A stretch of 64,000 nucleotides of DNA, taken from the IMG/VR virus record IMGVR_UViG_3300021400_000046, positions 1 through 64,000 of that record, one strand, 5' to 3'. The translations under genes were made by a program, and so were the position numbers. Positions 1 to 64,000 of this stretch are shown piece by piece. The stretch's first letter is position 1. The number at the start of each line of letters is the position of its first letter. The stretch is from a virus. Taxonomy: Duplodnaviria; Caudoviricetes. The notes beneath the pieces are model-generated. The model had not been told where the DNA came from. It was given only the letters and a program-made list of their open reading frames with translations, and searched no databases.

Positions 1-123
1 CCCCGATTCATCATCCTGCAAGCCGCGTTCACAATCGGCCTGCCCCATCATATAAACCCAATAGATGAAAGCTCTCATTTCTTCGCGGGTGAAATTTTTG
101 ATACGATCATAAACAGTTTTCAT
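1..123 (-). CDS. hypothetical early protein (runs off window start)
   Basis: GGAGG RBS then ATG at 123, MKTVYDRIKNFTREEMRAF..., open to position 1. Confidence 0.6.
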   Translation of the reverse strand, partial: MKTVYDRIKNFTREEMRAFIYWVYMMGQADCERGLQDDESG

Positions 124-135
124 TCGCAGCCTCCT

Positions 136-342
136 TTACTTTCCGTAGGTCTGCCGGTATTCATCAGCGGGAATGACTCTATCGGCTCTCGCCAGGACGC
201 TCATGCCAGCCGGACAAGCCTCAAATTCGTCAAAGATATTTCTAACGATCTGCGCAGCCTCCGCTCTTTCATAGCCCTTCGCAAGAATGACTTTCATAAC
301 TCGCTGGAAGTTGTAATATGTTCTGTTCTTGATTTCGCGCAT
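136..342 (-). CDS. hypothetical early protein
   Basis: 68-aa ORF with AGGAGG RBS. Confidence 0.7.
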   Translation of the reverse strand: MREIKNRTYYNFQRVMKVILAKGYERAEAAQIVRNIFDEFEACPAGMSVLARADRVIPADEYRQTYGK

Positions 343-383
343 TTCAGATTGCCTCCTGTTTTGTTTGTTTTCAATACTGTTTT

Positions 384-896
384 TCAGATTTCAAAAACGC
401 GGACAAGATTGCTCTTGCAACCGGTATGGTGGTATCTGCCGGGATTCTTGACGCAATCGCACATTCTCATGTACTTGAAAACATGACCGCAATCCGGGCA
501 GCTCACGAAGTATTTATATCTTTTCGCGTTCATTTCTTCAATCATATCAGCGGCAACACCTTTTTCGGCGGCATTACTGCAACGCTTGATGTAAATACCG
601 TATGCCTTGTAAACCTTATCGGCCATTGCCTTCCACTTTGCACCGTGGTTCATACAGCCGGGAACGGAATGCAGCAGCTCATGGAGCATGGTGTTCATCA
701 GGCCGCTTTCGTCTGTCGTTTCGTCAAGAAGGACGGCATTGATCTGAATGTCAAATCCATTGGAAACCACACTACAAAGCCCCCATCTTTTCTTCGCCCG
801 ATTGTTTACCGTCACATTCTGGATATTGCCATAGGGGACTCCGATCTTGTCCAACATTTCCATACATCTGATTGCGTACTCCTGAATGTCGCGCAT
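384..896 (-). CDS. SprT-like zinc metalloprotease-domain protein
   Basis: RxKKRWGLC, HELLH (HExxH), HG..W, C-terminal CPDC; start reassigned to ATG 896 after GGAGG. Confidence 0.8.
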   Translation of the reverse strand: MRDIQEYAIRCMEMLDKIGVPYGNIQNVTVNNRAKKRWGLCSVVSNGFDIQINAVLLDETTDESGLMNTMLHELLHSVPGCMNHGAKWKAMADKVYKAYGIYIKRCSNAAEKGVAADMIEEMNAKRYKYFVSCPDCGHVFKYMRMCDCVKNPGRYHHTGCKSNLVRVFEI

Positions 897-943
897 TGTT
901 CTGTACCTCCGTGAAATTGATTGGTAATTCATTTACCATAGTC

Positions 944-972
944 ATTATAGCATAGTTATATAACTATGTCAA
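944..972 (-). promoter_or_regulatory. sigma-A promoter with palindromic operator in the spacer
   Basis: TTGACA-17-TATAAT with extended TG; perfect 18-bp palindrome CATAGTTATATAACTATG at 951-968. Confidence 0.85.
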
Positions 973-1165
973 GAACTTTTTTCAAATTTTCACAACTTTT
1001 TTTAACGGCACAAAATCATGTTCGCTGCGGCATTCCAGAACCAGGCGCAAGAGGCAACAGGAGGCACTGGAATGGCTCAGATTTGATTTTAGGCACTCGA
1101 TAGGGTAGTAAGCCATTTACTGCTATCGCTCGATATAAGACGTTCTGGAGGCTTGTGGCGAAGTA

Positions 1166-1411
1166 TTAAACGTCAATATAAAGGCAAGGCACATTAATTT
1201 CTTTTCCGGTTTTATCTCTGATCGTTAATTCACCGTACTCGCTGCCTTTTACAATCTGATTTCTTGTCTTTTCTGATACGCGAAAAATATCTTCATGGTC
1301 AATCCAGACTGTTTCAACAATCCATCCACTGTCACGGATTACACAGAGCTGCAATGCGTTTGTTTTATGCAATAGAAATTCTTTACAGGTTATCTTTTCT
1401 TTCATCTTCAT
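1166..1411 (-). CDS. hypothetical early protein
   Basis: ORF; start probably ATG 1411 or 1405 rather than 1483. Confidence 0.6.
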   Translation of the reverse strand: MKMKEKITCKEFLLHKTNALQLCVIRDSGWIVETVWIDHEDIFRVSEKTRNQIVKGSEYGELTIRDKTGKEINVPCLYIDV

Positions 1412-1739
1412 CGTCCTCGTCGGTAATTTCGACAACTCCAAGCATTTCACTGATATACCTGTCTGGATCATGATAGAAACCAAAGCAATTATTCAGAATT
1501 GATTTTTCAAATCCACCTTCTACATCGTTAATGTTCATTCGATTGCCGTCATAGTCCGTCAGGGAATAGCGATCAGGGAATTTCTGTTCCTTGCTGCCGT
1601 ACAGAGTATAGATAACCTTCCATTCCTTATCTCCAAGCGCTGCCTTGATCTTCTCCGGCGCAACGTCTGGATTCTGCTCCACAGCCAAATCATACAAGGA
1701 TTTCAAAAGGTCAATCTTGAAAGTAACTTTTCGCATCAC
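1383..1739 (-). CDS. hypothetical early protein
   Basis: 118-aa ORF, AGGAG RBS, acidic C-terminus. Confidence 0.7.
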   Translation of the reverse strand: MMRKVTFKIDLLKSLYDLAVEQNPDVAPEKIKAALGDKEWKVIYTLYGSKEQKFPDRYSLTDYDGNRMNINDVEGGFEKSILNNCFGFYHDPDRYISEMLGVVEITDEDDEDERKDNL

Positions 1740-1748
1740 ATATTTCTC

Positions 1749-1955
1749 CTATTCATAATCAATCAGATTAAAACTGTCATAAATGTCTGTATTCTCTCTG
1801 TACTTATCTGCAAGACGTTCTCCAATGTCGCGCCAGTTAGAAGGGCAATTGATCGTCCGTGCAAATTCAGAAATCAGATCGGAAATTTTGTCAGCCATTT
1901 CGTAGTCTTTACTTTCTGCCGCAAGCTCGATCATATCACAGATGATTTCAAACAT
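1749..1955 (-). CDS. hypothetical acidic protein
   Basis: 68-aa ORF with AAGGAG RBS. Confidence 0.65.
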   Translation of the reverse strand: MFEIICDMIELAAESKDYEMADKISDLISEFARTINCPSNWRDIGERLADKYRENTDIYDSFNLIDYE

Positions 1956-1967
1956 TTTTATTCTCCT

Positions 1968-2141
1968 TTACTTGCTTTCGTTATGTTCTACAATCAATTC
2001 AAATACATTGTATTTGCTGTATTGCGTATTTTCATTATTGTTTTTAGAAATAACTTCAATATAGCTCATGCCAAACCAGGCAATCACCAGAATGGAGATT
2101 GTGATTGTCACTGTCCAAATAGCTTTCTTGAAGTGTTCCAT
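1968..2141 (-). CDS. small membrane protein (not in ORF track)
   Basis: AGGAGG RBS, MEHFKKAIWTVTITISILVIAWFGMSY..., one hydrophobic helix. Confidence 0.6.
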   Translation of the reverse strand: MEHFKKAIWTVTITISILVIAWFGMSYIEVISKNNNENTQYSKYNVFELIVEHNESK

Positions 2142-2153
2142 GAAGTATTCCTC

Positions 2154-2387
2154 CTATGTATTGAGAAGTTTGAAACCTACCAGGCTATTCACTTGCCGCG
2201 CCGTCATTCGCTGCCATGTGCCACGCTTAGACAGACCGGGAGTCTGATAGATTGGATTGCCATAAACCATGCCAGAGGCTTGACTATAATGGAGCTGATA
2301 TACTCTGCCATAGGTTACAATGTACTGTTCACTTTCATAAATCTTCCGCGCTTCTGCATCGTTGATTTGGATTTTTCCGATCTTCAT
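2154..2387 (-). CDS. hypothetical early protein
   Basis: 77-aa ORF, GGAGG RBS, first gene after promoter 2424-2452. Confidence 0.7.
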   Translation of the reverse strand: MKIGKIQINDAEARKIYESEQYIVTYGRVYQLHYSQASGMVYGNPIYQTPGLSKRGTWQRMTARQVNSLVGFKLLNT

Positions 2388-2423
2388 TGCTGCGCCCTCC
2401 GTAGTAATTTATTTACTATAGAT

Positions 2424-2452
2424 ATGTTACCACAGATTTCTCAGTTTGTCAA
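2424..2452 (-). promoter_or_regulatory. sigma-A promoter
   Basis: TTGACA-17-TAACAT with extended TG; A-rich upstream element; same leader hairpin as promoters at 944 and 7047. Confidence 0.7.
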
Positions 2453-2492
2453 GCAAAATTTCATAACATTTTCTAAAAATCTGAAAATCTTT

Positions 2493-2690
2493 TTATGTAC
2501 GTATCGAATAGGTTTTTCCACTATGATCCATCCACAAGTGAAAGCCGGATTCTGTCTTGTTGATAACTGCGCCTTCGTCTCTCCGCGCCAGGTCAAGGGT
2601 GTATTTCATCTTCTGCATTGCTTCGTATGGCGTTTTCGCAACAAAGCAATATGTTTTCCCATCGTCCAGGCAATGTACATTCTGCGTCAT
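2493..2690 (-). CDS. hypothetical early protein
   Basis: 65-aa ORF with AGGAGG RBS. Confidence 0.7.
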   Translation of the reverse strand: MTQNVHCLDDGKTYCFVAKTPYEAMQKMKYTLDLARRDEGAVINKTESGFHLWMDHSGKTYSIRT

Positions 2691-3180
2691 TGTAGAGCCT
2701 CCTATTTATCGTTAAAAACCACATAGACGTTTTTATACCAGCTCGAATTATACTTTTCTTTGCCAATTTACTGCACTACCTTTTCAATCACATTCACCCA
2801 ACTGCAAGTCGTAGAGAACGCATAGGTATTTGCTTCGGCCTTTTCCTTCGTGCTATATACGCCGATAATCTGCGGCGCTGCATCATTGTACAAAGCGATT
2901 GCAATATAAACTTTCTGCTGCTTCATAATGCTCTCTCCATTTAATTCATAGTTGATTTGTAGGAATTAAATACTTTTCGTCAATTTTTCCAAAATATGCC
3001 ACGGTATATTTAGAAAAGCGGATTATTGATTCTGTATTCTGCGTCCTTCTTGCGCTTGTACCTGCCGTGATCCGTGCGCGTGGAATAGCAATGATTGAGA
3101 TTATCCCAAATCACCCACCAGGTTTTGCCGTCCAGCGCCGTGCGTTTTACTGCCTTATACCGTCGTTCCATAATATCCTC

Positions 3181-3957
3181 CTATTTGTTGTTTGCAACTA
3201 TCGACAAGCACAACAGGCCAGCAGTTAAAGAGTCACCACCGCAAGCATTGATTGTGCCCTCGATCTTGTTCAGAAACGGATCGCCTTCTCCGTGCTGCTC
3301 CTTCGGTTTTACCGTGACAAACTCCGGCATATAAACCGTAATCATTTTATGAAATTTTCCGACATCTTCTGTATCTCCGCGCCCTGCCGCAACCTTATTC
3401 GCATAGGCCACAGCCGCGTCACTATCCAGCGCGGAAAAATAATTGTCGTTGCGAATGTTCGAATTGTAATGGTATTCGACAAACATTCCAGTGCCGCCAT
3501 GATTTCCACCAAGCCCGAATGTATTGATACAATAGCGCGGTTCATTCGTCTGCTCGTACACTTCGCCGGAAATCAGAATGAAATTTTCCATTTCATGCTT
3601 GACAGCAAGCAACATCTTTTCGCGGTCTGGATGTTCACCATCACGCCACTCTCGCGGGAAAAACCAGGAACAATTTTCGTTTCTATGCTTCAATTCATCC
3701 AGTACCGTGCTAATTCCACGTTCTCCCGGATCGCAAATGAAACCTCCGCGCTTGACTTTGCTCCAAAGTTTTCCATTATAGAAATAGATTTTACCCTTGC
3801 CAGAATAGGAATTATCCTCAAATGCAAGCCGCAAATCTTCCGGTTTTACTTCGCACAATTCCGCATCGACATATTCATCCCGCTCAGTGTAGCGCGGTTT
3901 TCTGCAACGTGGCGGGATATAGCTTTCTTCGTATTTGATCCATGTTTTAATCTTCAT
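3181..3957 (-). CDS. hypothetical phage protein (MKIKTWIKYEESYIPPRCRKPR...)
   Basis: Long ORF; start reassigned to ATG 3957 after GGAGG. Confidence 0.8.
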   Translation of the reverse strand: MKIKTWIKYEESYIPPRCRKPRYTERDEYVDAELCEVKPEDLRLAFEDNSYSGKGKIYFYNGKLWSKVKRGGFICDPGERGISTVLDELKHRNENCSWFFPREWRDGEHPDREKMLLAVKHEMENFILISGEVYEQTNEPRYCINTFGLGGNHGGTGMFVEYHYNSNIRNDNYFSALDSDAAVAYANKVAAGRGDTEDVGKFHKMITVYMPEFVTVKPKEQHGEGDPFLNKIEGTINACGGDSLTAGLLCLSIVANNK

Positions 3958-4002
3958 TGTAAATCCCTCCAGATTTTCCGTTATAACATTCACAATTTAG
4001 AA

Positions 4003-4239
4003 TTATGCCACATCATACAGATAGGACAAATATGGGTAAATCCGCTTTGTCTCTCTGATTGCGATTTTATATGCTCTGTCAGAGCATCCGCGACTTTCCA
4101 GATAGAAAACGCCGCCTCGCTGGATAATCGACAAGCAATCCCGATCAATCGTGCCTTTTAACAGTCTGCTTTCTGTCTGCTTGAAAACGTCCCAAGTCAG
4201 ATATTTTTCGGGAATTGCGTATTTTGCCATATTTTCCAT
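4003..4239 (-). CDS. hypothetical early protein
   Basis: 78-aa ORF with GGAGG RBS. Confidence 0.7.
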   Translation of the reverse strand: MENMAKYAIPEKYLTWDVFKQTESRLLKGTIDRDCLSIIQRGGVFYLESRGCSDRAYKIAIRETKRIYPYLSYLYDVA

Positions 4240-4264
4240 TTACATACCTCCAAATTTTCCACTT

Positions 4265-4501
4265 TCAGATCAATGCAGATTTCGGAACTTCGATAACTTC
4301 ACATCTGGAATAAAGTGTTATATTCTTTTCCGCATATCTCTCAGCTTGTTTCAGGCTCGTGTAACACTTTTCAGGATTGATATTTTCCAATGGGTATTCG
4401 ACAAAATAATTGAATTTTCCGAAAATGCAAGCCGGGTTTTCCTTTGTCTGTTTCCTATGCGGGAACCACTGGACAATCAAATAATAATGCTTACTTTTCA
4501 T
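4265..4501 (-). CDS. hypothetical early protein
   Basis: 78-aa ORF overlapping the end of the upstream gene. Confidence 0.6.
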   Translation of the reverse strand: MKSKHYYLIVQWFPHRKQTKENPACIFGKFNYFVEYPLENINPEKCYTSLKQAERYAEKNITLYSRCEVIEVPKSALI

Positions 4502-5000
4502 AACTTACCCATCCAATCTTTTCCAATTCTTCATCATTCGGCTCCCACACTGTTTCATATTCGTCAGTATTTGGATTATACTCCGCAACACTTACGCTGC
4601 AATTATAAATCATATAATCCCAATCCTCTTTCTCTTTTTCCGTTGGTATTACTTCTTGTCTTTCTGAATCATATTTCCAATTCATACTTTCCTGCATCAT
4701 CCATTCGATCAGAGTATCAAGTGCAGATTCTTTTGCCGCTTCTAATGAATCTGCACCATACCCATCACTGCATGAATCATTGTCCCACTGGACAAGATAG
4801 GCCGATTTTTTGATTGGCTGCGGCCTGCTGATTGCAAGAATGGCATTTGCAACATCAATGTACGGATATTTCATGCCATCAGGGAATGCGGTTTTCAGAT
4901 CATCCAGGATTTTGCTTGCAAATTCTCCACCGTATGTATAGCAATCACATCCTGCATCAACAAGGATTTTCATTGCGTAGTTTTCCAAAGTTTCCATCAA
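4491..5000 (-). CDS. hypothetical acidic early protein
   Basis: 169-aa ORF with AGGAGG RBS; D/E rich. Confidence 0.75.
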   Translation of the reverse strand: MMETLENYAMKILVDAGCDCYTYGGEFASKILDDLKTAFPDGMKYPYIDVANAILAISRPQPIKKSAYLVQWDNDSCSDGYGADSLEAAKESALDTLIEWMMQESMNWKYDSERQEVIPTEKEKEDWDYMIYNCSVSVAEYNPNTDEYETVWEPNDEELEKIGWVSYEK

Positions 5001-5013
5001 ATTTTCCTCCTAT

Positions 5014-5199
5014 TCAATATAATGCTTTGAATGCCTGAATGATCTTTTCTCTGCGTTCTGGATCGTTGTCGCCGCTTGTTCTATACGTATTCCATGTCCC
5101 ATCTCTCCCTGCATAGCAACTGATTTCTTCTTCTCTGCCATCCAGAAGAATGCGCATATAAATATGACTGGAATAGTTATGTTCTACCAACTTTTCCAT
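5014..5199 (-). CDS. hypothetical early protein
   Basis: 61-aa ORF with GGAGG RBS. Confidence 0.65.
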   Translation of the reverse strand: MEKLVEHNYSSHIYMRILLDGREEEISCYAGRDGTWNTYRTSGDNDPERREKIIQAFKALY

Positions 5200-5215
5200 T
5201 CAGATTTTCCTCCCT

Positions 5216-5422
5216 TCAGCATATCAAATCTATTTCTCTATTTTCTTCATTGATCGTTTTCCTGTAACTACTGATATAATAGATTTCTTCTCCGCTGATT
5301 CCCTTTTTACACAAATCACAGATAGGATTTTCCACTTGTCCAGCATCTAAAATGTCAACTATATTCTGCCTCCGCATAGTGTTATGAATTGATTGTAAAC
5401 ACTTTCGGCAAACCGCAAGCAT
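5216..5422 (-). CDS. small CxxC...CxxC zinc-binding protein
   Basis: CRKC and CDLC motifs; AGGAGG RBS; similar layout to 10049-10219. Confidence 0.65.
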   Translation of the reverse strand: MLAVCRKCLQSIHNTMRRQNIVDILDAGQVENPICDLCKKGISGEEIYYISSYRKTINEENREIDLIC

Positions 5423-5440
5423 AAAATTGTCCTCCTACTA

Positions 5441-5704
5441 TTATTCAGCGAATAATCTGCATGAATCAAAGTAGACACATTCGCCGGTTGCCGTCTCTCT
5501 TGCCGCCGTCCAATGGAATGCGCTGCGGGATAGGCCACTAATAAAAGCCCTTCTTCCCAAAAGTTCAATAGCCTTGTCCATGCTGATTTTCTTGCCACGG
5601 TATTCATAATCTGTTTTCGCCGCTGCCGCCTCGATCTGAAAGAAATTGCCTTCAACGAACCCCATATCCCACAAGATTTTCTTATCTTCAAGTGTCAGTT
5701 TCAT
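5441..5704 (-). CDS. hypothetical early protein
   Basis: ORF; GGAGG RBS before MKLTLEDKK. Confidence 0.7.
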   Translation of the reverse strand: MKLTLEDKKILWDMGFVEGNFFQIEAAAAKTDYEYRGKKISMDKAIELLGRRAFISGLSRSAFHWTAARETATGECVYFDSCRLFAE

Positions 5705-5719
5705 AGTTACCTCCATTTC

Positions 5720-5923
5720 TTACAGACAAGAGAAATGCGAAAGAAGGAGCTGCCCGATCCGGTTCCCATTCATATCATAGAACATACCGAAAGCATCACC
5801 ATCTTCATCCATCCATACCGTCATACGGTCAAGGATATATCTCTGCCCTTTAATAATTTGATTAGGGAAGTTGTTTCTTGTTTTGATACATTTTACTTCA
5901 AGCATTGCGATATTCTTTCCCAT
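5720..5923 (-). CDS. hypothetical early protein
   Basis: ORF; GGAGG RBS before MGKNIAM. Confidence 0.65.
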   Translation of the reverse strand: MGKNIAMLEVKCIKTRNNFPNQIIKGQRYILDRMTVWMDEDGDAFGMFYDMNGNRIGQLLLSHFSCL

Positions 5924-6042
5924 GATAAGTACCTCCAAATTTTCCGATTATAAATATGCTTTCAGGTATCGAACATTGCCCAGCCGGTCAACACTCTTTA
6001 ACCGTGCGTATTCTGCGGTCACTCGGTCAACCGTGAAATTGT

Positions 6043-6312
6043 TTAGTACAGAAAGTCCATCTCAGACATTTTTCCAATCAAATACTTATACAGGTTTTCC
6101 AAAGTCACACCACAGAAACTTGTATTATTTGTAATGTCAATTGCTTGCATGATATACGGGACAAATCTGAAATTTTCTGCTGTAACATCCATGTGAATGA
6201 AATTTTCCATCATGTAAAACTTAGCAACGTCCTTTTTGCTGCCATCCTTATACACGACGTAAACCACAACGGTATTTTCATATCTATCAAATCGAACACT
6301 CATAATCGCCAT
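6043..6312 (-). CDS. hypothetical early protein
   Basis: 89-aa ORF with AAGGAGG RBS. Confidence 0.65.
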   Translation of the reverse strand: MAIMSVRFDRYENTVVVYVVYKDGSKKDVAKFYMMENFIHMDVTAENFRFVPYIMQAIDITNNTSFCGVTLENLYKYLIGKMSEMDFLY

Positions 6313-6324
6313 TGTACTACCTCC

Positions 6325-6489
6325 TTATGCTGCCCATGAGCGGGTTTTTGTATTGTACTTCCATTCCTCAATCACAATGATTTCACAGTCTGGATTGAAA
6401 AGCTCCGCATGAACTTCGTCCCATCTTGTGCATACTTTATGATGGAATTTTCCATATAGATTGTATTCGATGTAGATATAAGTCAGCAT
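6325..6489 (-). CDS. hypothetical small protein (not in ORF track)
   Basis: GGAGGAAAATCTG-ATG; MLTYIYIEYNLYGKFHHKVCTRW... Confidence 0.6.
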   Translation of the reverse strand: MLTYIYIEYNLYGKFHHKVCTRWDEVHAELFNPDCEIIVIEEWKYNTKTRSWAA

Positions 6490-6526
6490 CAGATTTTCCT
6501 CCAAATTTTCCGTTCAGAAATATGCC

Positions 6527-6997
6527 TTATGCTGCGTAGTGCTTCATCCGCACAAGCTCCATATCGAAATCCAGAAGGTGATTGTTCTTGTATTCTTCCA
6601 CGATTGCACCGTGGAGCCGGTCAACATACTTTCCGAAGGCGGCGATCAGCTTCTCCGCATTGCCCGTTGTCTTTCTGTATGAGATTTTCCGATAATCACA
6701 GTAATAAATGCTTTCTGCCGGTTTTGTCTTGATGGAACTTTTGATTGCCGTCATGGTCATGTTCTCCGGCAGATCGTCCTCCACCGTCCAGCCGCTCGGC
6801 ATATGGATCATAAAGGAGGCGCGGATCATATCATTACCGGCGATATTGTTCGGGCATTCCCGCTCATTCTCGGCCATCAGGCAATCAATGGTCAGGCTTG
6901 TTCCAAAGCACCGGTAAACCTTGCAAGCCACAAAGGACTTTCCAAATGCCGCCTTGTATGCGGCCTCAATCTGCTGCTTAAATTCTGCGAATTTCAT
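6527..6997 (-). CDS. hypothetical early protein
   Basis: Start reassigned to ATG 6997 after AAGGAGG; first gene after promoter 7047-7075. Confidence 0.75.
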   Translation of the reverse strand: MKFAEFKQQIEAAYKAAFGKSFVACKVYRCFGTSLTIDCLMAENERECPNNIAGNDMIRASFMIHMPSGWTVEDDLPENMTMTAIKSSIKTKPAESIYYCDYRKISYRKTTGNAEKLIAAFGKYVDRLHGAIVEEYKNNHLLDFDMELVRMKHYAA

Positions 6998-7046
6998 GGT
7001 GTTACCTCCTTCAAATTTTCCGTGTGGTAAATCATTTACCATAGCT

Positions 7047-7075
7047 ATATTAACATAGATATATCACTATGTCAA
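7047..7075 (-). promoter_or_regulatory. sigma-A promoter with operator copy
   Basis: TTGACA-17-TAATAT with extended TG; CATAGATATATCACTATG at 7054-7071. Confidence 0.8.
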
Positions 7076-7104
7076 GCAGTTTTTTCAAGTTTTTCAAATT
7101 ATTT

Positions 7105-7425
7105 TTACGTCCAAACCAGGCAAATCCCATTCGCATTTTCCGCAATGTCAATGCGATCTGTTTCTTCCTGCGCTGCGTTGATTGCTGCGATTGCTTCCGG
7201 CGATCCGTCGAAAATCACATCACAATGGAAATTGTAAATTTTCCCATCCAAGTCAACAATGCCGGTATGCACCTTATATCCTTTTGCGTTCGGATTTTCC
7301 GCTTTATATGCTGCGATCAGTTCCCGATTGCTGTCATTCAGCCGGTCGAATGCTTCCGGCATTCCCCAATTTCGCCAGTCGATATAGGCTGTGTCGTTGT
7401 TTATTTTCGCCGTATGTAAAGTCAT
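7105..7425 (-). CDS. hypothetical early protein
   Basis: 106-aa ORF with AAGGAGG RBS. Confidence 0.7.
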   Translation of the reverse strand: MTLHTAKINNDTAYIDWRNWGMPEAFDRLNDSNRELIAAYKAENPNAKGYKVHTGIVDLDGKIYNFHCDVIFDGSPEAIAAINAAQEETDRIDIAENANGICLVWT

Positions 7426-7439
7426 AAGATTTTCCTCCT

Positions 7440-7847
7440 TCAGATTGTCCAGGGATTCATTTCTTCGATCCCATCATAGATTTCTGCGATATGTTCTCTT
7501 GTGAAGTTTTCCAGCTCGTCAATGTAGTATTTCTGTCCTTTGGTCAGGTTCTTATTGTGGTATCTCATGTAGTCGATCAGATTTTCCGCTGCTCTCATAA
7601 CTGCGCGATAGTAAAGCTCCTTCAGCTCGGCGCGTTCATGTTCTTCCGTCGTTTCTCCGGCATTCTGCAAAAGCTCCACCGTCTCAAAGTTTCCGTTGCG
7701 ATAGGCTCCGGCGATCAGACTATGAAATTTTCCAAACTTGAAATAGCGGCGATTGATTTCTCCACCGTTGTCATAGTAGTTTTCCAGCGTGGTATTATCT
7801 CCGCTGCAAGCGGCCATCCACAATTCATCAATGGTCAGATTTTCCAT
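7440..7847 (-). CDS. ankyrin-repeat-like protein
   Basis: LWMAACSGD...YYDNGGEIN and SLIAGAYRNGNFETVELLQNAG resemble two ANK repeats; start ATG 7847 after AAGGAGG. Confidence 0.6.
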   Translation of the reverse strand: MENLTIDELWMAACSGDNTTLENYYDNGGEINRRYFKFGKFHSLIAGAYRNGNFETVELLQNAGETTEEHERAELKELYYRAVMRAAENLIDYMRYHNKNLTKGQKYYIDELENFTREHIAEIYDGIEEMNPWTI

Positions 7848-7860
7848 TTGTTCGCCCTCC

Positions 7861-8175
7861 TTAAATGTCGTATGTCCTGTAATACGGGAAGTAGTTTTTG
7901 AAATCTTCCCATGCCTGTTCATGCTCCATGATCCAGCCGATGATTTCTTCCTTCGACGGTTCCAGGTCGATTTTCCGCGCCATTGGTCTATGCTTTGCCA
8001 TCATATTTTCCGCTTCAATCAGTGTTTCAAATCCACCGGCGATTGAGATTCCGAATGCCGTATCTCCGTCAAATTCAGTATTGAATACAGAATAGTGATT
8101 GTAAAATTTTCCGTTCGGATAACGATAGATAATGTGCTTTTCGTTTCCGTCTCTGTATTCTGCGAATTTTTCCAT
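7861..8175 (-). CDS. hypothetical early protein
   Basis: Start reassigned to ATG 8175 (MEKFAEY) after AAGGAGG. Confidence 0.7.
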   Translation of the reverse strand: MEKFAEYRDGNEKHIIYRYPNGKFYNHYSVFNTEFDGDTAFGISIAGGFETLIEAENMMAKHRPMARKIDLEPSKEEIIGWIMEHEQAWEDFKNYFPYYRTYDI

Positions 8176-8188
8176 TTGTGTTACCTCC

Positions 8189-8554
8189 TTATTCGTTTGC
8201 CATGCGCTTGCATTCTTCCAAAAGCCGGTTGAAATTTTCCGGCGTTGCTTCCAGCATCCAATCGAAATTGATCTTGCATTCGTGCGGGTAAATCGTCGGA
8301 TTGTATTTGCCCGTGCAATTATCATGTTCGTCGTAAACGTAAACCATCATATTGATCGTTTCAGGAATGAATTTTTCCATATAACCGTGCTTGATCCAGA
8401 GATTCATAAGGTCATGCCGATTTTTCCGATTATGCTGCGTAGTAGAGAAGTAAACCACAATGCGCTCGTTTTTGTTGTTGGTAAACTGTACCGGTTCATA
8501 CTGTTTATGTCCAGCGCCGATATTTCTAACTTCGATCAATTCCAAATTTTCCAT
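8189..8554 (-). CDS. hypothetical early protein
   Basis: Start ATG 8554 (MENLELIE) after AAGGAGG. Confidence 0.7.
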   Translation of the reverse strand: MENLELIEVRNIGAGHKQYEPVQFTNNKNERIVVYFSTTQHNRKNRHDLMNLWIKHGYMEKFIPETINMMVYVYDEHDNCTGKYNPTIYPHECKINFDWMLEATPENFNRLLEECKRMANE

Positions 8555-8565
8555 AATGTACCTCC

Positions 8566-8865
8566 TTATTTGTTCAGCATCCATCCGCTATATCTCGCGG
8601 ATTCAATCGTATCGTCCATGATTTTTTCCGTGCCGTTGTCGTTCATCGTAATGGCTGCACAATCTCCGATCTGCCAATCTTCCACGCCGTAGAACGTCCA
8701 GGCGTTTCCGTTGAAATCTTCCACCGTGACAACATCGGATTCACGATCCAGCGCAATGACTTTTGTGGTCAATGCGTATCTATGATTTTCCGTGGATTTT
8801 TCCGTATGAGCTGCGCAAGCTGTCAGCATTGCCAGACAAAGGATAATGATTGAGATTTTCCGCAT
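8566..8865 (-). CDS. putative lipoprotein
   Basis: MRK + hydrophobic stretch + LTAC lipobox; beta-rich body. Confidence 0.7.
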   Translation of the reverse strand: MRKISIIILCLAMLTACAAHTEKSTENHRYALTTKVIALDRESDVVTVEDFNGNAWTFYGVEDWQIGDCAAITMNDNGTEKIMDDTIESARYSGWMLNK

Positions 8866-8877
8866 TGTACTCCCTCC

Positions 8878-9363
8878 TTATGAAATTTTCCGATATAATA
8901 CTTCGCCATTGCTAAACAGTGCGGAACAAACCAGCATCGAATACCCACGCTTCGCCAGATTTTCCAGCCAGCGGCAAATCTTCCGCTTCTCTGCGTCCGC
9001 TGCTCTGATTGCCGCGCTCCGGCACATATCGAAATAATAATGTGCATCTTCATTGTCAATGCAATATTCCGAATCCCGATCCAGGTCAAAGCGATTCTCG
9101 AATTTTTCCGTCACAAAGAATTGGAAACCTTCGTAATATCCGCTGATAATCGTCACGTTATGGAATTTCAAATTTTCCGTGAACGTCTCAGCGATCTCCC
9201 GCGCATTTTCCGCTTCATCTTCCAGCCAGCCATAGAATGCGCCTTCGGTCATTTCTTCTCCAAATTCTTCCATATACTTTTCCGCAACGTCCGCGAAACT
9301 TTCCAGACCACCGCAAACCAGCGGCATATCATAATTCATTCTTCTGAAATTAGCAGTACCCAT
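8878..9363 (-). CDS. hypothetical acidic early protein
   Basis: Start ATG 9363 (MGTANF) after GGAGG. Confidence 0.75.
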   Translation of the reverse strand: MGTANFRRMNYDMPLVCGGLESFADVAEKYMEEFGEEMTEGAFYGWLEDEAENAREIAETFTENLKFHNVTIISGYYEGFQFFVTEKFENRFDLDRDSEYCIDNEDAHYYFDMCRSAAIRAADAEKRKICRWLENLAKRGYSMLVCSALFSNGEVLYRKIS

Positions 9364-9399
9364 GAGATTTTCCTCCATAGTCATTAGATTTTCCAGCAT

Positions 9400-9481
9400 T
9401 GGCGACGGCTTGTAACGTCCTGCCAGGCTGCATTATGCCGCGATTTTTCCACCTCCTTCGCGGCCTACTCTGCATTTGTCA
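9400..9481 (-). ncRNA. Twister ribozyme, circularly permuted (P5-type)
   Basis: Minus strand AAUGCA-GAGUAG-[P1 GCCGCGA/UCGCGGC]-AU|AAUGCAGC-[P3]-GACG-UUACAAGC-CGUC; T1 UUAC/GUAG and T2 GC/GC pseudoknots; predicted cut between 9435 and 9434. Confidence 0.85.
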
Positions 9482-9649
9482 GAAATTTTCCATCAGGTAT
9501 TCAAATCTGTTTTGAAATGCCTCCATTGCCGTTTGTTTTGTCCATCCGATATGAACGGCAAATTTGATCCATCTTCCGTCCGGCGCTGAAATTTTCCAAT
9601 ACTCGCGCCCGAAATAATCCTTTACAAGCTCGACTTTTCCGATCTGCAT
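9479..9649 (-). CDS. hypothetical small protein
   Basis: Start ATG 9649 (MQIGKVEL) after AAGGAGG. Confidence 0.65.
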   Translation of the reverse strand: MQIGKVELVKDYFGREYWKISAPDGRWIKFAVHIGWTKQTAMEAFQNRFEYLMENF

Positions 9650-9662
9650 GAGATTTTCCTCC

Positions 9663-9815
9663 TTAATATTCGTCATATTTTCCAGCATGGAATTTTCCGA
9701 TTGCTTCTTCATCGTTTTCCGCATAGATTCTCGCGTGGAAATTTCCGTCAATCAGGACGAAATAGCCCCATCTGTCAGCCCACAAGCTGCCGAATGCTTT
9801 TCTTGCAATCTCCAT
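9663..9815 (-). CDS. hypothetical small protein (not in ORF track)
   Basis: AGGAGG RBS; MEIARKAFGSLWADRWGYFVLIDG... Confidence 0.6.
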   Translation of the reverse strand: MEIARKAFGSLWADRWGYFVLIDGNFHARIYAENDEEAIGKFHAGKYDEY

Positions 9816-9827
9816 CAAATTTTCCTC

Positions 9828-10034
9828 CTAATCGTCATAGTCATAATCGCAACCGTCATCGTCGTTTTCGATAGGATCGAAATACAAGCAACGGTATTGA
9901 TTTACGATTTCTTCCAGAGATTTTCCGCTATCAGCCGCTTCCCGTCTTAGGTCATAGGCGCAACATCCGCCTTTATTGTTGTCGCATCTCTTGCAATGCT
10001 CGAATGTGCAAGCGATTGTTTCCACATAACGCAT
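9828..10034 (-). CDS. small Cys-rich protein
   Basis: AAGGAGG RBS; CTFEHCKRC...CC; acidic tail. Confidence 0.6.
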   Translation of the reverse strand: MRYVETIACTFEHCKRCDNNKGGCCAYDLRREAADSGKSLEEIVNQYRCLYFDPIENDDDGCDYDYDD

Positions 10035-10048
10035 CAAATTTTCCTCCT

Positions 10049-10219
10049 TCAAATCAATTCGAACAATTCATCGAATCCGTATTCTTCACACCAATCGCAT
10101 TTGGTATCTTCGGGATCGTCGGCAAATTCTCCGTCCGTCCAAATCAGGCGGGTGATTTGCTTGCCTTCATGAGCTTCAATTCCCATCAGGCAATGGCGGC
10201 AAACTTTCATATTTTCCAT
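10049..10219 (-). CDS. small CxxC...CxxC zinc-binding protein
   Basis: CRHC and CDWC motifs; AAGGAGG RBS. Confidence 0.65.
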   Translation of the reverse strand: MENMKVCRHCLMGIEAHEGKQITRLIWTDGEFADDPEDTKCDWCEEYGFDELFELI

Positions 10220-10260
10220 TTGGATTTTCCTCCTTAGATTTTCCAATTGATTTTCCGTTT

Positions 10261-10326
10261 TGGGCTGCCATCATCAGGCCGGATAGCCCATCTTCCGGCG
10301 ACGGGCATTTGCTGCCCGTTTCGGCA
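10261..10326 (-). ncRNA. Hammerhead ribozyme, type II with pseudoknot
   Basis: UGCC-GAAA-[III CGGGC/GCCCG]-UC|-[I GCCGGA/UCCGGC]-CUGAUGA-U-GGCA; loop I UGGGCU pairs with 3' AGCCCA; predicted cut between 10300 and 10299. Confidence 0.88.
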
Positions 10327-10349
10327 AATTTTCCGAATGCCGCACCTCC

Positions 10350-10556
10350 TTAATTTTTCCGCACGGTAAATTCATCATCGGCCACGATCTGAAAATGCTT
10401 GTTTTCAAATAATAGCGTCGTTCCTCCTTTTCCGTCGTTTCCAGGAATGATCCCTTCAAAAATTACATGGATTTCCGGATTTCTGATAGACTTTCCGCAA
10501 TAATCGCCGTGTTTCTTTTCCAGCTCATTCCATTCTGATTTCTTGATATAATACAT
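10350..10556 (-). CDS. hypothetical small protein
   Basis: Start ATG 10556 (MYYIKK) after GGAGG. Confidence 0.65.
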   Translation of the reverse strand: MYYIKKSEWNELEKKHGDYCGKSIRNPEIHVIFEGIIPGNDGKGGTTLLFENKHFQIVADDEFTVRKN

Positions 10557-10569
10557 GGTATTTCCTCCG

Positions 10570-10971
10570 TCATGCCGCGATAGCATCCATATATTGCTCT
10601 GTTTTCACTTCTGCCGAAAGTTTGCAAAGCACATTGTACCTTTTAGATGTTTGTGCATCCCCGATCCGTTCATACTTGCCAATTCCGCTTGATACATAGC
10701 AACCAGAATGTGAAGGCCGCCATACCGTGATATGCAACATGGGAATATATCTTCCCGTTTCCACATTCCAGCGGCATCCATGTTCATTCGTTTTTGTTTC
10801 GTATTCGTTCCGATATTCGATCTTAAATTCAACGACATTCCCGTTGTCAAGCTCAATCTTTTTCGTCAACGTCTTTTCGCCCCAAATCACATAATACTGT
10901 AAATCAAGGCCGAATCCGTTTTGCGCTTGCGCGTTCCATTTGTTAAATTGTTCTCTTGTGATTTTTGCCAT
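10570..10971 (-). CDS. hypothetical early protein
   Basis: 133-aa ORF with AAGGAGG RBS. Confidence 0.75.
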   Translation of the reverse strand: MAKITREQFNKWNAQAQNGFGLDLQYYVIWGEKTLTKKIELDNGNVVEFKIEYRNEYETKTNEHGCRWNVETGRYIPMLHITVWRPSHSGCYVSSGIGKYERIGDAQTSKRYNVLCKLSAEVKTEQYMDAIAA

Positions 10972-10973
10972 TG

Positions 10974-11162
10974 TTATACCTCCTTGATAATTTCGCCTGT
11001 TTCATCGTCAATAGCCGCGATCTTGCATCCAACGGAAAAACCGCTGTTTTCGATATGCCGCCGATAATCTGGATCGTTCATTGCCGCAATTGCCGTATTC
11101 ATGGGATATTTTGCAATCTTAATCCATGCCCCATCATGGGCGTAAATCGTCGCTGTTTTCAT
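10974..11162 (-). CDS. hypothetical small protein
   Basis: 62-aa ORF with GGAGG RBS, directly downstream of the type I hammerhead. Confidence 0.7.
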   Translation of the reverse strand: MKTATIYAHDGAWIKIAKYPMNTAIAAMNDPDYRRHIENSGFSVGCKIAAIDDETGEIIKEV

Positions 11163-11190
11163 TGTGATTCCTCCGTTGTTGTTTTTGGAT

Positions 11191-11271
11191 TATGCCGGAC
11201 GCCCCATTTCCGTCACTATTGCAACGGCGCGGGCGTTTCGTCTTAATTCTCAAAGACTCATCAGCGGCATT
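11191..11271 (-). ncRNA. Hammerhead ribozyme, type I
   Basis: AUGCCG-CUGAUGA-[II GUCUU/AAGAC]-GAAA-[III CGCCC...GGGCG]-UC|-CGGCAU; canonical core and GUC triplet; predicted cut between 11198 and 11197. Confidence 0.92.
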
Positions 11272-11277
11272 AGGGCA

Positions 11278-11607
11278 TTAGATGAATTTGCAATCGTAAA
11301 CCATGCCGAATGTCTCAACCATGATGGATTCTTGATTGAATTGCGCCTTCAGATACTCAACCATATCGGCCATATTCAGATCCCCCGATTCATCGGTTAC
11401 AATCTCAATGCGGATTGACGGCTCGCGCACAATATTGCCCGTGCTGCCCATCTTATACACGCCTTCGGCCTCCAGCATCGTAAAGGCGAAAACGTGAAAA
11501 CGGTTTAACAGAGTATCGGCCATCATGGATTTTGCGGCCTTCGTCTTGATTTCTTGCTTTTCGGAATCCTTATCAAATAATCCGATAGTCAATTGAAATT
11601 TTACCAT
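11278..11607 (-). CDS. putative SAM lyase-like / DUF3574-like protein
   Basis: GVY...REPS...QFNQESIMV parallels T3 SAMase GCY...EEKT...WEQDCVLV; first gene of the outermost early operon; start ATG 11607. Confidence 0.5.
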   Translation of the reverse strand: MVKFQLTIGLFDKDSEKQEIKTKAAKSMMADTLLNRFHVFAFTMLEAEGVYKMGSTGNIVREPSIRIEIVTDESGDLNMADMVEYLKAQFNQESIMVETFGMVYDCKFI

Positions 11608-11763
11608 TGTATTTTCCTCCGTTGTTGTCGTTGTTTTCATAACTGTTTTTCAATGCCTAATGGGATACGGTTTTTAATGGCTGCCGTTCAAAACCATTTG
11701 ATACAGATTTCTATGGCCGTATCAAATCGGCCTATTAAGTTTTCTTTTTCGGATTGCTTTTCT

Positions 11764-11781
11764 TGTTCAGTTTTCAAGATA
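11764..11781 (-). promoter_or_regulatory. rrn-like boxA antitermination element
   Basis: TATCTTGAAAACTGAACA in a roughly 260-nt untranslated leader, similar to Firmicutes rRNA-leader boxA. Confidence 0.55.
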
Positions 11782-11875
11782 CACATGAAACTAATTTTTC
11801 AACCGTCGATCCGTGGATTGCATTGCCTCCTTCCGTGGATTTGCTGCGCGGCTGTGATTTCGTTTTCATGGCTTT

Positions 11876-11903
11876 ATTATAGCGCGATCTCTGCAAATGT
11901 CAA
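11876..11903 (-). promoter_or_regulatory. sigma-A promoter of the outermost early operon
   Basis: TTGACA-16-TATAAT with A-tract UP element. Confidence 0.8.
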
Positions 11904-11970
11904 GACTTTTTTCATGATTTTTTTGAAAAAGATTGATTTTAGGCAATTCGCACAAATGGGAGCTGAAAAG

Positions 11971-11988
11971 CATAGTTATATCACTATG
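11971..11988. promoter_or_regulatory. third copy of the 18-bp operator
   Basis: CATAGTTATATCACTATG; partial fourth copy CATAGTGATATA at 12897-12908. Confidence 0.7.
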
Positions 11989-12126
11989 TCTTTTGTTCAA
12001 ACTGCACAACGGATCGGCCTGGACAGAGGAGGAAATGAATAACCTACTGAATTAGTAGGTAGATAAAATATTTTCGCTGCATCGTCAATTTTCGGAAAAT
12101 TTTGATTGCAATTCTGATCTGATTTC

Positions 12127-12155
12127 TTGCTAATTGCTATAGTTAGATATATAAT
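12127..12155 (+). promoter_or_regulatory. putative sigma-A promoter with no evident downstream ORF
   Basis: TTGCTA-17-TATAAT. Confidence 0.45.
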
Positions 12156-13182
12156 ACAATATAGGCAAGAGAAAACCATGTAATGTGAAATATTGGGACA
12201 TCTGATATGGCATATTAGATGATATAATATAGCATATTAGCTCAAAAAATTTTGAAATGGGCTGGAAAATTCGGGCTTTTGCCGAAATGGATATACCAGA
12301 TTTTTGCCTGTAAAGGGAAAAACCTTGACAATAAAACAAGTATTTCATGGACGATCTGAAAAGCGGCAAAATTCAAACAAAAATTTGATTTCTTGCAATT
12401 CTGTATTTTGCGCTTTTATAGAATTGCACAAAGTACCAATAACAGAGGGGGATATATATACATTATAAAAAAGAAATTGACCAGGGCAGCCGGTCAAATG
12501 TGATCCCCTCTAACCTCCCTTTTCAAAAAATCATCGAATAAAATCGTTCCTTTTCTTCTCATTTTAATCCCACTGTAAAATCCCAATTATTGCAATTCTA
12601 CCGAAAATGAAATTTTAGTTTTACAAAGCACCAGTTTATCGCATTTTGAAAAATGCACTTCGGTTCAATTTCAATTCAAGTCTTTGCTGCAAAGCACCAA
12701 TATTTCGATGTTAATTTCGGGAAACTAATTCTTCAAAAATCGCACCAAATAATTTCGTTAAAACCGCAATTTTCAACTTACCAATGTTTCGCATTTTGAA
12801 AATTTTATTTACACCATTGCTGCAAGTCAATACTCAGTAACATATTAAATTCGGGAATGGTTTTCTGAAAAATACTTTGATTTTTGTTCCGAAAAACATA
12901 GTGATATATTATCGAATTGGATATTACGATCTGATAACACGTTAATTTTGTATTGCCGCGAAATTCAATTCGCTTTTCAGTAACATTGTCTACAAATCAA
13001 AATTTAATTTCAAAGATGAAGAACTACACTACTTGATATAGTTTGTAAAATTCTTATTGATATTTTATCTATTATTTGAAGTCAGGACTGCATTCAAAAA
13101 GAATATCACACTTTCCCATTTTGATTCATTCTTGTTGGTTAATAGCTTGATGTAAAAATGGAAAAGTGTATTATTTCTTTTT

Positions 13183-13325
13183 AATACTATTCTTTATTTA
13201 TATACTATTAAAAAGAAATAATGAATAGTATATTCAATACAATTAAGAATTGTATTAAAAGAAATCAATACTGAACAGTATTGAAAATAGTATTCAATAC
13301 TGAATAGTATTATATATATATTATA
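13183..13325. repeat. array of AATAC/GTATT inverted repeats
   Basis: TCAATACTGAACAGTATTGA, AATACTGAATAGTATT, AATACAATT-AAG-AATTGTATT, AATACTATTC...GAATAGTAT, followed by a (TA)n tract. Confidence 0.7.
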
Positions 13326-13386
13326 ATAAGGAGAAATTCTTTTTTTGCTCTGGTTCGCTCCTTTAACAGATGTTGTGAAAACTACC

Positions 13387-13415
13387 TTGACAATTTTGCC
13401 TTAATCTGTTACAAT
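13387..13415 (+). promoter_or_regulatory. sigma-A promoter of the rightward operon leading to the RNAP gene
   Basis: TTGACA-17-TACAAT with extended TG. Confidence 0.8.
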
Positions 13416-13818
13416 GTGCTTGCCAACAAAGAGATGGCAATACATCAGGAAGGAGGTAATTCGGATCATAACGCAAAGCACAAAGAGTTTGCCCAATGGT
13501 TATACCAATGAGCAATGGCAATTGGATTTTGAAAAACTAAGATCGAGAGCTGTTCCTTCTGATAATGACCGTATGATTGTTCCACGAGAAGTTTCACGAT
13601 CTCAATACCAAGAATATCACGGTGATACTCAATATCAATACTATTGCCGGTTCATCAATGACATTCTTTCGAGCATTCGACGTGGCAGGATTGATTATTG
13701 CTTTTACATATATCAGATTGCAGAGCTTCTTCGTTTTGAACGAGAACGGCTGCAAGCAACATGGCTTGAAAAAGAGCGGTGTTTTCGTTTGAGTCTTAAA
13801 AACAGAAATGAAAAGTAA
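13414..13818 (+). CDS. hypothetical protein (true start probably near 13465-13468, non-ATG)
   Basis: Track ATG overlaps the -10 box; a strong AGGAGG at about 13450 is followed only by ATT/ATC/ATA codons. Confidence 0.6.
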   Translation: MCLPTKRWQYIRKEVIRIITQSTKSLPNGYTNEQWQLDFEKLRSRAVPSDNDRMIVPREVSRSQYQEYHGDTQYQYYCRFINDILSSIRRGRIDYCFYIYQIAELLRFERERLQATWLEKERCFRLSLKNRNEK

Positions 13819-14296
13819 GAAAACAAATATTCTTATCCAATGGATTGCTGCGCTGTTGATATTGATGATCTTTTTCCCGTTAAGGCAATGTTCTTCCAAT
13901 AGCGGCACTTCAACAACTTTGTTACCAGATAATCAAGCTGCGGAATGGAGTGGCAATCAATCACTTCCACGACAGGCTTGCCAAGAAGATAGTGGTATTG
14001 CCATTCCTGGATTTAATGAACTCGCGTTTTACGAAAACCAAAAAGATCAGCAAGTTAATTTCAATAACCCGGCCACAAACAATTGCCTATTTTTAATGAC
14101 ATTGTTCGTTAATGAAGAACAACTTTGGCAGTCTGGATATGTTGCGCCTGGTACTGGTTTTTATGAGATTGAGCTTGACCATTCTTTACAGGCCGGAGAA
14201 TACGATGGCTGTTTGAAAATTCAATGTTTTCGTGAAAATGGTGAAGAATTAAATTCTGCAAATGTAAACTTTCATTTATATGTTATTCAGAAATAG
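13808..14296 (+). CDS. membrane-anchored extracellular beta-rich protein
   Basis: N-terminal TM helix; IAIPGF...NP..N.C.F...LWQSG.V.PG. Confidence 0.65.
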   Translation: MKSKKTNILIQWIAALLILMIFFPLRQCSSNSGTSTTLLPDNQAAEWSGNQSLPRQACQEDSGIAIPGFNELAFYENQKDQQVNFNNPATNNCLFLMTLFVNEEQLWQSGYVAPGTGFYEIELDHSLQAGEYDGCLKIQCFRENGEELNSANVNFHLYVIQK

Positions 14297-14304
14297 GAGA
14301 AATA

Positions 14305-14847
14305 ATGAGAAACAGAATTACACTTATTAGACTATTATGTATTGCAATTTTTATTATTTGCTTCATTGGAATCATTGTCAGTATGTTTAACTTCCGAGTT
14401 TACGCGGATGATTCTTATGTTACGGGTGGGCATAGCACTTCAACGATTACATTTACGCAGCCAAGCGATTACTGCATTATCATTCCAGAAACGATTGATG
14501 CTTCTGCCGGAGCCTATGTGTTTCAGGCCGGTCAGCTTAACATCACAGAAAATGAGCGGGTGCTTGTTACTGTAACCAGCGTAAATCAAGATGGTAGAAT
14601 TACATTTACTCATGAGAATGGTGAGAACACATTAACCAAAGGAATTGTAACAGAAAATATTTCACAGAATGCTCTACCAGACGGTTTGCCCGAAAACTGT
14701 GTTGGTTATTTCACACCAGATAGTATTTCTTCCAAACTAAGTTTTGGATTAACAGAAGAAAGCTATGATTATGAAGGTTATATCAAAGCCGGTAACTATA
14801 CAGCGCTGGTAGAGTTCAACATCTATTTGGAAGGAAATAATAATTGA
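14305..14847 (+). CDS. secreted or surface beta-strand protein
   Basis: Signal peptide ending VYA; C-terminal AGNYTALVEF strand typical of WxL/pilin-like proteins. Confidence 0.6.
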   Translation: MRNRITLIRLLCIAIFIICFIGIIVSMFNFRVYADDSYVTGGHSTSTITFTQPSDYCIIIPETIDASAGAYVFQAGQLNITENERVLVTVTSVNQDGRITFTHENGENTLTKGIVTENISQNALPDGLPENCVGYFTPDSISSKLSFGLTEESYDYEGYIKAGNYTALVEFNIYLEGNNN

Positions 14848-15044
14848 AAAGTAATTTATTGATGAATTGCCTTTGGTACGAAGATATTTCGCCGGAACAA
14901 TTAACAGATGTTCTTGGAATTACATCAGAACAATTATATAGAAAGATTTTTCAAGAAGAAGATTTTACACTTGAAGAAATTAAAAAGATTTGTGAACTTC
15001 TTTCTTTAACTAAGGAGGAAACGGATATTATCTTTTTTATCTGA
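14844..15044 (+). CDS. Cro/XRE-like helix-turn-helix protein
   Basis: ISPEQLTDVLGITSEQLYRKI...FTLEEIKKICELLSL. Confidence 0.65.
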   Translation: MKSNLLMNCLWYEDISPEQLTDVLGITSEQLYRKIFQEEDFTLEEIKKICELLSLTKEETDIIFFI

Positions 15045-15053
15045 TTACGAACA

Positions 15054-15335
15054 ATGAATGATGAATACATACTTTTAAGTGATGCGCTTGAAATCGCAAT
15101 GCAATATTGCCCGGACGATGATGGATCATGTTCTAAAGCAGATCGAGATTTACGAGAAATGCTTGATGAATTAGAGGCTAAACAGGTTGATGCGCGGCCT
15201 GTTGTACAAGCTGATTGGTTGATGGTTTCTAATGGTTCCGGCGTTTGCTCTAATTGCAATAGGATTGACCACATAGATTCATTGGCTCGATACTGTCGAT
15301 ACTGTGGAGCGGAAATGCGAGGTAAAAATGAGTAA
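15054..15335 (+). CDS. zinc-ribbon hypothetical phage protein
   Basis: CSNC...YCRYCGAEM. Confidence 0.65.
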   Translation: MNDEYILLSDALEIAMQYCPDDDGSCSKADRDLREMLDELEAKQVDARPVVQADWLMVSNGSGVCSNCNRIDHIDSLARYCRYCGAEMRGKNE

Positions 15336-15493
15336 GATTTGTGCTGCCGCGAGTAACTGCCCTTTTTCACAACAACAAACAACTGCCGGTTGTCCGTGCG
15401 CAGAACTATGTCCTGGATTTTGCGAAGAAACGGAAACGTATTCAAGTACATCAACTGTACATTTAGAGAGCGCTCAGAAGGATTGGTGATAGG

Positions 15494-18289
15494 TTGGAGC
15501 AAAAAAGCGTACATAGGTTTATCTACAAGATTGAAAGCAAGGAACTGAAAAAGGCGAATTGGAATTTAACTCTCCCGCTCAAAACAGCCATGCGGAATCG
15601 CCCGGAAGTTATTGTGTCATTGAACGACAGTCAATGTTTACGCTTTATTGATGAAATCAACCAGGCAACAGATATTAACGATAAAGTCCGCGCAATCCAA
15701 AAGAAAATCAGAGATATTAAAAAGCGCCCAAAGAGCAGAGAAAATCGTAAGATTATCAACGGTTATTATGATACACTTTATGAGCTGCAATTCCAGAAAG
15801 ATTATCTTTGCGTTATCATGTCAAAAGAGTCTGACTATGATCTTTGCAACAATGGTTTTACTATCAATTATGGTGATTGCTCTGTGCGGTATCGGAGGTT
15901 GCTTGGCACAAACGGCGGCATTAAGAACTCAACTATCGTTTATGTTAATGAAAATATCTATCCTGAGTTAAAGCGCAGACTTGATAATGGGCGTAATATG
16001 GATGTTCCTCTTGTCCCAGCTAAACTGGAAGCCTATCAAGCTCTGATCTGTTCTGGTTCTATCCCGCTTCCAAAGCCACATGGTATTATTGTGGTTCCTG
16101 ATTGCATTACACGTTTCAAAGAGGATATTATTCTGATTGACGATTCTGTTAGCGGCGAGCCGAAACTGACCAGAGAACATGATTACGAAATCGAACATAA
16201 TGATTCAGATGGTTATGGTCTTATGCTGCCGTCATATTCTCGCAGAGTAAATGATTTTTTGAGCGGAGACGGCGAACATACTATTGCTGGTATGAATACA
16301 CGGTATGCCTTTACAAAGGGTATGCTTTATACATTTGACTTTATTGAGTTTGCGGAAAAGGTTGCCGGGACGTATGAGGTTACAGATGTTTGGGGTACAA
16401 AGCGCGATATTCGCCAAGCGGAAGTCATACTGACGGAATCCATGCTAAAGCTGTGGAGCAGTTATCAGTCGTGGGAAGATTACTATGAGAACTGTGAGAA
16501 GAATGGCTACCGCTTTTCTGTAACAAAGACAACGCCGGAGAAACTGGAAAGCGTAAGAGATACAAATTATCAATTCCTTCAGAGTTATCAGTTTACAGAT
16601 GATGAATTATCTGAACTATGCAAGCAGACGATTGATGAAGTTCAGGATATTGCTGGATTAGATTACCGTAAGAGTATTGTCTTTTTGTGCGGTTATGGCT
16701 TAAATGATAATAATGTCTTTGCTGATAATATCGAAGATGTGGCAAAAGCATTGATGATTGATCGCAGGCTTATCAATGATCCGTTTGTTAGAAACAGGAT
16801 ATTCAACCGCGTAAAAAACAGGATATTGATGGGTGAACGCGGCGCAATCAGGGTTGACGCAAATTATGCAATGATTTCTGGCGATCCTTATGCTCTGTCT
16901 CAAAGTATGTTTGGTCTTGAAGTAACTGGATTACTTGGAGCGGGAGAAGTATATCACAAGTATTGGTTGGATAAGGGGGCAGACGAAATTTCTTGTTTCC
17001 GTGCGCCAATGACTTGCCACAATAATATTCGGCGCATGAAGTTATCGCGCTCTGAACAAGCTGCGTATTGGTATCGCTATATTGATACCGTGCTGATCTA
17101 CAACGCTTGGGATTCAGCTACAGAAGCAGAGAACGGTGCTGATAAAGACGGCGACACAAATATGTGTACTGACAATCCGATTATTGTAAGAAACACCCGT
17201 AGCGAACCTACGATTGTTTGCTTGCAGAAAAAGGCTGCAAAAATTGTACCTACAGAAGAAGATATTATCATTGCCAATAAACTTGCCTTCAATGATGATA
17301 TTGGAACAGTCACAAATCATGTAACTTCGATGATCGAAGTGCAAGCTGGTTTTGAGCCGGGAACAAAAGAGTACGAGGAATTATCTTATCGTATCATGTG
17401 CGGCCAGTTATATCAGCAGAATACGATAGATCGTGCAAAAGGGATTATTGCCAATCCGATGCCATCATATTGGTATTCTATGCGCGATAATAAAGTTGAC
17501 GAAGATGATACAGAGGAATTAAAGCAGAAAAAGGAATTTAATAGTCGTATTGCAGCATCAAAGAAGCCGTACTTTATGACCTATGTATATCCACGGTTGA
17601 AAAGCGAAAATGATACGTACCTAAGAAACAATAACCGTGACGCAGTTCGCCGGTTTTGGAAGTATGATATTAACAGTATTGAGGATTTATTTGCTTACGA
17701 AGATAAGACTGATGAAATGACATCATTCTGTGATTATTATAAACGGCTACTTCCTGTCGGTTATAATTCCTGTGTTATCAATCGTATTTCTTGGCTGTTT
17801 GAAAAAGCGTTTCGTGGATTCGTCAGCAGATTTAGTAGGATGGTTGGGGCATCCGGGAAGTTTGATTATTCTATCCTAAAAAGCGGCGTTGAATATAGCA
17901 AGTCAGACTATGATGAAATCAGTAAAATCTATTATGAGTATTTAAGACGAGTCGATGCTTACCAGGAAAGAAAAAGAACTGAAAAGATTGATAAGTTTGA
18001 CAACTATGTTGAACAGCAAACGTTGATAGACTATTTCAAATCTGAGTGTTACAAGGTTTGCCCAAACGCAGAAGAATTGTGTGATATTGTTCTGGATATT
18101 TGCTACCGGCGAGAGTCAACAAAGATTTTTGCTTGGAATATGTGCGGAGACACAATCATCAATAATCTTCTGAAAAAGAATGGTTTTTTAATTTCATATC
18201 CGCAGGAAGTAGATGGCGGCGGTGATTTTACATACAGTGGAAGATCGTTTGCTATGACAGAAAAGAGAATGGAGGTTGACGCGCAATAA
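15494..18289 (+). CDS. yonO: YonO-like single-subunit DNA-dependent RNA polymerase (double-psi barrel, cellular RdRP-like)
   Basis: 931 aa; DSDGYG, KGML, FRAP and catalytic GADKDGD (DxDGD, 17141-17155); upstream of the late operon as in SPbeta. Confidence 0.85.
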   Translation: MEQKSVHRFIYKIESKELKKANWNLTLPLKTAMRNRPEVIVSLNDSQCLRFIDEINQATDINDKVRAIQKKIRDIKKRPKSRENRKIINGYYDTLYELQFQKDYLCVIMSKESDYDLCNNGFTINYGDCSVRYRRLLGTNGGIKNSTIVYVNENIYPELKRRLDNGRNMDVPLVPAKLEAYQALICSGSIPLPKPHGIIVVPDCITRFKEDIILIDDSVSGEPKLTREHDYEIEHNDSDGYGLMLPSYSRRVNDFLSGDGEHTIAGMNTRYAFTKGMLYTFDFIEFAEKVAGTYEVTDVWGTKRDIRQAEVILTESMLKLWSSYQSWEDYYENCEKNGYRFSVTKTTPEKLESVRDTNYQFLQSYQFTDDELSELCKQTIDEVQDIAGLDYRKSIVFLCGYGLNDNNVFADNIEDVAKALMIDRRLINDPFVRNRIFNRVKNRILMGERGAIRVDANYAMISGDPYALSQSMFGLEVTGLLGAGEVYHKYWLDKGADEISCFRAPMTCHNNIRRMKLSRSEQAAYWYRYIDTVLIYNAWDSATEAENGADKDGDTNMCTDNPIIVRNTRSEPTIVCLQKKAAKIVPTEEDIIIANKLAFNDDIGTVTNHVTSMIEVQAGFEPGTKEYEELSYRIMCGQLYQQNTIDRAKGIIANPMPSYWYSMRDNKVDEDDTEELKQKKEFNSRIAASKKPYFMTYVYPRLKSENDTYLRNNNRDAVRRFWKYDINSIEDLFAYEDKTDEMTSFCDYYKRLLPVGYNSCVINRISWLFEKAFRGFVSRFSRMVGASGKFDYSILKSGVEYSKSDYDEISKIYYEYLRRVDAYQERKRTEKIDKFDNYVEQQTLIDYFKSECYKVCPNAEELCDIVLDICYRRESTKIFAWNMCGDTIINNLLKKNGFLISYPQEVDGGGDFTYSGRSFAMTEKRMEVDAQ

Positions 18290-19152
18290 TTATTCTAAAC
18301 GAAAAAGAATATGCTGAGAAGTGCTTACAAGATGGACTTGGAGATCGTGACCTCTATACTTCTCTTGTAATTCTTGCACGGTATTACTATCACAATAATT
18401 GTTTCCGCAAAAAGAAAATATATAATTTGCTTTTCGATTTCTTAAAACGAAATTACCCACGATATGAACTTGAAGAAACATATTGGATAAATACGGTTGA
18501 AAAGATTTCTTCTAATGCTGGGAAATATCCTTTAACGGAAATCCCAGGTGTTAGAATTACAGAGTCAGAAATGCTTACAATCACAAGCATTCACAATAAG
18601 GTTCTTGAAAGGCTTGCGTTTACAATGCTATGTCTTGCAAAATTTTGGAATGCAAAAAAGCCAAACAATAATGGCTGGGTAAATGCGGATTCAAAAGAGC
18701 TATTCCAATATGCCAGAATATCAAGCAAGGCCATTGACCGTGAAATCAAGATCGGTCAATTACAAGATATGGGGTTGTTAGAGTTTCCTAAGAGAAATGG
18801 AAACATGAATTGTCGCGTTACTTTTATCAATGACGATGATAAGAATGAATCCATGTTTGTATCGGACTTCCGTGAGCTTGGCTATACATATCTGAAACAA
18901 AAAGGTGAGAACTTTATTGAGTGTGCAGAGTGTGGCATTTTGATTCGCAACAATAAGAATGGAACCAAAAAATATTGTAAGAATTGTGCAACATATACTC
19001 CACAAGTTACGAAAACAATTACTTGTGTTGATTGTGGTGATAATTTTGTCGTAGAATCTTTATCACGCAGAATCCGATGTGATAAATGTTACGCAGAAGA
19101 ACGAAAGCGAATTGAACGAGAAAAGAAAAGAAAATATCGTAATAATGTATAG
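18286..19152 (+). CDS. RNAP-adjacent protein with C-terminal zinc ribbons; non-canonical ATA/ATT start
   Basis: Frame open from 18280 (IIILNEKEYAE...); GGAGG at 18271; CAEC, CKNC, CVDC, CDKC motifs. Confidence 0.7.
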   Translation: MIILNEKEYAEKCLQDGLGDRDLYTSLVILARYYYHNNCFRKKKIYNLLFDFLKRNYPRYELEETYWINTVEKISSNAGKYPLTEIPGVRITESEMLTITSIHNKVLERLAFTMLCLAKFWNAKKPNNNGWVNADSKELFQYARISSKAIDREIKIGQLQDMGLLEFPKRNGNMNCRVTFINDDDKNESMFVSDFRELGYTYLKQKGENFIECAECGILIRNNKNGTKKYCKNCATYTPQVTKTITCVDCGDNFVVESLSRRIRCDKCYAEERKRIEREKKRKYRNNV

Positions 19153-19191
19153 ATGTCCCACCAGTTCATTTTGAGATGAATTTTATTTCGA

Positions 19192-19239
19192 CCACAAAAT
19201 GTAGTAGTAAGTACCCAAACTATCGACACTATATAGGGT
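19192..19239. promoter_or_regulatory. tandem NrdR-box-like pair
   Basis: CCACAAAATGTAGTAG and CGACACTATATAGGGT, starts 32 bp apart. Confidence 0.45.
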
Positions 19240-19370
19240 TCTAAATTCATTTTCAAATTTTCAAAATTACTAAAATGAAGGGAATATATACCCTTTGCTC
19301 TCATTTCTTTATCTTTCTCTTTTCTTGATGAACGTACTGGCGTGGCAATAGTTGCGCCGGTACAAAATAT

Positions 19371-19447
19371 GGTCTTGTAGTTCAGAAGCGCAGAACGCCA
19401 GCCTGTCACGCTGGAGGTCACGGGTTCGAGTCCCGTCAAGATCGCCA
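19371..19447 (+). tRNA. tRNA-Asp(GTC)
   Basis: Acceptor GGTCTTG/CAAGATC, anticodon arm CCAGC-CTGTCAC-GCTGG, TTCGA T-loop, encoded CCA. Confidence 0.92.
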
Positions 19448-19521
19448 TTAAGGACTTACTTATAGTTTGTCTGAATAAAGGCTTCTGCTATTACTGTGCC
19501 GGAAAACAGAGTAGTAATTAT

Positions 19522-19609
19522 GGGTAGGTATAGCGTAATTGGTATCGCACCGGACTGTAAATCCGGCTCCTAACGGAAATTGTAGGTTCAAGTCCTACCC
19601 TGCCCACCA
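19522..19609 (+). tRNA. tRNA-Tyr(GTA)
   Basis: GGGTAGG/CCTGCCC, CCGGA-CTGTAAA-TCCGG, long variable arm, CCA. Confidence 0.88.
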
Positions 19610-19702
19610 TAAGATCGGCGTTAATGCTTGGGTAGCGAGGCGAAGTCATTGTATTAAATGCTGTGGGAGAAGTGTAATCCTGCCGAGTCGATCTTTATAT
19701 AT

Positions 19703-19778
19703 TCTCTCTTAGCTCAGTTGGTAGAGCGTCTGACTGTTAATCAGAATGTCGTTGGTTCGAGTCCAGCAGGGAGAGCCA
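19703..19778 (+). tRNA. tRNA-Asn(GTT)
   Basis: TCTCTCT/AGGGAGA, TCTGA-CTGTTAA-TCAGA, CCA. Confidence 0.93.
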
Positions 19779-20057
19779 TAGGCAGATGGAGCCTTAATCC
19801 ATTCTTTATGGGTAGTTATAGATGCTACATTGCGCAGATATGTCTTTGCGCCATATCCGTTGTCCTGTTGCAATAGGAGAAATTAAATGAGCCGCCGTAT
19901 CACCGAGGCAAGTTCGCAATATCGGGTAGCGTTTCCGGTATTTCGCCCCACCTACAACCTAATGGGCTTTTATCTATTGAGTAAACCGGTGTAAAAATTG
20001 TGGGTGCTGGTTGTAAATCCAGATAACAAAAGAACAGGCTTTTGTTATAAAAAATAT

Positions 20058-20133
20058 GCTGGTGTAGCTCAGTCGGTAGAGCAGCGGATTTGTAATCCGC
20101 AGGTCAGGGGTTCGAGTCCGTTCACCAGCTCCA
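20058..20133 (+). tRNA. tRNA-Thr(TGT)
   Basis: GCTGGTG/CACCAGC, GCGGA-TTTGTAA-TCCGC, CCA. Confidence 0.92.
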
Positions 20134-20174
20134 ACCGCCATAAGGCGAGAAATAAACAAAGGTGGTATAACCAT

Positions 20175-20345
20175 TTGAAAGAAATTAACAGAAAAGAATT
20201 AGATGCCCTTGTGAGAAACAATTATTTGCATAATACACACAGAGGTCTTGTGAACCGCAGCGGTAATACAGTCGGGTTTTATAAGACGAGAAATAAGAGG
20301 TATATTGAAGATAAATATGTAGATATTGCAAGACGGTTAGTATAA
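20175..20345 (+). CDS. small basic hypothetical protein
   Basis: AAAGGTGG RBS, TTG start, MKEINRKELDALV... Confidence 0.6.
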   Translation: MKEINRKELDALVRNNYLHNTHRGLVNRSGNTVGFYKTRNKRYIEDKYVDIARRLV

Positions 20346-20359
20346 AGAAAGGACTATGT

Positions 20360-21802
20360 ATGGCGAAAAAAGAACTTAAATCTGACGGTATCTTTTTCAC
20401 CGGCAAGTCCGCTGATGATGTAACTGGTTCACAATATTTTGTTCGCTTTGGAGATAAGAAATGTTTGCTTGAATGTGGATTGCACCAATCTGCAAGCAAT
20501 GATTATCTTGATTCTTATAAGATAAATTCAGAGAAGTTTCATTTTAAGCCATCTGAGATTGATTACATATTTGTAGCCCATCCACATATCGACCATTGTG
20601 GCCTTATTCCGCGTCTTGTCAAAGAGGGATTCTGTGGTCGAATTATTGCGACAAGAAATACGGCTATGATTATGAAGCCTCTTTTATATAATTCTTGCTC
20701 TATTATTAAAGATGAAGCGCGAGTTCTTTCAAAACGATATGGCAGAAATTATCAGCCGCTTTACGAGGAAGATGATGTTGCAAAAGCGTTGTCTCTAATT
20801 GATGTATATGACGATTACCACAAAATCGTAAGCCTCGATGAAACTGTAAGTTTTCAATGGCTGCACAATTCACATTGCCTTGGTGCGGCGCAGTTGCAGC
20901 TTATTCTTAAAAATGGCTCAAAGACAAGGAAAATACTGTACACTTCTGATCTTGGAGCTTTACATACTGAAAATCATTATCTTGCAAATACTGAAATTCC
21001 AGATTTATTTAACGATATTTCTATTATTGAATCAACTTATGGTCTTGAAAAACGGAGTTCAAAGAAAAAGCGATCTTTTGATATTTCTCACTTAAAATGT
21101 GCAATTGATACAGTGTTAGAGAGAAAAGGTACGGTTATACTCCCGTGTTTCAGTTTCAGCAGAACACAAGAAATATTGACTACATTATATGAACTCTACG
21201 GTGTGCAGGATGATTTCTGCACACCTGTTTTTGTTGATTCAAAACTAAGTTGTGATATAAGCGATCTCTATTCCGAATTGCTAAGTGGTGAAGATTTAGA
21301 AAAATGGGAAGCTGTATGCAATTGGGAGAATGTTCATTTTATTACAGAAAAAGAAGATTCTCGCTCATGTGTTGCAGATAATACGCCAAAGATTGTAGTA
21401 TCTTCTTCTGGATTTTGTACTAACGGCAGAGTCGTGAGCTACTTGCAGAAGTATTTAGCAGATAGAAATTCTATGATTATCTTCTCTGGATATGTTGGAG
21501 ATAACCCATCATATTTGTCATATAGAATTAAAAATTACAGAGAAAACAAATTTATCAAAGTGAACAAAGAACTGGTTAAAAACCGTGCAGATTGCATTAC
21601 ATTATCTACGTTTAGTAGTCATGCAAATTTCAATGATCTTGTTAAGTTTGGAAGTTCGTTAAATACAAACAAGGTTATTCTTGTTCATGGCTCAAAGGAA
21701 GCAAAAAGATGTTTGGCGCAAAAATTGTCTGATGAAATTTCAAAGAATGATAAGACATATAAGGTGCTTGAATCTTTTAGAGGAATGATCGTAAGACTAT
21801 AA
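20360..21802 (+). CDS. MBL-fold beta-CASP ribonuclease
   Basis: VTGS, ECGL, HPHIDH, HCLGA, SD, ESTYG, FSSHA and LVHG motifs. Confidence 0.88.
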   Translation: MAKKELKSDGIFFTGKSADDVTGSQYFVRFGDKKCLLECGLHQSASNDYLDSYKINSEKFHFKPSEIDYIFVAHPHIDHCGLIPRLVKEGFCGRIIATRNTAMIMKPLLYNSCSIIKDEARVLSKRYGRNYQPLYEEDDVAKALSLIDVYDDYHKIVSLDETVSFQWLHNSHCLGAAQLQLILKNGSKTRKILYTSDLGALHTENHYLANTEIPDLFNDISIIESTYGLEKRSSKKKRSFDISHLKCAIDTVLERKGTVILPCFSFSRTQEILTTLYELYGVQDDFCTPVFVDSKLSCDISDLYSELLSGEDLEKWEAVCNWENVHFITEKEDSRSCVADNTPKIVVSSSGFCTNGRVVSYLQKYLADRNSMIIFSGYVGDNPSYLSYRIKNYRENKFIKVNKELVKNRADCITLSTFSSHANFNDLVKFGSSLNTNKVILVHGSKEAKRCLAQKLSDEISKNDKTYKVLESFRGMIVRL

Positions 21803-21813
21803 GGAGAACACTC

Positions 21814-22443
21814 ATGGAAGATGTTAAGAAAATTACTGTTCCAAAAGGATCGTATTCTTATTGTTACGAAGATAAGTTTAATTTTGAAGATTTAGAAGGG
21901 CGACGTTTATATTTGAATTGTGAAATTGATGAAAATGTTATAGACGGCGCTGTTTATCATATTCTTCGGTACAATCGTATTGACAAGGAAAACAATATTC
22001 CTGTTGAAAAGCGGAAACCTATTATTCTATATATTAACTCCCCAGGGGGCAATGTTATTGATGGTTATGGATTGGTTGATGTTATTCGAGAGTCTAAGAC
22101 TCCTGTTTACACAGTCAATTTAGCATTCGCAGCTTCTATGGGGTTTTTGATCTTTATTGCTGGGCATAAACGTTACTCTATGCCTCGTGCAGAGTTCTTG
22201 TTACACGATGGGTCTACCGGCGATATTGGGAGTATGCTGAAGGTAAAGGACAGAATTGAATTTGAGACAATCCAGGTTGCAGAAATGACAAAAGAATATG
22301 TGCTTGATCGTATGAACATAGATGAAGCAACATATAACGAGAAACTGCGTGTTGAATGGTACTTCTTACCGGACGAAGCGAAAAAGATTGGCGCAGTTGA
22401 TTACATTATAGGAAAGGATTGCTCTCTTGACGAAATAGTTTAA
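21814..22443 (+). CDS. clpP: ClpP-like serine protease
   Basis: YINSPGG, AASMG (catalytic Ser), LLHD (catalytic His). Confidence 0.88.
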   Translation: MEDVKKITVPKGSYSYCYEDKFNFEDLEGRRLYLNCEIDENVIDGAVYHILRYNRIDKENNIPVEKRKPIILYINSPGGNVIDGYGLVDVIRESKTPVYTVNLAFAASMGFLIFIAGHKRYSMPRAEFLLHDGSTGDIGSMLKVKDRIEFETIQVAEMTKEYVLDRMNIDEATYNEKLRVEWYFLPDEAKKIGAVDYIIGKDCSLDEIV

Positions 22444-22463
22444 TTTGAGAAAGGCAGAATATT

Positions 22464-23672
22464 TTGATTAAGAGATTAGAAAATGAGAACGAAGAACAGT
22501 TTTTATGGAGAATAGGGCAAGCCAAAGACAATGGTACACTTGATCTTAGTTGGGACGAAATTGCTGATATAATGAACAAGGAATTTCGTGAAGATGTGTC
22601 TGAGTATCTGACTTCTGCGGCCTACCGCAAGCCATATCAACAGGCGAAGCGTTTTTATGAGGCCGGTACATTCTCAGAGATCACCCATGATGCCTATATT
22701 GAAGAACTGAGAAACGCAAAACACGAAGTTCGTAAAGAAAAGCAAAAACTGTCTGATGAACGAACTGCATTAAATAGGGTTCTTCGTGAAGAAGGCAGAA
22801 AAGAATCTATGTACGAGATTGTTAAACGTGCTATAGAAAATCATAAACCAGTAAATTTTGATTATAGTCCAACTGTTATACCAGATAGTGACAACGATTT
22901 AATAATTCATTTAACAGACATTCACGGTGGTATGACAATAGATTCTGTGTTTAATACATATAACTTTTCTGTGTTGCAGCAGCGTTTGAAGAATTACCTA
23001 AATGAAATTTTTGATATACAACAGATATATCATTCACAAAAAGCCTACCTTATTTTAGGTGGAGATATGATTCAAGGGTTAATTCATCTTAATGCCAGGA
23101 TCGAAGCGAAGGAAAATGTTGTTGAACAAATTATGCGGACTTCTGATTTGGTGTCTAACTTTATTTATGAGTTAAGTAAAATGTTCCAATCAGTAGAAGT
23201 TCATACGACTGCTGGCAATCATGCAAGATCGACGCAGAGCAAAGATGAAACTCCACGCGGAGAAAACTTTGATTTGCTTATCCCGTTTGCTTGCAAGAAG
23301 GATTTGCAAAATATTGAGAATGTAACATTTATTGAAAATGCTCTTGGGTATGATATTGCCACATTTAATGTACGCGGTCATACCGTGTATGCTACTCATG
23401 GAGATAAAGACACAGTTAAGAATGTTGTTTACCACATGACGCAGTTTGCACGTAAGGCAAATTTGCCATTACCTGATATTTGTTATATGGGGCATAGACA
23501 CACAAATGGTCTTACTACTGTAGACGATGTTAAGGTTATTGAAAGTGGCTGCGTAGATGGTATGGACTCATTTACGATTGACAGTAGGCTTGTTGGAACA
23601 CCTGAACAGACCGTTGTAGTTGTTACCAAACGAAAGCGCATTAAGGCTTTATGCGATATTCAAATTGATTAA
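22464..23672 (+). CDS. calcineurin-like metallophosphoesterase with N-terminal coiled coil
   Basis: DIH, GGD, GNH, HGD, GHRH motifs. Confidence 0.85.
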   Translation: MIKRLENENEEQFLWRIGQAKDNGTLDLSWDEIADIMNKEFREDVSEYLTSAAYRKPYQQAKRFYEAGTFSEITHDAYIEELRNAKHEVRKEKQKLSDERTALNRVLREEGRKESMYEIVKRAIENHKPVNFDYSPTVIPDSDNDLIIHLTDIHGGMTIDSVFNTYNFSVLQQRLKNYLNEIFDIQQIYHSQKAYLILGGDMIQGLIHLNARIEAKENVVEQIMRTSDLVSNFIYELSKMFQSVEVHTTAGNHARSTQSKDETPRGENFDLLIPFACKKDLQNIENVTFIENALGYDIATFNVRGHTVYATHGDKDTVKNVVYHMTQFARKANLPLPDICYMGHRHTNGLTTVDDVKVIESGCVDGMDSFTIDSRLVGTPEQTVVVVTKRKRIKALCDIQID

Positions 23673-23677
23673 AATGA

Positions 23678-23983
23678 TTGGAGAAAGAAATGGGACGAAC
23701 TGAATTAATCAGCCGATTGGCTAAACGGATATATGAAAATCCATCTACAAAAGAAATACAACAATGCGCTCAATTCTGCGATACGCTTGTTGATATTATT
23801 ACAGATTCACTTGTTGATGGTGAGAAGATTTTATGGAAGGGCTTTTTAAGCGCAGAAGTCGTTGAACGAGCTGCTACAAAGCGGCGTAATCCGCAAACTG
23901 GTGAAATTGTTACATATCCACCTGTAAAGACAATTACTTGCAAATTGTCAAAGACTATTAAAGATGCGGTAAAGGGGAAGTAA
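23678..23983 (+). CDS. HU/IHF-family DNA-binding protein
   Basis: GF...RAATKRRNPQTGE...LSKTIKDAV. Confidence 0.85.
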   Translation: MEKEMGRTELISRLAKRIYENPSTKEIQQCAQFCDTLVDIITDSLVDGEKILWKGFLSAEVVERAATKRRNPQTGEIVTYPPVKTITCKLSKTIKDAVKGK

Positions 23984-23990
23984 TAATACA

Positions 23991-24458
23991 ATGGAGAAAA
24001 TGTATTTCAATGATTATGATGAACTTTCAGACTTCATGTATGATGTAGCTTCTTCCGATAGTACAACAATTTGTGCAGTGTTGAATTACGAAAAGACTGT
24101 TGAGTTACTTCGGTCTTTATTTGTTTTTGATGATATAACAATTATGACTATTGATTTGTCACACTCCGATATTAATGAGTATAAGCAGGATTATTATGTA
24201 ACACTTACACAAGAAATGTATTTGTTTGTTGAGCCAGCTTTTATTAATAATGAAGTTTGTGATTGCACAGCAGATGTTTTCTTGTTTGATGGAGACGCTT
24301 CTTCGCGTGTTGCACTTAACAATAATGGAATGCAATTTGAGATTTCTATTGGTGAAGATCAAGACAGTTGTGATTGTGAGCAATGTTGCAAGCGTGAGAT
24401 AGCTGCTGATGCCCTCGCTGTTGCTCTTGATGTTCTTAAATACCTTGTCAAAGGTTAG
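23991..24458 (+). CDS. hypothetical acidic protein
   Basis: 155-aa ORF within the operon. Confidence 0.7.
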   Translation: MEKMYFNDYDELSDFMYDVASSDSTTICAVLNYEKTVELLRSLFVFDDITIMTIDLSHSDINEYKQDYYVTLTQEMYLFVEPAFINNEVCDCTADVFLFDGDASSRVALNNNGMQFEISIGEDQDSCDCEQCCKREIAADALAVALDVLKYLVKG

Positions 24459-24536
24459 ATATAATAATGAGCTACCCATTCATGTGGGTGGCTCTATTTG
24501 ATATTACATGAAATAGTTGATATGGAGGTGGCAGCT

Positions 24537-25439
24537 ATGCCAAAGACGGAAGAAAAGTGTATTTGCTGCCATTGCGGTGAAACACTTAGTATTTCACAGT
24601 TTTATACTTCATATAGCAATTTTTATCTGAATGGGCATTTGCCGATCTGTAAGAAGTGTTTTTCTAAGAAATTCTTTCAATATAGGCAAGAATATCATAG
24701 TGATAAAAAAGCTATGCAGCGTATGTGTATGGCTTTTGATGTGTATTTTGATGAACAATTATTTGATACTTGTGGTGACGATGAAGATAAAATTGTTGGA
24801 AAGTATTTTCGCAAATTTAATATAGTACAATACCGTGAAAAAACATTTGAAGACACGATAGATAGTGGTGCCTTTTCATTATCTGGTGATAGAAAAATCA
24901 AAGTAGAAAAACGTGTTGCAGTTGTCGATCAGTACGGCAATGAGCAAGAAGATGAAAAGGTGAACCCAAAGGATATTGAAAAATGGGGACTTGGTTTTGA
25001 TCCAGATGATTATAAAGTTTTGAACGACCATTATAAGTATTTGAAAAACGCTAACCCAAATACAGACAATAATGCAGAAATCTTTATTATTGATCTTTGC
25101 TATATGAATATGCAGAAGATGAAAGCTCTGCGTGAAAATCGAATTGATGATTATAATAAACTCACAGAATCTTATCGCAAATCATTTTCCGCTGCCGGAT
25201 TAAAGACGGTACAGGATGGTATGAAAACGGCAGACGATTGTTGGAGTACATTTGTTGGGATTGTTTCTCAGTACACACCGGAGGAATATTACAAAAACAA
25301 GGATCGTTATAAAGACCATGATGGTCTTGGCGAGTATTATGAACGAATGGCAATTAGGCCATTGCGTAATTTGGAACTTGGTACAAATGATAGGGATGCT
25401 GAGTTCTATGTACACGAGGAGGAAGATTTAGATGAATAA
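24537..25439 (+). CDS. putative terminase small subunit with N-terminal zinc finger
   Basis: CCHC...PICKKC; overlaps the terminase large-subunit start; ATG 24537 after GGAGG. Confidence 0.55.
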   Translation: MPKTEEKCICCHCGETLSISQFYTSYSNFYLNGHLPICKKCFSKKFFQYRQEYHSDKKAMQRMCMAFDVYFDEQLFDTCGDDEDKIVGKYFRKFNIVQYREKTFEDTIDSGAFSLSGDRKIKVEKRVAVVDQYGNEQEDEKVNPKDIEKWGLGFDPDDYKVLNDHYKYLKNANPNTDNNAEIFIIDLCYMNMQKMKALRENRIDDYNKLTESYRKSFSAAGLKTVQDGMKTADDCWSTFVGIVSQYTPEEYYKNKDRYKDHDGLGEYYERMAIRPLRNLELGTNDRDAEFYVHEEEDLDE

Positions 25440-27261
25440 TCTTCCTCAAAAAAGGGTGAATAACTCCGATGCTGATGAAATGCAGAAAGTGTTATATAAG
25501 AATTTCCCATCTACACACTTTCTAAGTTCTCCTGTAAATTGTGACCATTTTCTGAGATGGAACACCTTTTTTAGAAGGAACTTTAATAGATTTGCGACGG
25601 ATTATCTTGGAATATCATTATATGAGTATCAGGCTTTAGCACTATACGAAATGGGAATTAATAACATGATTGTTATTGTAGCTTCTCGTGCTGCTGCTAA
25701 ATCTTTTATTATTGCGCTTTATGCCTGTATTCGTTGTATTTTATATCCTAATACAAAGATATTGTTAAGCTCTGCAACAAAGGGGCAAAGTGAACTTATT
25801 ATTACAGAAAAAATTAAAAACGAGCTTATGCAATGGTCGCCAATGCTTGCTCGTGAGATCGAAAGTATTAAAGACAATCAAAACAAAACGATTGTTAAAT
25901 TCAGAAACCAAAGCAAGATTACTGTTGTTGTTGCGAATGACAATGCCCGTGGTAATCGTTCAAACTGTATTGTACGCGAAGAATTTAGACAGATCGCAAA
26001 GAATATTGATGATAGTGTTCTTTCGCCATGTCAGATTTTGCGTCAGGCTCAATACATGAACAGTGATTTCTATAAAGATATGAAAGAGCTGAAGGAGGAG
26101 CCTGTTGATATATATATTAGTTCAAGTTGGTTTGATAATGGTAACTGGATGTGGAAAATCGTTGATAACGCTTATGACCAAATGCTTGAAGGAAAACCGT
26201 CTTGCCTCCTTGCGTTTGACGAGGCAGTTGTCTTAAAACATGGAATTAAATCCATGAAACAGTTAGTCGGTGAAAAGCGAAAGCAAGACCCGATTACCTG
26301 GCAATTAGAATTTTTGAATTGCAGGCTGAAGGAAAATCAGTCTGCTTTTTTCACATACTCCATGCTCCAACAAAATCAACGCTTGATACACCCGTTCTAT
26401 CCGAGAACTATTGTAGATTTCAAATCCGGTAAGAAAAATCCGTATGATATACCAAAACAACGCGGAGAGATTCGGATTGTAACTTGCGATATGGCTTTTG
26501 TTACAAATAAGAACAACGATAACTCCATCTTTTCATGTATGAGGTTATTACCGGAATCAACCGTGTACCGAAATGGCGGCTCAGATGGTGTAACCATAGA
26601 CACAGGTTATCGAAGGGTTTTGTCTTATATTGAGTCAATCCAAGGTGGAGACGTAACAAAACAAGCAATTCGTATAAGACAATTATTTGAGGATTTTGGC
26701 GCTGACTATATCGTGCTTGACTTACGCAATGCTGGTGTTGCTATTTTTGATCTTCTTGCAAATATTATGTACGATGAAGAACGCGGTATAGAGTATTCCC
26801 CAATCACTTGCATGAATGATGATGCAATGAGAAATAGAATTAGGATTGAGGGCGCTAATCCGTGTATCTATGTTATTAATGCCACACAAAATCTAAATAG
26901 TGCTATTGCATTGGATTTTAGGCGTGTGCTTGAAGCAAAGAAAATTGATTTGCCCGTTACTCTTGATACGGCAAAAGAAGAAGCTCTATTAAAAATTAAA
27001 GAATATGTTGGAGCTGTAGATGGTGATACACAGTTTTTCTATGAGTCACCATATCTTGAAACACAAGCCCTGATAAGTGAAACGACAAGCCTTGTTTATG
27101 AAAAGAAAGAACAAACTGGTGCAATCGTTATTAAGGAACAAGGAAATAATAGAAAAGACCGATATACAAGTGTCAGTTATGGAAGCTATTTTGCAACACA
27201 GTTAGAAAAGGATTTAATCTCTAATAATGATGATTATGAATATTGTACACTTATCAATTAA
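25432..27261 (+). CDS. terminase large subunit
   Basis: Walker A variant ASRAAAKS, ARGNR, Walker B IVREE, coupling motif ISS, nuclease CDMA and KDRY. Confidence 0.88.
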   Translation: MNNLPQKRVNNSDADEMQKVLYKNFPSTHFLSSPVNCDHFLRWNTFFRRNFNRFATDYLGISLYEYQALALYEMGINNMIVIVASRAAAKSFIIALYACIRCILYPNTKILLSSATKGQSELIITEKIKNELMQWSPMLAREIESIKDNQNKTIVKFRNQSKITVVVANDNARGNRSNCIVREEFRQIAKNIDDSVLSPCQILRQAQYMNSDFYKDMKELKEEPVDIYISSSWFDNGNWMWKIVDNAYDQMLEGKPSCLLAFDEAVVLKHGIKSMKQLVGEKRKQDPITWQLEFLNCRLKENQSAFFTYSMLQQNQRLIHPFYPRTIVDFKSGKKNPYDIPKQRGEIRIVTCDMAFVTNKNNDNSIFSCMRLLPESTVYRNGGSDGVTIDTGYRRVLSYIESIQGGDVTKQAIRIRQLFEDFGADYIVLDLRNAGVAIFDLLANIMYDEERGIEYSPITCMNDDAMRNRIRIEGANPCIYVINATQNLNSAIALDFRRVLEAKKIDLPVTLDTAKEEALLKIKEYVGAVDGDTQFFYESPYLETQALISETTSLVYEKKEQTGAIVIKEQGNNRKDRYTSVSYGSYFATQLEKDLISNNDDYEYCTLIN

Positions 27262-27275
27262 GGAAGGAGGTCAAA

Positions 27276-28910
27276 ATGTCAGGTAATACAAATTATAAAA
27301 AGAATTATCAGAAACAAACGCAAGCATCCACTACCGAGAGAAATGTAATCAATGAGTTTTCATCTTATTATGCGCATTCAAATTACACTGTAAGTCAGGC
27401 TGCATCAAATTACTATTTTGGCCTCGATGTTCTTGATTTATATAGCTATGATGATTTGATGGGTTTAATCAAAGACCCAATGACTAATAATAAATTATTA
27501 CGTGATTTATCTTTAACTCTGTACGGAACAAATGGCACTTATACACATACTGTTGATTATATGGTAGCAATGCCGATTTTGGATCGCGTTACTGTTCTTC
27601 ATGGTAAAAGCACACCAAAGAAGAAAAAGAATAAGGAACTTATGGAGGCCACATTAAAAACAATCCGCGATAAAGAGTTTGTTCGTGATGCTCTTTGGCG
27701 CGGCATGGTTGAAGGTGTTGCCTTTTATTATTTTGAAACAACTGGTAAACCAAAAACATTAGAGAAATATATGAATGATTTTGATGTTGAAAGTATTGTC
27801 GAAATCAATGAAGTTAATGTAAATGCGAGCATTATTTCGCTGCCAGCAGACTACACAAAGATTGTTGGCCGCAAAAATAATTCTTATGTTATCGCTTTTA
27901 ATCTTGATTATTTTAAGGATTTCTCTGGCGAACCTGTTGAACGTAAACTTAAAAAGTTCCCTGCTGAAATTAGAGAGGCATATAAGAACCATATTGGTGC
28001 AATTGAAAAGAATAAAGGTAATTGGGTTGTTCTCGATAATAACAAAACCATTGTTCATAAAGTTAGAAGCAAAATAAGTGAACCGTGGGGTAGACCACTT
28101 GTTCTCGCTGCGATTAACGATATTCTGTATGATAATTACTTCACGGCCACAAAACGAAATGTGCTTGGCGAGATAAATAATAAAGTCATTTATCAGACTT
28201 TGCCAGAAGGCAGAGATAAGGGAACTTGTGCGCTGACCAAGGCACAGCAAAAAGAACAGCATGATACTGTGAAAAGTGCAGTTATGAAAAAGAATAATCG
28301 TGGCGGTACGTCTTTCTTTACTGTTTCTGCCGGTACGAAATTGAATACTTTGGATGTTGGAAATTCTGATATTTTCGATTCAAAGTATGAATCTAATCTT
28401 GGTGATAAGATTGCTCTTGGGTGTGGTATTGCTGGTGCGCTGATTAATGGCGTTGGCAGTGGTAGTTACTCTGCACAACAACAAAACCTTGAATTGATTA
28501 CTGGTTTGATTTTTCAATGGATCGACCAAATCTCTACTGAATTAAATAAGTGCATTTCAAAAAATATTATCGGTGATGGTTCCAATTGGGCTGAGTTCAA
28601 ATATCTGCGTACAACTTTTGTGAACAGAAGTGAAATGGTTAATAATGCTAAAGACCTGTATTTGCAAGGAAAGGGATCGTTGTCTTTGTGGGCAAGTGCT
28701 TGTGGTATTTCGCCCGATGTGTTCTTTGCTCTACTGGATCAAGAATTGGAAGAAGATATTGAGAACAAATACCCAATTCATGCTACAAGTTATACGTTGT
28801 CAAATAGTGATAAGAAAAGTGGTAGACCAGAAACAGATAATCCATCTGATCGGACGGTTCAATCGAGAGCCAACAATGGGAATAGCTTACCGTCGCCGTC
28901 AGACAAGTAA
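27276..28910 (+). CDS. portal protein
   Basis: About 544 aa directly after terminase; EPWGRP; acidic GRP tail; start ATG 27276. Confidence 0.8.
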   Translation: MSGNTNYKKNYQKQTQASTTERNVINEFSSYYAHSNYTVSQAASNYYFGLDVLDLYSYDDLMGLIKDPMTNNKLLRDLSLTLYGTNGTYTHTVDYMVAMPILDRVTVLHGKSTPKKKKNKELMEATLKTIRDKEFVRDALWRGMVEGVAFYYFETTGKPKTLEKYMNDFDVESIVEINEVNVNASIISLPADYTKIVGRKNNSYVIAFNLDYFKDFSGEPVERKLKKFPAEIREAYKNHIGAIEKNKGNWVVLDNNKTIVHKVRSKISEPWGRPLVLAAINDILYDNYFTATKRNVLGEINNKVIYQTLPEGRDKGTCALTKAQQKEQHDTVKSAVMKKNNRGGTSFFTVSAGTKLNTLDVGNSDIFDSKYESNLGDKIALGCGIAGALINGVGSGSYSAQQQNLELITGLIFQWIDQISTELNKCISKNIIGDGSNWAEFKYLRTTFVNRSEMVNNAKDLYLQGKGSLSLWASACGISPDVFFALLDQELEEDIENKYPIHATSYTLSNSDKKSGRPETDNPSDRTVQSRANNGNSLPSPSDK

Positions 28911-28915
28911 TTTTA

Positions 28916-28939
28916 CCAGCCAATAACGGCTGGCTTTTT
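28916..28939 (+). terminator. intrinsic terminator
   Basis: CCAGCC-AATAAC-GGCTGG followed by T-run. Confidence 0.7.
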
Positions 28940-29005
28940 GTTTGGTAAAAAGATTTTTAGAATCTTTTTATATATGCAATTTGTGCGAAAGGTGGTGAGT
29001 GAGGA

Positions 29006-30214
29006 ATGAAAACATTTGAGATTTTTAGTGAAAATAAGAAAAGCGGAAAAAATGGTCGGCGTAAATTCAAGGTTATTTTATATAAGATTCAGCCAAACGA
29101 TTGCATTGATGAAGCAAATGGTGTCGGCAAAGAATATAACTTGAATGGCATTACATGGATTGAAGAATATTGTCAACAAGCAATCGAAAGCATTAAAGGT
29201 ATGTTCCTTCGTGTGGAATTTTTAGACGAGGAACGGACTGAATTATGTGGACATGGTTTGACCGACATTATTGATGGAGTGCCTATTTTTGAAAACGCGA
29301 CTTCAATCGGCGTATTTACTGATGGTTACATTGACGAAATAACTGATGAAAATGGCGAGAAGATTAAAGTCTGTATCGGCGTTGGAGAAATAGATAGTAG
29401 TTGTTATCACAATTTCTGTGAAAAACTGGATGATGATATTGCAAATGGGATTTATCCGCAAGGAAGCGTAGAAATTATGAAGTTACCTGATGCAGAAGGC
29501 ATTGAGTACAAATACGGCTACAAAGATAAAGGAAGAATCCCAACTAAATTCATTCACTCCGGCTATGCGCTTTTAGGTGTTAGACCGAGCGATAGCACCG
29601 CTAAATTGCTGGAACTAAATGAACACAAGGAGGAATTTAACATAATGACCGAAGAAGTCAAAACTCTAATTGAGCAGACTGTTGAGGCTTATACAAATCA
29701 CGTTGCTGAGATCAATCAGTGCAAGGCCGAATGCGAAGCTAAGATTGCTGAGTTAAACCAGACTGTTGAAAACTTGACAAATGAGATTAACGAATTAAAT
29801 GCGAGTTCTGCTCAGATTCAAGCTGCTCTGGATGAAAACAGAGCGGAGCGCGAAGGACTTGATAAGAAATATCAGGAACTTTGGGAGGAGGCCGAAGCTC
29901 TGCGCAAGGCTCTTGGTGAAGCCAAGGCAAAGGAGCGGATTGGCGAATTGAATGCCGCTATTGCTGAGTATTCAGATGAAGAACGTGCTTATGCCCAGGC
30001 TGAGATTGATGCTTTTAATGCTGATCCTGTTGCTTCTGAGATCAACACTGTTGTTGACAAAATTTTGATTGGCATTGGTAAGAAAGCCCGTGAAGTGGCT
30101 GCCAACGAAGCCGCTGCCGTTGTTGCCGAACAAAATGCGGCCAATGAGAGTGCAGAAGATATTTTTGGCGCTATTGAAACTGCTCCCGTTGTGGAAGATA
30201 CAAACATCTTTTAA
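29006..30214 (+). CDS. prohead protease-scaffold fusion
   Basis: N-terminal domain with GHG, GSVEI, GYALLG; C-terminal long acidic coiled coil; internal RBS and ATG at 29645. Confidence 0.7.
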   Translation: MKTFEIFSENKKSGKNGRRKFKVILYKIQPNDCIDEANGVGKEYNLNGITWIEEYCQQAIESIKGMFLRVEFLDEERTELCGHGLTDIIDGVPIFENATSIGVFTDGYIDEITDENGEKIKVCIGVGEIDSSCYHNFCEKLDDDIANGIYPQGSVEIMKLPDAEGIEYKYGYKDKGRIPTKFIHSGYALLGVRPSDSTAKLLELNEHKEEFNIMTEEVKTLIEQTVEAYTNHVAEINQCKAECEAKIAELNQTVENLTNEINELNASSAQIQAALDENRAEREGLDKKYQELWEEAEALRKALGEAKAKERIGELNAAIAEYSDEERAYAQAEIDAFNADPVASEINTVVDKILIGIGKKAREVAANEAAAVVAEQNAANESAEDIFGAIETAPVVEDTNIF

Positions 30215-30245
30215 TAAAAATAATATTTAGAAAGGAAATACGAAA

Positions 30246-31959
30246 ATGATTATTTGCACAATTTCAAATTGTGCATAGATAGTCCACCACATTATGAAAA
30301 TGTGTGGTGCAACCCTTTGAATTGCTGGGACACCCTTAGAGCTTTTCAGCTACAACATAACAATGAAAAATGTGTAAGTGTGAACGCATGAAAATGAAAA
30401 GATTGGGCAATCAGCAGCGAAGCTCCGAATAGGAGAACGTTCAACGACTATCGGCTGAAATGCCGTTAGGTAACAAGCGTTACCGAAGTGGAGGGCATCT
30501 AAACCATTTTTATGGCATGATGAAGATATAGTCTGGACTCATGTGAGAGCATGAGAAGTCTGTTGACTTGCACGGAGTAGCGAACCGTATTGTTTGTTTG
30601 TTTGTTTGGTAAAAGTGGGTGAAAAATATTAAAAAGAAAACACATGAGCAATTTCTAATTGAAATGTCTCAAAACCATCCAACTTTGATTGTATTAGATA
30701 AATATAAAAATGGTAGGACAAAAGTTAATTTAGAATGTTCTGTTTGTGGTTATCGTTTTGGCGCAACTCCTGGAAGTTTGTATATGAAGCATGGTTGTCC
30801 TAAATGTTCTGGTTCATTAAAGAAATCTACAAGTGAGTTTATTGAGGAATTGAGAATTGTTAATGATTCAATTACTGTTCTTGGCAATTACAAAAACAGC
30901 AAAACGGAAATAATGGTTTCTTGTAATAAATGTGGACACAAATGGGGCGCAACTCCAAATTCGTTGTTGAGCGGAAAAGGCTGTAGAGTGTGTGCAGGAA
31001 CAATGCCAAAAAGCCACGAACAGTTTATTACTGAGATGAAACAAAAACACCCAACGGTTAATGTTATTGGTAATTACATAAACAATCGTGAAAAAGTTGA
31101 ATGTAAATGTATGGTATGTGGCAAAACCTTTTATGGTATTCCACACGCAATGATAGACATGAACCATGATTGCCCATATTGTTCTATGTCGCAAGGAGAA
31201 CGTGCGATTAGTAATTGGCTTGATAATAATGGTTTTGTTTATTGCCAAGAGTATAGATTTACAGATTGTAAAGACATTAACCAATTACCATTTGATTTTT
31301 ATATTCCGTCTATTAACACAGTTATTGAGTATGATGGTGTTCAGCATTTTAAGGTAAATCAGTTTTTTGGTGGTAAGAAAGCATTTGATAAGCTGAAAAT
31401 CCATGACAAAATAAAAGATAATTATTGTTCTAAGAATGGGATTAACATTCTTAGGATTTCTTTTTATGACTACAAAAATATAAATGAAATATTAACAAAC
31501 AAACTAACAAATTGACAAACACATCGTAAAGTTGAAACTATCGGAATGCTGGATCGTGAAGTTCTGAATCCGGTTCTCACTTCTGATTCCGCTGTTGCTA
31601 ATTATTCTTTCCTTACCGTTGACGGTAAGCTGTATCTGATTGCCAATACTCTTGTTGGTGACGATTCTTACAAGGACGATTATACCATCCCCGCTGGTGA
31701 GTACCTGAACGGCCATCTGGTTGAGGCTTGGAAGGGTCAGAAACTTGTTATTGATGCGAAGCACATCACTTTCGGTCAGAGTGAGACTTATGCTAATTCT
31801 ATTACTGCTGGTACTACTTTGCTGAAGGTTGATTCTAATAACAAACTCGTGATTACCTCTACTGCTCCTACTTCTGGTGTGTATTTCAAGGTTACTGACA
31901 AATGCACTCTGACGGGTCAGGCTGTTAAGGCCGAAGTCCTTGTCGTTGATGCGGCCTAA
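30246..31959 (+). CDS. putative head decoration protein, spliced: join(30246..30250,31527..31959), 145 aa
   Basis: AGAAAGGA RBS; ATG AT|T AAA GTT GAA ACT ATC GGA ATG gives MIKVETIGMLDREVLNP...; lies between scaffold and major capsid; high-expression codon bias. Confidence 0.8.
30251..31526 (+). mobile_element. group I intron (IA-like)
   Basis: P AATTGCTGGGA, Q AATCAGCAGC, R TTCAACGACTA, S AAGATATAGTCT; P1 GAU|UAU pairs with AUAGUC with a U.G pair at the splice site; terminal G at 31526. Confidence 0.92.
30619..31515 (+). CDS. intron-encoded homing endonuclease (zinc-finger repeats + Vsr-like/EDxHD-type nuclease)
   Basis: Three KS/THEQF...CxxC..GCxxC repeats; C-terminal PFDFY...IEYDGVQH...D..K...C. 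Confidence 0.85.
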   Translation: MKNIKKKTHEQFLIEMSQNHPTLIVLDKYKNGRTKVNLECSVCGYRFGATPGSLYMKHGCPKCSGSLKKSTSEFIEELRIVNDSITVLGNYKNSKTEIMVSCNKCGHKWGATPNSLLSGKGCRVCAGTMPKSHEQFITEMKQKHPTVNVIGNYINNREKVECKCMVCGKTFYGIPHAMIDMNHDCPYCSMSQGERAISNWLDNNGFVYCQEYRFTDCKDINQLPFDFYIPSINTVIEYDGVQHFKVNQFFGGKKAFDKLKIHDKIKDNYCSKNGINILRISFYDYKNINEILTNKLTN

Positions 31960-31996
31960 TAGCATTAATTAACTTTATAGAAAGGAAACGAAAATA

Positions 31997-33118
31997 ATGA
32001 ATACTACATACGAACTGAACAATATTCGTAAGGACGCTGATCTGTTCGACGGTAAGTTTAACAAAACTTCCCCCGTTGTTGAAGTGTTCGCTGCTATGAC
32101 CAATGGTGAGTCCCTTAACCGTTTTGGTGCGAAGGCCGACAAGGCTGTGGCGTATATCAAGGAGCTTGGCTCTCGCGCTGATAATGGCGATCCCGTTGCC
32201 GTTGCCGAACTGAATACCATTCGTCGGTTTGTGATTGAAACTCCTATCCTGGAAGAAATGAAGCTGCTTGGTATTTTCGGTTCTTACCAGAATGTTGGTT
32301 ATGATGAAAGCATTGAGCGCGAGATTTATACTCATGTTGGTGAAATGTCTCGTGAGCAGGCTGCTGGTGGCGACGTTGTGTTCCCTGCCATCACTAAGGA
32401 AACCTATCCTGTTGGTACTACTACCGTCTCTGGCGGTTATGCCGTTGATTATCGTCGGGTTGCGCTTGGCGATATGAGCAAGGAAAACGAAGGTCTTGCT
32501 ATGGTTAAGACTGACATCCGCAATAAGGCTGTTCTATACGTTATTAACAAGGTTTATAACGCGATTAAGAACGCTACTGGTGTTAAGTATCAGGCTGAGT
32601 TTGCTGGTCTAACTAAGGCCGGTGTCGATGCTATTCTGAACGCTGTGCGCAGAAACGGTAAGCCTACTGTTGTTGCTGATTATGCTATCCTGTCTCAGTT
32701 TACCCCGTGGGCTGGCTACAAGGGTTCTATTGACAACACTACTATTACCGGTATGTCTCAGAAGGTTATGGACGAGCTGGCTGCTAATGGCGCTCTGTCT
32801 ATGTACAATGGCGCTGTCTTGGCCGAGCTGCCGAATCCTTACAACGAGTATGATATGAGCGGTTCCTGGACTCCTGATGGCGGCACTACCACTCTGCCTA
32901 ACTTCAAGACCCTGCTTCCTGCCGGTCTGGCTTTTGTTGTCCCTGCTGGCGTTAAGTCTCCTATCGCTACCTGGACTCGTGGTGGTCTGACTTCTGTGAC
33001 CGGTACTAACGTTAAGAACGGTAAGTATGAGACTCGCTTCGACCTCGAAGTTGCCGCTGATGTGGCGAAGGGTCAGGAGCATCGTATTGGTTGCTTCAAG
33101 GACACCAATATCGGCTAA
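31997..33118 (+). CDS. major capsid protein
   Basis: 373 aa, strongest codon bias, position after scaffold and decoration genes. Confidence 0.8.
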   Translation: MNTTYELNNIRKDADLFDGKFNKTSPVVEVFAAMTNGESLNRFGAKADKAVAYIKELGSRADNGDPVAVAELNTIRRFVIETPILEEMKLLGIFGSYQNVGYDESIEREIYTHVGEMSREQAAGGDVVFPAITKETYPVGTTTVSGGYAVDYRRVALGDMSKENEGLAMVKTDIRNKAVLYVINKVYNAIKNATGVKYQAEFAGLTKAGVDAILNAVRRNGKPTVVADYAILSQFTPWAGYKGSIDNTTITGMSQKVMDELAANGALSMYNGAVLAELPNPYNEYDMSGSWTPDGGTTTLPNFKTLLPAGLAFVVPAGVKSPIATWTRGGLTSVTGTNVKNGKYETRFDLEVAADVAKGQEHRIGCFKDTNIG

Positions 33119-33168
33119 TTCAATAATAGAGTTTGCAAATAGTTATTTGTATCTTTATTGACATAAAT

Positions 33169-33192
33169 GGGACACCGTATTAACGGTGTCCC
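33169..33192 (+). terminator. hairpin or terminator after major capsid gene
   Basis: GGGACACCGT-ATTA-ACGGTGTCCC. Confidence 0.65.
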
Positions 33193-33220
33193 TATCTATA
33201 AATAACGCAGGAGAAATCAA

Positions 33221-33409
33221 ATGGAAGATAATGTAAATTTTTATTGCTATTCCTTGCGGCTTTTTCATTTCTTATCGGCATTTTCTGAAAAGTGCTATAT
33301 CTCAAAGGTAAACACAAAGAGCGGAAATCGTTATTGGGTGTTCCGCAAGTCAGAACGGCTCGATAAGATTATTAAGTTATATAATGAAGTAAAGCACAAA
33401 ATTAGTTGA
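33221..33409 (+). CDS. small hypothetical protein
   Basis: FYCYS..L..FL...YWVF; AGGAG RBS. Confidence 0.65.
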   Translation: MEDNVNFYCYSLRLFHFLSAFSEKCYISKVNTKSGNRYWVFRKSERLDKIIKLYNEVKHKIS

Positions 33410-33447
33410 AATCAGACAAAGATAATTGAAACGAGGTATTGATATAT

Positions 33448-33963
33448 ATGGCAGAAAAGACTACTGCAAAAGCAAAAACTGAAACTGCAAAAGAAGAATA
33501 TGATCTTGACAATCTAAATCTTGATGCGAAAGTTACCGTTAAAAACCTTGCTGGGTGGACTGTATGTTTTACAAGAATCCATGATGGTATTGGTGATGTT
33601 AATATTGCGCCGAACGGAAAACAGCGGTTATCAAGAAATGAAGTCCAAGCACAGGTACTTAATAACAATCGTTTGTTCGCCGGTACAGATGGGCAAGGAA
33701 GCCATGCGACCATTTATGTTGAAGATGCTGCGACCCGCAGGCTATTAGGCTTCGAGGAAGATGGGCGCGAACAGGTTATCTTTACGGATGAAACCGCAAA
33801 GAAATTGTTTAATATGAGTAATGCTGCCTATGAAAACGCACTTCCAGAGTTGGTAAAAACCGATGCAGAGCGAAATGCGTTAATGGATGCAATTCGTAGG
33901 CTTGGACTAAATGATTATAGAAAGATCGTTTTTGCAGAGAAATATACTGGTTATAGATTTTAA
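33448..33963 (+). CDS. hypothetical morphogenesis protein
   Basis: GAGG RBS; position in head-tail module. Confidence 0.65.
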   Translation: MAEKTTAKAKTETAKEEYDLDNLNLDAKVTVKNLAGWTVCFTRIHDGIGDVNIAPNGKQRLSRNEVQAQVLNNNRLFAGTDGQGSHATIYVEDAATRRLLGFEEDGREQVIFTDETAKKLFNMSNAAYENALPELVKTDAERNALMDAIRRLGLNDYRKIVFAEKYTGYRF

Positions 33964-33987
33964 TATAAAATAAAGGCGGTGCTATAA

Positions 33988-34380
33988 ATGGCTAATACAG
34001 TAGCACAAGAAGTCTTTGATAGTTTTGAATCATCTTTTAAGGATAAGGTAGAAATCCCGCAAAGTTTAGAATTATTGTGGCTGAAAAAGGCTGTTGGTCG
34101 TTACTCTGTTGAACTTGATGAATTATCGTTTGATGGAGAAACAATGGAATTTAATACTGAACTAAATCAATATGTAATTGATACTCTTGCTGCTTTTATG
34201 AAGCAATACTATCAAGAGCGTGAGGTTTCAAGAGTGAATAAGCAAATTTCTATTGTTGGGCATGATCTTAGCATTGATGGAGCTGGTCATACAAAAACAG
34301 CCGCAAAGAATGAACTTGATTATTGTGATACTCAAAGCAATTTGATGGTTTCAAATCAAAAGCCTACCGCTTATTCGTAA
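33988..34380 (+). CDS. putative head-tail adaptor
   Basis: 130-aa helical protein; position. Confidence 0.55.
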   Translation: MANTVAQEVFDSFESSFKDKVEIPQSLELLWLKKAVGRYSVELDELSFDGETMEFNTELNQYVIDTLAAFMKQYYQEREVSRVNKQISIVGHDLSIDGAGHTKTAAKNELDYCDTQSNLMVSNQKPTAYS

Positions 34381-34389
34381 AGGCGGTGT

Positions 34390-35484
34390 TTGCAAATGAA
34401 AGATTGGTACTTAATGAACACTAATCACGATACAGTTAGTGGTTTTGAAAGTGATGATTTTGATAACCTTGCAAGCGACGCTTTTGAAGAAGCTATCGCT
34501 TCGTCATTAGGAATTGATGTTGAGATTTGTAACTACGACTTGTCTGAGCGGACAAGCACACGAATAATTGTAGAGGGCAATGTTCAAGATACTAAACTAA
34601 ATTCTATTCAACGGAGATTACTTGCGAGAATCGGTACTTGTGAGGCCGGACAATATGTTTATTATAAAAATAGATACTGGTTAATTATTGGGCTTGTGGA
34701 TGACAACGGTTTATATGAAAAAGGTGTTATGATTGTTTGTAACCACCTTTTAACTTGGGAAAACCAATATGGAGATATAATCCAGCGTTGGGTTTCTGTA
34801 TCATCTGCATCACAGTACAACAATGGTGAAACCACTTCCGGCAGAGAAGCGGAAATGACATACCGCAGCGATCAGCTTATGGTACTTACTCCATGTGATG
34901 ATGAAAGTATTTTAATCCCACATGGTAAGCGTTTTATCATTGATCTTAGATGTAAAATATATGAAAGAAATTTTGATGATGGTACTAAGGTTGATACATC
35001 AAAAGAGGTTTTGACATATCGAGTTACACGCCTTGATAATATCTTATATAACTATGAAGATAGTGGTCATGCTGAGTTTATGGCTTATCAGGATGAACAG
35101 CATGAAAACGATGGCTATTATGTTATTAATGGCAAAGGTTATTGGTTGTGTGATAAACCTATAAAATTTGATGATGGCGAACAGCTTGTCGGCTCTACCG
35201 GTACTTGCGTTATTGAATGTGAAGAACCAGTTGTTTATTGTGGATTTGGCGAGTCCATTTTCTTCGCAAGATTCTTTGATGAAAATGGGAACTCTATATC
35301 TGCTAATCCTGAATGGGAAATTAAGTGCGGATATATAGACAGTTTAATGGTGGAGAACGTTGATAATTCAATTTGCATTTCTGCCGATAACACTAAATTG
35401 ATCGGTGAATCGTTTGAGTTATCGTTGCACTCTGACGGATATGAAACAACGTCTATTACTGTTAGTATAAAGGCGTTAATATAG
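34390..35484 (+). CDS. putative head-closure/neck protein with C-terminal Ig-like domain
   Basis: GQYVYY..RYWLI...VCNH.L.W; position. Confidence 0.55.
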   Translation: MQMKDWYLMNTNHDTVSGFESDDFDNLASDAFEEAIASSLGIDVEICNYDLSERTSTRIIVEGNVQDTKLNSIQRRLLARIGTCEAGQYVYYKNRYWLIIGLVDDNGLYEKGVMIVCNHLLTWENQYGDIIQRWVSVSSASQYNNGETTSGREAEMTYRSDQLMVLTPCDDESILIPHGKRFIIDLRCKIYERNFDDGTKVDTSKEVLTYRVTRLDNILYNYEDSGHAEFMAYQDEQHENDGYYVINGKGYWLCDKPIKFDDGEQLVGSTGTCVIECEEPVVYCGFGESIFFARFFDENGNSISANPEWEIKCGYIDSLMVENVDNSICISADNTKLIGESFELSLHSDGYETTSITVSIKALI

Positions 35485-35493
35485 GTGTCATAA

Positions 35494-35985
35494 ATGAAAA
35501 CGAAAACGACAAAAGAACGCGGAGACTATAAGCAAAAGATTAACGCGGCTTTTTATAAAAGCATTCCAATAAAGGATTTGCTTTTTGACGGTATTGACAT
35601 ATCCGGCATGAGCGCAAATGAATTGAGAGATCAATTCAAAAAGCACGTTAAATCTCATTTGTTTATAGATGATACTATTAAAGATACTGGGTCGTTCATT
35701 TATTATGACATTCGGATGCTTTATTTGCATGAGAATATAAAAACCTGTACGCTTGTCGTTTACGCAGTTTGTCATAGAGATATTCTTGATAATTACGAAT
35801 ACGAAGGGTATTATGGAAATCGTGCTGATATTCTTTCTGAAATGATAGAAGATTGTTTAATAAATGACGAGGAAGTAGTAAATAGTTTCGGAATTGGTAG
35901 ACTGACTCTTGACAGCGTAGATGTCTACAATTCATCCAGATTTTATGGGTGCGTTATGACATTTAACGTGCCAAATTTCAGATAA
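35494..35985 (+). CDS. putative tail terminator/completion protein
   Basis: 163 aa, position before major tail gene. Confidence 0.5.
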   Translation: MKTKTTKERGDYKQKINAAFYKSIPIKDLLFDGIDISGMSANELRDQFKKHVKSHLFIDDTIKDTGSFIYYDIRMLYLHENIKTCTLVVYAVCHRDILDNYEYEGYYGNRADILSEMIEDCLINDEEVVNSFGIGRLTLDSVDVYNSSRFYGCVMTFNVPNFR

Positions 35986-36764
35986 TGAAATTAGATTATG
36001 GGACTCAAATTAGCCCTGTTCCTGTAGCGCTGTCAATTGGTTCAATAAAAAAACCAACACTTAAAGAGATTGCAGAAATAACATTTGACAAATTTGCCTT
36101 TTATGAAATGTTATTAAAACTTACTCCTGAGTTCTATTATGAAAAAATGGGCGATGCTGATGACAAGAAGTATTGGGAAGCATTGTCTGATATAGAGAAA
36201 ACAACGGAAACCATATTTAACATTATTGTAAAGAAAGGCAATGTTGCAAGTTTATATGCTGAAATGTTGGATTATTTTTTTGTTGAAACTGTAATCTATA
36301 AAGAGGGCTATTTTATAATATTAAATCCTGGTGTTGATCCAAATGGCGAATTGAATAAAGATAGCATAAAAAGCGCCATAAATAAAGATACATTTCAGGA
36401 GACACTTGAACTAATACAACAAATTTGTGGAATATACGAAGGAAAAGTTGAAGAAGAAAAGTTCAAGAACAATGTAGCAAAAGCTATCTATGATAAAATA
36501 TCTAAAGGGAACAAAAAAAGAGAAAAGAAAATAGATAAGAATTTGTCATTGCCTAATATTATTTCTGCTCTATGTAATAAGCATCCATCATTGAATTATA
36601 CAAACATTTGGGGTTTGACAGTGTTTCAATTGCTTGATGCGTTTAACAGGATGCAAATGAACTCAGTGTATGATATTGAGTCAACGCGGGTTTCTGTTTG
36701 GGGCGACGAGAAAAAAACTTTTGATGCATCCCTTTGGTATAAAAATAATTACGATACACATTAA
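35985..36764 (+). CDS. hypothetical tail-associated protein
   Basis: 259-aa ORF; IWGLTVFQLLDAF. Confidence 0.6.
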   Translation: MKLDYGTQISPVPVALSIGSIKKPTLKEIAEITFDKFAFYEMLLKLTPEFYYEKMGDADDKKYWEALSDIEKTTETIFNIIVKKGNVASLYAEMLDYFFVETVIYKEGYFIILNPGVDPNGELNKDSIKSAINKDTFQETLELIQQICGIYEGKVEEEKFKNNVAKAIYDKISKGNKKREKKIDKNLSLPNIISALCNKHPSLNYTNIWGLTVFQLLDAFNRMQMNSVYDIESTRVSVWGDEKKTFDASLWYKNNYDTH

Positions 36765-36810
36765 AGTCGATCTATTTGATCGGCTAATTTTTGTTTAGGA
36801 GGAAAATAAT

Positions 36811-37566
36811 ATGCCTGATCTGAATAAGGCCAATCGCCAAGTCTGTGATGTTGACATTCGTATCTTAAAGACTATGGCTCCGTTTTTGAATTTTGATACT
36901 GCTAATACTACAACTGCCGGTCTGTCAAGTGATAGTGTTTACGCTATGGCGAAGGGTTCCCGCAAGATTGCTTTCCAGAATCCTATTCAGGGTACTATGA
37001 GCATTGAAGCCCAGGTTTATCCTTTCAAGATGTTTGCCCTGCTGTCTGATGGCGTTATTGAGACTTCTGCTGCCTATGCCGATATTAAAACCATCACTTG
37101 CGAAACTGCTGGCGAGCTGCCCCTTACCGTTGCTTCTGGCGACGAAATTAAAGCCGGTACTGTTTTTGCTTATCCTGCTGGTTCTTTCGGTGATGAAAGT
37201 GCGGTTATTGCCGGTACTTATGCTTCTAACAAGTTTACCGCAACTACTGCATCTGATATTGCTGTAGGCTCCAAGTATGAGGTTGGTTATATTGTTACTC
37301 GCAATTCTGGCGTGAAGAAGGTCACTTTTAATAATAAGAAACTGCCGAAGGATTATTACATCACCATGAAAACTCTGGATAAGGACGAGGATGGTGTTCT
37401 TACTCCGTTTGTTATGACTGCTTACAAGGCAACCATTCAGCGTAGTTTTGATTTGTCCTTCAGCTCTGAGGGCGATCCCGCTTCTGTGACCCTGAACTTC
37501 GATCTGATGGAGGACAAGGAAGGTAACGTGCTTGATATTATCGAGCTTACCGATGATGCCGAGTAA
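36811..37566 (+). CDS. major tail (tube) protein
   Basis: Strong codon bias; C-terminal FDLSFSSEGDPASVTLNFDL; followed by terminator hairpin. Confidence 0.78.
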   Translation: MPDLNKANRQVCDVDIRILKTMAPFLNFDTANTTTAGLSSDSVYAMAKGSRKIAFQNPIQGTMSIEAQVYPFKMFALLSDGVIETSAAYADIKTITCETAGELPLTVASGDEIKAGTVFAYPAGSFGDESAVIAGTYASNKFTATTASDIAVGSKYEVGYIVTRNSGVKKVTFNNKKLPKDYYITMKTLDKDEDGVLTPFVMTAYKATIQRSFDLSFSSEGDPASVTLNFDLMEDKEGNVLDIIELTDDAE

Positions 37567-37627
37567 TAGCAACATTTTTGTTTGAGAATGGGGGCGACAC
37601 CCCCATTTTCTATAAAGGAGCATTGAC

Positions 37628-37900
37628 ATGGTTAAAGAATGTGTTGTCAAGCTCAACAATGACGCTGTTACTGTCGTGAATTTTGATGGAATTGATGTGC
37701 AATTCCCAGCTATTAACAAGGACGATAAGACTGTTTTCGTGAGTTTCGAGAATGGAAAATACGCCATTGTTGACAAGGACTATAAAGAACAACGCACCGA
37801 AAAATTAAAGAAAAAGGGTGCTAATAAGAAAACAACTAAAGAAGAAAGCGTAGAAATAACAGAAGAAGATGCGGCTGTTGAAGTAACACCTGATGCTTAA
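37628..37900 (+). CDS. hypothetical protein
   Basis: 90-aa ORF with AAAGGAG RBS. Confidence 0.65.
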   Translation: MVKECVVKLNNDAVTVVNFDGIDVQFPAINKDDKTVFVSFENGKYAIVDKDYKEQRTEKLKKKGANKKTTKEESVEITEEDAAVEVTPDA

Positions 37901-38004
37901 AGTTGTATTGTATTTTAACTGATAGGGAGAGTAATACCTATACAACAATGTATGTATCTGGTGTACTCTCCCTTTATTTTTGCGTTTTAATTATGGAGAG
38001 AAAG

Positions 38005-38259
38005 ATGAAAAGCATAAATTTTAAGACACTTGAAGAATGTGTTGAATGTTATGGACGTGAAAATTTAGTTGCAATAGATAATCTTAGCCAAATCATTCAA
38101 TACACGCGCAATGGTTGTCAGCCAAAATTTGTATACGAAAACGAAACAAAACCAGGAAAAATCACTTGTTGGTTTTTGAAAAGTGAGTCGATGTATGTGT
38201 ACAAAAAATGGATGAACAACAGGCCAAATAATAATGAAAAACATAGGGAAACAGTTTGA
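38005..38259 (+). CDS. hypothetical protein
   Basis: GGAG RBS before MKSINFKT. Confidence 0.55.
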   Translation: MKSINFKTLEECVECYGRENLVAIDNLSQIIQYTRNGCQPKFVYENETKPGKITCWFLKSESMYVYKKWMNNRPNNNEKHRETV

Positions 38260-38743
38260 GGCACAAATCAAAGCGTCCACTCCTGAATATGCACTTCTTT
38301 ATCGTTTACCAGATTCAGCACAGTCTTTTGGTGGAAGTAATAAATTGAGATTTAGTAATAAACCACCGTTTGATTTTCTTTTATGGGATTCGCTTCGTCA
38401 TAAATTGTACGCATTAGAAACGAAAACGGTACAAGGTAAATCAATATCGTTTGAGCGGAGCAAAGATGAACACGCTGAGATACATTATCATCAAATTTGC
38501 GGGTTAAATAATTGGAACAAATATGATGGAATTACTTGTGGCTTTATTATTGAATTTCGAGCATTGGAAAAGACTGTATTTATAGAGATTGAAGAAATGA
38601 ATAAGTTGATTTCACTGATTTCAAAAAGAAGTTTTAATTATAATGACTTAAACGAATTGGGTATTCTCTATGTTTTAATCGGGCAGAAAAAGGCTCGAAC
38701 AAGATATACATACGATCTTGACGAGTTCCTAAGAAATCAATAA
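38234..38743 (+). CDS. recU: RecU-like Holliday junction resolvase
   Basis: GKQFE, PFDF, ALETK, HQI motifs. Confidence 0.8.
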   Translation: MKNIGKQFEAQIKASTPEYALLYRLPDSAQSFGGSNKLRFSNKPPFDFLLWDSLRHKLYALETKTVQGKSISFERSKDEHAEIHYHQICGLNNWNKYDGITCGFIIEFRALEKTVFIEIEEMNKLISLISKRSFNYNDLNELGILYVLIGQKKARTRYTYDLDEFLRNQ

Positions 38744-38789
38744 AAGGATAGTTTTATCATAGAAGATTAGTTAGAAAGGAAACATAAAA

Positions 38790-39344
38790 ATGATTGAATA
38801 CAAGAATAAGATTGAATTAGCTGAATTTTTGGCAATTTCCGAAATTATTGCCGATGGGTATTTCGATGAAACCGGTGCTTATGCGCCGCATTATGGCATT
38901 ATGAATGCCTATCGAGTTTTTTACAATGTGTGTGTTACAAAGAGTCCATACGATGAAACTTATGGACACAATATTATCAATATCGAAGAACTGAGCGAGA
39001 TCGTTTCTGACGATGAATTTGTTACTAAGTTTGAAACTTGCGTCAATAGTGGCAAGCAAGGTTTGACTTTTAGTGCTGCCTTCAATAATGCTATGCAGAT
39101 GGTTGATGCCAGAAAGTCCTCTATCGGTTCTGCTGTAACCATGATTGTTGATGCAATCCAGGGCATTGCTGACCGAGCTAAAAACGTTATGAGTGACGAG
39201 AATATGCAGCATATCGCGTCAATTGCAAAGGATATTGGTAACGGTAAAATTACCGCAGATGATATTGTGAATGCATATGGTAAGCAGCTCGAAGAAAAGG
39301 CTGGCAAGATTAGTGTTGTTTCGGATAAAAAGGTAGAGGATTAA
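38790..39344 (+). CDS. hypothetical protein (possible tail assembly chaperone)
   Basis: 184-aa ORF; position. Confidence 0.55.
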   Translation: MIEYKNKIELAEFLAISEIIADGYFDETGAYAPHYGIMNAYRVFYNVCVTKSPYDETYGHNIINIEELSEIVSDDEFVTKFETCVNSGKQGLTFSAAFNNAMQMVDARKSSIGSAVTMIVDAIQGIADRAKNVMSDENMQHIASIAKDIGNGKITADDIVNAYGKQLEEKAGKISVVSDKKVED

Positions 39345-39345
39345 A

Positions 39346-39753
39346 ATGCAGGCAACCAGTTTAGAAGAACTGGAAAAGATGATAGAGAATGAGATCAAAA
39401 AAGCCCTCGCAGAATCAGCTTCACAATCATTACTGATTATGTCTGATGCTACGAGGGAATTTTATGATGGTGGTACACCAACGATGTATGTTAGAACCGG
39501 CGCATTAGGTAGAGCGCCAGCCATTGATCCACCGAAGAAAACTGGTGACGGCTATGAGTTCAAGGCATACATGGACAAGGATCATACTTATGATACCGGC
39601 AAGAAACCGACGATGGAACAGGTTTTAAGCCTTACGAATGATGGGCATTATAAAGGCTTGCGTCCTGCTGTTGGCGCAAAAGGTTATTGGGATAGAGCTT
39701 TACAGAAAATGAAAGATGCGACAAGAGATACGTTTATTGAGCATTTTGGTTGA
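39346..39753 (+). CDS. HK97 gp10-like tail completion protein
   Basis: Y.RTGAL motif; size. Confidence 0.55.
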   Translation: MQATSLEELEKMIENEIKKALAESASQSLLIMSDATREFYDGGTPTMYVRTGALGRAPAIDPPKKTGDGYEFKAYMDKDHTYDTGKKPTMEQVLSLTNDGHYKGLRPAVGAKGYWDRALQKMKDATRDTFIEHFG

Positions 39754-40524
39754 TTATTTCTGGATTGAAGTTACAATACCATCTTCTAAATAAACGTATC
39801 TATTATTTGAATAGCACCATTGTTCAGTAGTGTTGTATGCCGTAATTGTTGTATTAACATCTTGTGGTTCGCCCCATGTAGAGTTACGGACTTCTTCTGC
39901 TGTCATACCGATTTGCGGTTCAGTTGGGAACCCGTAATCGTCAGGCATTTTTCGCAGACTTTCATAATGGTCAGCCGTTGAAGAATGTGTAGGTGTTTTG
40001 CCGTAAGAGTAAAACTCAACAGTGCCATTGCGGATTACAAAAGCGTATGTCCCATAATATCCTTCTGCAACAAGTCTATTTTCATTATCTTTATTTTCAA
40101 AGTATAGTGTTTTGAATTGGGTTGTGTTGTAACTCCCATCCATTACTGTAACAATTCTTCCTATTTCAAAAATGAATTTTTCTTTATTATGTCTATAAGT
40201 ATAGAATCCAGATAACTGTGTAATAAGATTACAAGCATCTAAATATTCTGTACTTCTTTCATAATCCCCAAGGTATTCAAATATTGGAATTGCGGAAGTA
40301 TAGTTACCTTCAGAGAAATAGTTAATTGCTTTTTCGTACATAATATCTGGGCTATCTGTTTCAAAAATTGCAGAAGTTGTTTGTAGAATAGTAGTTTCTT
40401 CTTGTTTAATAGATTCTGTTTGTTTTGTTGTTTCGCTTATTGATTGCTGCGGAGAACATGAACACATAATTAGCGCAAAAAGCATGACAAAAATACTACA
40501 AAAAATAATAAACTTTTTACCCAT
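39754..40524 (-). CDS. lipoprotein moron (TPR-like repeat + BamE/SmpA-like C-domain)
   Basis: Signal with CSC lipobox; YEKAINYF...GDY; IGMTAEEV..TWGEP...EQWCY; antisense to the late operon. Confidence 0.7.
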   Translation of the reverse strand: MGKKFIIFCSIFVMLFALIMCSCSPQQSISETTKQTESIKQEETTILQTTSAIFETDSPDIMYEKAINYFSEGNYTSAIPIFEYLGDYERSTEYLDACNLITQLSGFYTYRHNKEKFIFEIGRIVTVMDGSYNTTQFKTLYFENKDNENRLVAEGYYGTYAFVIRNGTVEFYSYGKTPTHSSTADHYESLRKMPDDYGFPTEPQIGMTAEEVRNSTWGEPQDVNTTITAYNTTEQWCYSNNRYVYLEDGIVTSIQK

Positions 40525-40547
40525 AAAAGTACACCACCTTTGAAATA

Positions 40548-40576
40548 ACTATACCACATTATTGTAATTATTTCAA
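40548..40576 (-). promoter_or_regulatory. sigma-A promoter for the lipoprotein gene
   Basis: TTGAAA-17-TATAGT with extended TG. Confidence 0.65.
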
Positions 40577-40593
40577 GAGAAAGGAGTGAGAAT

Positions 40594-41646
40594 GTGGCAA
40601 ATAAAAAGGATGGAAGAACAACCGTTTACAACGAAATCACGTCTAAAGAAAAACTTGCACAAGTTAATGAGGATAATCTGCAATTAGAAGAAGATTTCAT
40701 TGAATACTTAACATCAACTGATAAAGCTACTTCGACAATTACACAGTATAAGGCTGTTTTACATATTTTCTGGTGTTGGAATTTAGAAAACAATAAGAAT
40801 AAGCCATTTGTAGAGCTTACAAAGCGTGAAGTGACGCGGTTCCAAAACAATGCTTTGAACACATGGGGATGGTCGCCTCGCCGGATTAGAATGGTCAAGG
40901 CTGTCATGCGTAGTCTTGAAAACTATATATCCAATATTCTTGATGATGATTACCCTGATTATAAAAAGATTTGGGACAAGATCGAATCGCCGGTGAATGA
41001 GGCTGTTCGTGAAAAGTCTGTATTTACCCGTGAAGAATTGCAGAAATTATTAGATTACCTTGTTGAACGAAAAGAATATATGAAGGCTTGTTTTGTTTCT
41101 CTTGCCATGAATAGTGGACGGAGAAAAGCGGAGCTTGTAAGATTTAAGGTATCATATTTCTCTGGCGCAAACTTAATTTGTGACGGAGCTTTATATAAGA
41201 CACCTGAGAAAATGCGGACGAAAGGAAGCGGCCAACGCGGTAAACTTCTTGATGTTTTTACATTGGCGAAACCGTTTAATCCATATCTCAAATTATGGTT
41301 AGAGCAGCGTGAGGAATTTGGCATTCAAAGTGATTGGCTTTTCCCGAAATACGAAGATGGGAAATGGCAGGATGAACAAATGCCAATTAGCACAGTTGAT
41401 TCTTGGTCAAGGACTTTTTCAAGAGTTTTAGGCCGGAGTTTTTATTTCCATAGTATGAGACATTTCTTTACATCGTACCTTTCAGAGCAAAATATCCCGG
41501 ACAATGTTATTAAAGATATTGTTGGTTGGAGTAATGTCGATATGGTTGACATTTATAGAGATACGAAAGCAGAAGATACTTTCGATAAATACTTTGGAGC
41601 TGAAGGTATTAAAAATGTTGAGAAAGGATCAATTCAAAACTTATAA
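40594..41646 (+). CDS. tyrosine recombinase/integrase
   Basis: SGRRKAE (R), TKG (K), HSMR, VGW, IY catalytic residues; upstream of tape measure like SPbeta yomM. Confidence 0.88.
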   Translation: MANKKDGRTTVYNEITSKEKLAQVNEDNLQLEEDFIEYLTSTDKATSTITQYKAVLHIFWCWNLENNKNKPFVELTKREVTRFQNNALNTWGWSPRRIRMVKAVMRSLENYISNILDDDYPDYKKIWDKIESPVNEAVREKSVFTREELQKLLDYLVERKEYMKACFVSLAMNSGRRKAELVRFKVSYFSGANLICDGALYKTPEKMRTKGSGQRGKLLDVFTLAKPFNPYLKLWLEQREEFGIQSDWLFPKYEDGKWQDEQMPISTVDSWSRTFSRVLGRSFYFHSMRHFFTSYLSEQNIPDNVIKDIVGWSNVDMVDIYRDTKAEDTFDKYFGAEGIKNVEKGSIQNL

Positions 41647-41710
41647 TAGTTGTTCGCCTGTAATGGGCGATTTTTTATTGCCAAATTTTGAGGAAAGGAG
41701 GTAAAACATA

Positions 41711-44700
41711 ATGGCAAAAAACGATTTTTCGTTGCTTGTGAAAGCTAAGTTAGACGCAAGCCAGATTCAATCAGACCTTGAAAATATTAAAAATAAATAT
41801 GGGAATTTCAAGATTAAATTAGAGTTTGATAAAATGCCAAACTTGTCTGGACAGATGCAGAAGGAAGGTGGCAAGGCTGGACAAGCGTATTCAGATGCAT
41901 TCAAGAAAGCAATGTCTGATAAGATTCAGTTTAAGTTAGATACTGGTGATTTCCAAACAAAGATTAACAGTATCGAAACAAAATTGAAATCATTAAAGGG
42001 CGTTTCTGATGTTACTAAAACAAATATTGAAATGCTAAAGGGCGCATTTTCAACACTTAGTTCAAGTGATGCGAGTATCGAGGATAAGATTGCTGCCTTC
42101 AAACAGTTTAACTCGTTGCTGCCTACTATTCGCTCGCAACTAACTCAAAGCGCACAGGCAGGGCGAGAGTATGAAAAGACAATCAAGCAGGCTGCCCAAG
42201 AGCAATTAACACTTACAAAATCAAGTACATTGTCTAATAGCATCCAGGCATGGATGAACAACAATGAAAAGGCTGCAAAACAATATGGAGATCGGTTAAG
42301 AGAACTTCAAAATCAACTGCGTAACAATACTGACCCAAGTAAGTTAAGAGAAGTTTCTGCTGAGTTCCAAAATATAAAATCAGAAGCCGGTGCTGCTGGA
42401 TTAACTGTTAGTAAATGGGGTTCGCAATTCAGTAGTGCCATCAAGATGGCTCTTGGTATTGGCAGTGTTTATCAAATTCTTAATAAGGTAATTCAAGTTA
42501 CAAAAGAAATGGTCAAACAGACTATTGAACTTGAAGATGCTATGGCGCAGTTCCGAATTGTTACAAAAGCAACGGAACAGCAAATGAACAGTTTTTATCA
42601 GACAACCATCAAGAATGCCAAGGAAATCGGTGGTAATGTCAGAGATATGACCGATGCGGCAACCGTGTTCGCAAGACTTGGTTTTAGTATTGACGAATCA
42701 AGTACCTTGGCAAAATACACGAGTATGTTACAGAGCGTCGGTGACATTGATGTTTCAACCGCAGAAAACGCACTAACTGCTATTTTCAAAGCATTTGATT
42801 TGAATATCAATGATATTGAAAGTATCATGGACAAATTGATTGAGGTAGGCAACAACTATCCAATCAGTGTAGCTCAACTTGCGGAAGGTATCAATAATGC
42901 TGGTAGTATGCTTGCTTCTGCTGGTAATAGTTACGAAGAAACTATTGCTATGCTTGCTGCCGCAAATACGACTGTTCAGGATATTTCAAAATCATCTACA
43001 GGTTTGAGAACAATCGCAGCCCGTATTCGTAACACCAAGACAGAGCTTGATGATCTTGGTGAAGCAATGACAGATGCAGACTACGATGCACTTGTTCGTG
43101 GTTTGACAAAAGCAAATGTTGCGCTTACTGATGCGCAAGGTAATTTTAGAAGCACTTATGATATTGTGAAAGACTTGGCTAAAGTCTGGAACCAGTTATC
43201 AAATATTGACCAGGCTGCTTTGGCAAAGACGTTAGCAGGCACACGGCAGCAAAATGTGTTTTTCTCGCTCATTGAACAATTCCAGGAAGCAGAAAATGCA
43301 ATGGATTCAATGGAAAATAGTATGGGTGCTTTATCCAGCGCCATGTCTATTTATGAGTCAACGGCAACAGCACATATTAATTCATTAAAAACTGCATTTC
43401 TTGATTTAGCGCAAAGCATTATAGATAATGGGTTTATAAATGAACTTACTGATATTGGTCAGTGGATTATTGAACTAATAAAGAAAATAGCCGATTTGAT
43501 TAATGCTCTTGGCGGATTAAAAACTATTATAATTGGTGTTGGTGTTGCGTTTGCAACAATTAAAATTATAAAAGTAATTGGATGGGTTAAAGAGTTATAT
43601 ACAGGTATTACAGCTTTTATAAAACTAATCCCTTATCTTGGATTATTAAAAGCAAATAGTATATCTGTTGCACAGGGCATAGAAAATATTTCTGGTTCTG
43701 CAAAGGCCGCAACTGCCGCAATGAGTGCAATGAAAACAATGGTTGTTGCTGTGATTGCGGTTTCTGCAATGTTAATTGCAAATCATATTAAGAAAATTAA
43801 AGAAGCCAGAGAAGAAGCTAAACGATTAAAACAAGAAGCGGTAGAAAATTCGAGAGAATCTCTTGCTAATAGCACTTCAAGACTAAATTCATTATATGAA
43901 TTACGTCAAGAATATCAAAATATTATTGATAGTGAAAGAGATGAAGCAACAAAAACGCAAGAGCTTGACAACTGGAAACAAAAACTAATAGAGACATACG
44001 GGTTCGAAAAAGATGCAATAGCTGATGTTAATAAAGAACGAGAAACTGGTCTTAAATTAATTGATGATGAACGAAAGAGGAATGTCCAATCTGCTCTTGC
44101 TGATGCAACTGCGGCATACAATGATTCTGTTAAAACATTAAGCAGAACATATATATGGGATGGGAGAGTATCAACATCTGAATCAAGCCAAAGTGCAGTT
44201 GCCGATGTTATGAGCAGATACTTCCCAAATGTATCAAAACATGATGACAAAGGTACAGGATACTTTTATGAAGATTGGGCGCGTAGTCTTGGTATCCAAG
44301 ATACACAATATTGGGTAAGTGGCAGTAGTGGTGCTGGAGTATATGGAGATATTGATTCGTTAAAACAATATCTTGATATAATTGAAACAGCTATTAATGA
44401 TCTACAAGCTAAGAAACTACGTGGAGAAACACTTACATCAGCAGAAAATACGGTTTTAACTTCTCTATCGCAAAATGTTGGTGGTATTAGAAAAACATAC
44501 GAAGAAGCAGCACAGGCTTATGATAACTATAATAGGTTACTTGCAGAGAATTATATTCTGCAAATGGATATTAATTCTGGTACAATTAAGACAGCAGATG
44601 ATTATAACAATCTTAGAAATACTATACAGAATTTATATGGCGACAATCAACCTGTTATGGAACAAATGCTTGATATTGTTTCAACATTGTTCCCGAGATT

Positions 44701-47700
44701 TAGCGAAGAAGCAGATAGTGTTGTTTATGATGGTGATCGTATTAGTGTTTCTTTCCAAAACATTAGTGCTTCTGTATCTAAAGCCACTGAAAGTTTTAAT
44801 GCAACAACAAAAGGCATTTCTTCTTTACAGAGTGTTTTATCAAAGCAATCTACTGGAAGTTCATTATCATTAGATGATTTCAACTCAGAAGAACTAAAAG
44901 ATTATACTTCTGCACTTGAATATCATAATGGCGTTTTACAATTAAATGCAGAGAAAACAAGAGAACTTGTAGAAGCAAAAACACAAGATGAACTTGCAAC
45001 AATAAGCAAGAACAAAGCTCTTGCTCAATCTAAATACTTGCAAAACGCAAAAGAAATCCAGCGTTTAACAGATAAAATCAAAACCAACACTTATGAGACA
45101 GGTGAAAACAAAGAAGTTATTGAAGAACAGATTAGCAAATTACAAGATGAAAATAGTTCTTTACTTACAACTTGTTCTCAGTATGATTTAATGTCTGCGT
45201 CTCTTAGAGAAGCAACAGATGCTTACCACAACTGGCTAAATGCTCAAAATGCTTCACAAGCTGGCGATATGTTTGATGATACGCTCGATGCCATTAACAG
45301 AATTAACGATACTCTAAACAATAAAGATTCTGATTATTTTGGCAGAGTTGGCAGAACAGATTATCAAGCAGCTATTGATTTTGTAATTCCAGATACCGTT
45401 GATAGAGAAGATGCTGATGCTATTAACTCCTATCTTGAAAGTGTTTCAGATTTATTTACCTATGACGATAATGGGAACCGTGCTGGACTAAACATTACTA
45501 ATTTCTGTAAACAAGCTGTTAAACAGGGATTAATGGTATTTGATGAAGCATCTGATTCGTACCTTGTTGCCGGTCAGACAACAATGGAGGACTTTGCAGA
45601 AGGTATGAACCTTTCTCTCCCTCTTGTTCAGGCCATGTTTGGTGAGATGGAAGAATTTGGCGGTGAATTTTCATGGGCTGATGAAGCAGTAAAAACATTA
45701 GGCGATCTTGCTATTTCTGCTGATGTTGCGGCGAATAGACTTCGTGAATCGCATGGTGAATTTGGCTTTGATATTAAACTTGATTATTCTGATTTAGATA
45801 CAACAGAGGAAAAAATAGGAGCAATCGAACAGACAATAAGCAATATGAAGTTTATGCGCCTTGATGTTGGCTCCTATGACCCAAGTGCTGTAGAAGATTG
45901 TGATGCTGTTTTACAGTATTTAATTACGCAGAAACAGCAATTAGCCGCCCCAGCAATAATGAACATTGATATTTCAAAAGTATCTGAAAACACTGGTGCT
46001 GCATTACAATTATTAGTTGATTTCCAAAATGCTTGTAATGAGCTTGAATTAAAGCAAGAACTTGGTCTTGACACAACTGACGCACAAGCAAAAGTTGATA
46101 CGCTTTATGCTGAGATTTCTGGTAGTGATAATGATGCTATATTAACGCTTGGTATTGATACTTCGTCTGTTGAAACTGTAAAAACATCTCTTGCTGAGTT
46201 ATCACAAGAAGAAGTATTAACAAAGTTGCAACTTGATGCAAGTGTTGTAGAAGGTTATACACCAGAAGATAAAAGTGCCACATTAACATACATCGTTGAT
46301 TCTTCAAATGTTGATGCGTATAACCCGAAGAATTTACAACGTACAGTTACTTATTATGTTAGAACTTCTGGCATGGACAAACTCAATGGAACAGCCCATG
46401 CTGCCGGTACTGCAATGGCTTCTGGCGATTGGGGTACTGCACCTGGCGGCGAAACCTTAACTGGTGAGCTTGGTCGTGAGATAGTTGTTGATCCGCATAC
46501 TGGTAGATGGTATACAGTAGGCGATAACGGCGCTGAGTTTGTCAATATTCCTCGTGGCTCAATTGTATTTAATCATAAACAAACAGAACAACTTTTGAAA
46601 AATGGTTATGTTTCTGGTCGTGCTTCCGCTCTTGTTGGTGGTACTGCTATGGTTACTGGCGGTATTGGAGCGGGTAATGCTGATAATGGTAGCCATTCTG
46701 GTGGTAACAAGCCGCATAGTGGCGGTAGTTCAAGCGGTTCTGGCAGTTCAAGTAGTTCATCAAAACCAAGTTCTTCATCTTCTAATTCCTCTAATTCATC
46801 TTCAAAGTCAGATAAAGAACCGCAGATTATTGACTGGATAGAAATTGCGATTGCTCGAATTGAGCGAGAAATCAAGAAACTAAAAACAGTTGCAGAAAGC
46901 ACATATAAGTCACTAAAAACAAAACTTGGTGCGTCTTATGATGAAATCGCAAAGGTTAATAAAGAGATTGCGGTTCAGCAACAAGGTTATAATCGGTATT
47001 TGAAACAGGCCGAGTCTGTTGGATTATCTTCTAATCTGAAAGCGAAGGTTCGTGATGGAACTATTGACATCAATCAGTATGACGAGGACACACAGAAGTT
47101 AATTAAAGATTACCAGCAATGGTTTGAGAAAGCCTTAGATTGCGCCGATGCTGTTGACGAGCTTCATGAATCTCTTGCAAAACTCTATGAAGATAACTTT
47201 AATGCTACACAAGAAGATTTTGAAAATAAACTTTCTCTGATTGAACATTTAACAAAAATGTATCAATCAGGCATTGATCTGTTTGAAGCGAAAGGTTATC
47301 TTGAAAGTACGAAGTTTACAAAAGCAATGCAAGAAGCAAATGCGCAAAGATTATCTACACTTAATCAAGAATTATCGGCATTAAAGCAGAAATTCTCTGA
47401 GGCTATGGCTTCTGGTGAGATAGAGGTTGGATCGGAGTCTTGGTATAAGATGCAGCAAGAAATAAATGCTTGCAAGGAAGCGATTGCTGACGCTAATGTT
47501 GAGGCTGCTGAACTTGCAAAAACTGTTCGAGAAATCGAATGGGGTTATTTTGACTATGAGCAAGATCGCATATCTCAACTCACGCAAGAAGCAGATTTCT
47601 TGATTGACCTTATGAGCAATCAAGATTTGCACGATGATAGAGGTCAATTAACTGATTACGGCATGGCTACTATGGGCTTGCACGGACAGAATTATAATGT

Positions 47701-49225
47701 CTATATGGCGCAAGCAGATGATTATGCCAAGGAAATTCTTGCTCTTGATAAGCAAATTGCTGATGATCCGTACAATACTGATCTTATTAAACGCAGAGAG
47801 GAACTTATCAAACTGCAACAAGAATCAATCAAGAATGCGGAAGCTGAAAAACAAGCAATGATTGAGCTTGTGAAGCAAGGTATTCAGATTGAGCTTTCTG
47901 CTCTAAAGGATTTGATTGATGCCTACAAGGAATCTCTTGATAACGCTAAAGCTCTTTACGAATATCAAAGTAATGTCACGGATAAAGCCGCTGAAATTGC
48001 AAGACTCCAAAAGCAGCTCTCCGCTTATTCCGGTGATACTTCTGCTGAAACACAAGCAACAGTTCAGAAGCTGCAAGTTGATTTATCAAAAGCGCAGGAA
48101 GATTTAGCGAAAACAGAATATGAGCAATTTATCAGCGATCAAAAGAAATTGCTTGATGAATTATACGACGAGTACGAGGAAGTCCTAAACCAAAGGCTTG
48201 ATGATGTTGACGCTCTGATTTCTGATCTGATTGATGGTGTAAACTCAAATTCAGATAAGATCAATGAAACCATTGGTGGCGTTGCTGCCGATGTTGGTTA
48301 TAATCTTACTCCGCAAATGCAGGAAATATGGAACAACTCAACCGGTTCAACAGAGGGCGTTATTTCAAAATATGGCGACGATTTCTCTGAAAAACTAACT
48401 GCGGTTAATAGTGTTCTTGCTGGTATTCACGCGAATGTTGCTGATATGATAGAGCATAGCGACGAGGAAGCTGATGCCGATGTTGGAAGTCAAACTCCAA
48501 CAACCGAACCTACTCCTCCTTCTGATGGTGGTGGTAATCAACCTCCTGCGCCAAAGCCGTCAGATGATGGTGGCGGTGGTGGTGCAACACTTGACGAACA
48601 AACAAAGAAGAAAGTTGCCGCCGCTATTTGGCGTGGTGGTCTTGGTTGGGGTGTTAATCCTGATAGAGCAAAACGCCTGAAGGAAGTCTTTGGTGCAAAC
48701 AATGGTATTCAAGCGCTTGTAAATAAAGGCGTTGGTAAGAATGATGGCGGCTCTGACGTTAAGAACTATACTTATCTTGCAATGCGTAAAAAGTTCAAAG
48801 GTTATAAGACTGGTGGACTTGTTGACTATACTGGTTTGGCACAGGTTGACGGCACACCGCAGAAACCAGAACTTATGTTGAATGCGAATGATGCACAGAA
48901 CTTCATTGCACTGAGAGACGTATTGAGAAACTTGTCTATGCAGCCAATTTCTCTTGGTAAACAGTTTGACTTAGATACACCGTTATTTAGTGGAATTGCT
49001 GATATGTCAGAGCGTCTTGCCTCTATGAGAACGCCGGTTGGTAATTCTGGCACTACCTTCGGTGATTTTGAAATCAACATCCCGATTGAGAATGTGCAGG
49101 ATTATAACGATTTTGTGCAGCAGTTACGTAATGACCCACAATTTGAAGAAATGATTATTGGTATGACACTTGGTAAAGCGTTGGGCAAAACCTCGCTTTC
49201 AAAGTATAAGTATCAATGGAAGTAA
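41711..49225 (+). CDS. tail tape measure protein (TP901-type core)
   Basis: 2504 aa, helical; LEDAM..F, FARLG, LAGTRQQN; TM segments; GELG.E and GG..DYTG.A.VDG motifs. Confidence 0.9.
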   Translation: MAKNDFSLLVKAKLDASQIQSDLENIKNKYGNFKIKLEFDKMPNLSGQMQKEGGKAGQAYSDAFKKAMSDKIQFKLDTGDFQTKINSIETKLKSLKGVSDVTKTNIEMLKGAFSTLSSSDASIEDKIAAFKQFNSLLPTIRSQLTQSAQAGREYEKTIKQAAQEQLTLTKSSTLSNSIQAWMNNNEKAAKQYGDRLRELQNQLRNNTDPSKLREVSAEFQNIKSEAGAAGLTVSKWGSQFSSAIKMALGIGSVYQILNKVIQVTKEMVKQTIELEDAMAQFRIVTKATEQQMNSFYQTTIKNAKEIGGNVRDMTDAATVFARLGFSIDESSTLAKYTSMLQSVGDIDVSTAENALTAIFKAFDLNINDIESIMDKLIEVGNNYPISVAQLAEGINNAGSMLASAGNSYEETIAMLAAANTTVQDISKSSTGLRTIAARIRNTKTELDDLGEAMTDADYDALVRGLTKANVALTDAQGNFRSTYDIVKDLAKVWNQLSNIDQAALAKTLAGTRQQNVFFSLIEQFQEAENAMDSMENSMGALSSAMSIYESTATAHINSLKTAFLDLAQSIIDNGFINELTDIGQWIIELIKKIADLINALGGLKTIIIGVGVAFATIKIIKVIGWVKELYTGITAFIKLIPYLGLLKANSISVAQGIENISGSAKAATAAMSAMKTMVVAVIAVSAMLIANHIKKIKEAREEAKRLKQEAVENSRESLANSTSRLNSLYELRQEYQNIIDSERDEATKTQELDNWKQKLIETYGFEKDAIADVNKERETGLKLIDDERKRNVQSALADATAAYNDSVKTLSRTYIWDGRVSTSESSQSAVADVMSRYFPNVSKHDDKGTGYFYEDWARSLGIQDTQYWVSGSSGAGVYGDIDSLKQYLDIIETAINDLQAKKLRGETLTSAENTVLTSLSQNVGGIRKTYEEAAQAYDNYNRLLAENYILQMDINSGTIKTADDYNNLRNTIQNLYGDNQPVMEQMLDIVSTLFPRFSEEADSVVYDGDRISVSFQNISASVSKATESFNATTKGISSLQSVLSKQSTGSSLSLDDFNSEELKDYTSALEYHNGVLQLNAEKTRELVEAKTQDELATISKNKALAQSKYLQNAKEIQRLTDKIKTNTYETGENKEVIEEQISKLQDENSSLLTTCSQYDLMSASLREATDAYHNWLNAQNASQAGDMFDDTLDAINRINDTLNNKDSDYFGRVGRTDYQAAIDFVIPDTVDREDADAINSYLESVSDLFTYDDNGNRAGLNITNFCKQAVKQGLMVFDEASDSYLVAGQTTMEDFAEGMNLSLPLVQAMFGEMEEFGGEFSWADEAVKTLGDLAISADVAANRLRESHGEFGFDIKLDYSDLDTTEEKIGAIEQTISNMKFMRLDVGSYDPSAVEDCDAVLQYLITQKQQLAAPAIMNIDISKVSENTGAALQLLVDFQNACNELELKQELGLDTTDAQAKVDTLYAEISGSDNDAILTLGIDTSSVETVKTSLAELSQEEVLTKLQLDASVVEGYTPEDKSATLTYIVDSSNVDAYNPKNLQRTVTYYVRTSGMDKLNGTAHAAGTAMASGDWGTAPGGETLTGELGREIVVDPHTGRWYTVGDNGAEFVNIPRGSIVFNHKQTEQLLKNGYVSGRASALVGGTAMVTGGIGAGNADNGSHSGGNKPHSGGSSSGSGSSSSSSKPSSSSSNSSNSSSKSDKEPQIIDWIEIAIARIEREIKKLKTVAESTYKSLKTKLGASYDEIAKVNKEIAVQQQGYNRYLKQAESVGLSSNLKAKVRDGTIDINQYDEDTQKLIKDYQQWFEKALDCADAVDELHESLAKLYEDNFNATQEDFENKLSLIEHLTKMYQSGIDLFEAKGYLESTKFTKAMQEANAQRLSTLNQELSALKQKFSEAMASGEIEVGSESWYKMQQEINACKEAIADANVEAAELAKTVREIEWGYFDYEQDRISQLTQEADFLIDLMSNQDLHDDRGQLTDYGMATMGLHGQNYNVYMAQADDYAKEILALDKQIADDPYNTDLIKRREELIKLQQESIKNAEAEKQAMIELVKQGIQIELSALKDLIDAYKESLDNAKALYEYQSNVTDKAAEIARLQKQLSAYSGDTSAETQATVQKLQVDLSKAQEDLAKTEYEQFISDQKKLLDELYDEYEEVLNQRLDDVDALISDLIDGVNSNSDKINETIGGVAADVGYNLTPQMQEIWNNSTGSTEGVISKYGDDFSEKLTAVNSVLAGIHANVADMIEHSDEEADADVGSQTPTTEPTPPSDGGGNQPPAPKPSDDGGGGGATLDEQTKKKVAAAIWRGGLGWGVNPDRAKRLKEVFGANNGIQALVNKGVGKNDGGSDVKNYTYLAMRKKFKGYKTGGLVDYTGLAQVDGTPQKPELMLNANDAQNFIALRDVLRNLSMQPISLGKQFDLDTPLFSGIADMSERLASMRTPVGNSGTTFGDFEINIPIENVQDYNDFVQQLRNDPQFEEMIIGMTLGKALGKTSLSKYKYQWK

Positions 49226-49269
49226 GTATTGGGAGGTGGGAACACCTCCCTCTTATATTAAGGTGAGAT

Positions 49270-49569
49270 ATGAAAGATAGTGAGAAAATTAAAATTTTGC
49301 AAGAAGCCTTACGAGAATTGCGAGAAGAAAATAGTTCTCTAAAAAAGCAGATTGAAGCTGATAAAAGTGAGGTTTTATCTATGAGAGCCGCAATAGAAGA
49401 AAAACAACGGATGATGGAAGATGTTATCCGGGCGCACAAAGAAGCTATTGGCGAAGTACGAGAAATTGGAATGAATTATCGGGCTGCCATCAAAGATGCG
49501 AATAAAGTAAAAGCAGATTACGAAAAGCAAATGAGAGAACAGTTGCAACGAATTAAGAAGCAGAAATAA
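49270..49569 (+). CDS. coiled-coil hypothetical protein
   Basis: 99-aa ORF with AAGGTG RBS. Confidence 0.65.
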   Translation: MKDSEKIKILQEALRELREENSSLKKQIEADKSEVLSMRAAIEEKQRMMEDVIRAHKEAIGEVREIGMNYRAAIKDANKVKADYEKQMREQLQRIKKQK

Positions 49570-49591
49570 CTATGAAGGGAGGCTTGCCTAA

Positions 49592-50413
49592 TTGTACGCC
49601 ATAGATTTTGAATATGACGGACAATATCTGAGTGATTACGGATTGATTATTTGTCATTTTGATTATTCTACCGGAACTGCTGTCGCAGATGCCGGTTCAA
49701 GAATTACCTTTGAAAAGGTTTCAAGGAATTATGGCAAGTCATATAGTTTGGCAAGTACACGCTATAATGAGTGTATTACTACCACATTTGATATTTGTAA
49801 GAACCCGGATTTGTACGAAGAATATGAAGATAGGCAAATCTCTAATGATGAATACCGCGATCTCATGCGCTGGTTAAATCGTAGGGAGTTCCTAAAATTT
49901 CAGGTATTTGACGAGGACGATAAAGAGAGGGACACTTGTTACTACAATGTTAGTTTCAATGTAGAGAAAATAAAAATTGCGGAAGTCTTATATGGATTAC
50001 GACTAACCCTTGAAAGTGATAAACCATTTGGATATGGACAAGAACAATCTGTATCATGGACATTTAGCGATACTTCTGTTGCAAAGATTTTAAGTGATAT
50101 GTCTGATGAAATTGGCTATATTTATCCGAATGTAAAGATTACTTGCTATGCAAATGGCGATTTATCAATTTATAATGAGTTACTTGATAGTACGACAGTC
50201 ATTAAGAATTGTAAGGTTGGCGAAGTAATTACGCTTGATGGTAATGCTCAAATTATTGCAACAACATATTCATCTCATGATATTTGTGATGATTTTAATT
50301 ATGAGTTTTTCAAAATAGGGAACACAATCAATAATAGGAATAATCGAATTACTGTTTCTGCGCCTTGTGCATTAGAAATAAAGTATGAACCTATTATAAA
50401 AGATACACCTTAA
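49592..50413 (+). CDS. distal tail protein (Dit)
   Basis: DFEYDG..LSDYGL, SDKPFGY; follows tape measure. Confidence 0.75.
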   Translation: MYAIDFEYDGQYLSDYGLIICHFDYSTGTAVADAGSRITFEKVSRNYGKSYSLASTRYNECITTTFDICKNPDLYEEYEDRQISNDEYRDLMRWLNRREFLKFQVFDEDDKERDTCYYNVSFNVEKIKIAEVLYGLRLTLESDKPFGYGQEQSVSWTFSDTSVAKILSDMSDEIGYIYPNVKITCYANGDLSIYNELLDSTTVIKNCKVGEVITLDGNAQIIATTYSSHDICDDFNYEFFKIGNTINNRNNRITVSAPCALEIKYEPIIKDTP

Positions 50414-50431
50414 CGAAAGGAGGAGCGCATT

Positions 50432-53400
50432 TTGTCAATAAGGATAAAATTTGACTCAACGCATAATGCGGAATTACCTACTTTTGTTCTTGCTACACGC
50501 AGCGGCAGATTGCTTGGTAAAATCCCATTAACGTCTCCTACGTTTAAGGACACACTAAATGCGGCCTCCTCTGCCGTTTTTACTGTTTACAAGAGCGACT
50601 GTATTTCTTCGATTAAAGAAACTGATAGAGTTCAAGTAAATCCAATCAGCCTTCATGCAATCGTTAATTCAATATCAAGCAGAACAAGAGCCGGACAATT
50701 AAATCAAGTTGATTTGTTAAGTATACGAAATTACTTTTCAACACCAGAAACAATTAACGATCTAAATATTAGGGTTGTAAGCAATCAGAATAGTCGCCAG
50801 TATAATCAAGATCAGCTTGATTATATATATGATACCATACAACAGACGTTTACTGTTACATACAACAATTTAGAAATATTATTTGTAGATGCTGATGGCT
50901 ATGTGTTTATCAACAATGCAAGCACTCTTGGGTTATCGAATGATGATTCATACCTAATTACAATGTCATTTACTGTCCCGGCAATATCAAAGGCATTGGA
51001 TTTTTGGGAACAAATCAAGGATTTCAAACTGGTTTGGGCGAGAGAGTGGAATAAGTGGTTTGAGGCTTATGTTGAAATATCTGAATCAGATAGTACAATG
51101 AAATCTGTAACTCTGACTTCTTTAGGTGAAGCTGAGTTGTCGCAGATAAATTTATATAACATCGAGATTAACACGGAAGATGATATTGACCGTGATGATT
51201 ATGTTGTCACAACACTCTTTAATGAAACAAATCCAAAAGGCTCATTGCTTAATAGGATTATGGAGAAAGCACCGCATTATACAATTGCCCATGTTGATTC
51301 CACTATTGCCGGTATTCAGAGGACGTTCAGTTTTAATGGGAAAAGTATTTATGATGCTTTCAAGGAAATCTCAGATGAAGAAGATATTTTATTCCAGATT
51401 GATTGCTATACAAATAGTGATGGTGATTTAGTACGAGAAATCAATGTATATGATTTGGAGTCAAATTGTTTGGATTGCGGCCATCGTGGAGAATTTGTAG
51501 ATAAGTGCGAAGAATGTGGAAGTATAAACATCAAGTCCGGTTATGGCGAAGATACTACGATTATTGTGTCTGTAGAAAACCTTGCTGACAATATTAAATT
51601 CTCAACGGATAATGGATCAGTAAAAAACTGTTTTCGTCTCGAAGCTGGCGACGATCTTATGAGCGCAACAATAGCAAACTGCAATCCAAATGGAAGCCGA
51701 TATATTTGGTATATTTCAGACGAAGTTAAAAGTGATATGTCTGACGAGCTTGTGCAAAAACTTGAAGAATACGATGAACTATATCGTTATTATCAAAAAG
51801 AGTATGAGGTTGTAATTGATGCTGATTTGCTTGAACGTTATAACGCTCTTGTTGACAAATACTCTGTTTTTTCTGATGATTATTCTCATTTACCAGATAC
51901 AATTACAGGGTTTCCAGCATTGATGCAGGCATATTACGATACAATTGACTTTTTCCTGTTTTTGAATGACACACTTATGCCGAGCGTTGAAATATCGAGG
52001 ACTACGGCGGCATTGCAGGCAGCGGAATTGAACACCCTTAATCTGTCTCCTGTGGCCGTTCAAAAACTTGAAAACTGTTCTGTATCAACTGCTTCAAGCG
52101 CCGTACTTGCTATGGCTAAAACTATCATTGATCCGAGATACCAAGTAAAAATCAAAGATAGTTCTTTTGCTGAAAACACATGGGTCGGTACATTTACTGT
52201 GACGAATTATTCAGACGAAGAAGATACTTCTACTACAAATCAAGTTTATGTTTCTATTAATGATGATTATGAGAAATTTGTAAAACAGAAGATCGACAAG
52301 ATTTTGAATAAGCAGAGCGAAGAAGTAACTGATATTATCGGTTTGTTCAAACTCAGTCTTGAAAACTTCAAAATTGAACTAAAACGGTATTCTCTTTCAC
52401 GGCTTACGTCTTTTTATGATTGTTGCCAGAGTTGCCTCGATATTCTAATTGAGCAAGGTATTGCAGATCGTGAGACTTGGGCTGACCATGATCCTGATAT
52501 GTACAGAGACTTGTATGTGCCTTATTATCAGAAACTAAATGCAATTCAAGATGAAATCAAGGTGCGCGAAGAAGAAATTGAGGTTATCGCCGGTGTATAT
52601 GACAGTGACGGTGATTTAGCTACTCATGGTGTTCAGACATTCCTTGGGGAAATTAGGAACGCTATCCAGGACACGCTTAATTTTGAGAAATACCTTGGAG
52701 AAGAATTATGGCTTCAATTTGTTTCCTACCGCAGAGAGGACACATATAGCAATAGCAATTACATTTCAGATGGTTTGAATAATTCAGAATTGTTTGAGAA
52801 CGCTCTTGACTTTATTGAAGTCGCAACAAAAGAGATTTATAAGTCTGCAACATTACAACATTCAATAACAGCATCGTTGAAGAACTTGCTTGTTATGAAA
52901 GAATTTGAGCCGTTGCTTGATATGTTTGAGGTTGGAAACTGGATTAGGATTAAAGTTGATGGCAAAGTTTATAAATTGCGAATTATTGAGTACGAAATCA
53001 ATTATGATGATTTACAACAATTAAACATTCGTTTTTCTGACGTAAAAATGGCACAAGGAACAGAGACAGATATTGAAAGTGTTATTCAGCAAGCCGCGTC
53101 TATGGCTACATCTTATGATGCTGTTATTCGTCAGGCAAGTAATGGTCAAAAAGGTAATGATAGGCTAAATGATTGGGTAAACAAAGGTCTTGCATTGACA
53201 AAAATGAAGATCATTGATAGCGCAGACAATCAGAATATTACTTGGGATAGTCACGGATTACTGTGCAAAGAGTATTTGCCGATAACTGATACCTACGATG
53301 ATAAGCAGCTCAAAATCATTAACAAAGGTTTGTTCTTAACAGATGATAATTGGCAGACTTCAAAAGCTGGAATCGGTAATTTTGCGTTCTATAATCCAGA

Positions 53401-54109
53401 AACAGGTGAAATGGAGGAAGCATACGGCGTAATTGCTGATACCCTTGTTGGAAATTTGGTTCTTTCTGAAAAGGTTGGTATCTATAATCAGAAGAATAGT
53501 ATTACACTTGATGATAACGGCGTTACTATTACAGCAGATGGTATTAATACTGGTGAAAATCAAATTGTTTTTACAATTCAGAAAAGAGAACTAAATGGAG
53601 ACGGGGATGAAATCATTTCGCGTTCAATGTACATTGATGCAAATGGTAATCTCGTTTTGAATGGCTCTATTCGGATTAACTCTGCGGCAGATCAAGGCAT
53701 CTCTACATTGGACGAACTTACTGATGCAAGTAGATATACGGAAGAATTTTCCCAGATAGTTTACAATGAATTACATGGTGAAAACGGTGTCTATAACAGT
53801 TTAGATGAAATGGCTGCTGAACAACGAAATTATACTGATGAACAATTAAATGGTTATAAGGCAGATGTTGGTCAGTATTTAAGATTTGATGAAAATGGTT
53901 TAACACTTGGAGCATTGAACAGTAATTTTAGTACGGTTATTGATAATCAGCGGCTTGCGTTTATGGATGGCAATAGCGTCGCTGCTTATATCAGTAACAA
54001 TCAATTGTATATTCCAAATGCTGTTATTCAAAGTACATTATCTATTGGTAACTTTTATTTCTTGCCAAGAGATGATGGCGGCGTATCTTTGATATGGGGT
54101 AATGATTAG
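50432..54109 (+). CDS. baseplate hub / tail tip protein (Tal-like)
   Basis: 1225 aa after Dit; FEVGNWIRI...IEYEI; C-terminal YLRF...GLTLG. Confidence 0.75.
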   Translation: MSIRIKFDSTHNAELPTFVLATRSGRLLGKIPLTSPTFKDTLNAASSAVFTVYKSDCISSIKETDRVQVNPISLHAIVNSISSRTRAGQLNQVDLLSIRNYFSTPETINDLNIRVVSNQNSRQYNQDQLDYIYDTIQQTFTVTYNNLEILFVDADGYVFINNASTLGLSNDDSYLITMSFTVPAISKALDFWEQIKDFKLVWAREWNKWFEAYVEISESDSTMKSVTLTSLGEAELSQINLYNIEINTEDDIDRDDYVVTTLFNETNPKGSLLNRIMEKAPHYTIAHVDSTIAGIQRTFSFNGKSIYDAFKEISDEEDILFQIDCYTNSDGDLVREINVYDLESNCLDCGHRGEFVDKCEECGSINIKSGYGEDTTIIVSVENLADNIKFSTDNGSVKNCFRLEAGDDLMSATIANCNPNGSRYIWYISDEVKSDMSDELVQKLEEYDELYRYYQKEYEVVIDADLLERYNALVDKYSVFSDDYSHLPDTITGFPALMQAYYDTIDFFLFLNDTLMPSVEISRTTAALQAAELNTLNLSPVAVQKLENCSVSTASSAVLAMAKTIIDPRYQVKIKDSSFAENTWVGTFTVTNYSDEEDTSTTNQVYVSINDDYEKFVKQKIDKILNKQSEEVTDIIGLFKLSLENFKIELKRYSLSRLTSFYDCCQSCLDILIEQGIADRETWADHDPDMYRDLYVPYYQKLNAIQDEIKVREEEIEVIAGVYDSDGDLATHGVQTFLGEIRNAIQDTLNFEKYLGEELWLQFVSYRREDTYSNSNYISDGLNNSELFENALDFIEVATKEIYKSATLQHSITASLKNLLVMKEFEPLLDMFEVGNWIRIKVDGKVYKLRIIEYEINYDDLQQLNIRFSDVKMAQGTETDIESVIQQAASMATSYDAVIRQASNGQKGNDRLNDWVNKGLALTKMKIIDSADNQNITWDSHGLLCKEYLPITDTYDDKQLKIINKGLFLTDDNWQTSKAGIGNFAFYNPETGEMEEAYGVIADTLVGNLVLSEKVGIYNQKNSITLDDNGVTITADGINTGENQIVFTIQKRELNGDGDEIISRSMYIDANGNLVLNGSIRINSAADQGISTLDELTDASRYTEEFSQIVYNELHGENGVYNSLDEMAAEQRNYTDEQLNGYKADVGQYLRFDENGLTLGALNSNFSTVIDNQRLAFMDGNSVAAYISNNQLYIPNAVIQSTLSIGNFYFLPRDDGGVSLIWGND

Positions 54110-54126
54110 GATAGGAGGTGTAATAT

Positions 54127-55638
54127 ATGGCATTGAGCGGAAGTTTATATAGTTCTACTTGGACTGGTGAAACTTATTGGGGAAGATTGTATTTTTATTG
54201 GACAGCAACTCAGAACGTTGCCAATAATACATCTACTATCTCATGGAGCATTTCTGCAAATGTTGGTAAGAATAGTGGCGGTAATAGTGGTTGGATTACA
54301 TTTAGCGAACTAAGTGTAAAGATTAACAATGAGTCTGTATATTATAGAAGTGCATCTAATCATACAAATTGTAGTAATGGCACGTCGTTGGCAAGTGGCA
54401 CAAAAACACTAACGCATAATTCAGATGGTACTTGTACTTTTTCTGTTAGTATTGGTGCTGGTATTTATAATTATTCAATTAATAAAACTGGTAGTTCTAC
54501 TTTTACCCTAAACACGATTGCTCGTGCATCATCAATTGATGCTGCATGGGATGGCGTTCTTGGTGGGACTTGCGGAATAAAATGGACTCCGGCATCATCT
54601 TCATTCAAATTCAAACTGAAATTTGTTCTTGGTAATTGGAACTACACAACGGGAATTATTTCTCCAAATACAACATCACAATATTTGTATAACAGTTATA
54701 CAATTTCTTTAGAAGCAGCAAATCAGATACCGAATGCAACATCCGGTACAATGACAGTTTATCTATATACTTACTCTGATAATGGTAGTACGCAAATCGG
54801 ATCAACGGCAAGTAAAACATTTTCTGTTGCTGTTCCTTCCTCTGTGATCCCAACAATATCAAGAGTCAATGCCTCTATTGTCAATTCAAATTCTGTTGTT
54901 AATGGATGGGGTGTTGCCGTAGCTGGATATACAAAGGTTAAGGTTGAAGCAACGGCAAGCGGCGCTTATAGCTCAACAATCAAAAGTTTTTATGTCGGTG
55001 GTTACAATGTAACAAAAACGGGAACTTCCTTATCGTTTACAGGTGATGTAATTACCAAATCGGGGAACCATGTATTTGATGTTGTGGCAACGGATAGCCG
55101 TGGGCGAAAATCAACACAGGTATTATCAAGTCAGATCTATTTTTACCCATATTCAAAACCAACTGTTTCCGCATTTTCTGTTGCCAGAAGTTCATCGAAT
55201 GCTCAACAGATTGTTGTTAAGGCAAATTGGAGTTATGCAAGCGTAAATAGCAAAAATAGCGCGACGGCGAAATTGTATTATAAGAGATCAACTGCTTCAT
55301 CGTGGACACAATATGGTGATATTACTTCTTCAAAGAACACAAACATTACTTTGAGCGGAGTGACATTTAACGAAGCATATTCTTATAATTTCAAAGTTGT
55401 TGTTACAGATGCTCTAAGTAATAAGGCGCAAGAAGAAGCATTTGTTTCTACAATTGAGGTATTGATGGATTTCCGAGCTGGTGGTAAAGGGCTTGGCATT
55501 GGTAAAATTGCTGAGACAGATAATCTTGAAGTTGCTCTTAATTCAGTCTTTATTGGAGATGTTTACATTAAAGTTGGGAACACAAATGTACCATTGGTTA
55601 CTTATATTAAAAATGCTGTAAATGGAGATTACGATTAA
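54127..55638 (+). CDS. siphovirus minor structural protein (DUF859-like)
   Basis: QNVANNTS, HNSDG, TIARAS, TDSRGR, MDFRAGGKGLGIGK. Confidence 0.75.
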   Translation: MALSGSLYSSTWTGETYWGRLYFYWTATQNVANNTSTISWSISANVGKNSGGNSGWITFSELSVKINNESVYYRSASNHTNCSNGTSLASGTKTLTHNSDGTCTFSVSIGAGIYNYSINKTGSSTFTLNTIARASSIDAAWDGVLGGTCGIKWTPASSSFKFKLKFVLGNWNYTTGIISPNTTSQYLYNSYTISLEAANQIPNATSGTMTVYLYTYSDNGSTQIGSTASKTFSVAVPSSVIPTISRVNASIVNSNSVVNGWGVAVAGYTKVKVEATASGAYSSTIKSFYVGGYNVTKTGTSLSFTGDVITKSGNHVFDVVATDSRGRKSTQVLSSQIYFYPYSKPTVSAFSVARSSSNAQQIVVKANWSYASVNSKNSATAKLYYKRSTASSWTQYGDITSSKNTNITLSGVTFNEAYSYNFKVVVTDALSNKAQEEAFVSTIEVLMDFRAGGKGLGIGKIAETDNLEVALNSVFIGDVYIKVGNTNVPLVTYIKNAVNGDYD

Positions 55639-55665
55639 AAAAGCAACCATTTTCGGTTGCTTTTT
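55637..55665. terminator. bidirectional intrinsic terminator
   Basis: A-run, GCAACC-ATTTTC-GGTTGC, T-run. Confidence 0.7.
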
Positions 55666-55706
55666 GAAAAAACAATCGTTTTTAGTTGCGATTTTAGGAG
55701 ATAGGT

Positions 55707-55913
55707 ATGGAAAATGAGATTAGAAAACCGTTATCAGTAGCAAAAGAGGAATTTGTTAATGCATTAACTGATATGATTAACAATTCTGCTTTGCCTCGTT
55801 TTATTATTGAAAGCGTACTAAAAGATATGTATGCTGATATGAAAGTCATTGCAAGAAAAGAGTATGAAATTGATAAGAGACGCTATGAGGATTCATTAAA
55901 GAATAACGAATAA
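55707..55913 (+). CDS. hypothetical protein
   Basis: 68-aa ORF with AGGAG RBS. Confidence 0.65.
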   Translation: MENEIRKPLSVAKEEFVNALTDMINNSALPRFIIESVLKDMYADMKVIARKEYEIDKRRYEDSLKNNE

Positions 55914-55932
55914 ATGATTGGTGGCGATATTT

Positions 55933-56313
55933 ATGACAGAAAAGAAATATCGTCAAGAGTTAGAGAAAGCAAAGAGAAGAAATGTTGTAAAAGAGTATAA
56001 GCAAGAAATAAGAAAAGAGAAGATGAAGTATCGTGTGGTTCATCATATTGAGACAAGTAAACTGTTTGCTGGTTATTTGTTCGCACTGATGAACGCTATT
56101 ATTGTTTATGCTATGGTTGCAATGTGGAAGTTTGCCGATTTGTCTTACCTCGGTGTGCTTATCACAGATATTGCGGCTCAAATTCTCGTATATGCTATTT
56201 ACTGTCTGAAGGCGTACAAAGGTAAAAACGCAGAAGAAGAAATGAAATTCAAGCGTGAAACGATGCTGATTGATAATAATGTAAATGCCGATACCGAAGA
56301 TGGTATTGGCTAA
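55933..56313 (+). CDS. two-TM membrane protein (holin-like)
   Basis: Two hydrophobic helices; position in lysis cassette. Confidence 0.55.
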   Translation: MTEKKYRQELEKAKRRNVVKEYKQEIRKEKMKYRVVHHIETSKLFAGYLFALMNAIIVYAMVAMWKFADLSYLGVLITDIAAQILVYAIYCLKAYKGKNAEEEMKFKRETMLIDNNVNADTEDGIG

Positions 56314-56333
56314 TTTTATATTTGGAGGTAATT

Positions 56334-56720
56334 ATGTTGGACGGCCTGAAAAACTTTTTATCTTTTATGAATGATAACTGGACAACTATCGTTGTTATTA
56401 TTTCTTTGCTCATTGCTCTTTATCAGAAGATTCGATCTTTTATTTCTAAATCAAATGAGGAAAAGATTGCCTCTGCGAAAGCGCAGATTAAAGAAATTGT
56501 GTTGAAACTTATTACTGACGCAGAAATTGATTATGAGCATTGGAATAAAACAGGCTCTATTAAACGTTCACAAGTCATTCAGAAAATTTTTGAGGAATAT
56601 CCAATCTTGGCTAAAGCGGTTGACCAGAAAGCCGTTATTGCCTGGATTGATGAATTTATTGATGAATCCTTAAAAGAATTAAGAAAAGTTCTCGCTGAAG
56701 GAGAGAATGTACAAGAATAA
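56334..56720 (+). CDS. holin (LL-H-like)
   Basis: One N-terminal TM; AE...G.IKR..V; directly upstream of endolysin. Confidence 0.65.
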   Translation: MLDGLKNFLSFMNDNWTTIVVIISLLIALYQKIRSFISKSNEEKIASAKAQIKEIVLKLITDAEIDYEHWNKTGSIKRSQVIQKIFEEYPILAKAVDQKAVIAWIDEFIDESLKELRKVLAEGENVQE

Positions 56721-56777
56721 ACTATTTTGGATGGGCGGCTGAGAGGCCGTCCATTTTTATATTTGGAGGTTATTCAA

Positions 56778-57953
56778 ATGAAATATAATGAAAACAATAA
56801 GCCTATGGTTTGTATGTTGACGCAAAGCACCTGTTATAAAGGTACAAGTATTGGTAGACCTGTTGGTGTTCTTTGGCATGATACAGCCGGTGGGAATCCA
56901 TATTTGAAACGCTATGTACAGCCAAGTGACAATGATCCGAATAAGGCGAAACTATTACAGTTACTTGGTAAAAATCAATATAATAACGACTTTAACCATA
57001 TTTACCGTCAGGCTGGACTTAATGCGTGGATTGGTAAACTTGCTGATGGAACTATTACAACTGTTCAGACTATGCCGTGGAATTATCGCCCATGGGGTTG
57101 CGGCGGTGGAAGTAAAGGTAGTTGTAACGGAAGTGCAAGCGTATCTAATTCGCCATTTTGGATTCAGTTTGAAATCTGTGACGATGGTTATAAAGATGAA
57201 AACTATTTCAAGAAGGTGTACAAAGAGGCTTGTGAGTTTACTGCTTATATTTGCAAGATGTTTAACATTGACCCCAAAGGTTACTATACTTACAATGGAG
57301 TAAAGGTTCCTACTATCCTTTGTCATAAAGATAGTCACGATCTTGGGCTTGGTTCAAATCATGGCGACGTTTATTTGTGGTTTAAGGCATTCAAGAACTG
57401 CAAAAAGACTATGAATGATGTGCGTAATGATGTTTCTGCTTTGATGGCAGATGGTGCTACCGCTTCTGATCCTGCACCAAGTAATCCCGCTCCGGCTCCG
57501 AGCAATCCTTCTCCGGCTACAAGTGAAATCAAAGTTGGTTCTCTTGTGAAGATTGCAAGTAATGCTACATACTATTCTGGTAAAACAATCCCTGATTGGG
57601 TAAAGGCGAAAAATTGGTACGTTAAATCAATGAGTGGAGATCGTGTTGTTATTGACAAATCAGAAGATGGTAAAACTTCTATTATGAGTCCTGTTAATAA
57701 GAAATATCTTTCTGTTGTTGGTGCAACCACGGCTCCATCTCCAAATACTTTTGAACCGTACAGGATTAGAGTAACTGCAAACGTATTGAATATCCGTAAA
57801 GGTGCTGGAACAAATTATTCTGTTGTTGGCTCAATTAAAAAGGGCGGTGTTTATACGATGGTTGATGAAGCGGCTGGTGCTGGCGCTACTAAGTGGGGCA
57901 AATTAAAATCCGGTGCTGGCTGGATTAGCCTGGATTATGTCGAAAAGGTATAA
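56778..57953 (+). CDS. endolysin: amidase_2-type N-acetylmuramoyl-L-alanine amidase with SH3b domain
   Basis: VLWHDT, IQFEIC, CH...SNHGD; P-rich linker; LNIRKGAGT...WGKLKSGAGWISL; start ATG 56778. Confidence 0.85.
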   Translation: MKYNENNKPMVCMLTQSTCYKGTSIGRPVGVLWHDTAGGNPYLKRYVQPSDNDPNKAKLLQLLGKNQYNNDFNHIYRQAGLNAWIGKLADGTITTVQTMPWNYRPWGCGGGSKGSCNGSASVSNSPFWIQFEICDDGYKDENYFKKVYKEACEFTAYICKMFNIDPKGYYTYNGVKVPTILCHKDSHDLGLGSNHGDVYLWFKAFKNCKKTMNDVRNDVSALMADGATASDPAPSNPAPAPSNPSPATSEIKVGSLVKIASNATYYSGKTIPDWVKAKNWYVKSMSGDRVVIDKSEDGKTSIMSPVNKKYLSVVGATTAPSPNTFEPYRIRVTANVLNIRKGAGTNYSVVGSIKKGGVYTMVDEAAGAGATKWGKLKSGAGWISLDYVEKV

Positions 57954-57965
57954 GGAGAAAATAGA

Positions 57966-58424
57966 ATGGATAACCAATCTGCTATTGATACGTTATCCAG
58001 TATTTCGGTAGGACAGATAATTGCATGGTTCTCTGTGATAAGTGCTATTATTACTGCTATCTGTACTGGAACAATTAAACTTTATAAGGTGTTTACAAAG
58101 TACAGAGAAGCGAAAGATAAGAATGAGAAACAAGAAAAAATTATTGAAAGTCATGAAACAACTTTGAAAGAGATAGACAAAACTCTACAAGAAATCAAGA
58201 AATCCCTTGAAGAACAAAAAGACGTTAATTTGAAACAAGTTCGGCACACTATTGTACATACGTGTGAGGACGCATTGGATCGCGGCGAAATTTCAATCAA
58301 TAAACTCAGATCACTTGAAGAAATGTACGAAGAATACATTGACATATTCCACGGAAACGGATATGTAAAAACACTTGTAGAAAAGGTACGGCAACTCAAA
58401 GTTGTTGGGAAAGTGGACGATTAA
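57966..58424 (+). CDS. membrane protein with coiled coil (lysis-associated)
   Basis: N-terminal TM; Y..Y...HGNG motif. Confidence 0.6.
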   Translation: MDNQSAIDTLSSISVGQIIAWFSVISAIITAICTGTIKLYKVFTKYREAKDKNEKQEKIIESHETTLKEIDKTLQEIKKSLEEQKDVNLKQVRHTIVHTCEDALDRGEISINKLRSLEEMYEEYIDIFHGNGYVKTLVEKVRQLKVVGKVDD

Positions 58425-58452
58425 ATAAAATCATGGTTTTATTAGCATTTTA

Positions 58453-58500
58453 ATTCAATATATTGTGGTGTTAAGAAACATCTTACACTATATATAGTGG
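58453..58500. promoter_or_regulatory. tandem NrdR-box pair
   Basis: ATTCAATATATTGTGG and ACACTATATATAGTGG match acaCwAtATaTwGtg; starts 32 bp apart. Confidence 0.65.
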
Positions 58501-58565
58501 TATTTCGTGGCGGCTTGCAACTATTGGTTGTTTTGTCGCCACATTATTGTATTTGGAGGAGTTAC

Positions 58566-61500
58566 ATGGATATATTAGTTAATGTTGCGAACCAAAAACT
58601 TAAAATCGCAACAAATCTAAAAAGCCTGGTCGCCGGAACACAGGAATTTGTGCGTTTCGTGTTTAACTTAAACGGTGATTGGGATGGCCTTATGACTTTT
58701 GCGCAATTCAGACAAAATGGTGTTGCATACAATCAGTATTTGGATGAAAACAATAGCGCATACCTCCCGTCAGAGATTGGTGTAGGTACTTGTACTCTTA
58801 TGCTTTATGGTAGCAATCAGAATACGATTGCTACGACAAACTATCTTACTTTGACGGTGGATGAAAATATTTTAGTCTCTGACGCACAAAGTACAGAGAT
58901 TTCACAATCTCTTTATCAGCAGCTCGTTACCCGCGTTAATACGCTTCTTACATGGAACGAACAAAACGCGGCAGATTTGAATGCTGTTGACAGAGATTTA
59001 CAACAACAGATTAACACGAAGGCTGCTGCTTCTGATCTTACAACTGAAATTGCTCGTGCAAAGGCTGCTGAAAAATCCAATGCCGATGCGATTGCTACAA
59101 AGGCTTCACAGTCAGAAGTCGATCAGCTTTCTATTAAAGTTACACAGCTTGAAAGTAATGAAGTCGTTGCGAACTTAATTCAGCAGGCCGTTGAGAATGA
59201 GATTGAAACCTATCTAAACAATGGTACTCTCGCAAGTATGACCATTGGAGATGGAAGTATTGCTCGTGCAAAGGTTAATTCTGATTTTGAAGCTACACTT
59301 ACGAAAGCTGACACTGCAATGCAGCCAAGCGTATATGACCCACAGAATTTAAGAGTTGATGTTTTCTCTTACGCACAAGGTAGAGCTGATATGGTGCAGT
59401 TAAATGTCAACAATGTTGTCAATGAAATTCGTGGTGCATATTCTTTGACTGACACTATTTCATATACAAATCTTGGCGACGCTTTACGCGGGGCTGTTAC
59501 ACTTTCAAGAAATTATGCCCAAGCACTGCTTGCTGATTATAAGGCATTTACAATTTCGATTGTTGACGATCTTCCTCTTGTTGGTAATTCGCAGACATTC
59601 TACCTTGTTCCAAAAGATAGCGGTACTGGCTATGATAAATACTGGTATATCACAGACAGTAACGGTGATGCGGTTTGGGACGTTTTCGGTGGTTCATCTA
59701 CTGTTGTTGTAACAGAGTTGCCGGTGACTGGCGAAGAAGATGTTGATTATATTCTAAGATCATCTTCTGGATGCTTGTACTACAAGTGGATTGATGGTGT
59801 GTGGCAAGTTGTCGCTGGCTCAATTGCATCTGTTATCAGTTCATTACCGGCAACTGGTAATGAATTTACCGACTACTATCTTCTTACAGAGAATGGCGTT
59901 TATGTCCATTATCGGTATATCAATGGTCATTTTCATAGTATTGGTACGGAAACGTATACATCTGATGAACTCGACACGATGCTTGCCGGACTTAGGGAAG
60001 ATATTGATAGAAATGAACAATCTATCGAAACAAATACAACAAATATTGCATCTTTGAGCCGGACAGTAGATCGTTTGCGCAGTGACTTAGACGAAATTGA
60101 TACAGAGGGATATACTTACTATCACACTATTACAACGGATGATAATAACAACAAAGTATTAACCTTATGGCAAGTACATGGTTCTGACGAGGAAATTGCA
60201 AGCCAAACAATTTTGCCTGCAACTGGCGGTGGTGGCGGCTCAACGCCATCAACTTCTACAACTCTTACCGTAGATAGAGTTACACCGTCTCCGCTTATTA
60301 TTACGACAACGGATTCAGCTAATATTACTATTGATTTCTCGTCTGTTGATGGTGATGGAGAAACTGTTGACGGTGTTTACACTTGGAAAAGTGGCAGTAA
60401 TGTAATTATGAGCGGCACACTTGTCCAGGGTAGAAACACTTTTGATCTTTCTCAATATGTTTCTGTTGGTACTCAGAAATTCACACTGATTGTTACAGAT
60501 GAAGGCGGTTCAACTGTTGTTAAATCTTGGACTGTGCAAAAGGTTGATGTACGCATTGAATCATCATTCAGTGACCGCTATACTACGGCGATTGGTAGAA
60601 GTGTATCTTTTACTTATACACCTTATGGTGCAGTAAATAAGACAGTACACTTCAAACTGGATGGCGTTGAAACTACTACAACAACGTCTGCGTCTGGTAC
60701 ATTACAATCATACACAATTACACCGCAAACTCATGGATCACATTTGCTTGAAGTTTGGATTACTGCTACTATCAATAATACTTCTGTTGAAACGAACCAT
60801 ATTTACAAGGACATTATTTGGTATGACTCAGAAGAAGATGATGCTGTTATTGGTTGTATTTATAGATACGATTATTACGGTACTGTAACGGCGCGGCAGT
60901 ATGATACTACTTCAATCGTATATAACGTGTTTGATCCAACAACAAGCTATCCAGTTGTAAAGCGTTATATTGATGATGTTCTTATTGATACTTCTACCTT
61001 AACAACTTCTAATAACACATGGAATTATAAGTCTGATACCATTGGCACTCATACGTTGAAAATTGTTTGCCGTAATACTATTGTCACAATCGAAATGAAT
61101 ATCGTTGAGCTTGGTATTGATGTTTCTCCTATTACGGGTGGATTGGAACTTGATTTTAACCCTACTGGTATAACAAATAGTTCTGATAATAGGTTGTGGT
61201 CGAATGAAAACTATCACATGAGTGTTTCAAACAATTTCGATTGGGCGAATGGTGGTTATAAGACTGATGAAAATGGGCATTCATATTTCCTTATTAAAGC
61301 TGGTACAAGAGCTACATTTGACTATAAGATGTTCTCTGGCGGCATTGATGGAAACCCAAGTGTTGTTGGCGCAGAAATGAAAATTATCTTCAAGACTGAG
61401 AATGTGCAAGACGCTAATGCTGTGTGGCTAACAAATGTCGAAACTACTACAACGGATGTTGAAGGTCAAACAACAACTACTAATGTTGGCATTCAAATGA

Positions 61501-64000
61501 GCGTCCATAACGGGTGGCTGAAAACAAATAATGCTTCTGATACAGACGTTGAAGAAGGCGAAGGCGACGATTCCGAAACTGTTGCCGCCACGAATACGTA
61601 TTTGTATATGCCATACTCAGAAGAAGATATTATTGAAATGGACATCAATGTTGATACTCTTAGTAGAGAAGATGAAACAGCCAAAGCGTTTGTTATGGCT
61701 TATGAAGATGGTGTTCCAAGCAAGGCTTATGTTTATGATAGTGGTGACAGATTCTATCAATACGATCCAAAGAATCTTGTGATTGGTTCTGATTATTGTG
61801 ATGTTAGGATTTATCGCTTGAAATTCTATTCTACCTCACTTAACACAAATGGCATTATGAGAAACTTTATTGCGGATGCTCGTGATTCTACCGAAATGCT
61901 TGACAGATATGACCGCAATAGTATTTATTACAATCGTGAAACGAATAAGTACACGCCGTATAGTGGTGAGGGAGTTCTTGACCCGGAGCGTTTGGCTCCC
62001 GTTGTCCCAAATGTCAAGATTTTGATGCTCGACACAGACCATTTTACAACTTCAAAGAAAACCTTTGTCAAGTCTACACTTAGATGCATTCATGCTCCTG
62101 GCGGCGATTTATATGAAGGTGATCCGTATTACGATAACTGGCTATTTGAAAATGGGTATCATGCTGGGCAGGGTACGACCTCTGACAACTATGGTAATGC
62201 CGGACGAAATGTTGACTTTTTGTTTAATGCAGACGGAACACATAAACCAAGCGATAAGGTTGATGCAGAAGCAGGATATGTTTCACAGGTCACTCTTGGT
62301 TATAATACAGAGAATGCTACAACTGAACGGGTTACAGACTGGAAGGGAGATTCTGGCAAGATCACTCTTACAAGAGGTTCCATTCCTAACAACTTCTTCA
62401 ACTTAAAAGTTAATATCGCTTCTTCTGAAAATGTGAACAATGCTCTTTTGCAAAAACGATACAACGATTATCTCCCATACATCTCTCCTGCAAAGCGTCG
62501 TGATCCACGGACAAAGAATGATATGGAGTTTGTTCCAGCTATCCTATTTATCCGAGAAAACAATCCTGATGTTACAACTCATAATGAGTTCCTTGATACC
62601 GAATGGCATTTCTATGCTTTGGGTAATATTGGTGACTCTAAAAAGACGGACTATACAAGAGCGTATGACCCGACTGATATGAATGAGTTTACCATTGAGA
62701 TTTCTGATAACACAAAGAACAATGCTACATTCCAAACTGGTGTTTATCTTGACGGTAATAACCAGCGCCAGATCGAAACATTTACAATTGCAGATGATGG
62801 TTCTCCTGTTTCTGTTGAAAAGCCGAGCGCATTCGTGTACCCTATAACACTTTCTGAATGGAATGACTCACGGAATATGCGTCGGTGGGCGCTATACAAT
62901 GAGGATTTCGATGGCGACCATTCATTTGAACCTCGTTATGCTTGCTGCGGTGATTATCGTGATGGTAAACTTGTTAATGATACAAGTGGCAGAGGTAAAG
63001 CACAGGTTAAGATTAACAACGATGTTTGGAGAGCATTCTACCGTTGGGTTGTTACTTCAACGGATCAGGAATTTGTTGATGAACTTGCCGAATGGGTTGT
63101 CCCAGAGGCGATGGAGTTTTTCTATGCGTTTACCCATAATTACACGATGATGGATAACCGTGCGAAAAATACATTCTGGCATTTTGCGAAAACTGGTACT
63201 TACCGTAAAATGTCTAAGCCTGTAAAAGAATTGCTGCACGTTTACTGTGAGTTAATTGACGATGAATATGTGCTTACAGAGGACACAGAAATTGATAGCA
63301 ATAAGACCTATTATTCTCAGTATGCGTTTGATCTCTGGTGCTATGATACTGACACTGGACTTGGCATTAATAACAATGGCGAGCTTGTTTTCCCGTATGG
63401 TAAGGAAGATACGGACTATAACATCGAAGGTAATCCTTCTTCTGGTTATGTTTTTAACGGTGCAACTTCTGTGTTCTGGTGCAGACTTAGGGATTTACTT
63501 CCTGGCGAAATCAGAACGATGTTTAATACGACTGTTGCCGCTGATTGCTTTAGTTCTACAAGCCTTATCAACCAATTCGATGCATTCCAAGAATGTTTCC
63601 CAGAAGAAATTTGGCGGCTTGATATTCAGAGAAAATATATCCGCACATTCACCGGTGAGTCTATTGATAATTCAAAACCAAAGCATGACGTGCAATATTT
63701 GCGAGACATGATGCAGGGAAGAAAGAAATATCAGCGTAGACAGTGGACACGCGATCAGGAGATTTACTTCGGCACAAAGAACCTAATGAATACAGTTGTT
63801 GGTGACGATAACCGTATTACTTTCAGATGCTTTACGCCTACTGGTGATGATATTGTTGTCCCGCCTGATTATACACTGCGTATTAAGCCATATTCTGATA
63901 TGTACCTTTCTGTTATGTTTGGTAATGGTGGTACGCAGCAAGTCAGAGCAAAGGCCGGAGTAGAATACACGATTGAATGCCCATTAAGCACGATGGATGA
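58566..64000 (+). CDS. giant (>1800 aa, truncated by window) protein: BppU-like N-terminus, beta-sandwich domains, CotH-kinase-like domain
   Basis: GGAGG RBS and ATG 58566; same frame at 63711 and open to the end; GQGTTS..Y...N, NLKVNIASSE..NN, MDNRAKNTFWH, YDTDTGLGINNNG. Confidence 0.75.
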   Translation, partial: MDILVNVANQKLKIATNLKSLVAGTQEFVRFVFNLNGDWDGLMTFAQFRQNGVAYNQYLDENNSAYLPSEIGVGTCTLMLYGSNQNTIATTNYLTLTVDENILVSDAQSTEISQSLYQQLVTRVNTLLTWNEQNAADLNAVDRDLQQQINTKAAASDLTTEIARAKAAEKSNADAIATKASQSEVDQLSIKVTQLESNEVVANLIQQAVENEIETYLNNGTLASMTIGDGSIARAKVNSDFEATLTKADTAMQPSVYDPQNLRVDVFSYAQGRADMVQLNVNNVVNEIRGAYSLTDTISYTNLGDALRGAVTLSRNYAQALLADYKAFTISIVDDLPLVGNSQTFYLVPKDSGTGYDKYWYITDSNGDAVWDVFGGSSTVVVTELPVTGEEDVDYILRSSSGCLYYKWIDGVWQVVAGSIASVISSLPATGNEFTDYYLLTENGVYVHYRYINGHFHSIGTETYTSDELDTMLAGLREDIDRNEQSIETNTTNIASLSRTVDRLRSDLDEIDTEGYTYYHTITTDDNNNKVLTLWQVHGSDEEIASQTILPATGGGGGSTPSTSTTLTVDRVTPSPLIITTTDSANITIDFSSVDGDGETVDGVYTWKSGSNVIMSGTLVQGRNTFDLSQYVSVGTQKFTLIVTDEGGSTVVKSWTVQKVDVRIESSFSDRYTTAIGRSVSFTYTPYGAVNKTVHFKLDGVETTTTTSASGTLQSYTITPQTHGSHLLEVWITATINNTSVETNHIYKDIIWYDSEEDDAVIGCIYRYDYYGTVTARQYDTTSIVYNVFDPTTSYPVVKRYIDDVLIDTSTLTTSNNTWNYKSDTIGTHTLKIVCRNTIVTIEMNIVELGIDVSPITGGLELDFNPTGITNSSDNRLWSNENYHMSVSNNFDWANGGYKTDENGHSYFLIKAGTRATFDYKMFSGGIDGNPSVVGAEMKIIFKTENVQDANAVWLTNVETTTTDVEGQTTTTNVGIQMSVHNGWLKTNNASDTDVEEGEGDDSETVAATNTYLYMPYSEEDIIEMDINVDTLSREDETAKAFVMAYEDGVPSKAYVYDSGDRFYQYDPKNLVIGSDYCDVRIYRLKFYSTSLNTNGIMRNFIADARDSTEMLDRYDRNSIYYNRETNKYTPYSGEGVLDPERLAPVVPNVKILMLDTDHFTTSKKTFVKSTLRCIHAPGGDLYEGDPYYDNWLFENGYHAGQGTTSDNYGNAGRNVDFLFNADGTHKPSDKVDAEAGYVSQVTLGYNTENATTERVTDWKGDSGKITLTRGSIPNNFFNLKVNIASSENVNNALLQKRYNDYLPYISPAKRRDPRTKNDMEFVPAILFIRENNPDVTTHNEFLDTEWHFYALGNIGDSKKTDYTRAYDPTDMNEFTIEISDNTKNNATFQTGVYLDGNNQRQIETFTIADDGSPVSVEKPSAFVYPITLSEWNDSRNMRRWALYNEDFDGDHSFEPRYACCGDYRDGKLVNDTSGRGKAQVKINNDVWRAFYRWVVTSTDQEFVDELAEWVVPEAMEFFYAFTHNYTMMDNRAKNTFWHFAKTGTYRKMSKPVKELLHVYCELIDDEYVLTEDTEIDSNKTYYSQYAFDLWCYDTDTGLGINNNGELVFPYGKEDTDYNIEGNPSSGYVFNGATSVFWCRLRDLLPGEIRTMFNTTVAADCFSSTSLINQFDAFQECFPEEIWRLDIQRKYIRTFTGESIDNSKPKHDVQYLRDMMQGRKKYQRRQWTRDQEIYFGTKNLMNTVVGDDNRITFRCFTPTGDDIVVPPDYTLRIKPYSDMYLSVMFGNGGTQQVRAKAGVEYTIECPLSTMD

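Follow-up and report, generated by a model that had tools for sequence, protein, structure and literature searches.

Is the GGAAAAT word, repeated through the early genes of a gut or rumen phage, a real signal, and if so, how may it be read? The window analysed here, a stretch of 64,000 nucleotides, opens a 149.6-kb circularly assembled SPbeta/c-st-like phage genome with a YonO-type RNA polymerase. The original prediction described a strand-polarised field of this heptamer written through unrelated early genes, proposed that it is an oriented protein-binding code laid over coding DNA, and named a codon-preserving shuffle and a genome-wide count on coding strands as the tests that could overturn it. 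Both tests were carried out here, and neither refuted it.

Over-representation and strand polarity of the GGAAAAT word

The observation itself was confirmed. ATTTTCC occurs 53 times on the plus strand of the window; 51 of these copies lie at 3354-11617, and 50 of those lie at 3354-10334. In the opposite orientation, GGAAAAT on the plus strand is absent from 1-12 kb and occurs only 10 times in the whole window. The shorter word GGAAAA occurs 75 times on the coding (minus) strand of the field. An order-2 Markov model expects 5.5 copies against the 50 observed, a 9-fold excess, and GGAAAAT is the most abundant and most over-represented 7-mer of the field. In dinucleotide shuffles, HGGAAAATH is expected 12.3 +/- 3.3 times against 56 observed. 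The site is in fact about 12 nt long, with the extended consensus Y-GGAAAAT-Y-Y-S-A; YGGAAAATYYSA occurs 16 times, all on the minus strand and all at 3350-9699, whereas the shuffles give 0.38 +/- 0.63.

The excess is not explained by codon usage. Inside 22 called CDS there are 32 copies, against 12.8 +/- 2.9 under a synonymous-codon shuffle (maximum 26 in 1000; z = 6.6) and 2.7 +/- 1.7 under codon-order permutation. The rest of the same coding strand (70-135 kb) holds only about 3 copies, and the 57-kb plus arm holds about 10-12. All three reading frames are used (18/8/6), giving MEN, AEN, GKF, RKI and WKI in the encoded proteins. The boundaries given in the original prediction also hold: no copy lies below 3354, and a single copy lies between 10335 and 11617. 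A smaller cluster of 5 copies is located outside the window, at 146.9-149.0 kb of the genome. There is no 10.5-bp phasing of the copies.

Organization of the early region

The field and the elements around it are arranged as follows.

3354-10334 (minus): dense field of 50 exact GGAAAAT (about 7 per kb), plus about 15 one-mismatch variants, on the coding strand of about 21 small orphan early genes.
7047-7075 (minus): internal sigmaA-like promoter (10 of 12 matches, with TG) followed by the palindromic operator GGTAAATGATTTACC; the field continues across it.
9404-9474 (minus): twister-P5 ribozyme with motif copies about 10 nt away on either side.
10211-10334 (minus): promoter-proximal edge of the field, with five copies in 124 bp packed around the hammerhead II ribozyme; this is the highest local density.
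10259-10326 (minus): type II hammerhead ribozyme with a motif copy within 4 nt on each side; a homologue with the same flanks is in the related contig L125.
10350-11607 (minus): block of four immediate-early genes with no GGAAAAT copy inside it; the first gene, 11278-11607, is SAM-lyase-like.
11611-11617 (minus): isolated copy overlapping the Shine-Dalgarno (SD) sequence of the first early gene.
11876-11903 (minus): consensus sigmaA promoter (TTGACA-16-TATAAT) that starts the leftward early operon and lacks the palindromic operator found at other early promoters.
13414-13818 (plus): first gene of the divergent RNA polymerase operon, encoding a basic 134-aa protein (p13414; pI 9.5) with a conserved C-terminal alpha/beta domain; it is only a weak candidate reader.
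15494-18289 (plus): YonO-type single-subunit RNA polymerase, which was used as the anchor to find relatives and places the phage among SPbeta/c-st/Enterocloster-phage-like viruses.

The original prediction placed copies of the heptamer inside the twister P1 loop. This requires correction, since the loop of the twister-P5 carries GGAAAAA rather than the exact heptamer, and the exact copies flank the ribozyme at 9388 and 9485; the ribozyme at 10259-10326 is a type II hammerhead. Two ribozymes pass Rfam's gathering score and a third, a hammerhead, is sub-threshold, and two of the three have motif copies on both sides.

In the window, 16 of 21 field genes have a copy at -40 to +10 of the start. 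These copies sit in registers that overlap the SD (GGAGGAAAAT, which occurs 10 times at ribosome-binding sites), the start codon (ATGGAAAAT) or the base just 5' of the SD.

Conservation in related phages

The same heptamer field, on the same strand and in the same place, occurs in at least 15 related contigs (labelled L below) whose early genes are mostly unrelated. Sense-strand polarity is strict in every relative, with counts in the two orientations of 33/2, 22/1, 20/1, 18/0, 16/1, 14/0 and so on. The field starts 1.4-2 kb downstream of the main early sigmaA promoter, and this nearly motif-free zone recurs in the relatives; as with the isolated copy at 11611-11617 in the window, L122 also has a single copy about 300 nt downstream of its main early promoter. 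The fields span 3-18 kb with up to 7 copies per kb, and their intensity varies 6-fold between relatives. The heptamer is nevertheless invariant across phages with 60-76% identical polymerases, a p13414 homologue as low as 33% identical, and 32-43% GC.

The word depends on position, not on the gene. Orthologues carry it only when they lie inside a field, often through synonymous codon choice, as in ACG GAA AAT against ACC GAA AAT and CCG GAA AAT against CCT GAA AAT. Sites are 2-3-fold enriched at initiation regions in most relatives. However, in most relatives the majority of sites are inside ORFs, and in L125 and L177 there is no enrichment at gene starts; the argument for one operator per cistron therefore rests mainly on the window itself.

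Possible reading of the word at the RNA level

Based on the results presented above, the interpretation in the original prediction is partly supported. Its core inference holds: this is a strand-polarised signal laid over coding DNA, selected at the nucleotide level and not produced by codon bias. Of the three mechanisms it proposed, a centromere or spreading region is not supported, as there are no tandem or phased arrays, no ParB gene was found in three of the four complete genomes (G000-G002), and a palindrome-reading partition protein would not give strict strand polarity. A Chi/KOPS-like signal is neither shown nor excluded, and its geometry fits poorly (see below). GGAAAAU sites on early mRNA are the reading that we rank first, although only tentatively.

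In this view, (Y)GGAAAAT(YYSA) is a cis-acting word kept by selection on the sense strand of the delayed-early part of the leftward early arm, which host RNA polymerase transcribes from sigmaA promoters. It would be an 11-12-nt single-stranded site with an invariant GGA at its 5' end, an A-rich tail and pyrimidines after it. A conserved factor would bind or cut these sites; this factor could be a host ribonuclease or RNA-binding protein, or an unidentified phage protein made from the divergent RNA polymerase operon. Copies that overlap the SD sequence or start codon would block initiation, and internal copies would speed decay, so that together they would shut off the host-takeover genes as a group. 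The first four genes, the polymerase operon and the late genes, lacking the word in this model, would escape. What the sequence analysis establishes is that the word exists, is strand-specific, is selected at the nucleotide level, depends on position rather than on gene and is conserved across the clade; that RNA rather than DNA is read, which factor reads it, and whether the effect is shut-off rather than protection are inferences.

The original prediction stated that no described system matches, which is too strong, since the T4 RegB/S1 site and the stoperators of cluster A mycobacteriophages are close analogues, although membership of either is not established. The RegB/S1 target of T4 early mRNAs (GGAGRAYARAA; PMC1702504) is likewise an 11-nt single-stranded site with an invariant GGA at the 5' end, an A-rich tail and a pyrimidine at position 7, found on the sense strand only, confined to early transcripts and often part of the ribosome-binding site. 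On the other hand, position 4 is A here and T4 RegB cuts GGAA poorly (PMC1702504), so that the likeness is of architecture only; the tail here is pyrimidine-rich, the inferred host is a Firmicute-type organism whose S1 differs, and cleavage is inferred by analogy alone. At gene starts, the sites also resemble the T4 RegA translational operators (AAAAUU..AUG) of about 30 early and middle mRNAs (PMC3014915), as both are unstructured A-run-U sites overlapping or just 5' of the AUG of many unrelated early genes (AAAAUUAUG against GGAAAAUAUG or GGAAAAUCUCAUG). However, RegA sites have no strict consensus and are only at initiation regions, whereas here the heptamer is exact and most copies are internal.

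Several other results favour this reading. The invariance of the heptamer across divergent phages fits a conserved reader better than a co-evolving immunity repressor, and the ribozymes indicate that the operon is already under heavy RNA-level processing. No second box was found within +/-50 nt, which, together with the absence of helical phasing, argues against promoters and nucleoprotein arrays.

Other results do not favour it. No reader was found: CsrA, ParE/RelE and S1-domain genes did not match in four complete genomes, and a RegB search also returned nothing, although its control was not recovered either. The p13414 family has no similarity to RegB, and its fold matches only weakly to Alba, R3H, IF3-C and winged-helix domains (Z <= 4). 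The predicted accessibility of the sites is not above that of composition-matched 7-mers (0.128 against 0.178). Late and polymerase-operon transcripts do not avoid the word (10-12 copies against about 7 expected in 57 kb), and copies also occur in non-coding repeats upstream of the SAM-lyase promoter in L126 and L127. In addition, all genes in every field are co-oriented, so sequence alone cannot separate RNA-level reading from polar DNA-level reading.

Alternative explanations

The main rival, which we consider possible but less likely, is a stoperator-like polar roadblock on DNA. A phage-encoded monomeric DNA-binding protein, either a lysogeny factor or an early-to-middle shut-off factor, would bind the asymmetric 12-bp sites and stop host RNA polymerase only in the orientation of transcription. 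Many weak sites in series would be needed because the early polymerase may be antiterminated, and the host-takeover genes would be silenced while the operator-less main promoter could still express its first four genes. The site is asymmetric and about 12 bp long, with degenerate flanks like a DNA position-weight matrix, and its orientation strictly follows transcription, as shown for the stoperators of L5 (gp71) and TipsytheTRex, where flipping a site abolishes repression (PMC9283540). As with those 12-13-bp sites, which serve common silencing of many unrelated genes, there are many copies and short intergenic spaces are favoured; here the intergenic space is saturated, as in the 124 bp at the field's proximal edge. 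The field begins after the first four genes of a promoter that lacks the palindromic operator, the sites show no RNA accessibility signal, and the copies in L126 and L127 lie in non-coding DNA upstream of a promoter. All four genomes carry 2-3 tyrosine-recombinase genes and an SPBRE-like operator system, so a temperate lifestyle is plausible. However, no copy or near-copy sits at any promoter, whereas stoperator repressors also use operator copies. The density is about 10-fold that of cluster A phages, half or more of the sites are inside ORFs, and the field is confined to one early arm rather than spread genome-wide. The word is invariant across very divergent relatives, whereas immunity operators usually diverge. 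No candidate repressor or repressor homologue was identified, and the link to p13414 is weak.

A Chi-like or other translocase-directed polar signal is unlikely. In this view, the word or its complement ATTTTCC would be recognized by host AddAB/RecBCD or another motor and be packed into DNA that is exposed first, or into a long terminal repeat, so that a nuclease entering from a genome end is attenuated. The signal is polar, bounded and apparently dose-driven, since all cheap positions are used, and Chi works per encounter with a probability below 1, so arrays help. The block also has a distinct composition, 42-44% GC against 36-39% elsewhere. Chi, KOPS and SRS are likewise short oriented words over-represented by selection, acting per encounter and written through coding DNA in any frame, but they are genome-wide properties of the host, usually G-rich, at 0.1-3 per kb, whereas this word is local to a phage block. 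Whichever side a DNA end lies on, the geometry is awkward, as the densest part faces the promoter side but stops 1.5 kb short of it, leaving the promoter and first genes unprotected. Described Chi sequences are G/C-rich. In MAGs that carry related phage contigs, bins that are unreliable as hosts, the word occurs at only 0.36 per kb. Finally, the heptamer is shared by phages of 32-43% GC, which probably infect different hosts, whereas Chi differs between genera.

Equally unlikely is a sponge or decoy, in which the copies, on abundant early RNA or on replicating DNA, would titrate a host nucleic-acid-binding protein such as a global RNA-binding regulator, a defence nuclease or a silencer without regulating the genes that carry them. 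The placement looks quantity-driven, with every free intergenic nucleotide used, up to four copies in 46 nt, and one-mismatch variants also enriched; the block sits behind a consensus promoter, and the word is invariant across hosts. Against this, no host protein is known to have this specificity, CsrA-type GGA sites do not explain the AAAAT tail, a dedicated non-coding sponge would be cheaper than recoding 20 genes, and the field's intensity varies between relatives.

A by-product without a dedicated reader, spread by an early-gene ribosome-binding-site consensus (GGAGGAAAAT..ATG), GAA-AAT codon preference and recombination between gene-boundary microhomologies, is largely refuted. The window does have 10 GGAGGAAAAT and 12 ATGGAAAA, the enriched 7-mers of L178 are AGGAAAA and GAGGAAA, gene content is highly mosaic, and GGAAAAT is 1.2- to 3.6-fold commoner than its reverse in the four MAGs searched. 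However, internal sites keep the full flanks Y..YYSA in all three frames, the excess survives the synonymous shuffle, other genes of the same phage with the same codon usage and SD lack the word, and orthologues gain it only inside fields, by synonymous changes.

A base-pairing target for a phage or host small RNA carrying AUUUUCC, which would repress many early mRNAs at once, is very unlikely: C/U-tolerant positions at -1, +7 and +8 would fit pairing to G, and two ATTTTCC copies lie on the sense strand of the non-coding region just upstream of the early promoter (12094-12100 and 12264-12270), but that region is not conserved in relatives, the best copy is part of a palindrome and is offset by one base from the consensus, the S at +9 does not fit a single pairing partner, and no sRNA was found by Rfam.

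Phage-specific promoter or regulatory cassettes before mini-genes, such as T4 MotA boxes and PeSL cassettes, are also co-oriented motifs repeated through arrays of small early genes with mosaic content. In contrast to these, the GGAAAAT copies have no second promoter element at any fixed distance within +/-50 nt, many of them are deep inside ORFs, and their spacing is far denser than one per gene.

Genomic context of the field

The contig that begins with the window is 149,631 bp long, and its ends overlap by about 93 nt, so the assembly is circular. Genes run on the plus strand from 13.4 to 70 kb and on the minus strand from 70 kb round to 11.9 kb. A 931-aa ORF is a YonO-type single-subunit RNA polymerase, which is 37-38% identical to those of Clostridium phage c-st and Enterocloster phages and more distantly related to that of SPbeta. 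Relatives carry YonJ/YonG-like late genes and an HU gene. The leftward operon consists of tightly packed small genes with strong Shine-Dalgarno sequences and starts at a perfect sigmaA promoter. Its first gene is SAM-lyase-like. When more than 20 field and operon proteins were compared with Pfam, PHROGs and NCBIfam, they were orphans, apart from a weak SAM-lyase match, phrog_21515 and SprT. The early arm (1-12000) is 42-44% GC, compared with 35-40% for the rest of the window (12000-64000), and the AT-rich word itself does not account for the difference. The features are as follows.

11876-11903, minus: perfect sigmaA promoter (P11903) of the leftward early operon
11760-11790, minus: early leader containing TCTTGAAAACTGAACAA
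11192-11270, minus: sub-threshold type I hammerhead (Rfam)
10259-10326, minus: type II hammerhead ribozyme (Rfam)
9404-9474, minus: twister-P5 ribozyme (Rfam)
7047-7075, 2424-2452 and 944-972, minus: sigmaA promoters P7075, P2452 and P972, with the palindromic operator RGTAAATGAWTTACY
12093-12107: near-perfect CodY-box-like palindrome, AATTTTCCGAAAATT
13414-13818, plus: first gene of the polymerase operon (p13414)
15494-18289, plus: YonO-type RNA polymerase
19371-20133, plus arm: four tRNA genes (Asp, Tyr, Asn, Thr)
30251-30555, plus arm: group I intron (Rfam, 78 bits)

All three ribozyme candidates are in the sense orientation and punctuate the early polycistronic operon. A homologous hammerhead is found in the related contig L125 (5084-5149) and a twister in the related contig L126 (3899-3959), and in the window and in L125 the ribozymes have GGAAAAT copies on both sides. 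The leader sequence TCTTGAAAACTGAACAA has been called an rRNA-type boxA in a separate prediction on this DNA; if this is correct, the early polymerase is antiterminated, which bears on how it could be stopped.

Frequency and extent of the word

The observation in the original prediction, a strand-polarised field of this heptamer written through the early genes, holds. ATTTTCC on the plus strand, which is GGAAAAT on the coding strand, occurs 51 times between 3354 and 11617, whereas the opposite orientation occurs 0 times in 1-12 kb. In the 7.3-kb core it is the commonest 7-mer, with 50 copies against 5.5 under an order-2 Markov model, and only the Shine-Dalgarno words compare. For HGGAAAATH, dinucleotide shuffles give 12.3 +/- 3.3 against 56 observed.

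The site is longer than a heptamer, with the 12-nt asymmetric consensus Y-GGAAAAT-YYSA. Position -1 is never G, +7 and +8 are pyrimidines, +9 is G or C, and +10 is A, and these flanks are just as clear in the 26 copies that lie deep inside ORFs as in those at gene starts. The 12-mer YGGAAAATYYSA occurs 16 times, all on the minus strand and all at 3350-9699, against 0.38 +/- 0.63 in shuffles. One-mismatch variants are also concentrated in the field.

Codon bias does not explain the enrichment. Two outcomes had been named in advance as refuting, namely loss of the enrichment under a codon-preserving shuffle and an equal density on coding strands genome-wide, and neither was found. Within 22 called genes there are 32 copies, whereas a synonymous-codon shuffle, which keeps every protein and the pooled codon usage (itself inflated by the motif), gives 12.8 +/- 2.9, and permutation of codon order gives 2.7 +/- 1.7. 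All three frames are used. The remaining 65 kb of the same coding strand (70-135 kb) has about 3 copies, and the 57-kb plus arm has 10-12.

Conservation among relatives

By using the polymerase and the small protein encoded at 13414-13818 as anchors, relatives were fetched from IMG/VR, GTDB genomes and Logan/ENA assemblies. Wherever enough upstream DNA was present, the early arm next to the polymerase operon showed the same word on the same strand. The counts on the early strand against the opposite strand in these contigs (L numbers) were, for the stronger fields, L122 33/2, L123 22/1, L160 22 (not split by region), L125 20/1, L158 18 (not split by region), L172 18/0, L178 18/1 and L177 16/1; for the middling fields, L165 14/0, L166 14/0 and L162 14 (not split by region, on a truncated contig); and for the weaker fields, L126 13/1, L127 12/0, L170 9/0 and L130 8/1. 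The word was the top or near-top enriched heptamer in several of these. In three further complete genomes, the field is bounded (3.5-18 kb) and the rest of the genome is sparse.

On the other hand, more distant relatives lack the field. In Enterocloster phage PMBT24 (polymerase 38% identical), neither a field nor an alternative enriched heptamer was found, and the same result was obtained for L131, whose polymerase is 41% identical. A megablast search of the field against GenBank phages gave no match, and a scan of IMG/VR for the exact 14-mer GGAAAATTTGGAGG gave 115 single chance hits and no relatives. Contigs of this clade among the GTDB genomes (L127, L128, L129, L130 and L131), some about 150 kb and apparently whole genomes, are binned into MAGs of unrelated taxa (Gastranaerophilales, Prevotella, Ruminococcus, Faecousia, Clostridia), and those bins are therefore unreliable as host calls.

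The gene content of the fields is mosaic, and only a handful of ORFs are shared. Where orthologues exist, the copy inside a field carries the word and the copy outside does not. The sites are rarely at the same codon and are often made by synonymous choice, for example, ACG GAA AAT against ACC GAA AAT, CCG GAA AAT against CCT GAA AAT, and GGA AAA TCT against GGA AAG TTC. This is direct evidence for recurrent, position-dependent selection on the nucleotide word. The field is thus a property of a clade and of a place, not of particular genes.

Anatomy of the field

The field does not start at the promoter. In the window, one copy overlaps the ribosome-binding site of the first gene and is followed by four genes (1.25 kb) without any copy; the field then begins abruptly with five copies in 124 bp around the hammerhead at 10.2-10.3 kb and thins out towards 3.3 kb. 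A motif-poor zone of 1.4-2.0 kb after the main early promoter recurs in L122, L123, L125 and L126. Similarly, a five-copy cluster at 146.9-149.0 kb of the genome starts about 1.5 kb downstream of the second perfect promoter, P972.

In the window, 16 of 21 field genes have a copy between -40 and +10 of the start. These copies sit in registers that share bases with the Shine-Dalgarno sequence (GGAGGAAAAT), share bases with the start codon (ATGGAAAAT), or abut the Shine-Dalgarno sequence (GGAAAATYTGGAGG). The intergenic density is about 27 per kb against 4.8 per kb in coding DNA. Across relatives, the enrichment at gene starts is usually 2-3-fold, but it is absent in L125 and L177, and most copies are internal. 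The start-site preference is therefore read partly as use of the cheapest positions.

No column beyond -1..+10 carries information in 126 pooled sites, no second conserved element is found within +/-50 nt, and no TAnnnT peak is present, so that a bipartite phage promoter or regulatory cassette is not supported and the promoter reading is rejected. There is no 10.5-bp or 3-bp periodicity in site spacing. Predicted RNA accessibility shows no excess over composition-matched 7-mers.

Regulatory context

The minus arm carries ten perfect sigmaA promoters. Just downstream of the -10 of several early promoters lies the 15-bp palindrome RGTAAATGAWTTACY. These include P972, P7075 and P2452, three more beyond the window (genome 146467, 145541 and 139087), and promoters in L122 (about 4083), L130 (about 1694) and L158 (about 838). 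The palindrome is conserved across relatives and recalls the SPBRE operator bound by the recombinase-fold master repressor MrpR of SPbeta (PMC10516654), and each genome has 2-3 tyrosine-recombinase genes. The main promoter in front of the SAM-lyase gene lacks this operator, both at 11903 in the window and in every relative. A position-weight-matrix scan found no exact or near copy of the GGAAAAT site at P11903, P972, P7075, P2452 or P13387, and the word is absent from the promoters. It is therefore a second layer of control, distinct from promoter control.

The CodY-box-like palindrome AATTTTCCGAAAATT lies about 190 bp upstream of the main early promoter, outside the field, in a 1.5-kb AT-rich non-coding spacer between the divergent early operons. 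The word itself does not fit the CodY box (AATTTTCWGAAAATT), a 15-bp palindrome with W at the centre: only the left half can match, the invariant GG puts C at the W position, and the second half is not conserved. SigmaH -35, sigma54, consensus-pause and anti-Shine-Dalgarno pairing, together with a CodY half-site, were compared by eye with the consensus sequences and rejected as poor fits. In L126 (4400-5300) and L127 (5000-5950), non-coding arrays of degenerate repeats, TTTT[CG]AAAA-N2-4-CGGAAAAT-TGGCA, lie upstream of the SAM-lyase promoter, and the spacer of the window has the related TTTTCAAAATGCGA units without the word.

Candidate readers

No reader was identified among the families searched. 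The four complete genomes (G000-G003) have no CsrA, NusG, sigma-70, ParE/RelE or S1-domain gene, and ParB is present only in G003, ParB_N being absent from G000, G001 and G002. A search for the RegB endoribonuclease (PF10715) returned no match in G000-G003, and the control genomes were equally silent.

The conserved first gene of the polymerase operon belongs to an orphan family (p13414; 27 database relatives) that always sits in this position. It encodes a basic protein with three invariant cysteines and an invariant DYCFYIY block, and its model (pLDDT 75) has a predicted C-terminal alpha-beta-alpha-beta-beta domain. The best structural matches of this domain are small nucleic-acid binders (Alba, R3H, IF3-C, winged helix), but at Z <= 4 and Foldseek E > 1, which is not evidence. 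A PDB profile hit to Tus at E = 1.4 is noise, two Atlas look-ups were empty, and hhalign of the p13414 family against T4 RegB gives a probability of 0.1. The presence of p13414 first seemed to separate strong from weak fields (Mann-Whitney p = 0.004, on non-independent contigs), but it tracks field strength only loosely once more relatives are added. It is worth noting that the heptamer is identical in phages whose polymerases are 60-76% identical, whose p13414 homologues are as low as 33% identical, and whose GC content ranges from 32 to 43%. This argues for a very conserved reader, possibly host machinery, rather than a co-evolving immunity repressor.

Possible mechanisms

Based on the results presented above, the interpretation in the original prediction, an oriented protein-binding code laid over coding DNA with a centromere, a Chi/KOPS-like signal or GGAAAAU sites on early mRNA as candidates, is partly supported. 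What the analysis itself establishes is the word, its polarity, its recurrent position-dependent selection and its occurrence across the clade; that it would be read as RNA rather than as DNA, that a reader would bind or cleave it, and that it would control timing or silencing are inferred from sequence alone. All genes in every field point the same way, and a search for inverted genes inside the fields found none, so that sequence alone cannot separate a signal on the transcript from a polar signal on DNA.

An RNA-level mark is tentatively ranked first. The site partly resembles in architecture the T4 RegB/S1 target, which is 11 nt of single-stranded RNA with an invariant GGA at the 5' end, an A-rich tail, a pyrimidine at position 7, and restriction to early mRNAs (PMC1702504): the length, the GGA, the A-run and the pyrimidine at position 7 agree, whereas position 4 and positions 8-10 differ. 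At gene starts it resembles RegA operators (PMC3014915). The operon is already heavily processed by ribozymes, and the invariance of the word also fits. Against this reading, no reader was found, the accessibility result is flat, internal sites dominate in relatives, and T4 RegB itself dislikes GGAA.

A stoperator-like roadblock is ranked second and is more doubtful. In cluster A mycobacteriophages, a monomeric repressor binds more than 20 asymmetric 13-bp sites whose orientation follows transcription, and those sites stop elongation only in that orientation (PMC9283540). The 12-bp asymmetric matrix, the polarity, the intergenic packing, the abrupt start after the genes served by an operator-less promoter, and a probably temperate lifestyle all fit. 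The lack of any operator copy at the early lytic promoter, the 10-fold higher density, the confinement to the early arm and the invariance do not fit. Stoperators are dispersed over the whole genome, on both arms, mostly in short intergenic spaces, whereas here 50-88% of copies are inside ORFs. The repressor of such systems is a monomeric two-domain HTH immunity repressor encoded by the phage; the only candidate here, p13414, has no significant fold match.

A doubtful but broader reading is also compatible with the data, in which the field is a previously undescribed operon-wide sense-strand code. In this view, a dose-dependent word is written through dozens of unrelated, fast-evolving host-takeover genes of a whole clade of SPbeta-like gut and rumen phages, and a conserved factor of no known family would read it co-directionally with transcription, setting the timing or silencing of the delayed-early class independently of promoters and terminators.

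A Chi-like signal is unlikely, and its geometry is awkward; counts of the word in the MAGs that hold related contigs were uninformative about a host Chi. A sponge is equally unlikely, and a by-product without a dedicated reader is less likely still. An sRNA target is the least likely: a small-RNA partner sought in the 12.0-12.5-kb spacer was not conserved, and the apparent perfect complement there was off by one base. The centromere reading is rejected, since no phasing was found and ParB_N is absent from three of the four genomes, although the tandem-repeat scans covered the neighbouring non-coding regions and not the field.

Significance of the word

Oriented, selected words are already known, for example, Chi, KOPS, stoperators and RegB sites. 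What is new here is an exact heptamer with a 12-nt context that reaches up to 7 copies per kb, is bounded to the delayed-early block, is re-created by synonymous recoding as genes come and go, and is shared by a clade of uncultivated SPbeta-like phages from gut and rumen samples. Early host-takeover genes are the least understood part of phage genomes; they are orphan, toxic and turn over rapidly. The maintenance of one exact 7-12-nt word on their sense strand at very high density, gained anew when a gene lands in the block, gives a sequence handle on how such genes are controlled as a class. The reader could prove to be part of a Firmicute-phage counterpart of the RegA/RegB post-transcriptional shut-off of T4, or of a stoperator-like elongation block outside the actinobacteriophages. 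In addition, the word could serve as a portable tag for timed shut-off in engineered phages of laboratory strains, and it marks early or anti-defence gene blocks in metagenomic contigs of this clade.

Follow-up and report, generated by a model that had tools for sequence, protein, structure and literature searches.

How can a phage head gene be expressed when its start codon and the body of its reading frame lie more than a kilobase apart? The question arises in the window, by which we mean the whole 64,000-nucleotide stretch of viral DNA analysed here, where the ATG at 30246 opens a frame of ten codons and the conserved frame continues far downstream. We consider it very probable that both belong to a single capsid decoration gene that is interrupted in its second codon by a mobile group I intron of the ordinary kind, IA in type and T4-like in architecture. 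The position of the intron, beside the ribosome-binding site, raises the further question of whether it does anything there for the phage.

The Rfam group I intron model (RF00028) matches the + strand at 30251-30555, scoring 78.1 bits where the gathering score is 50 (E 3.9e-18), and the match covers the full model, positions 1-253. The boundaries of the element as a whole come from loci L001-L009, which have no insert and read ATGAT-TAAAGTT at the site. TA occurs at both junctions, so the DNA comparison leaves an uncertainty of 2 nt in the boundaries, and we chose 30251..31526 because of the group I rule that the exon ends in U and the intron in G. This gives the following parts:

30246 to 30250, + strand: ATGAT, the part of exon 1 that is coding and consists of the start codon plus two nucleotides of codon 2
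30251 to 31526, + strand: group I intron, 1276 nt, having an IA-type core with P7.1 and P7.2, based on Rfam, the intron-less alleles and covariation
31526, + strand: omega-G, the last nucleotide of the intron, every variant of which ends in AUCG
31527 to 31959, + strand: exon 2 of the decoration/cement protein gene, for which the full CDS is join(30246..30250, 31527..31959), 145 aa

When 30250 is joined to 31527, the product is a 145-aa protein starting MIKVETIGMLD, which is 100% identical to P0001, a protein that the intron-less loci L001-L005 encode in one uninterrupted frame. The predicted removal of the intron therefore restores an uninterrupted, conserved frame, and on comparison with the intron-less alleles the insertion point is between nucleotides 2 and 3 of codon 2 of the decoration/cement gene. 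The first-pass annotation, working from the letters of the window, had proposed a group I intron with this junction, a coding exon 1 of 5 nt, a requirement for splicing to produce the conserved N-terminus, and an unspliced RNA that encodes MIICTISNCA-stop, and had advised looking for intron-less alleles in relatives. All of these proposals agree with what we found, the alleles in L001-L009 having the same gene order and the unspliced frame ending here:

30276 to 30278, + strand: in-frame UAG that ends unspliced translation after 10 codons, located in the 3' strand of P1

Upstream of ATG 30246, an in-frame TAG is found at 18 nt. At the RNA level, exon 1 extends 5' of this ATG into the operon transcript.

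To examine the fold, we aligned six sequences, drawn from five lineages with an intron at this site, and ran RNAalifold on the alignment; the P7 pseudoknot was added by hand and the pairs were then counted. The prediction for the six sequences contains P1, P2, P3-P6, P7.1, P7.2, P8, P9 and P9.1. Over 88 pairs, 96.8% of the cells are paired, compared to 33-41% when the partners are slid, and compensatory changes occur in 41 of the 88 pairs, compared to 3-9 in the slid controls, with P1, P2 and the P7 pseudoknot among them. None of 500 shuffles reached the observed pairing values. In the six sequences, the helices from P3 to P9, including the P3/P7 pseudoknot, are kept by compensatory changes, and in the shortest intron (L019) P7 carries a compensatory GACCA/UGGUC in place of GACUA/UAGUC. 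The elements of the fold other than P1 are:

30285 to 30309, + strand: P2 hairpin, with compensatory changes in 7 of 10 pairs
30446 to 30450, + strand: P7 5' strand, GACUA, whose partner is 30529-30533 in the pseudoknot helix
about 30452 to 30484, + strand: P7.1 and P7.2, between P7 and P3', with 1 and 4 compensatory pairs
30529 to 30533, + strand: P7 3' strand, UAGUC, 100% paired
30538 to 30569, + strand: hairpins P9 and P9.1, where the catalytic core ends, with 3 and 4 compensatory pairs
30590 to 30611, + strand: 5' strand of a long-range helix (RNAduplex) that closes the loop containing the nuclease gene
31490 to 31510, + strand: 3' strand of the long-range helix (RNAduplex), overlapping the final codons of the nuclease ORF

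Based on the extra helices P7.1 and P7.2, the intron is probably a member of subgroup IA, the T4-like subgroup. The RNAduplex energy of the long-range helix, 30590-30611 with 31490-31510, is -17.1 kcal/mol; equivalent helices that differ from it in sequence, with energies of -13 to -16 kcal/mol, are found in L010, L018, L079 and L020, and the helix is absent from L019, which has no ORF. P10 has at most 2 bp.

What does the interrupted gene encode? Searching with the downstream frame gave 473 homologues, and MIK-x-ET-x-GM is the beginning of all the full-length ones that were retrieved. When 75 of the full-length homologues are aligned, M1 and E5 are invariant, and I2, K3, T6, G8 and M9 are each conserved in at least 90%. 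Pfam and PHROGs returned nothing for this protein. Its AlphaFold model, built from the 75 homologues (pLDDT 91.1, pTM 0.85), has the first eight residues as an N-terminal strand, and its best structural matches are the decoration proteins Sf11 (Z 9.0, 122 aligned) and the capsid-stabilizing protein of TW1 (5wk1_X, Z 8.8, 121 aligned). The matches that follow are all to capsid-associated chains, E217, FCWL1, Pam3 and phi29 gp8.5 among them, and the titles of several of these entries mention decorating proteins or a head fibre; the Foldseek E-values are weak, 0.03-0.1. The gene order at all loci is portal, YonD-like, decoration gene, YonB-type capsid gene. Judged by its predicted fold, the product is a capsid decoration or cement protein, a more precise name for what had been called a head gene. 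In proteins of the lambda gpD type, an N-terminal arm touches the capsid protein. Such a contact would fit the eight residues that splicing is predicted to restore, given how strongly they are conserved. These same eight residues are missing from the calls in many contigs, where gene callers truncate the gene, as anticipated in the first-pass annotation, and report proteins of 137, 133 or 139 aa starting from an internal Met.

The truncated calls bring up an alternative, in which the intron is dead and stays in the RNA, and the functional product is the 137-aa protein from Met 31546. The ORF at 31546-31959 is indeed open downstream of the intron, and Met9 is conserved in the family, but we regard this alternative as highly improbable. 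It would cost the protein eight residues that rank with the most conserved in the 75 homologues and that the model shows as an N-terminal strand. The ribozyme core is intact, with every helix maintained by compensatory changes. The ATG at 31546 is directly preceded by GGA and has no usable Shine-Dalgarno, in contrast to ATG 30246, which is served by the leader motif of the capsid gene:

30228 to 30237, + strand: leader/Shine-Dalgarno motif TAGAAAGGAA, 8 nt 5' of ATG 30246

There are 3 copies of TAGAAAGGAA in the window, compared to 0.23 expected, and each is 8-9 nt before an ATG (30246, 31997 and 38790). ATG 31997 is the start of the major capsid gene, and the leader motif is thus common to the capsid and decoration genes.

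With the gene and its start assigned, the relation of the ribozyme to the start codon can be described through P1:

30248 to 30284, + strand: P1, found by RNAalifold unprompted, with an exon part that is invariant in 6 of 6 sequences

The exon part consists of G30248-C30284, A30249-U30283 and the wobble U30250.G30282 at the splice site, which is U.G in all 6 sequences, and the guide sequence AUAGUC is at 30279-30284. Beyond the exon, P1 continues with four pairs within the intron, followed by a bulge of 2 nt and an extension hairpin of 9 bp, and the energy of the P1 hairpin as a whole is -14.0 kcal/mol. The extension covaries; the exon part, being just 3 bp and invariant, has no covariation support of its own. 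P1 had been said to pair nucleotides of the start codon; G 30248 is the sole paired base of that codon, and the A and U of the AUG, like the Shine-Dalgarno, are unpaired in the precursor. The spliced mRNA has only weak structure around the start. In all six variants the unspliced frame stops after 6-15 codons. [quoted passage not shown] A scan of 29900-32100 for sigma-70 promoters and terminators gave 9, compared to 6.4 +/- 2.6 by chance, which is no excess.

Downstream of the catalytic core, the intron contains a long ORF:

30619 to 31515, + strand: predicted homing-endonuclease gene, 298 aa from a GTG, based on PHROG, Pfam and fold

An in-frame ATT at 30628 would fit the N-termini of the homologues better than the GTG. 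The ORF matches PHROG 559 (1.5e-78), which PHROGs label 'HNH endonuclease', and has Pfam matches to CapR/DUF4379; at least 698 homologues were found. The AF2 model (pLDDT 92.9) has three repeats of a helix plus a zinc ribbon followed by a C-terminal domain, residues 190-298, which aligns with Vsr (1cw0; Z 11.8, rmsd 2.2, 102 aligned) and with I-Bth0305I (3r3p; Z 11.7, rmsd 2.5 A, 91 of 97 residues). Residues E194, D226, E237, H243 and D263 are invariant in 42 nuclease homologues and are candidates for the composite catalytic motif (E, D, H, D) of the EDxHD nucleases. The N-terminal NUMOD/HTH region is absent, with the three zinc-ribbon modules in its place, and sequence and profile searches of the PDB with the intron ORF reached no nuclease structure, I-Bth0305I included. 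We therefore describe the ORF as Vsr/EDxHD-like by fold, which is short of proven family membership, and its probable nuclease activity and target are likewise read from the modelled fold. By analogy with I-Bth0305I, which has a footprint of ~60 bp (PMC3239194), a homing site that spans the ribosome-binding site and UTR, as suggested in the first-pass annotation, is plausible. An intact nuclease ORF is retained in four diverged lineages with 47-62% amino acid identity.

Five diverged phage lineages have an intron at exactly this site. Apart from the window and its close relatives (L010, 75.4 bits; L011, 78.1 bits in Rfam), these are L018 (1253 nt, 92.3 bits), L020 (1306 nt, 73.4 bits), L019 (369 nt, 59.4 bits, no ORF), and L079, which has the same 1279-nt intron as L068. 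The L079/L068 intron is not reported by Rfam at the gathering threshold; its core is 77-87% identical to the other cores and fits the same structure. Further introns at the site were reached through truncated homologues of the decoration protein. Junction patterns of 16-17 nt in IMG/VR retrieved 80 and 86 loci, and tblastn showed that 4 and ~19 of these are real homologues, the rest being chance matches. Across lineages, identities are 76-87% for the cores, 48-67% for the host proteins and 47-62% for the nucleases. Recent transfer between distant lineages, which we looked for, is not evident, as intron, nuclease and host gene diverge roughly in parallel. Given this parallel divergence, mobility is seen only as polymorphism within a population.

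Within the population of the window, the intron is present in the window and L010-L016 and absent from L001-L009, of which L006-L009 encode a 99% variant of P0001. Each of the two downstream flank haplotypes is found in an intron-plus and an intron-minus form, which is what a mobile element should produce. In one haplotype, all 4 of the sampled intron-less alleles (L006-L009) share a synonymous substitution, A to G, at a distance of 4 nt from the insertion site. Counting protein clusters that are at least 97% identical to the window protein, the 137-aa calls of intron carriers make up 10 clusters (~54 contigs) and the 145-aa calls of intron-less loci make up 8 clusters (~23 contigs). Animal-gut metagenomes of at least seven further studies, bovine and goat ones among them, contain DNA that is nearly identical. 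The virus record is complete at 149,631 bp with terminal repeats, and this is the only group I intron in the genome. The boundaries of the intron, its conserved ribozyme fold and its site-specific presence/absence polymorphism are thus all supported by comparison among alleles and lineages.

A near-identity search of public phage genomes found no relative of the phage and a single core match of 143 nt (82%, P3-P6), in the split RNA-polymerase beta gene of Serratia phage vB_SmaM_2050HW. This presumed intron is not annotated as such, and an endonuclease gene lies between the parts of the beta gene. The host gene, the phage group and the position of the nuclease all differ from ours, and the core is alike only in part. 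The Serratia setting reportedly resembles that of an interference case, intron nuclease gp210 of PhiPA3. Interference of gp210 with a co-infecting phage has been shown (bioRxiv 10.1101/2023.09.30.560319), and one could accordingly ask if our intron serves as a weapon, its nuclease cutting the start of the decoration gene in co-infecting intron-less relatives and so disturbing their late gene expression. An intact nuclease ORF conserved in four lineages, intron-plus and intron-minus populations mixed in the same kinds of samples, and a nearest public core match that sits in a split, endonuclease-containing polymerase gene of a Serratia jumbo phage would all agree with this. However, the same observations are compatible with plain homing, from which such a weapon is indistinguishable, and the ORF-less L019 intron persists without any nuclease, so we consider a role as a weapon unlikely.

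We compared four metatranscriptome runs with 29000-33200. Only one RNA contig, in X16, has a ligated junction, joining 30250 to 31527. It differs from the window by 30185 C>T, one base inserted after 30215, and five changes downstream, and the intron-less DNA alleles L008/L009 show precisely this set of differences. The contig therefore most likely comes from an intron-less phage and is uninformative on splicing. No RNA contig in the four runs covers the intron.

Taking the mobile intron as the preferred reading, expression of the gene would proceed as follows. On the late operon transcript, P1 would form once ~35 nt beyond the AUG had been made, the exon GAU pairing with the guide GUC and setting the U.G wobble at the splice site. 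The core (to 30555) would then fold, and guanosine would attack after U30250. The long-range helix would loop out the 0.9-kb nuclease gene and bring the tail, ...AUCG, and the G-binding site of P7 together, and exon ligation would give AUGAU-UAAAGUU..., an mRNA for the 145-aa protein with its first eight residues as the conserved N-terminal arm. Ribosomes on unspliced RNA would make a 10-residue peptide, stop at the UAG in P1 and so be kept out of the core. The nuclease, with its zinc ribbons and Vsr/EDxHD-like domain, would cut intron-less alleles of co-infecting relatives near the site, and repair of the cut allele would copy the intron in, which is homing.

The position of P1 suggests another possibility, raised in the first-pass annotation, that of a translational gate, in which 30S loading and P1 formation are mutually exclusive and splicing delays or sets the level of decoration protein relative to capsid protein. 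A hairpin of -14 kcal/mol that begins inside the start codon, with the Shine-Dalgarno free and the spliced mRNA weakly structured, is a layout in which competition between ribosome and P1 is physically likely. Five diverged lineages share this layout, one of them having lost the nuclease gene, and the intron is the sole one in a complete 149.6-kb genome. Control of translation by a group I element also has precedents, in the Clostridioides difficile riboswitch-ribozyme and the engineered SIBR td intron (PMC8565351). On the other hand, the same population commonly has alleles that lack the intron and are identical in protein and flanks (~23 versus ~54 contigs), which indicates that the phage does well without the intron; conservation of the site is expected anyway from a site-specific homing nuclease; and no ligand-sensing or switch element is seen. 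We thus doubt that the intron acts as a gate, which is a slightly poorer prospect than the weapon, and give the same low weight to the fuller version of the idea, that the intron is kept at codon 2 as a kinetic gate in which P1 and the ribosome compete for the same 20 nucleotides and the nuclease reads the ribosome-binding site. If a kinetic gate of this type did exist, evolution of the ribosome-binding site would be tied to intron mobility through the nuclease. A regulatory role is unnecessary, as an ordinary selfish mobile intron accounts for all of the data.

Much of the architecture is familiar from T4. The td, nrdB and nrdD (sunY) introns of T4, which are IA2, also have P7.1/P7.2 between P7 and P3'. 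As here, T4 introns have an in-frame stop soon after the 5' splice site and a nuclease ORF that is looped out of the core, the end of the ORF overlapping RNA structure (PMC3073962, PMC2988022). In-frame stops just past the 5' junction and effects of ribosomes on splicing are known for phage group I introns in general, as are ORFs within the intron that have weak starts (PMC3073962). Unlike our intron in codon 2 of a decoration gene, the T4 introns are in genes of nucleotide metabolism and far from the start codon, and their nucleases are GIY-YIG or HNH, whereas the nuclease here is Vsr-like by fold. The closest parallel to the nuclease is I-Bth0305I (EDxHD), from the recA intron of Bacillus thuringiensis phage 0305phi8-36, which is bipartite with a C-terminal Vsr-like domain, as here; it has two NUMOD/HTH motifs where ours has three zinc-ribbon (DUF4379/CapR) modules (PMC3239194). 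The I-Bth0305I ORF is in P5, in contrast to the one here after P9, and no similarity between the two nucleases is detectable at the sequence level.

Introns in the capsid gene of mycobacteriophage LittleE, the tail gene of BAKA and the capsid gene of lactococcal phage Tuc2009 reportedly interrupt the gene body. Like ours, they are of group I and are found in structural genes of tailed phages that are highly expressed; some have a nuclease ORF and some do not, and their splicing was demonstrated by RT-PCR (PMC3706429). The statement in the first-pass annotation that phage introns are mostly in DNA-metabolism, terminase or lysin genes needs a qualifier, given these documented capsid and tail cases (PMC3706429). 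In contrast to ours, no report places any of the three introns in codon 2 or in contact with the start codon, and in our literature search we found no paper that describes a phage intron in codon 2. The nearest analogues by position are found elsewhere. The c-di-GMP-II riboswitch/ribozyme of C. difficile is a group I element in the translation-initiation region whose splicing decides the arrangement of ribosome-binding site and start codon (PMC8565351), although, unlike our intron, it is in the 5' UTR between the ribosome-binding site and the start codon, allosteric, chromosomal, immobile and without a nuclease gene. SIBR, an engineered T4 td intron placed after the ATG, shares with our intron the location at the start of the CDS, an unspliced peptide of few residues and the need for splicing (PMC8565351); unlike ours, it is synthetic, retains a tag of four flanking codons and is controlled by an added theophylline aptamer.

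Although this kind of element is well known, its position beside the ribosome-binding site is unusual. One practical consequence is that the decoration gene is systematically mis-called in this group of animal-gut phages, leaving a 1.3-kb gap with a 'zinc-finger protein' unexplained. The locus is also a natural case in which the substrate helix of a ribozyme begins inside the start codon, and is thus a counterpart of the engineered intron switches. Together, the intron-less alleles and the natural 369-nt ORF-less relative make a convenient system for studying splicing versus translation initiation in bacteria. Finally, the intron provides context for a very large protein family, with three zinc ribbons and a Vsr-like domain, that is mislabelled as HNH in PHROGs, and suggests that the members of this family are homing endonucleases.

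At the same insertion site in the decoration gene, one diverged phage lineage carries a natural intron of only 369 nt (L019:73-441) that has no nuclease ORF, and it also lacks the long-range helix found on either side of that ORF in the other lineages. The nuclease ORF and the long-range helix seem to be gained or lost together, as one cassette. Another diverged lineage, L020, is the only one whose intron has a 25-nt insertion in the P5/P6 peripheral region (columns 174-198 of the intron alignment, A4); judging by its sequence, the insertion could fold into a small hairpin.

The nuclease ORF of the window's intron (start region 30619-30630) opens with a GTG immediately preceded by a GGG run. 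An alternative in-frame start, ATT at 30628 with GGGUGA 5 nt ahead, would give an N-terminus like that of the homologues (M-R/K-R/K-K-T). The start is weak under both options, and weak starts are usual in intron ORFs.

Four nucleotides downstream of the insertion site, at the position matching 31530 of the window, a synonymous AAA to AAG change occurs in L006-L009 (position 3009), intron-less loci of related phages. All four sampled intron-less alleles of this flank haplotype have AAG; an A stands at this site in phages with the intron and in the second haplotype without it. The A-to-G change may be a marker of nuclease resistance or of co-conversion.

The IMG/VR contig L050 has two decoration-gene homologues about 5 kb apart (6603-6196 and 1329-898, both on the minus strand), one with an intron-type junction, the contig end falling within the nuclease ORF, and the other uninterrupted.

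In the Serratia jumbo phage 2050HW, an unannotated stretch (MF285618.1, 96984-97127; locus L189:2501-2644) has 82% identity to the P3-P6 region of the window intron. It has a CDS labelled "RNA polymerase beta subunit" on each side, adjoins a "putative endonuclease", and is probably an intron missed in annotation. The same P3-P6 match is present in phages Haymo and vB_ParM-25.

Other RNA elements in the window are:

10259-10326, minus strand, type II hammerhead ribozyme (Rfam 48.7 bits; gathering score 37)
19371-20130, plus strand, four clustered tRNA genes (Rfam 43-69 bits)

The stretch 38772-38790 holds a third copy of the Shine-Dalgarno-type leader motif, TAGAAAGGAA, 8 nt ahead of the ATG of a 184-aa ORF. 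The motif probably marks the late genes with the strongest translation.
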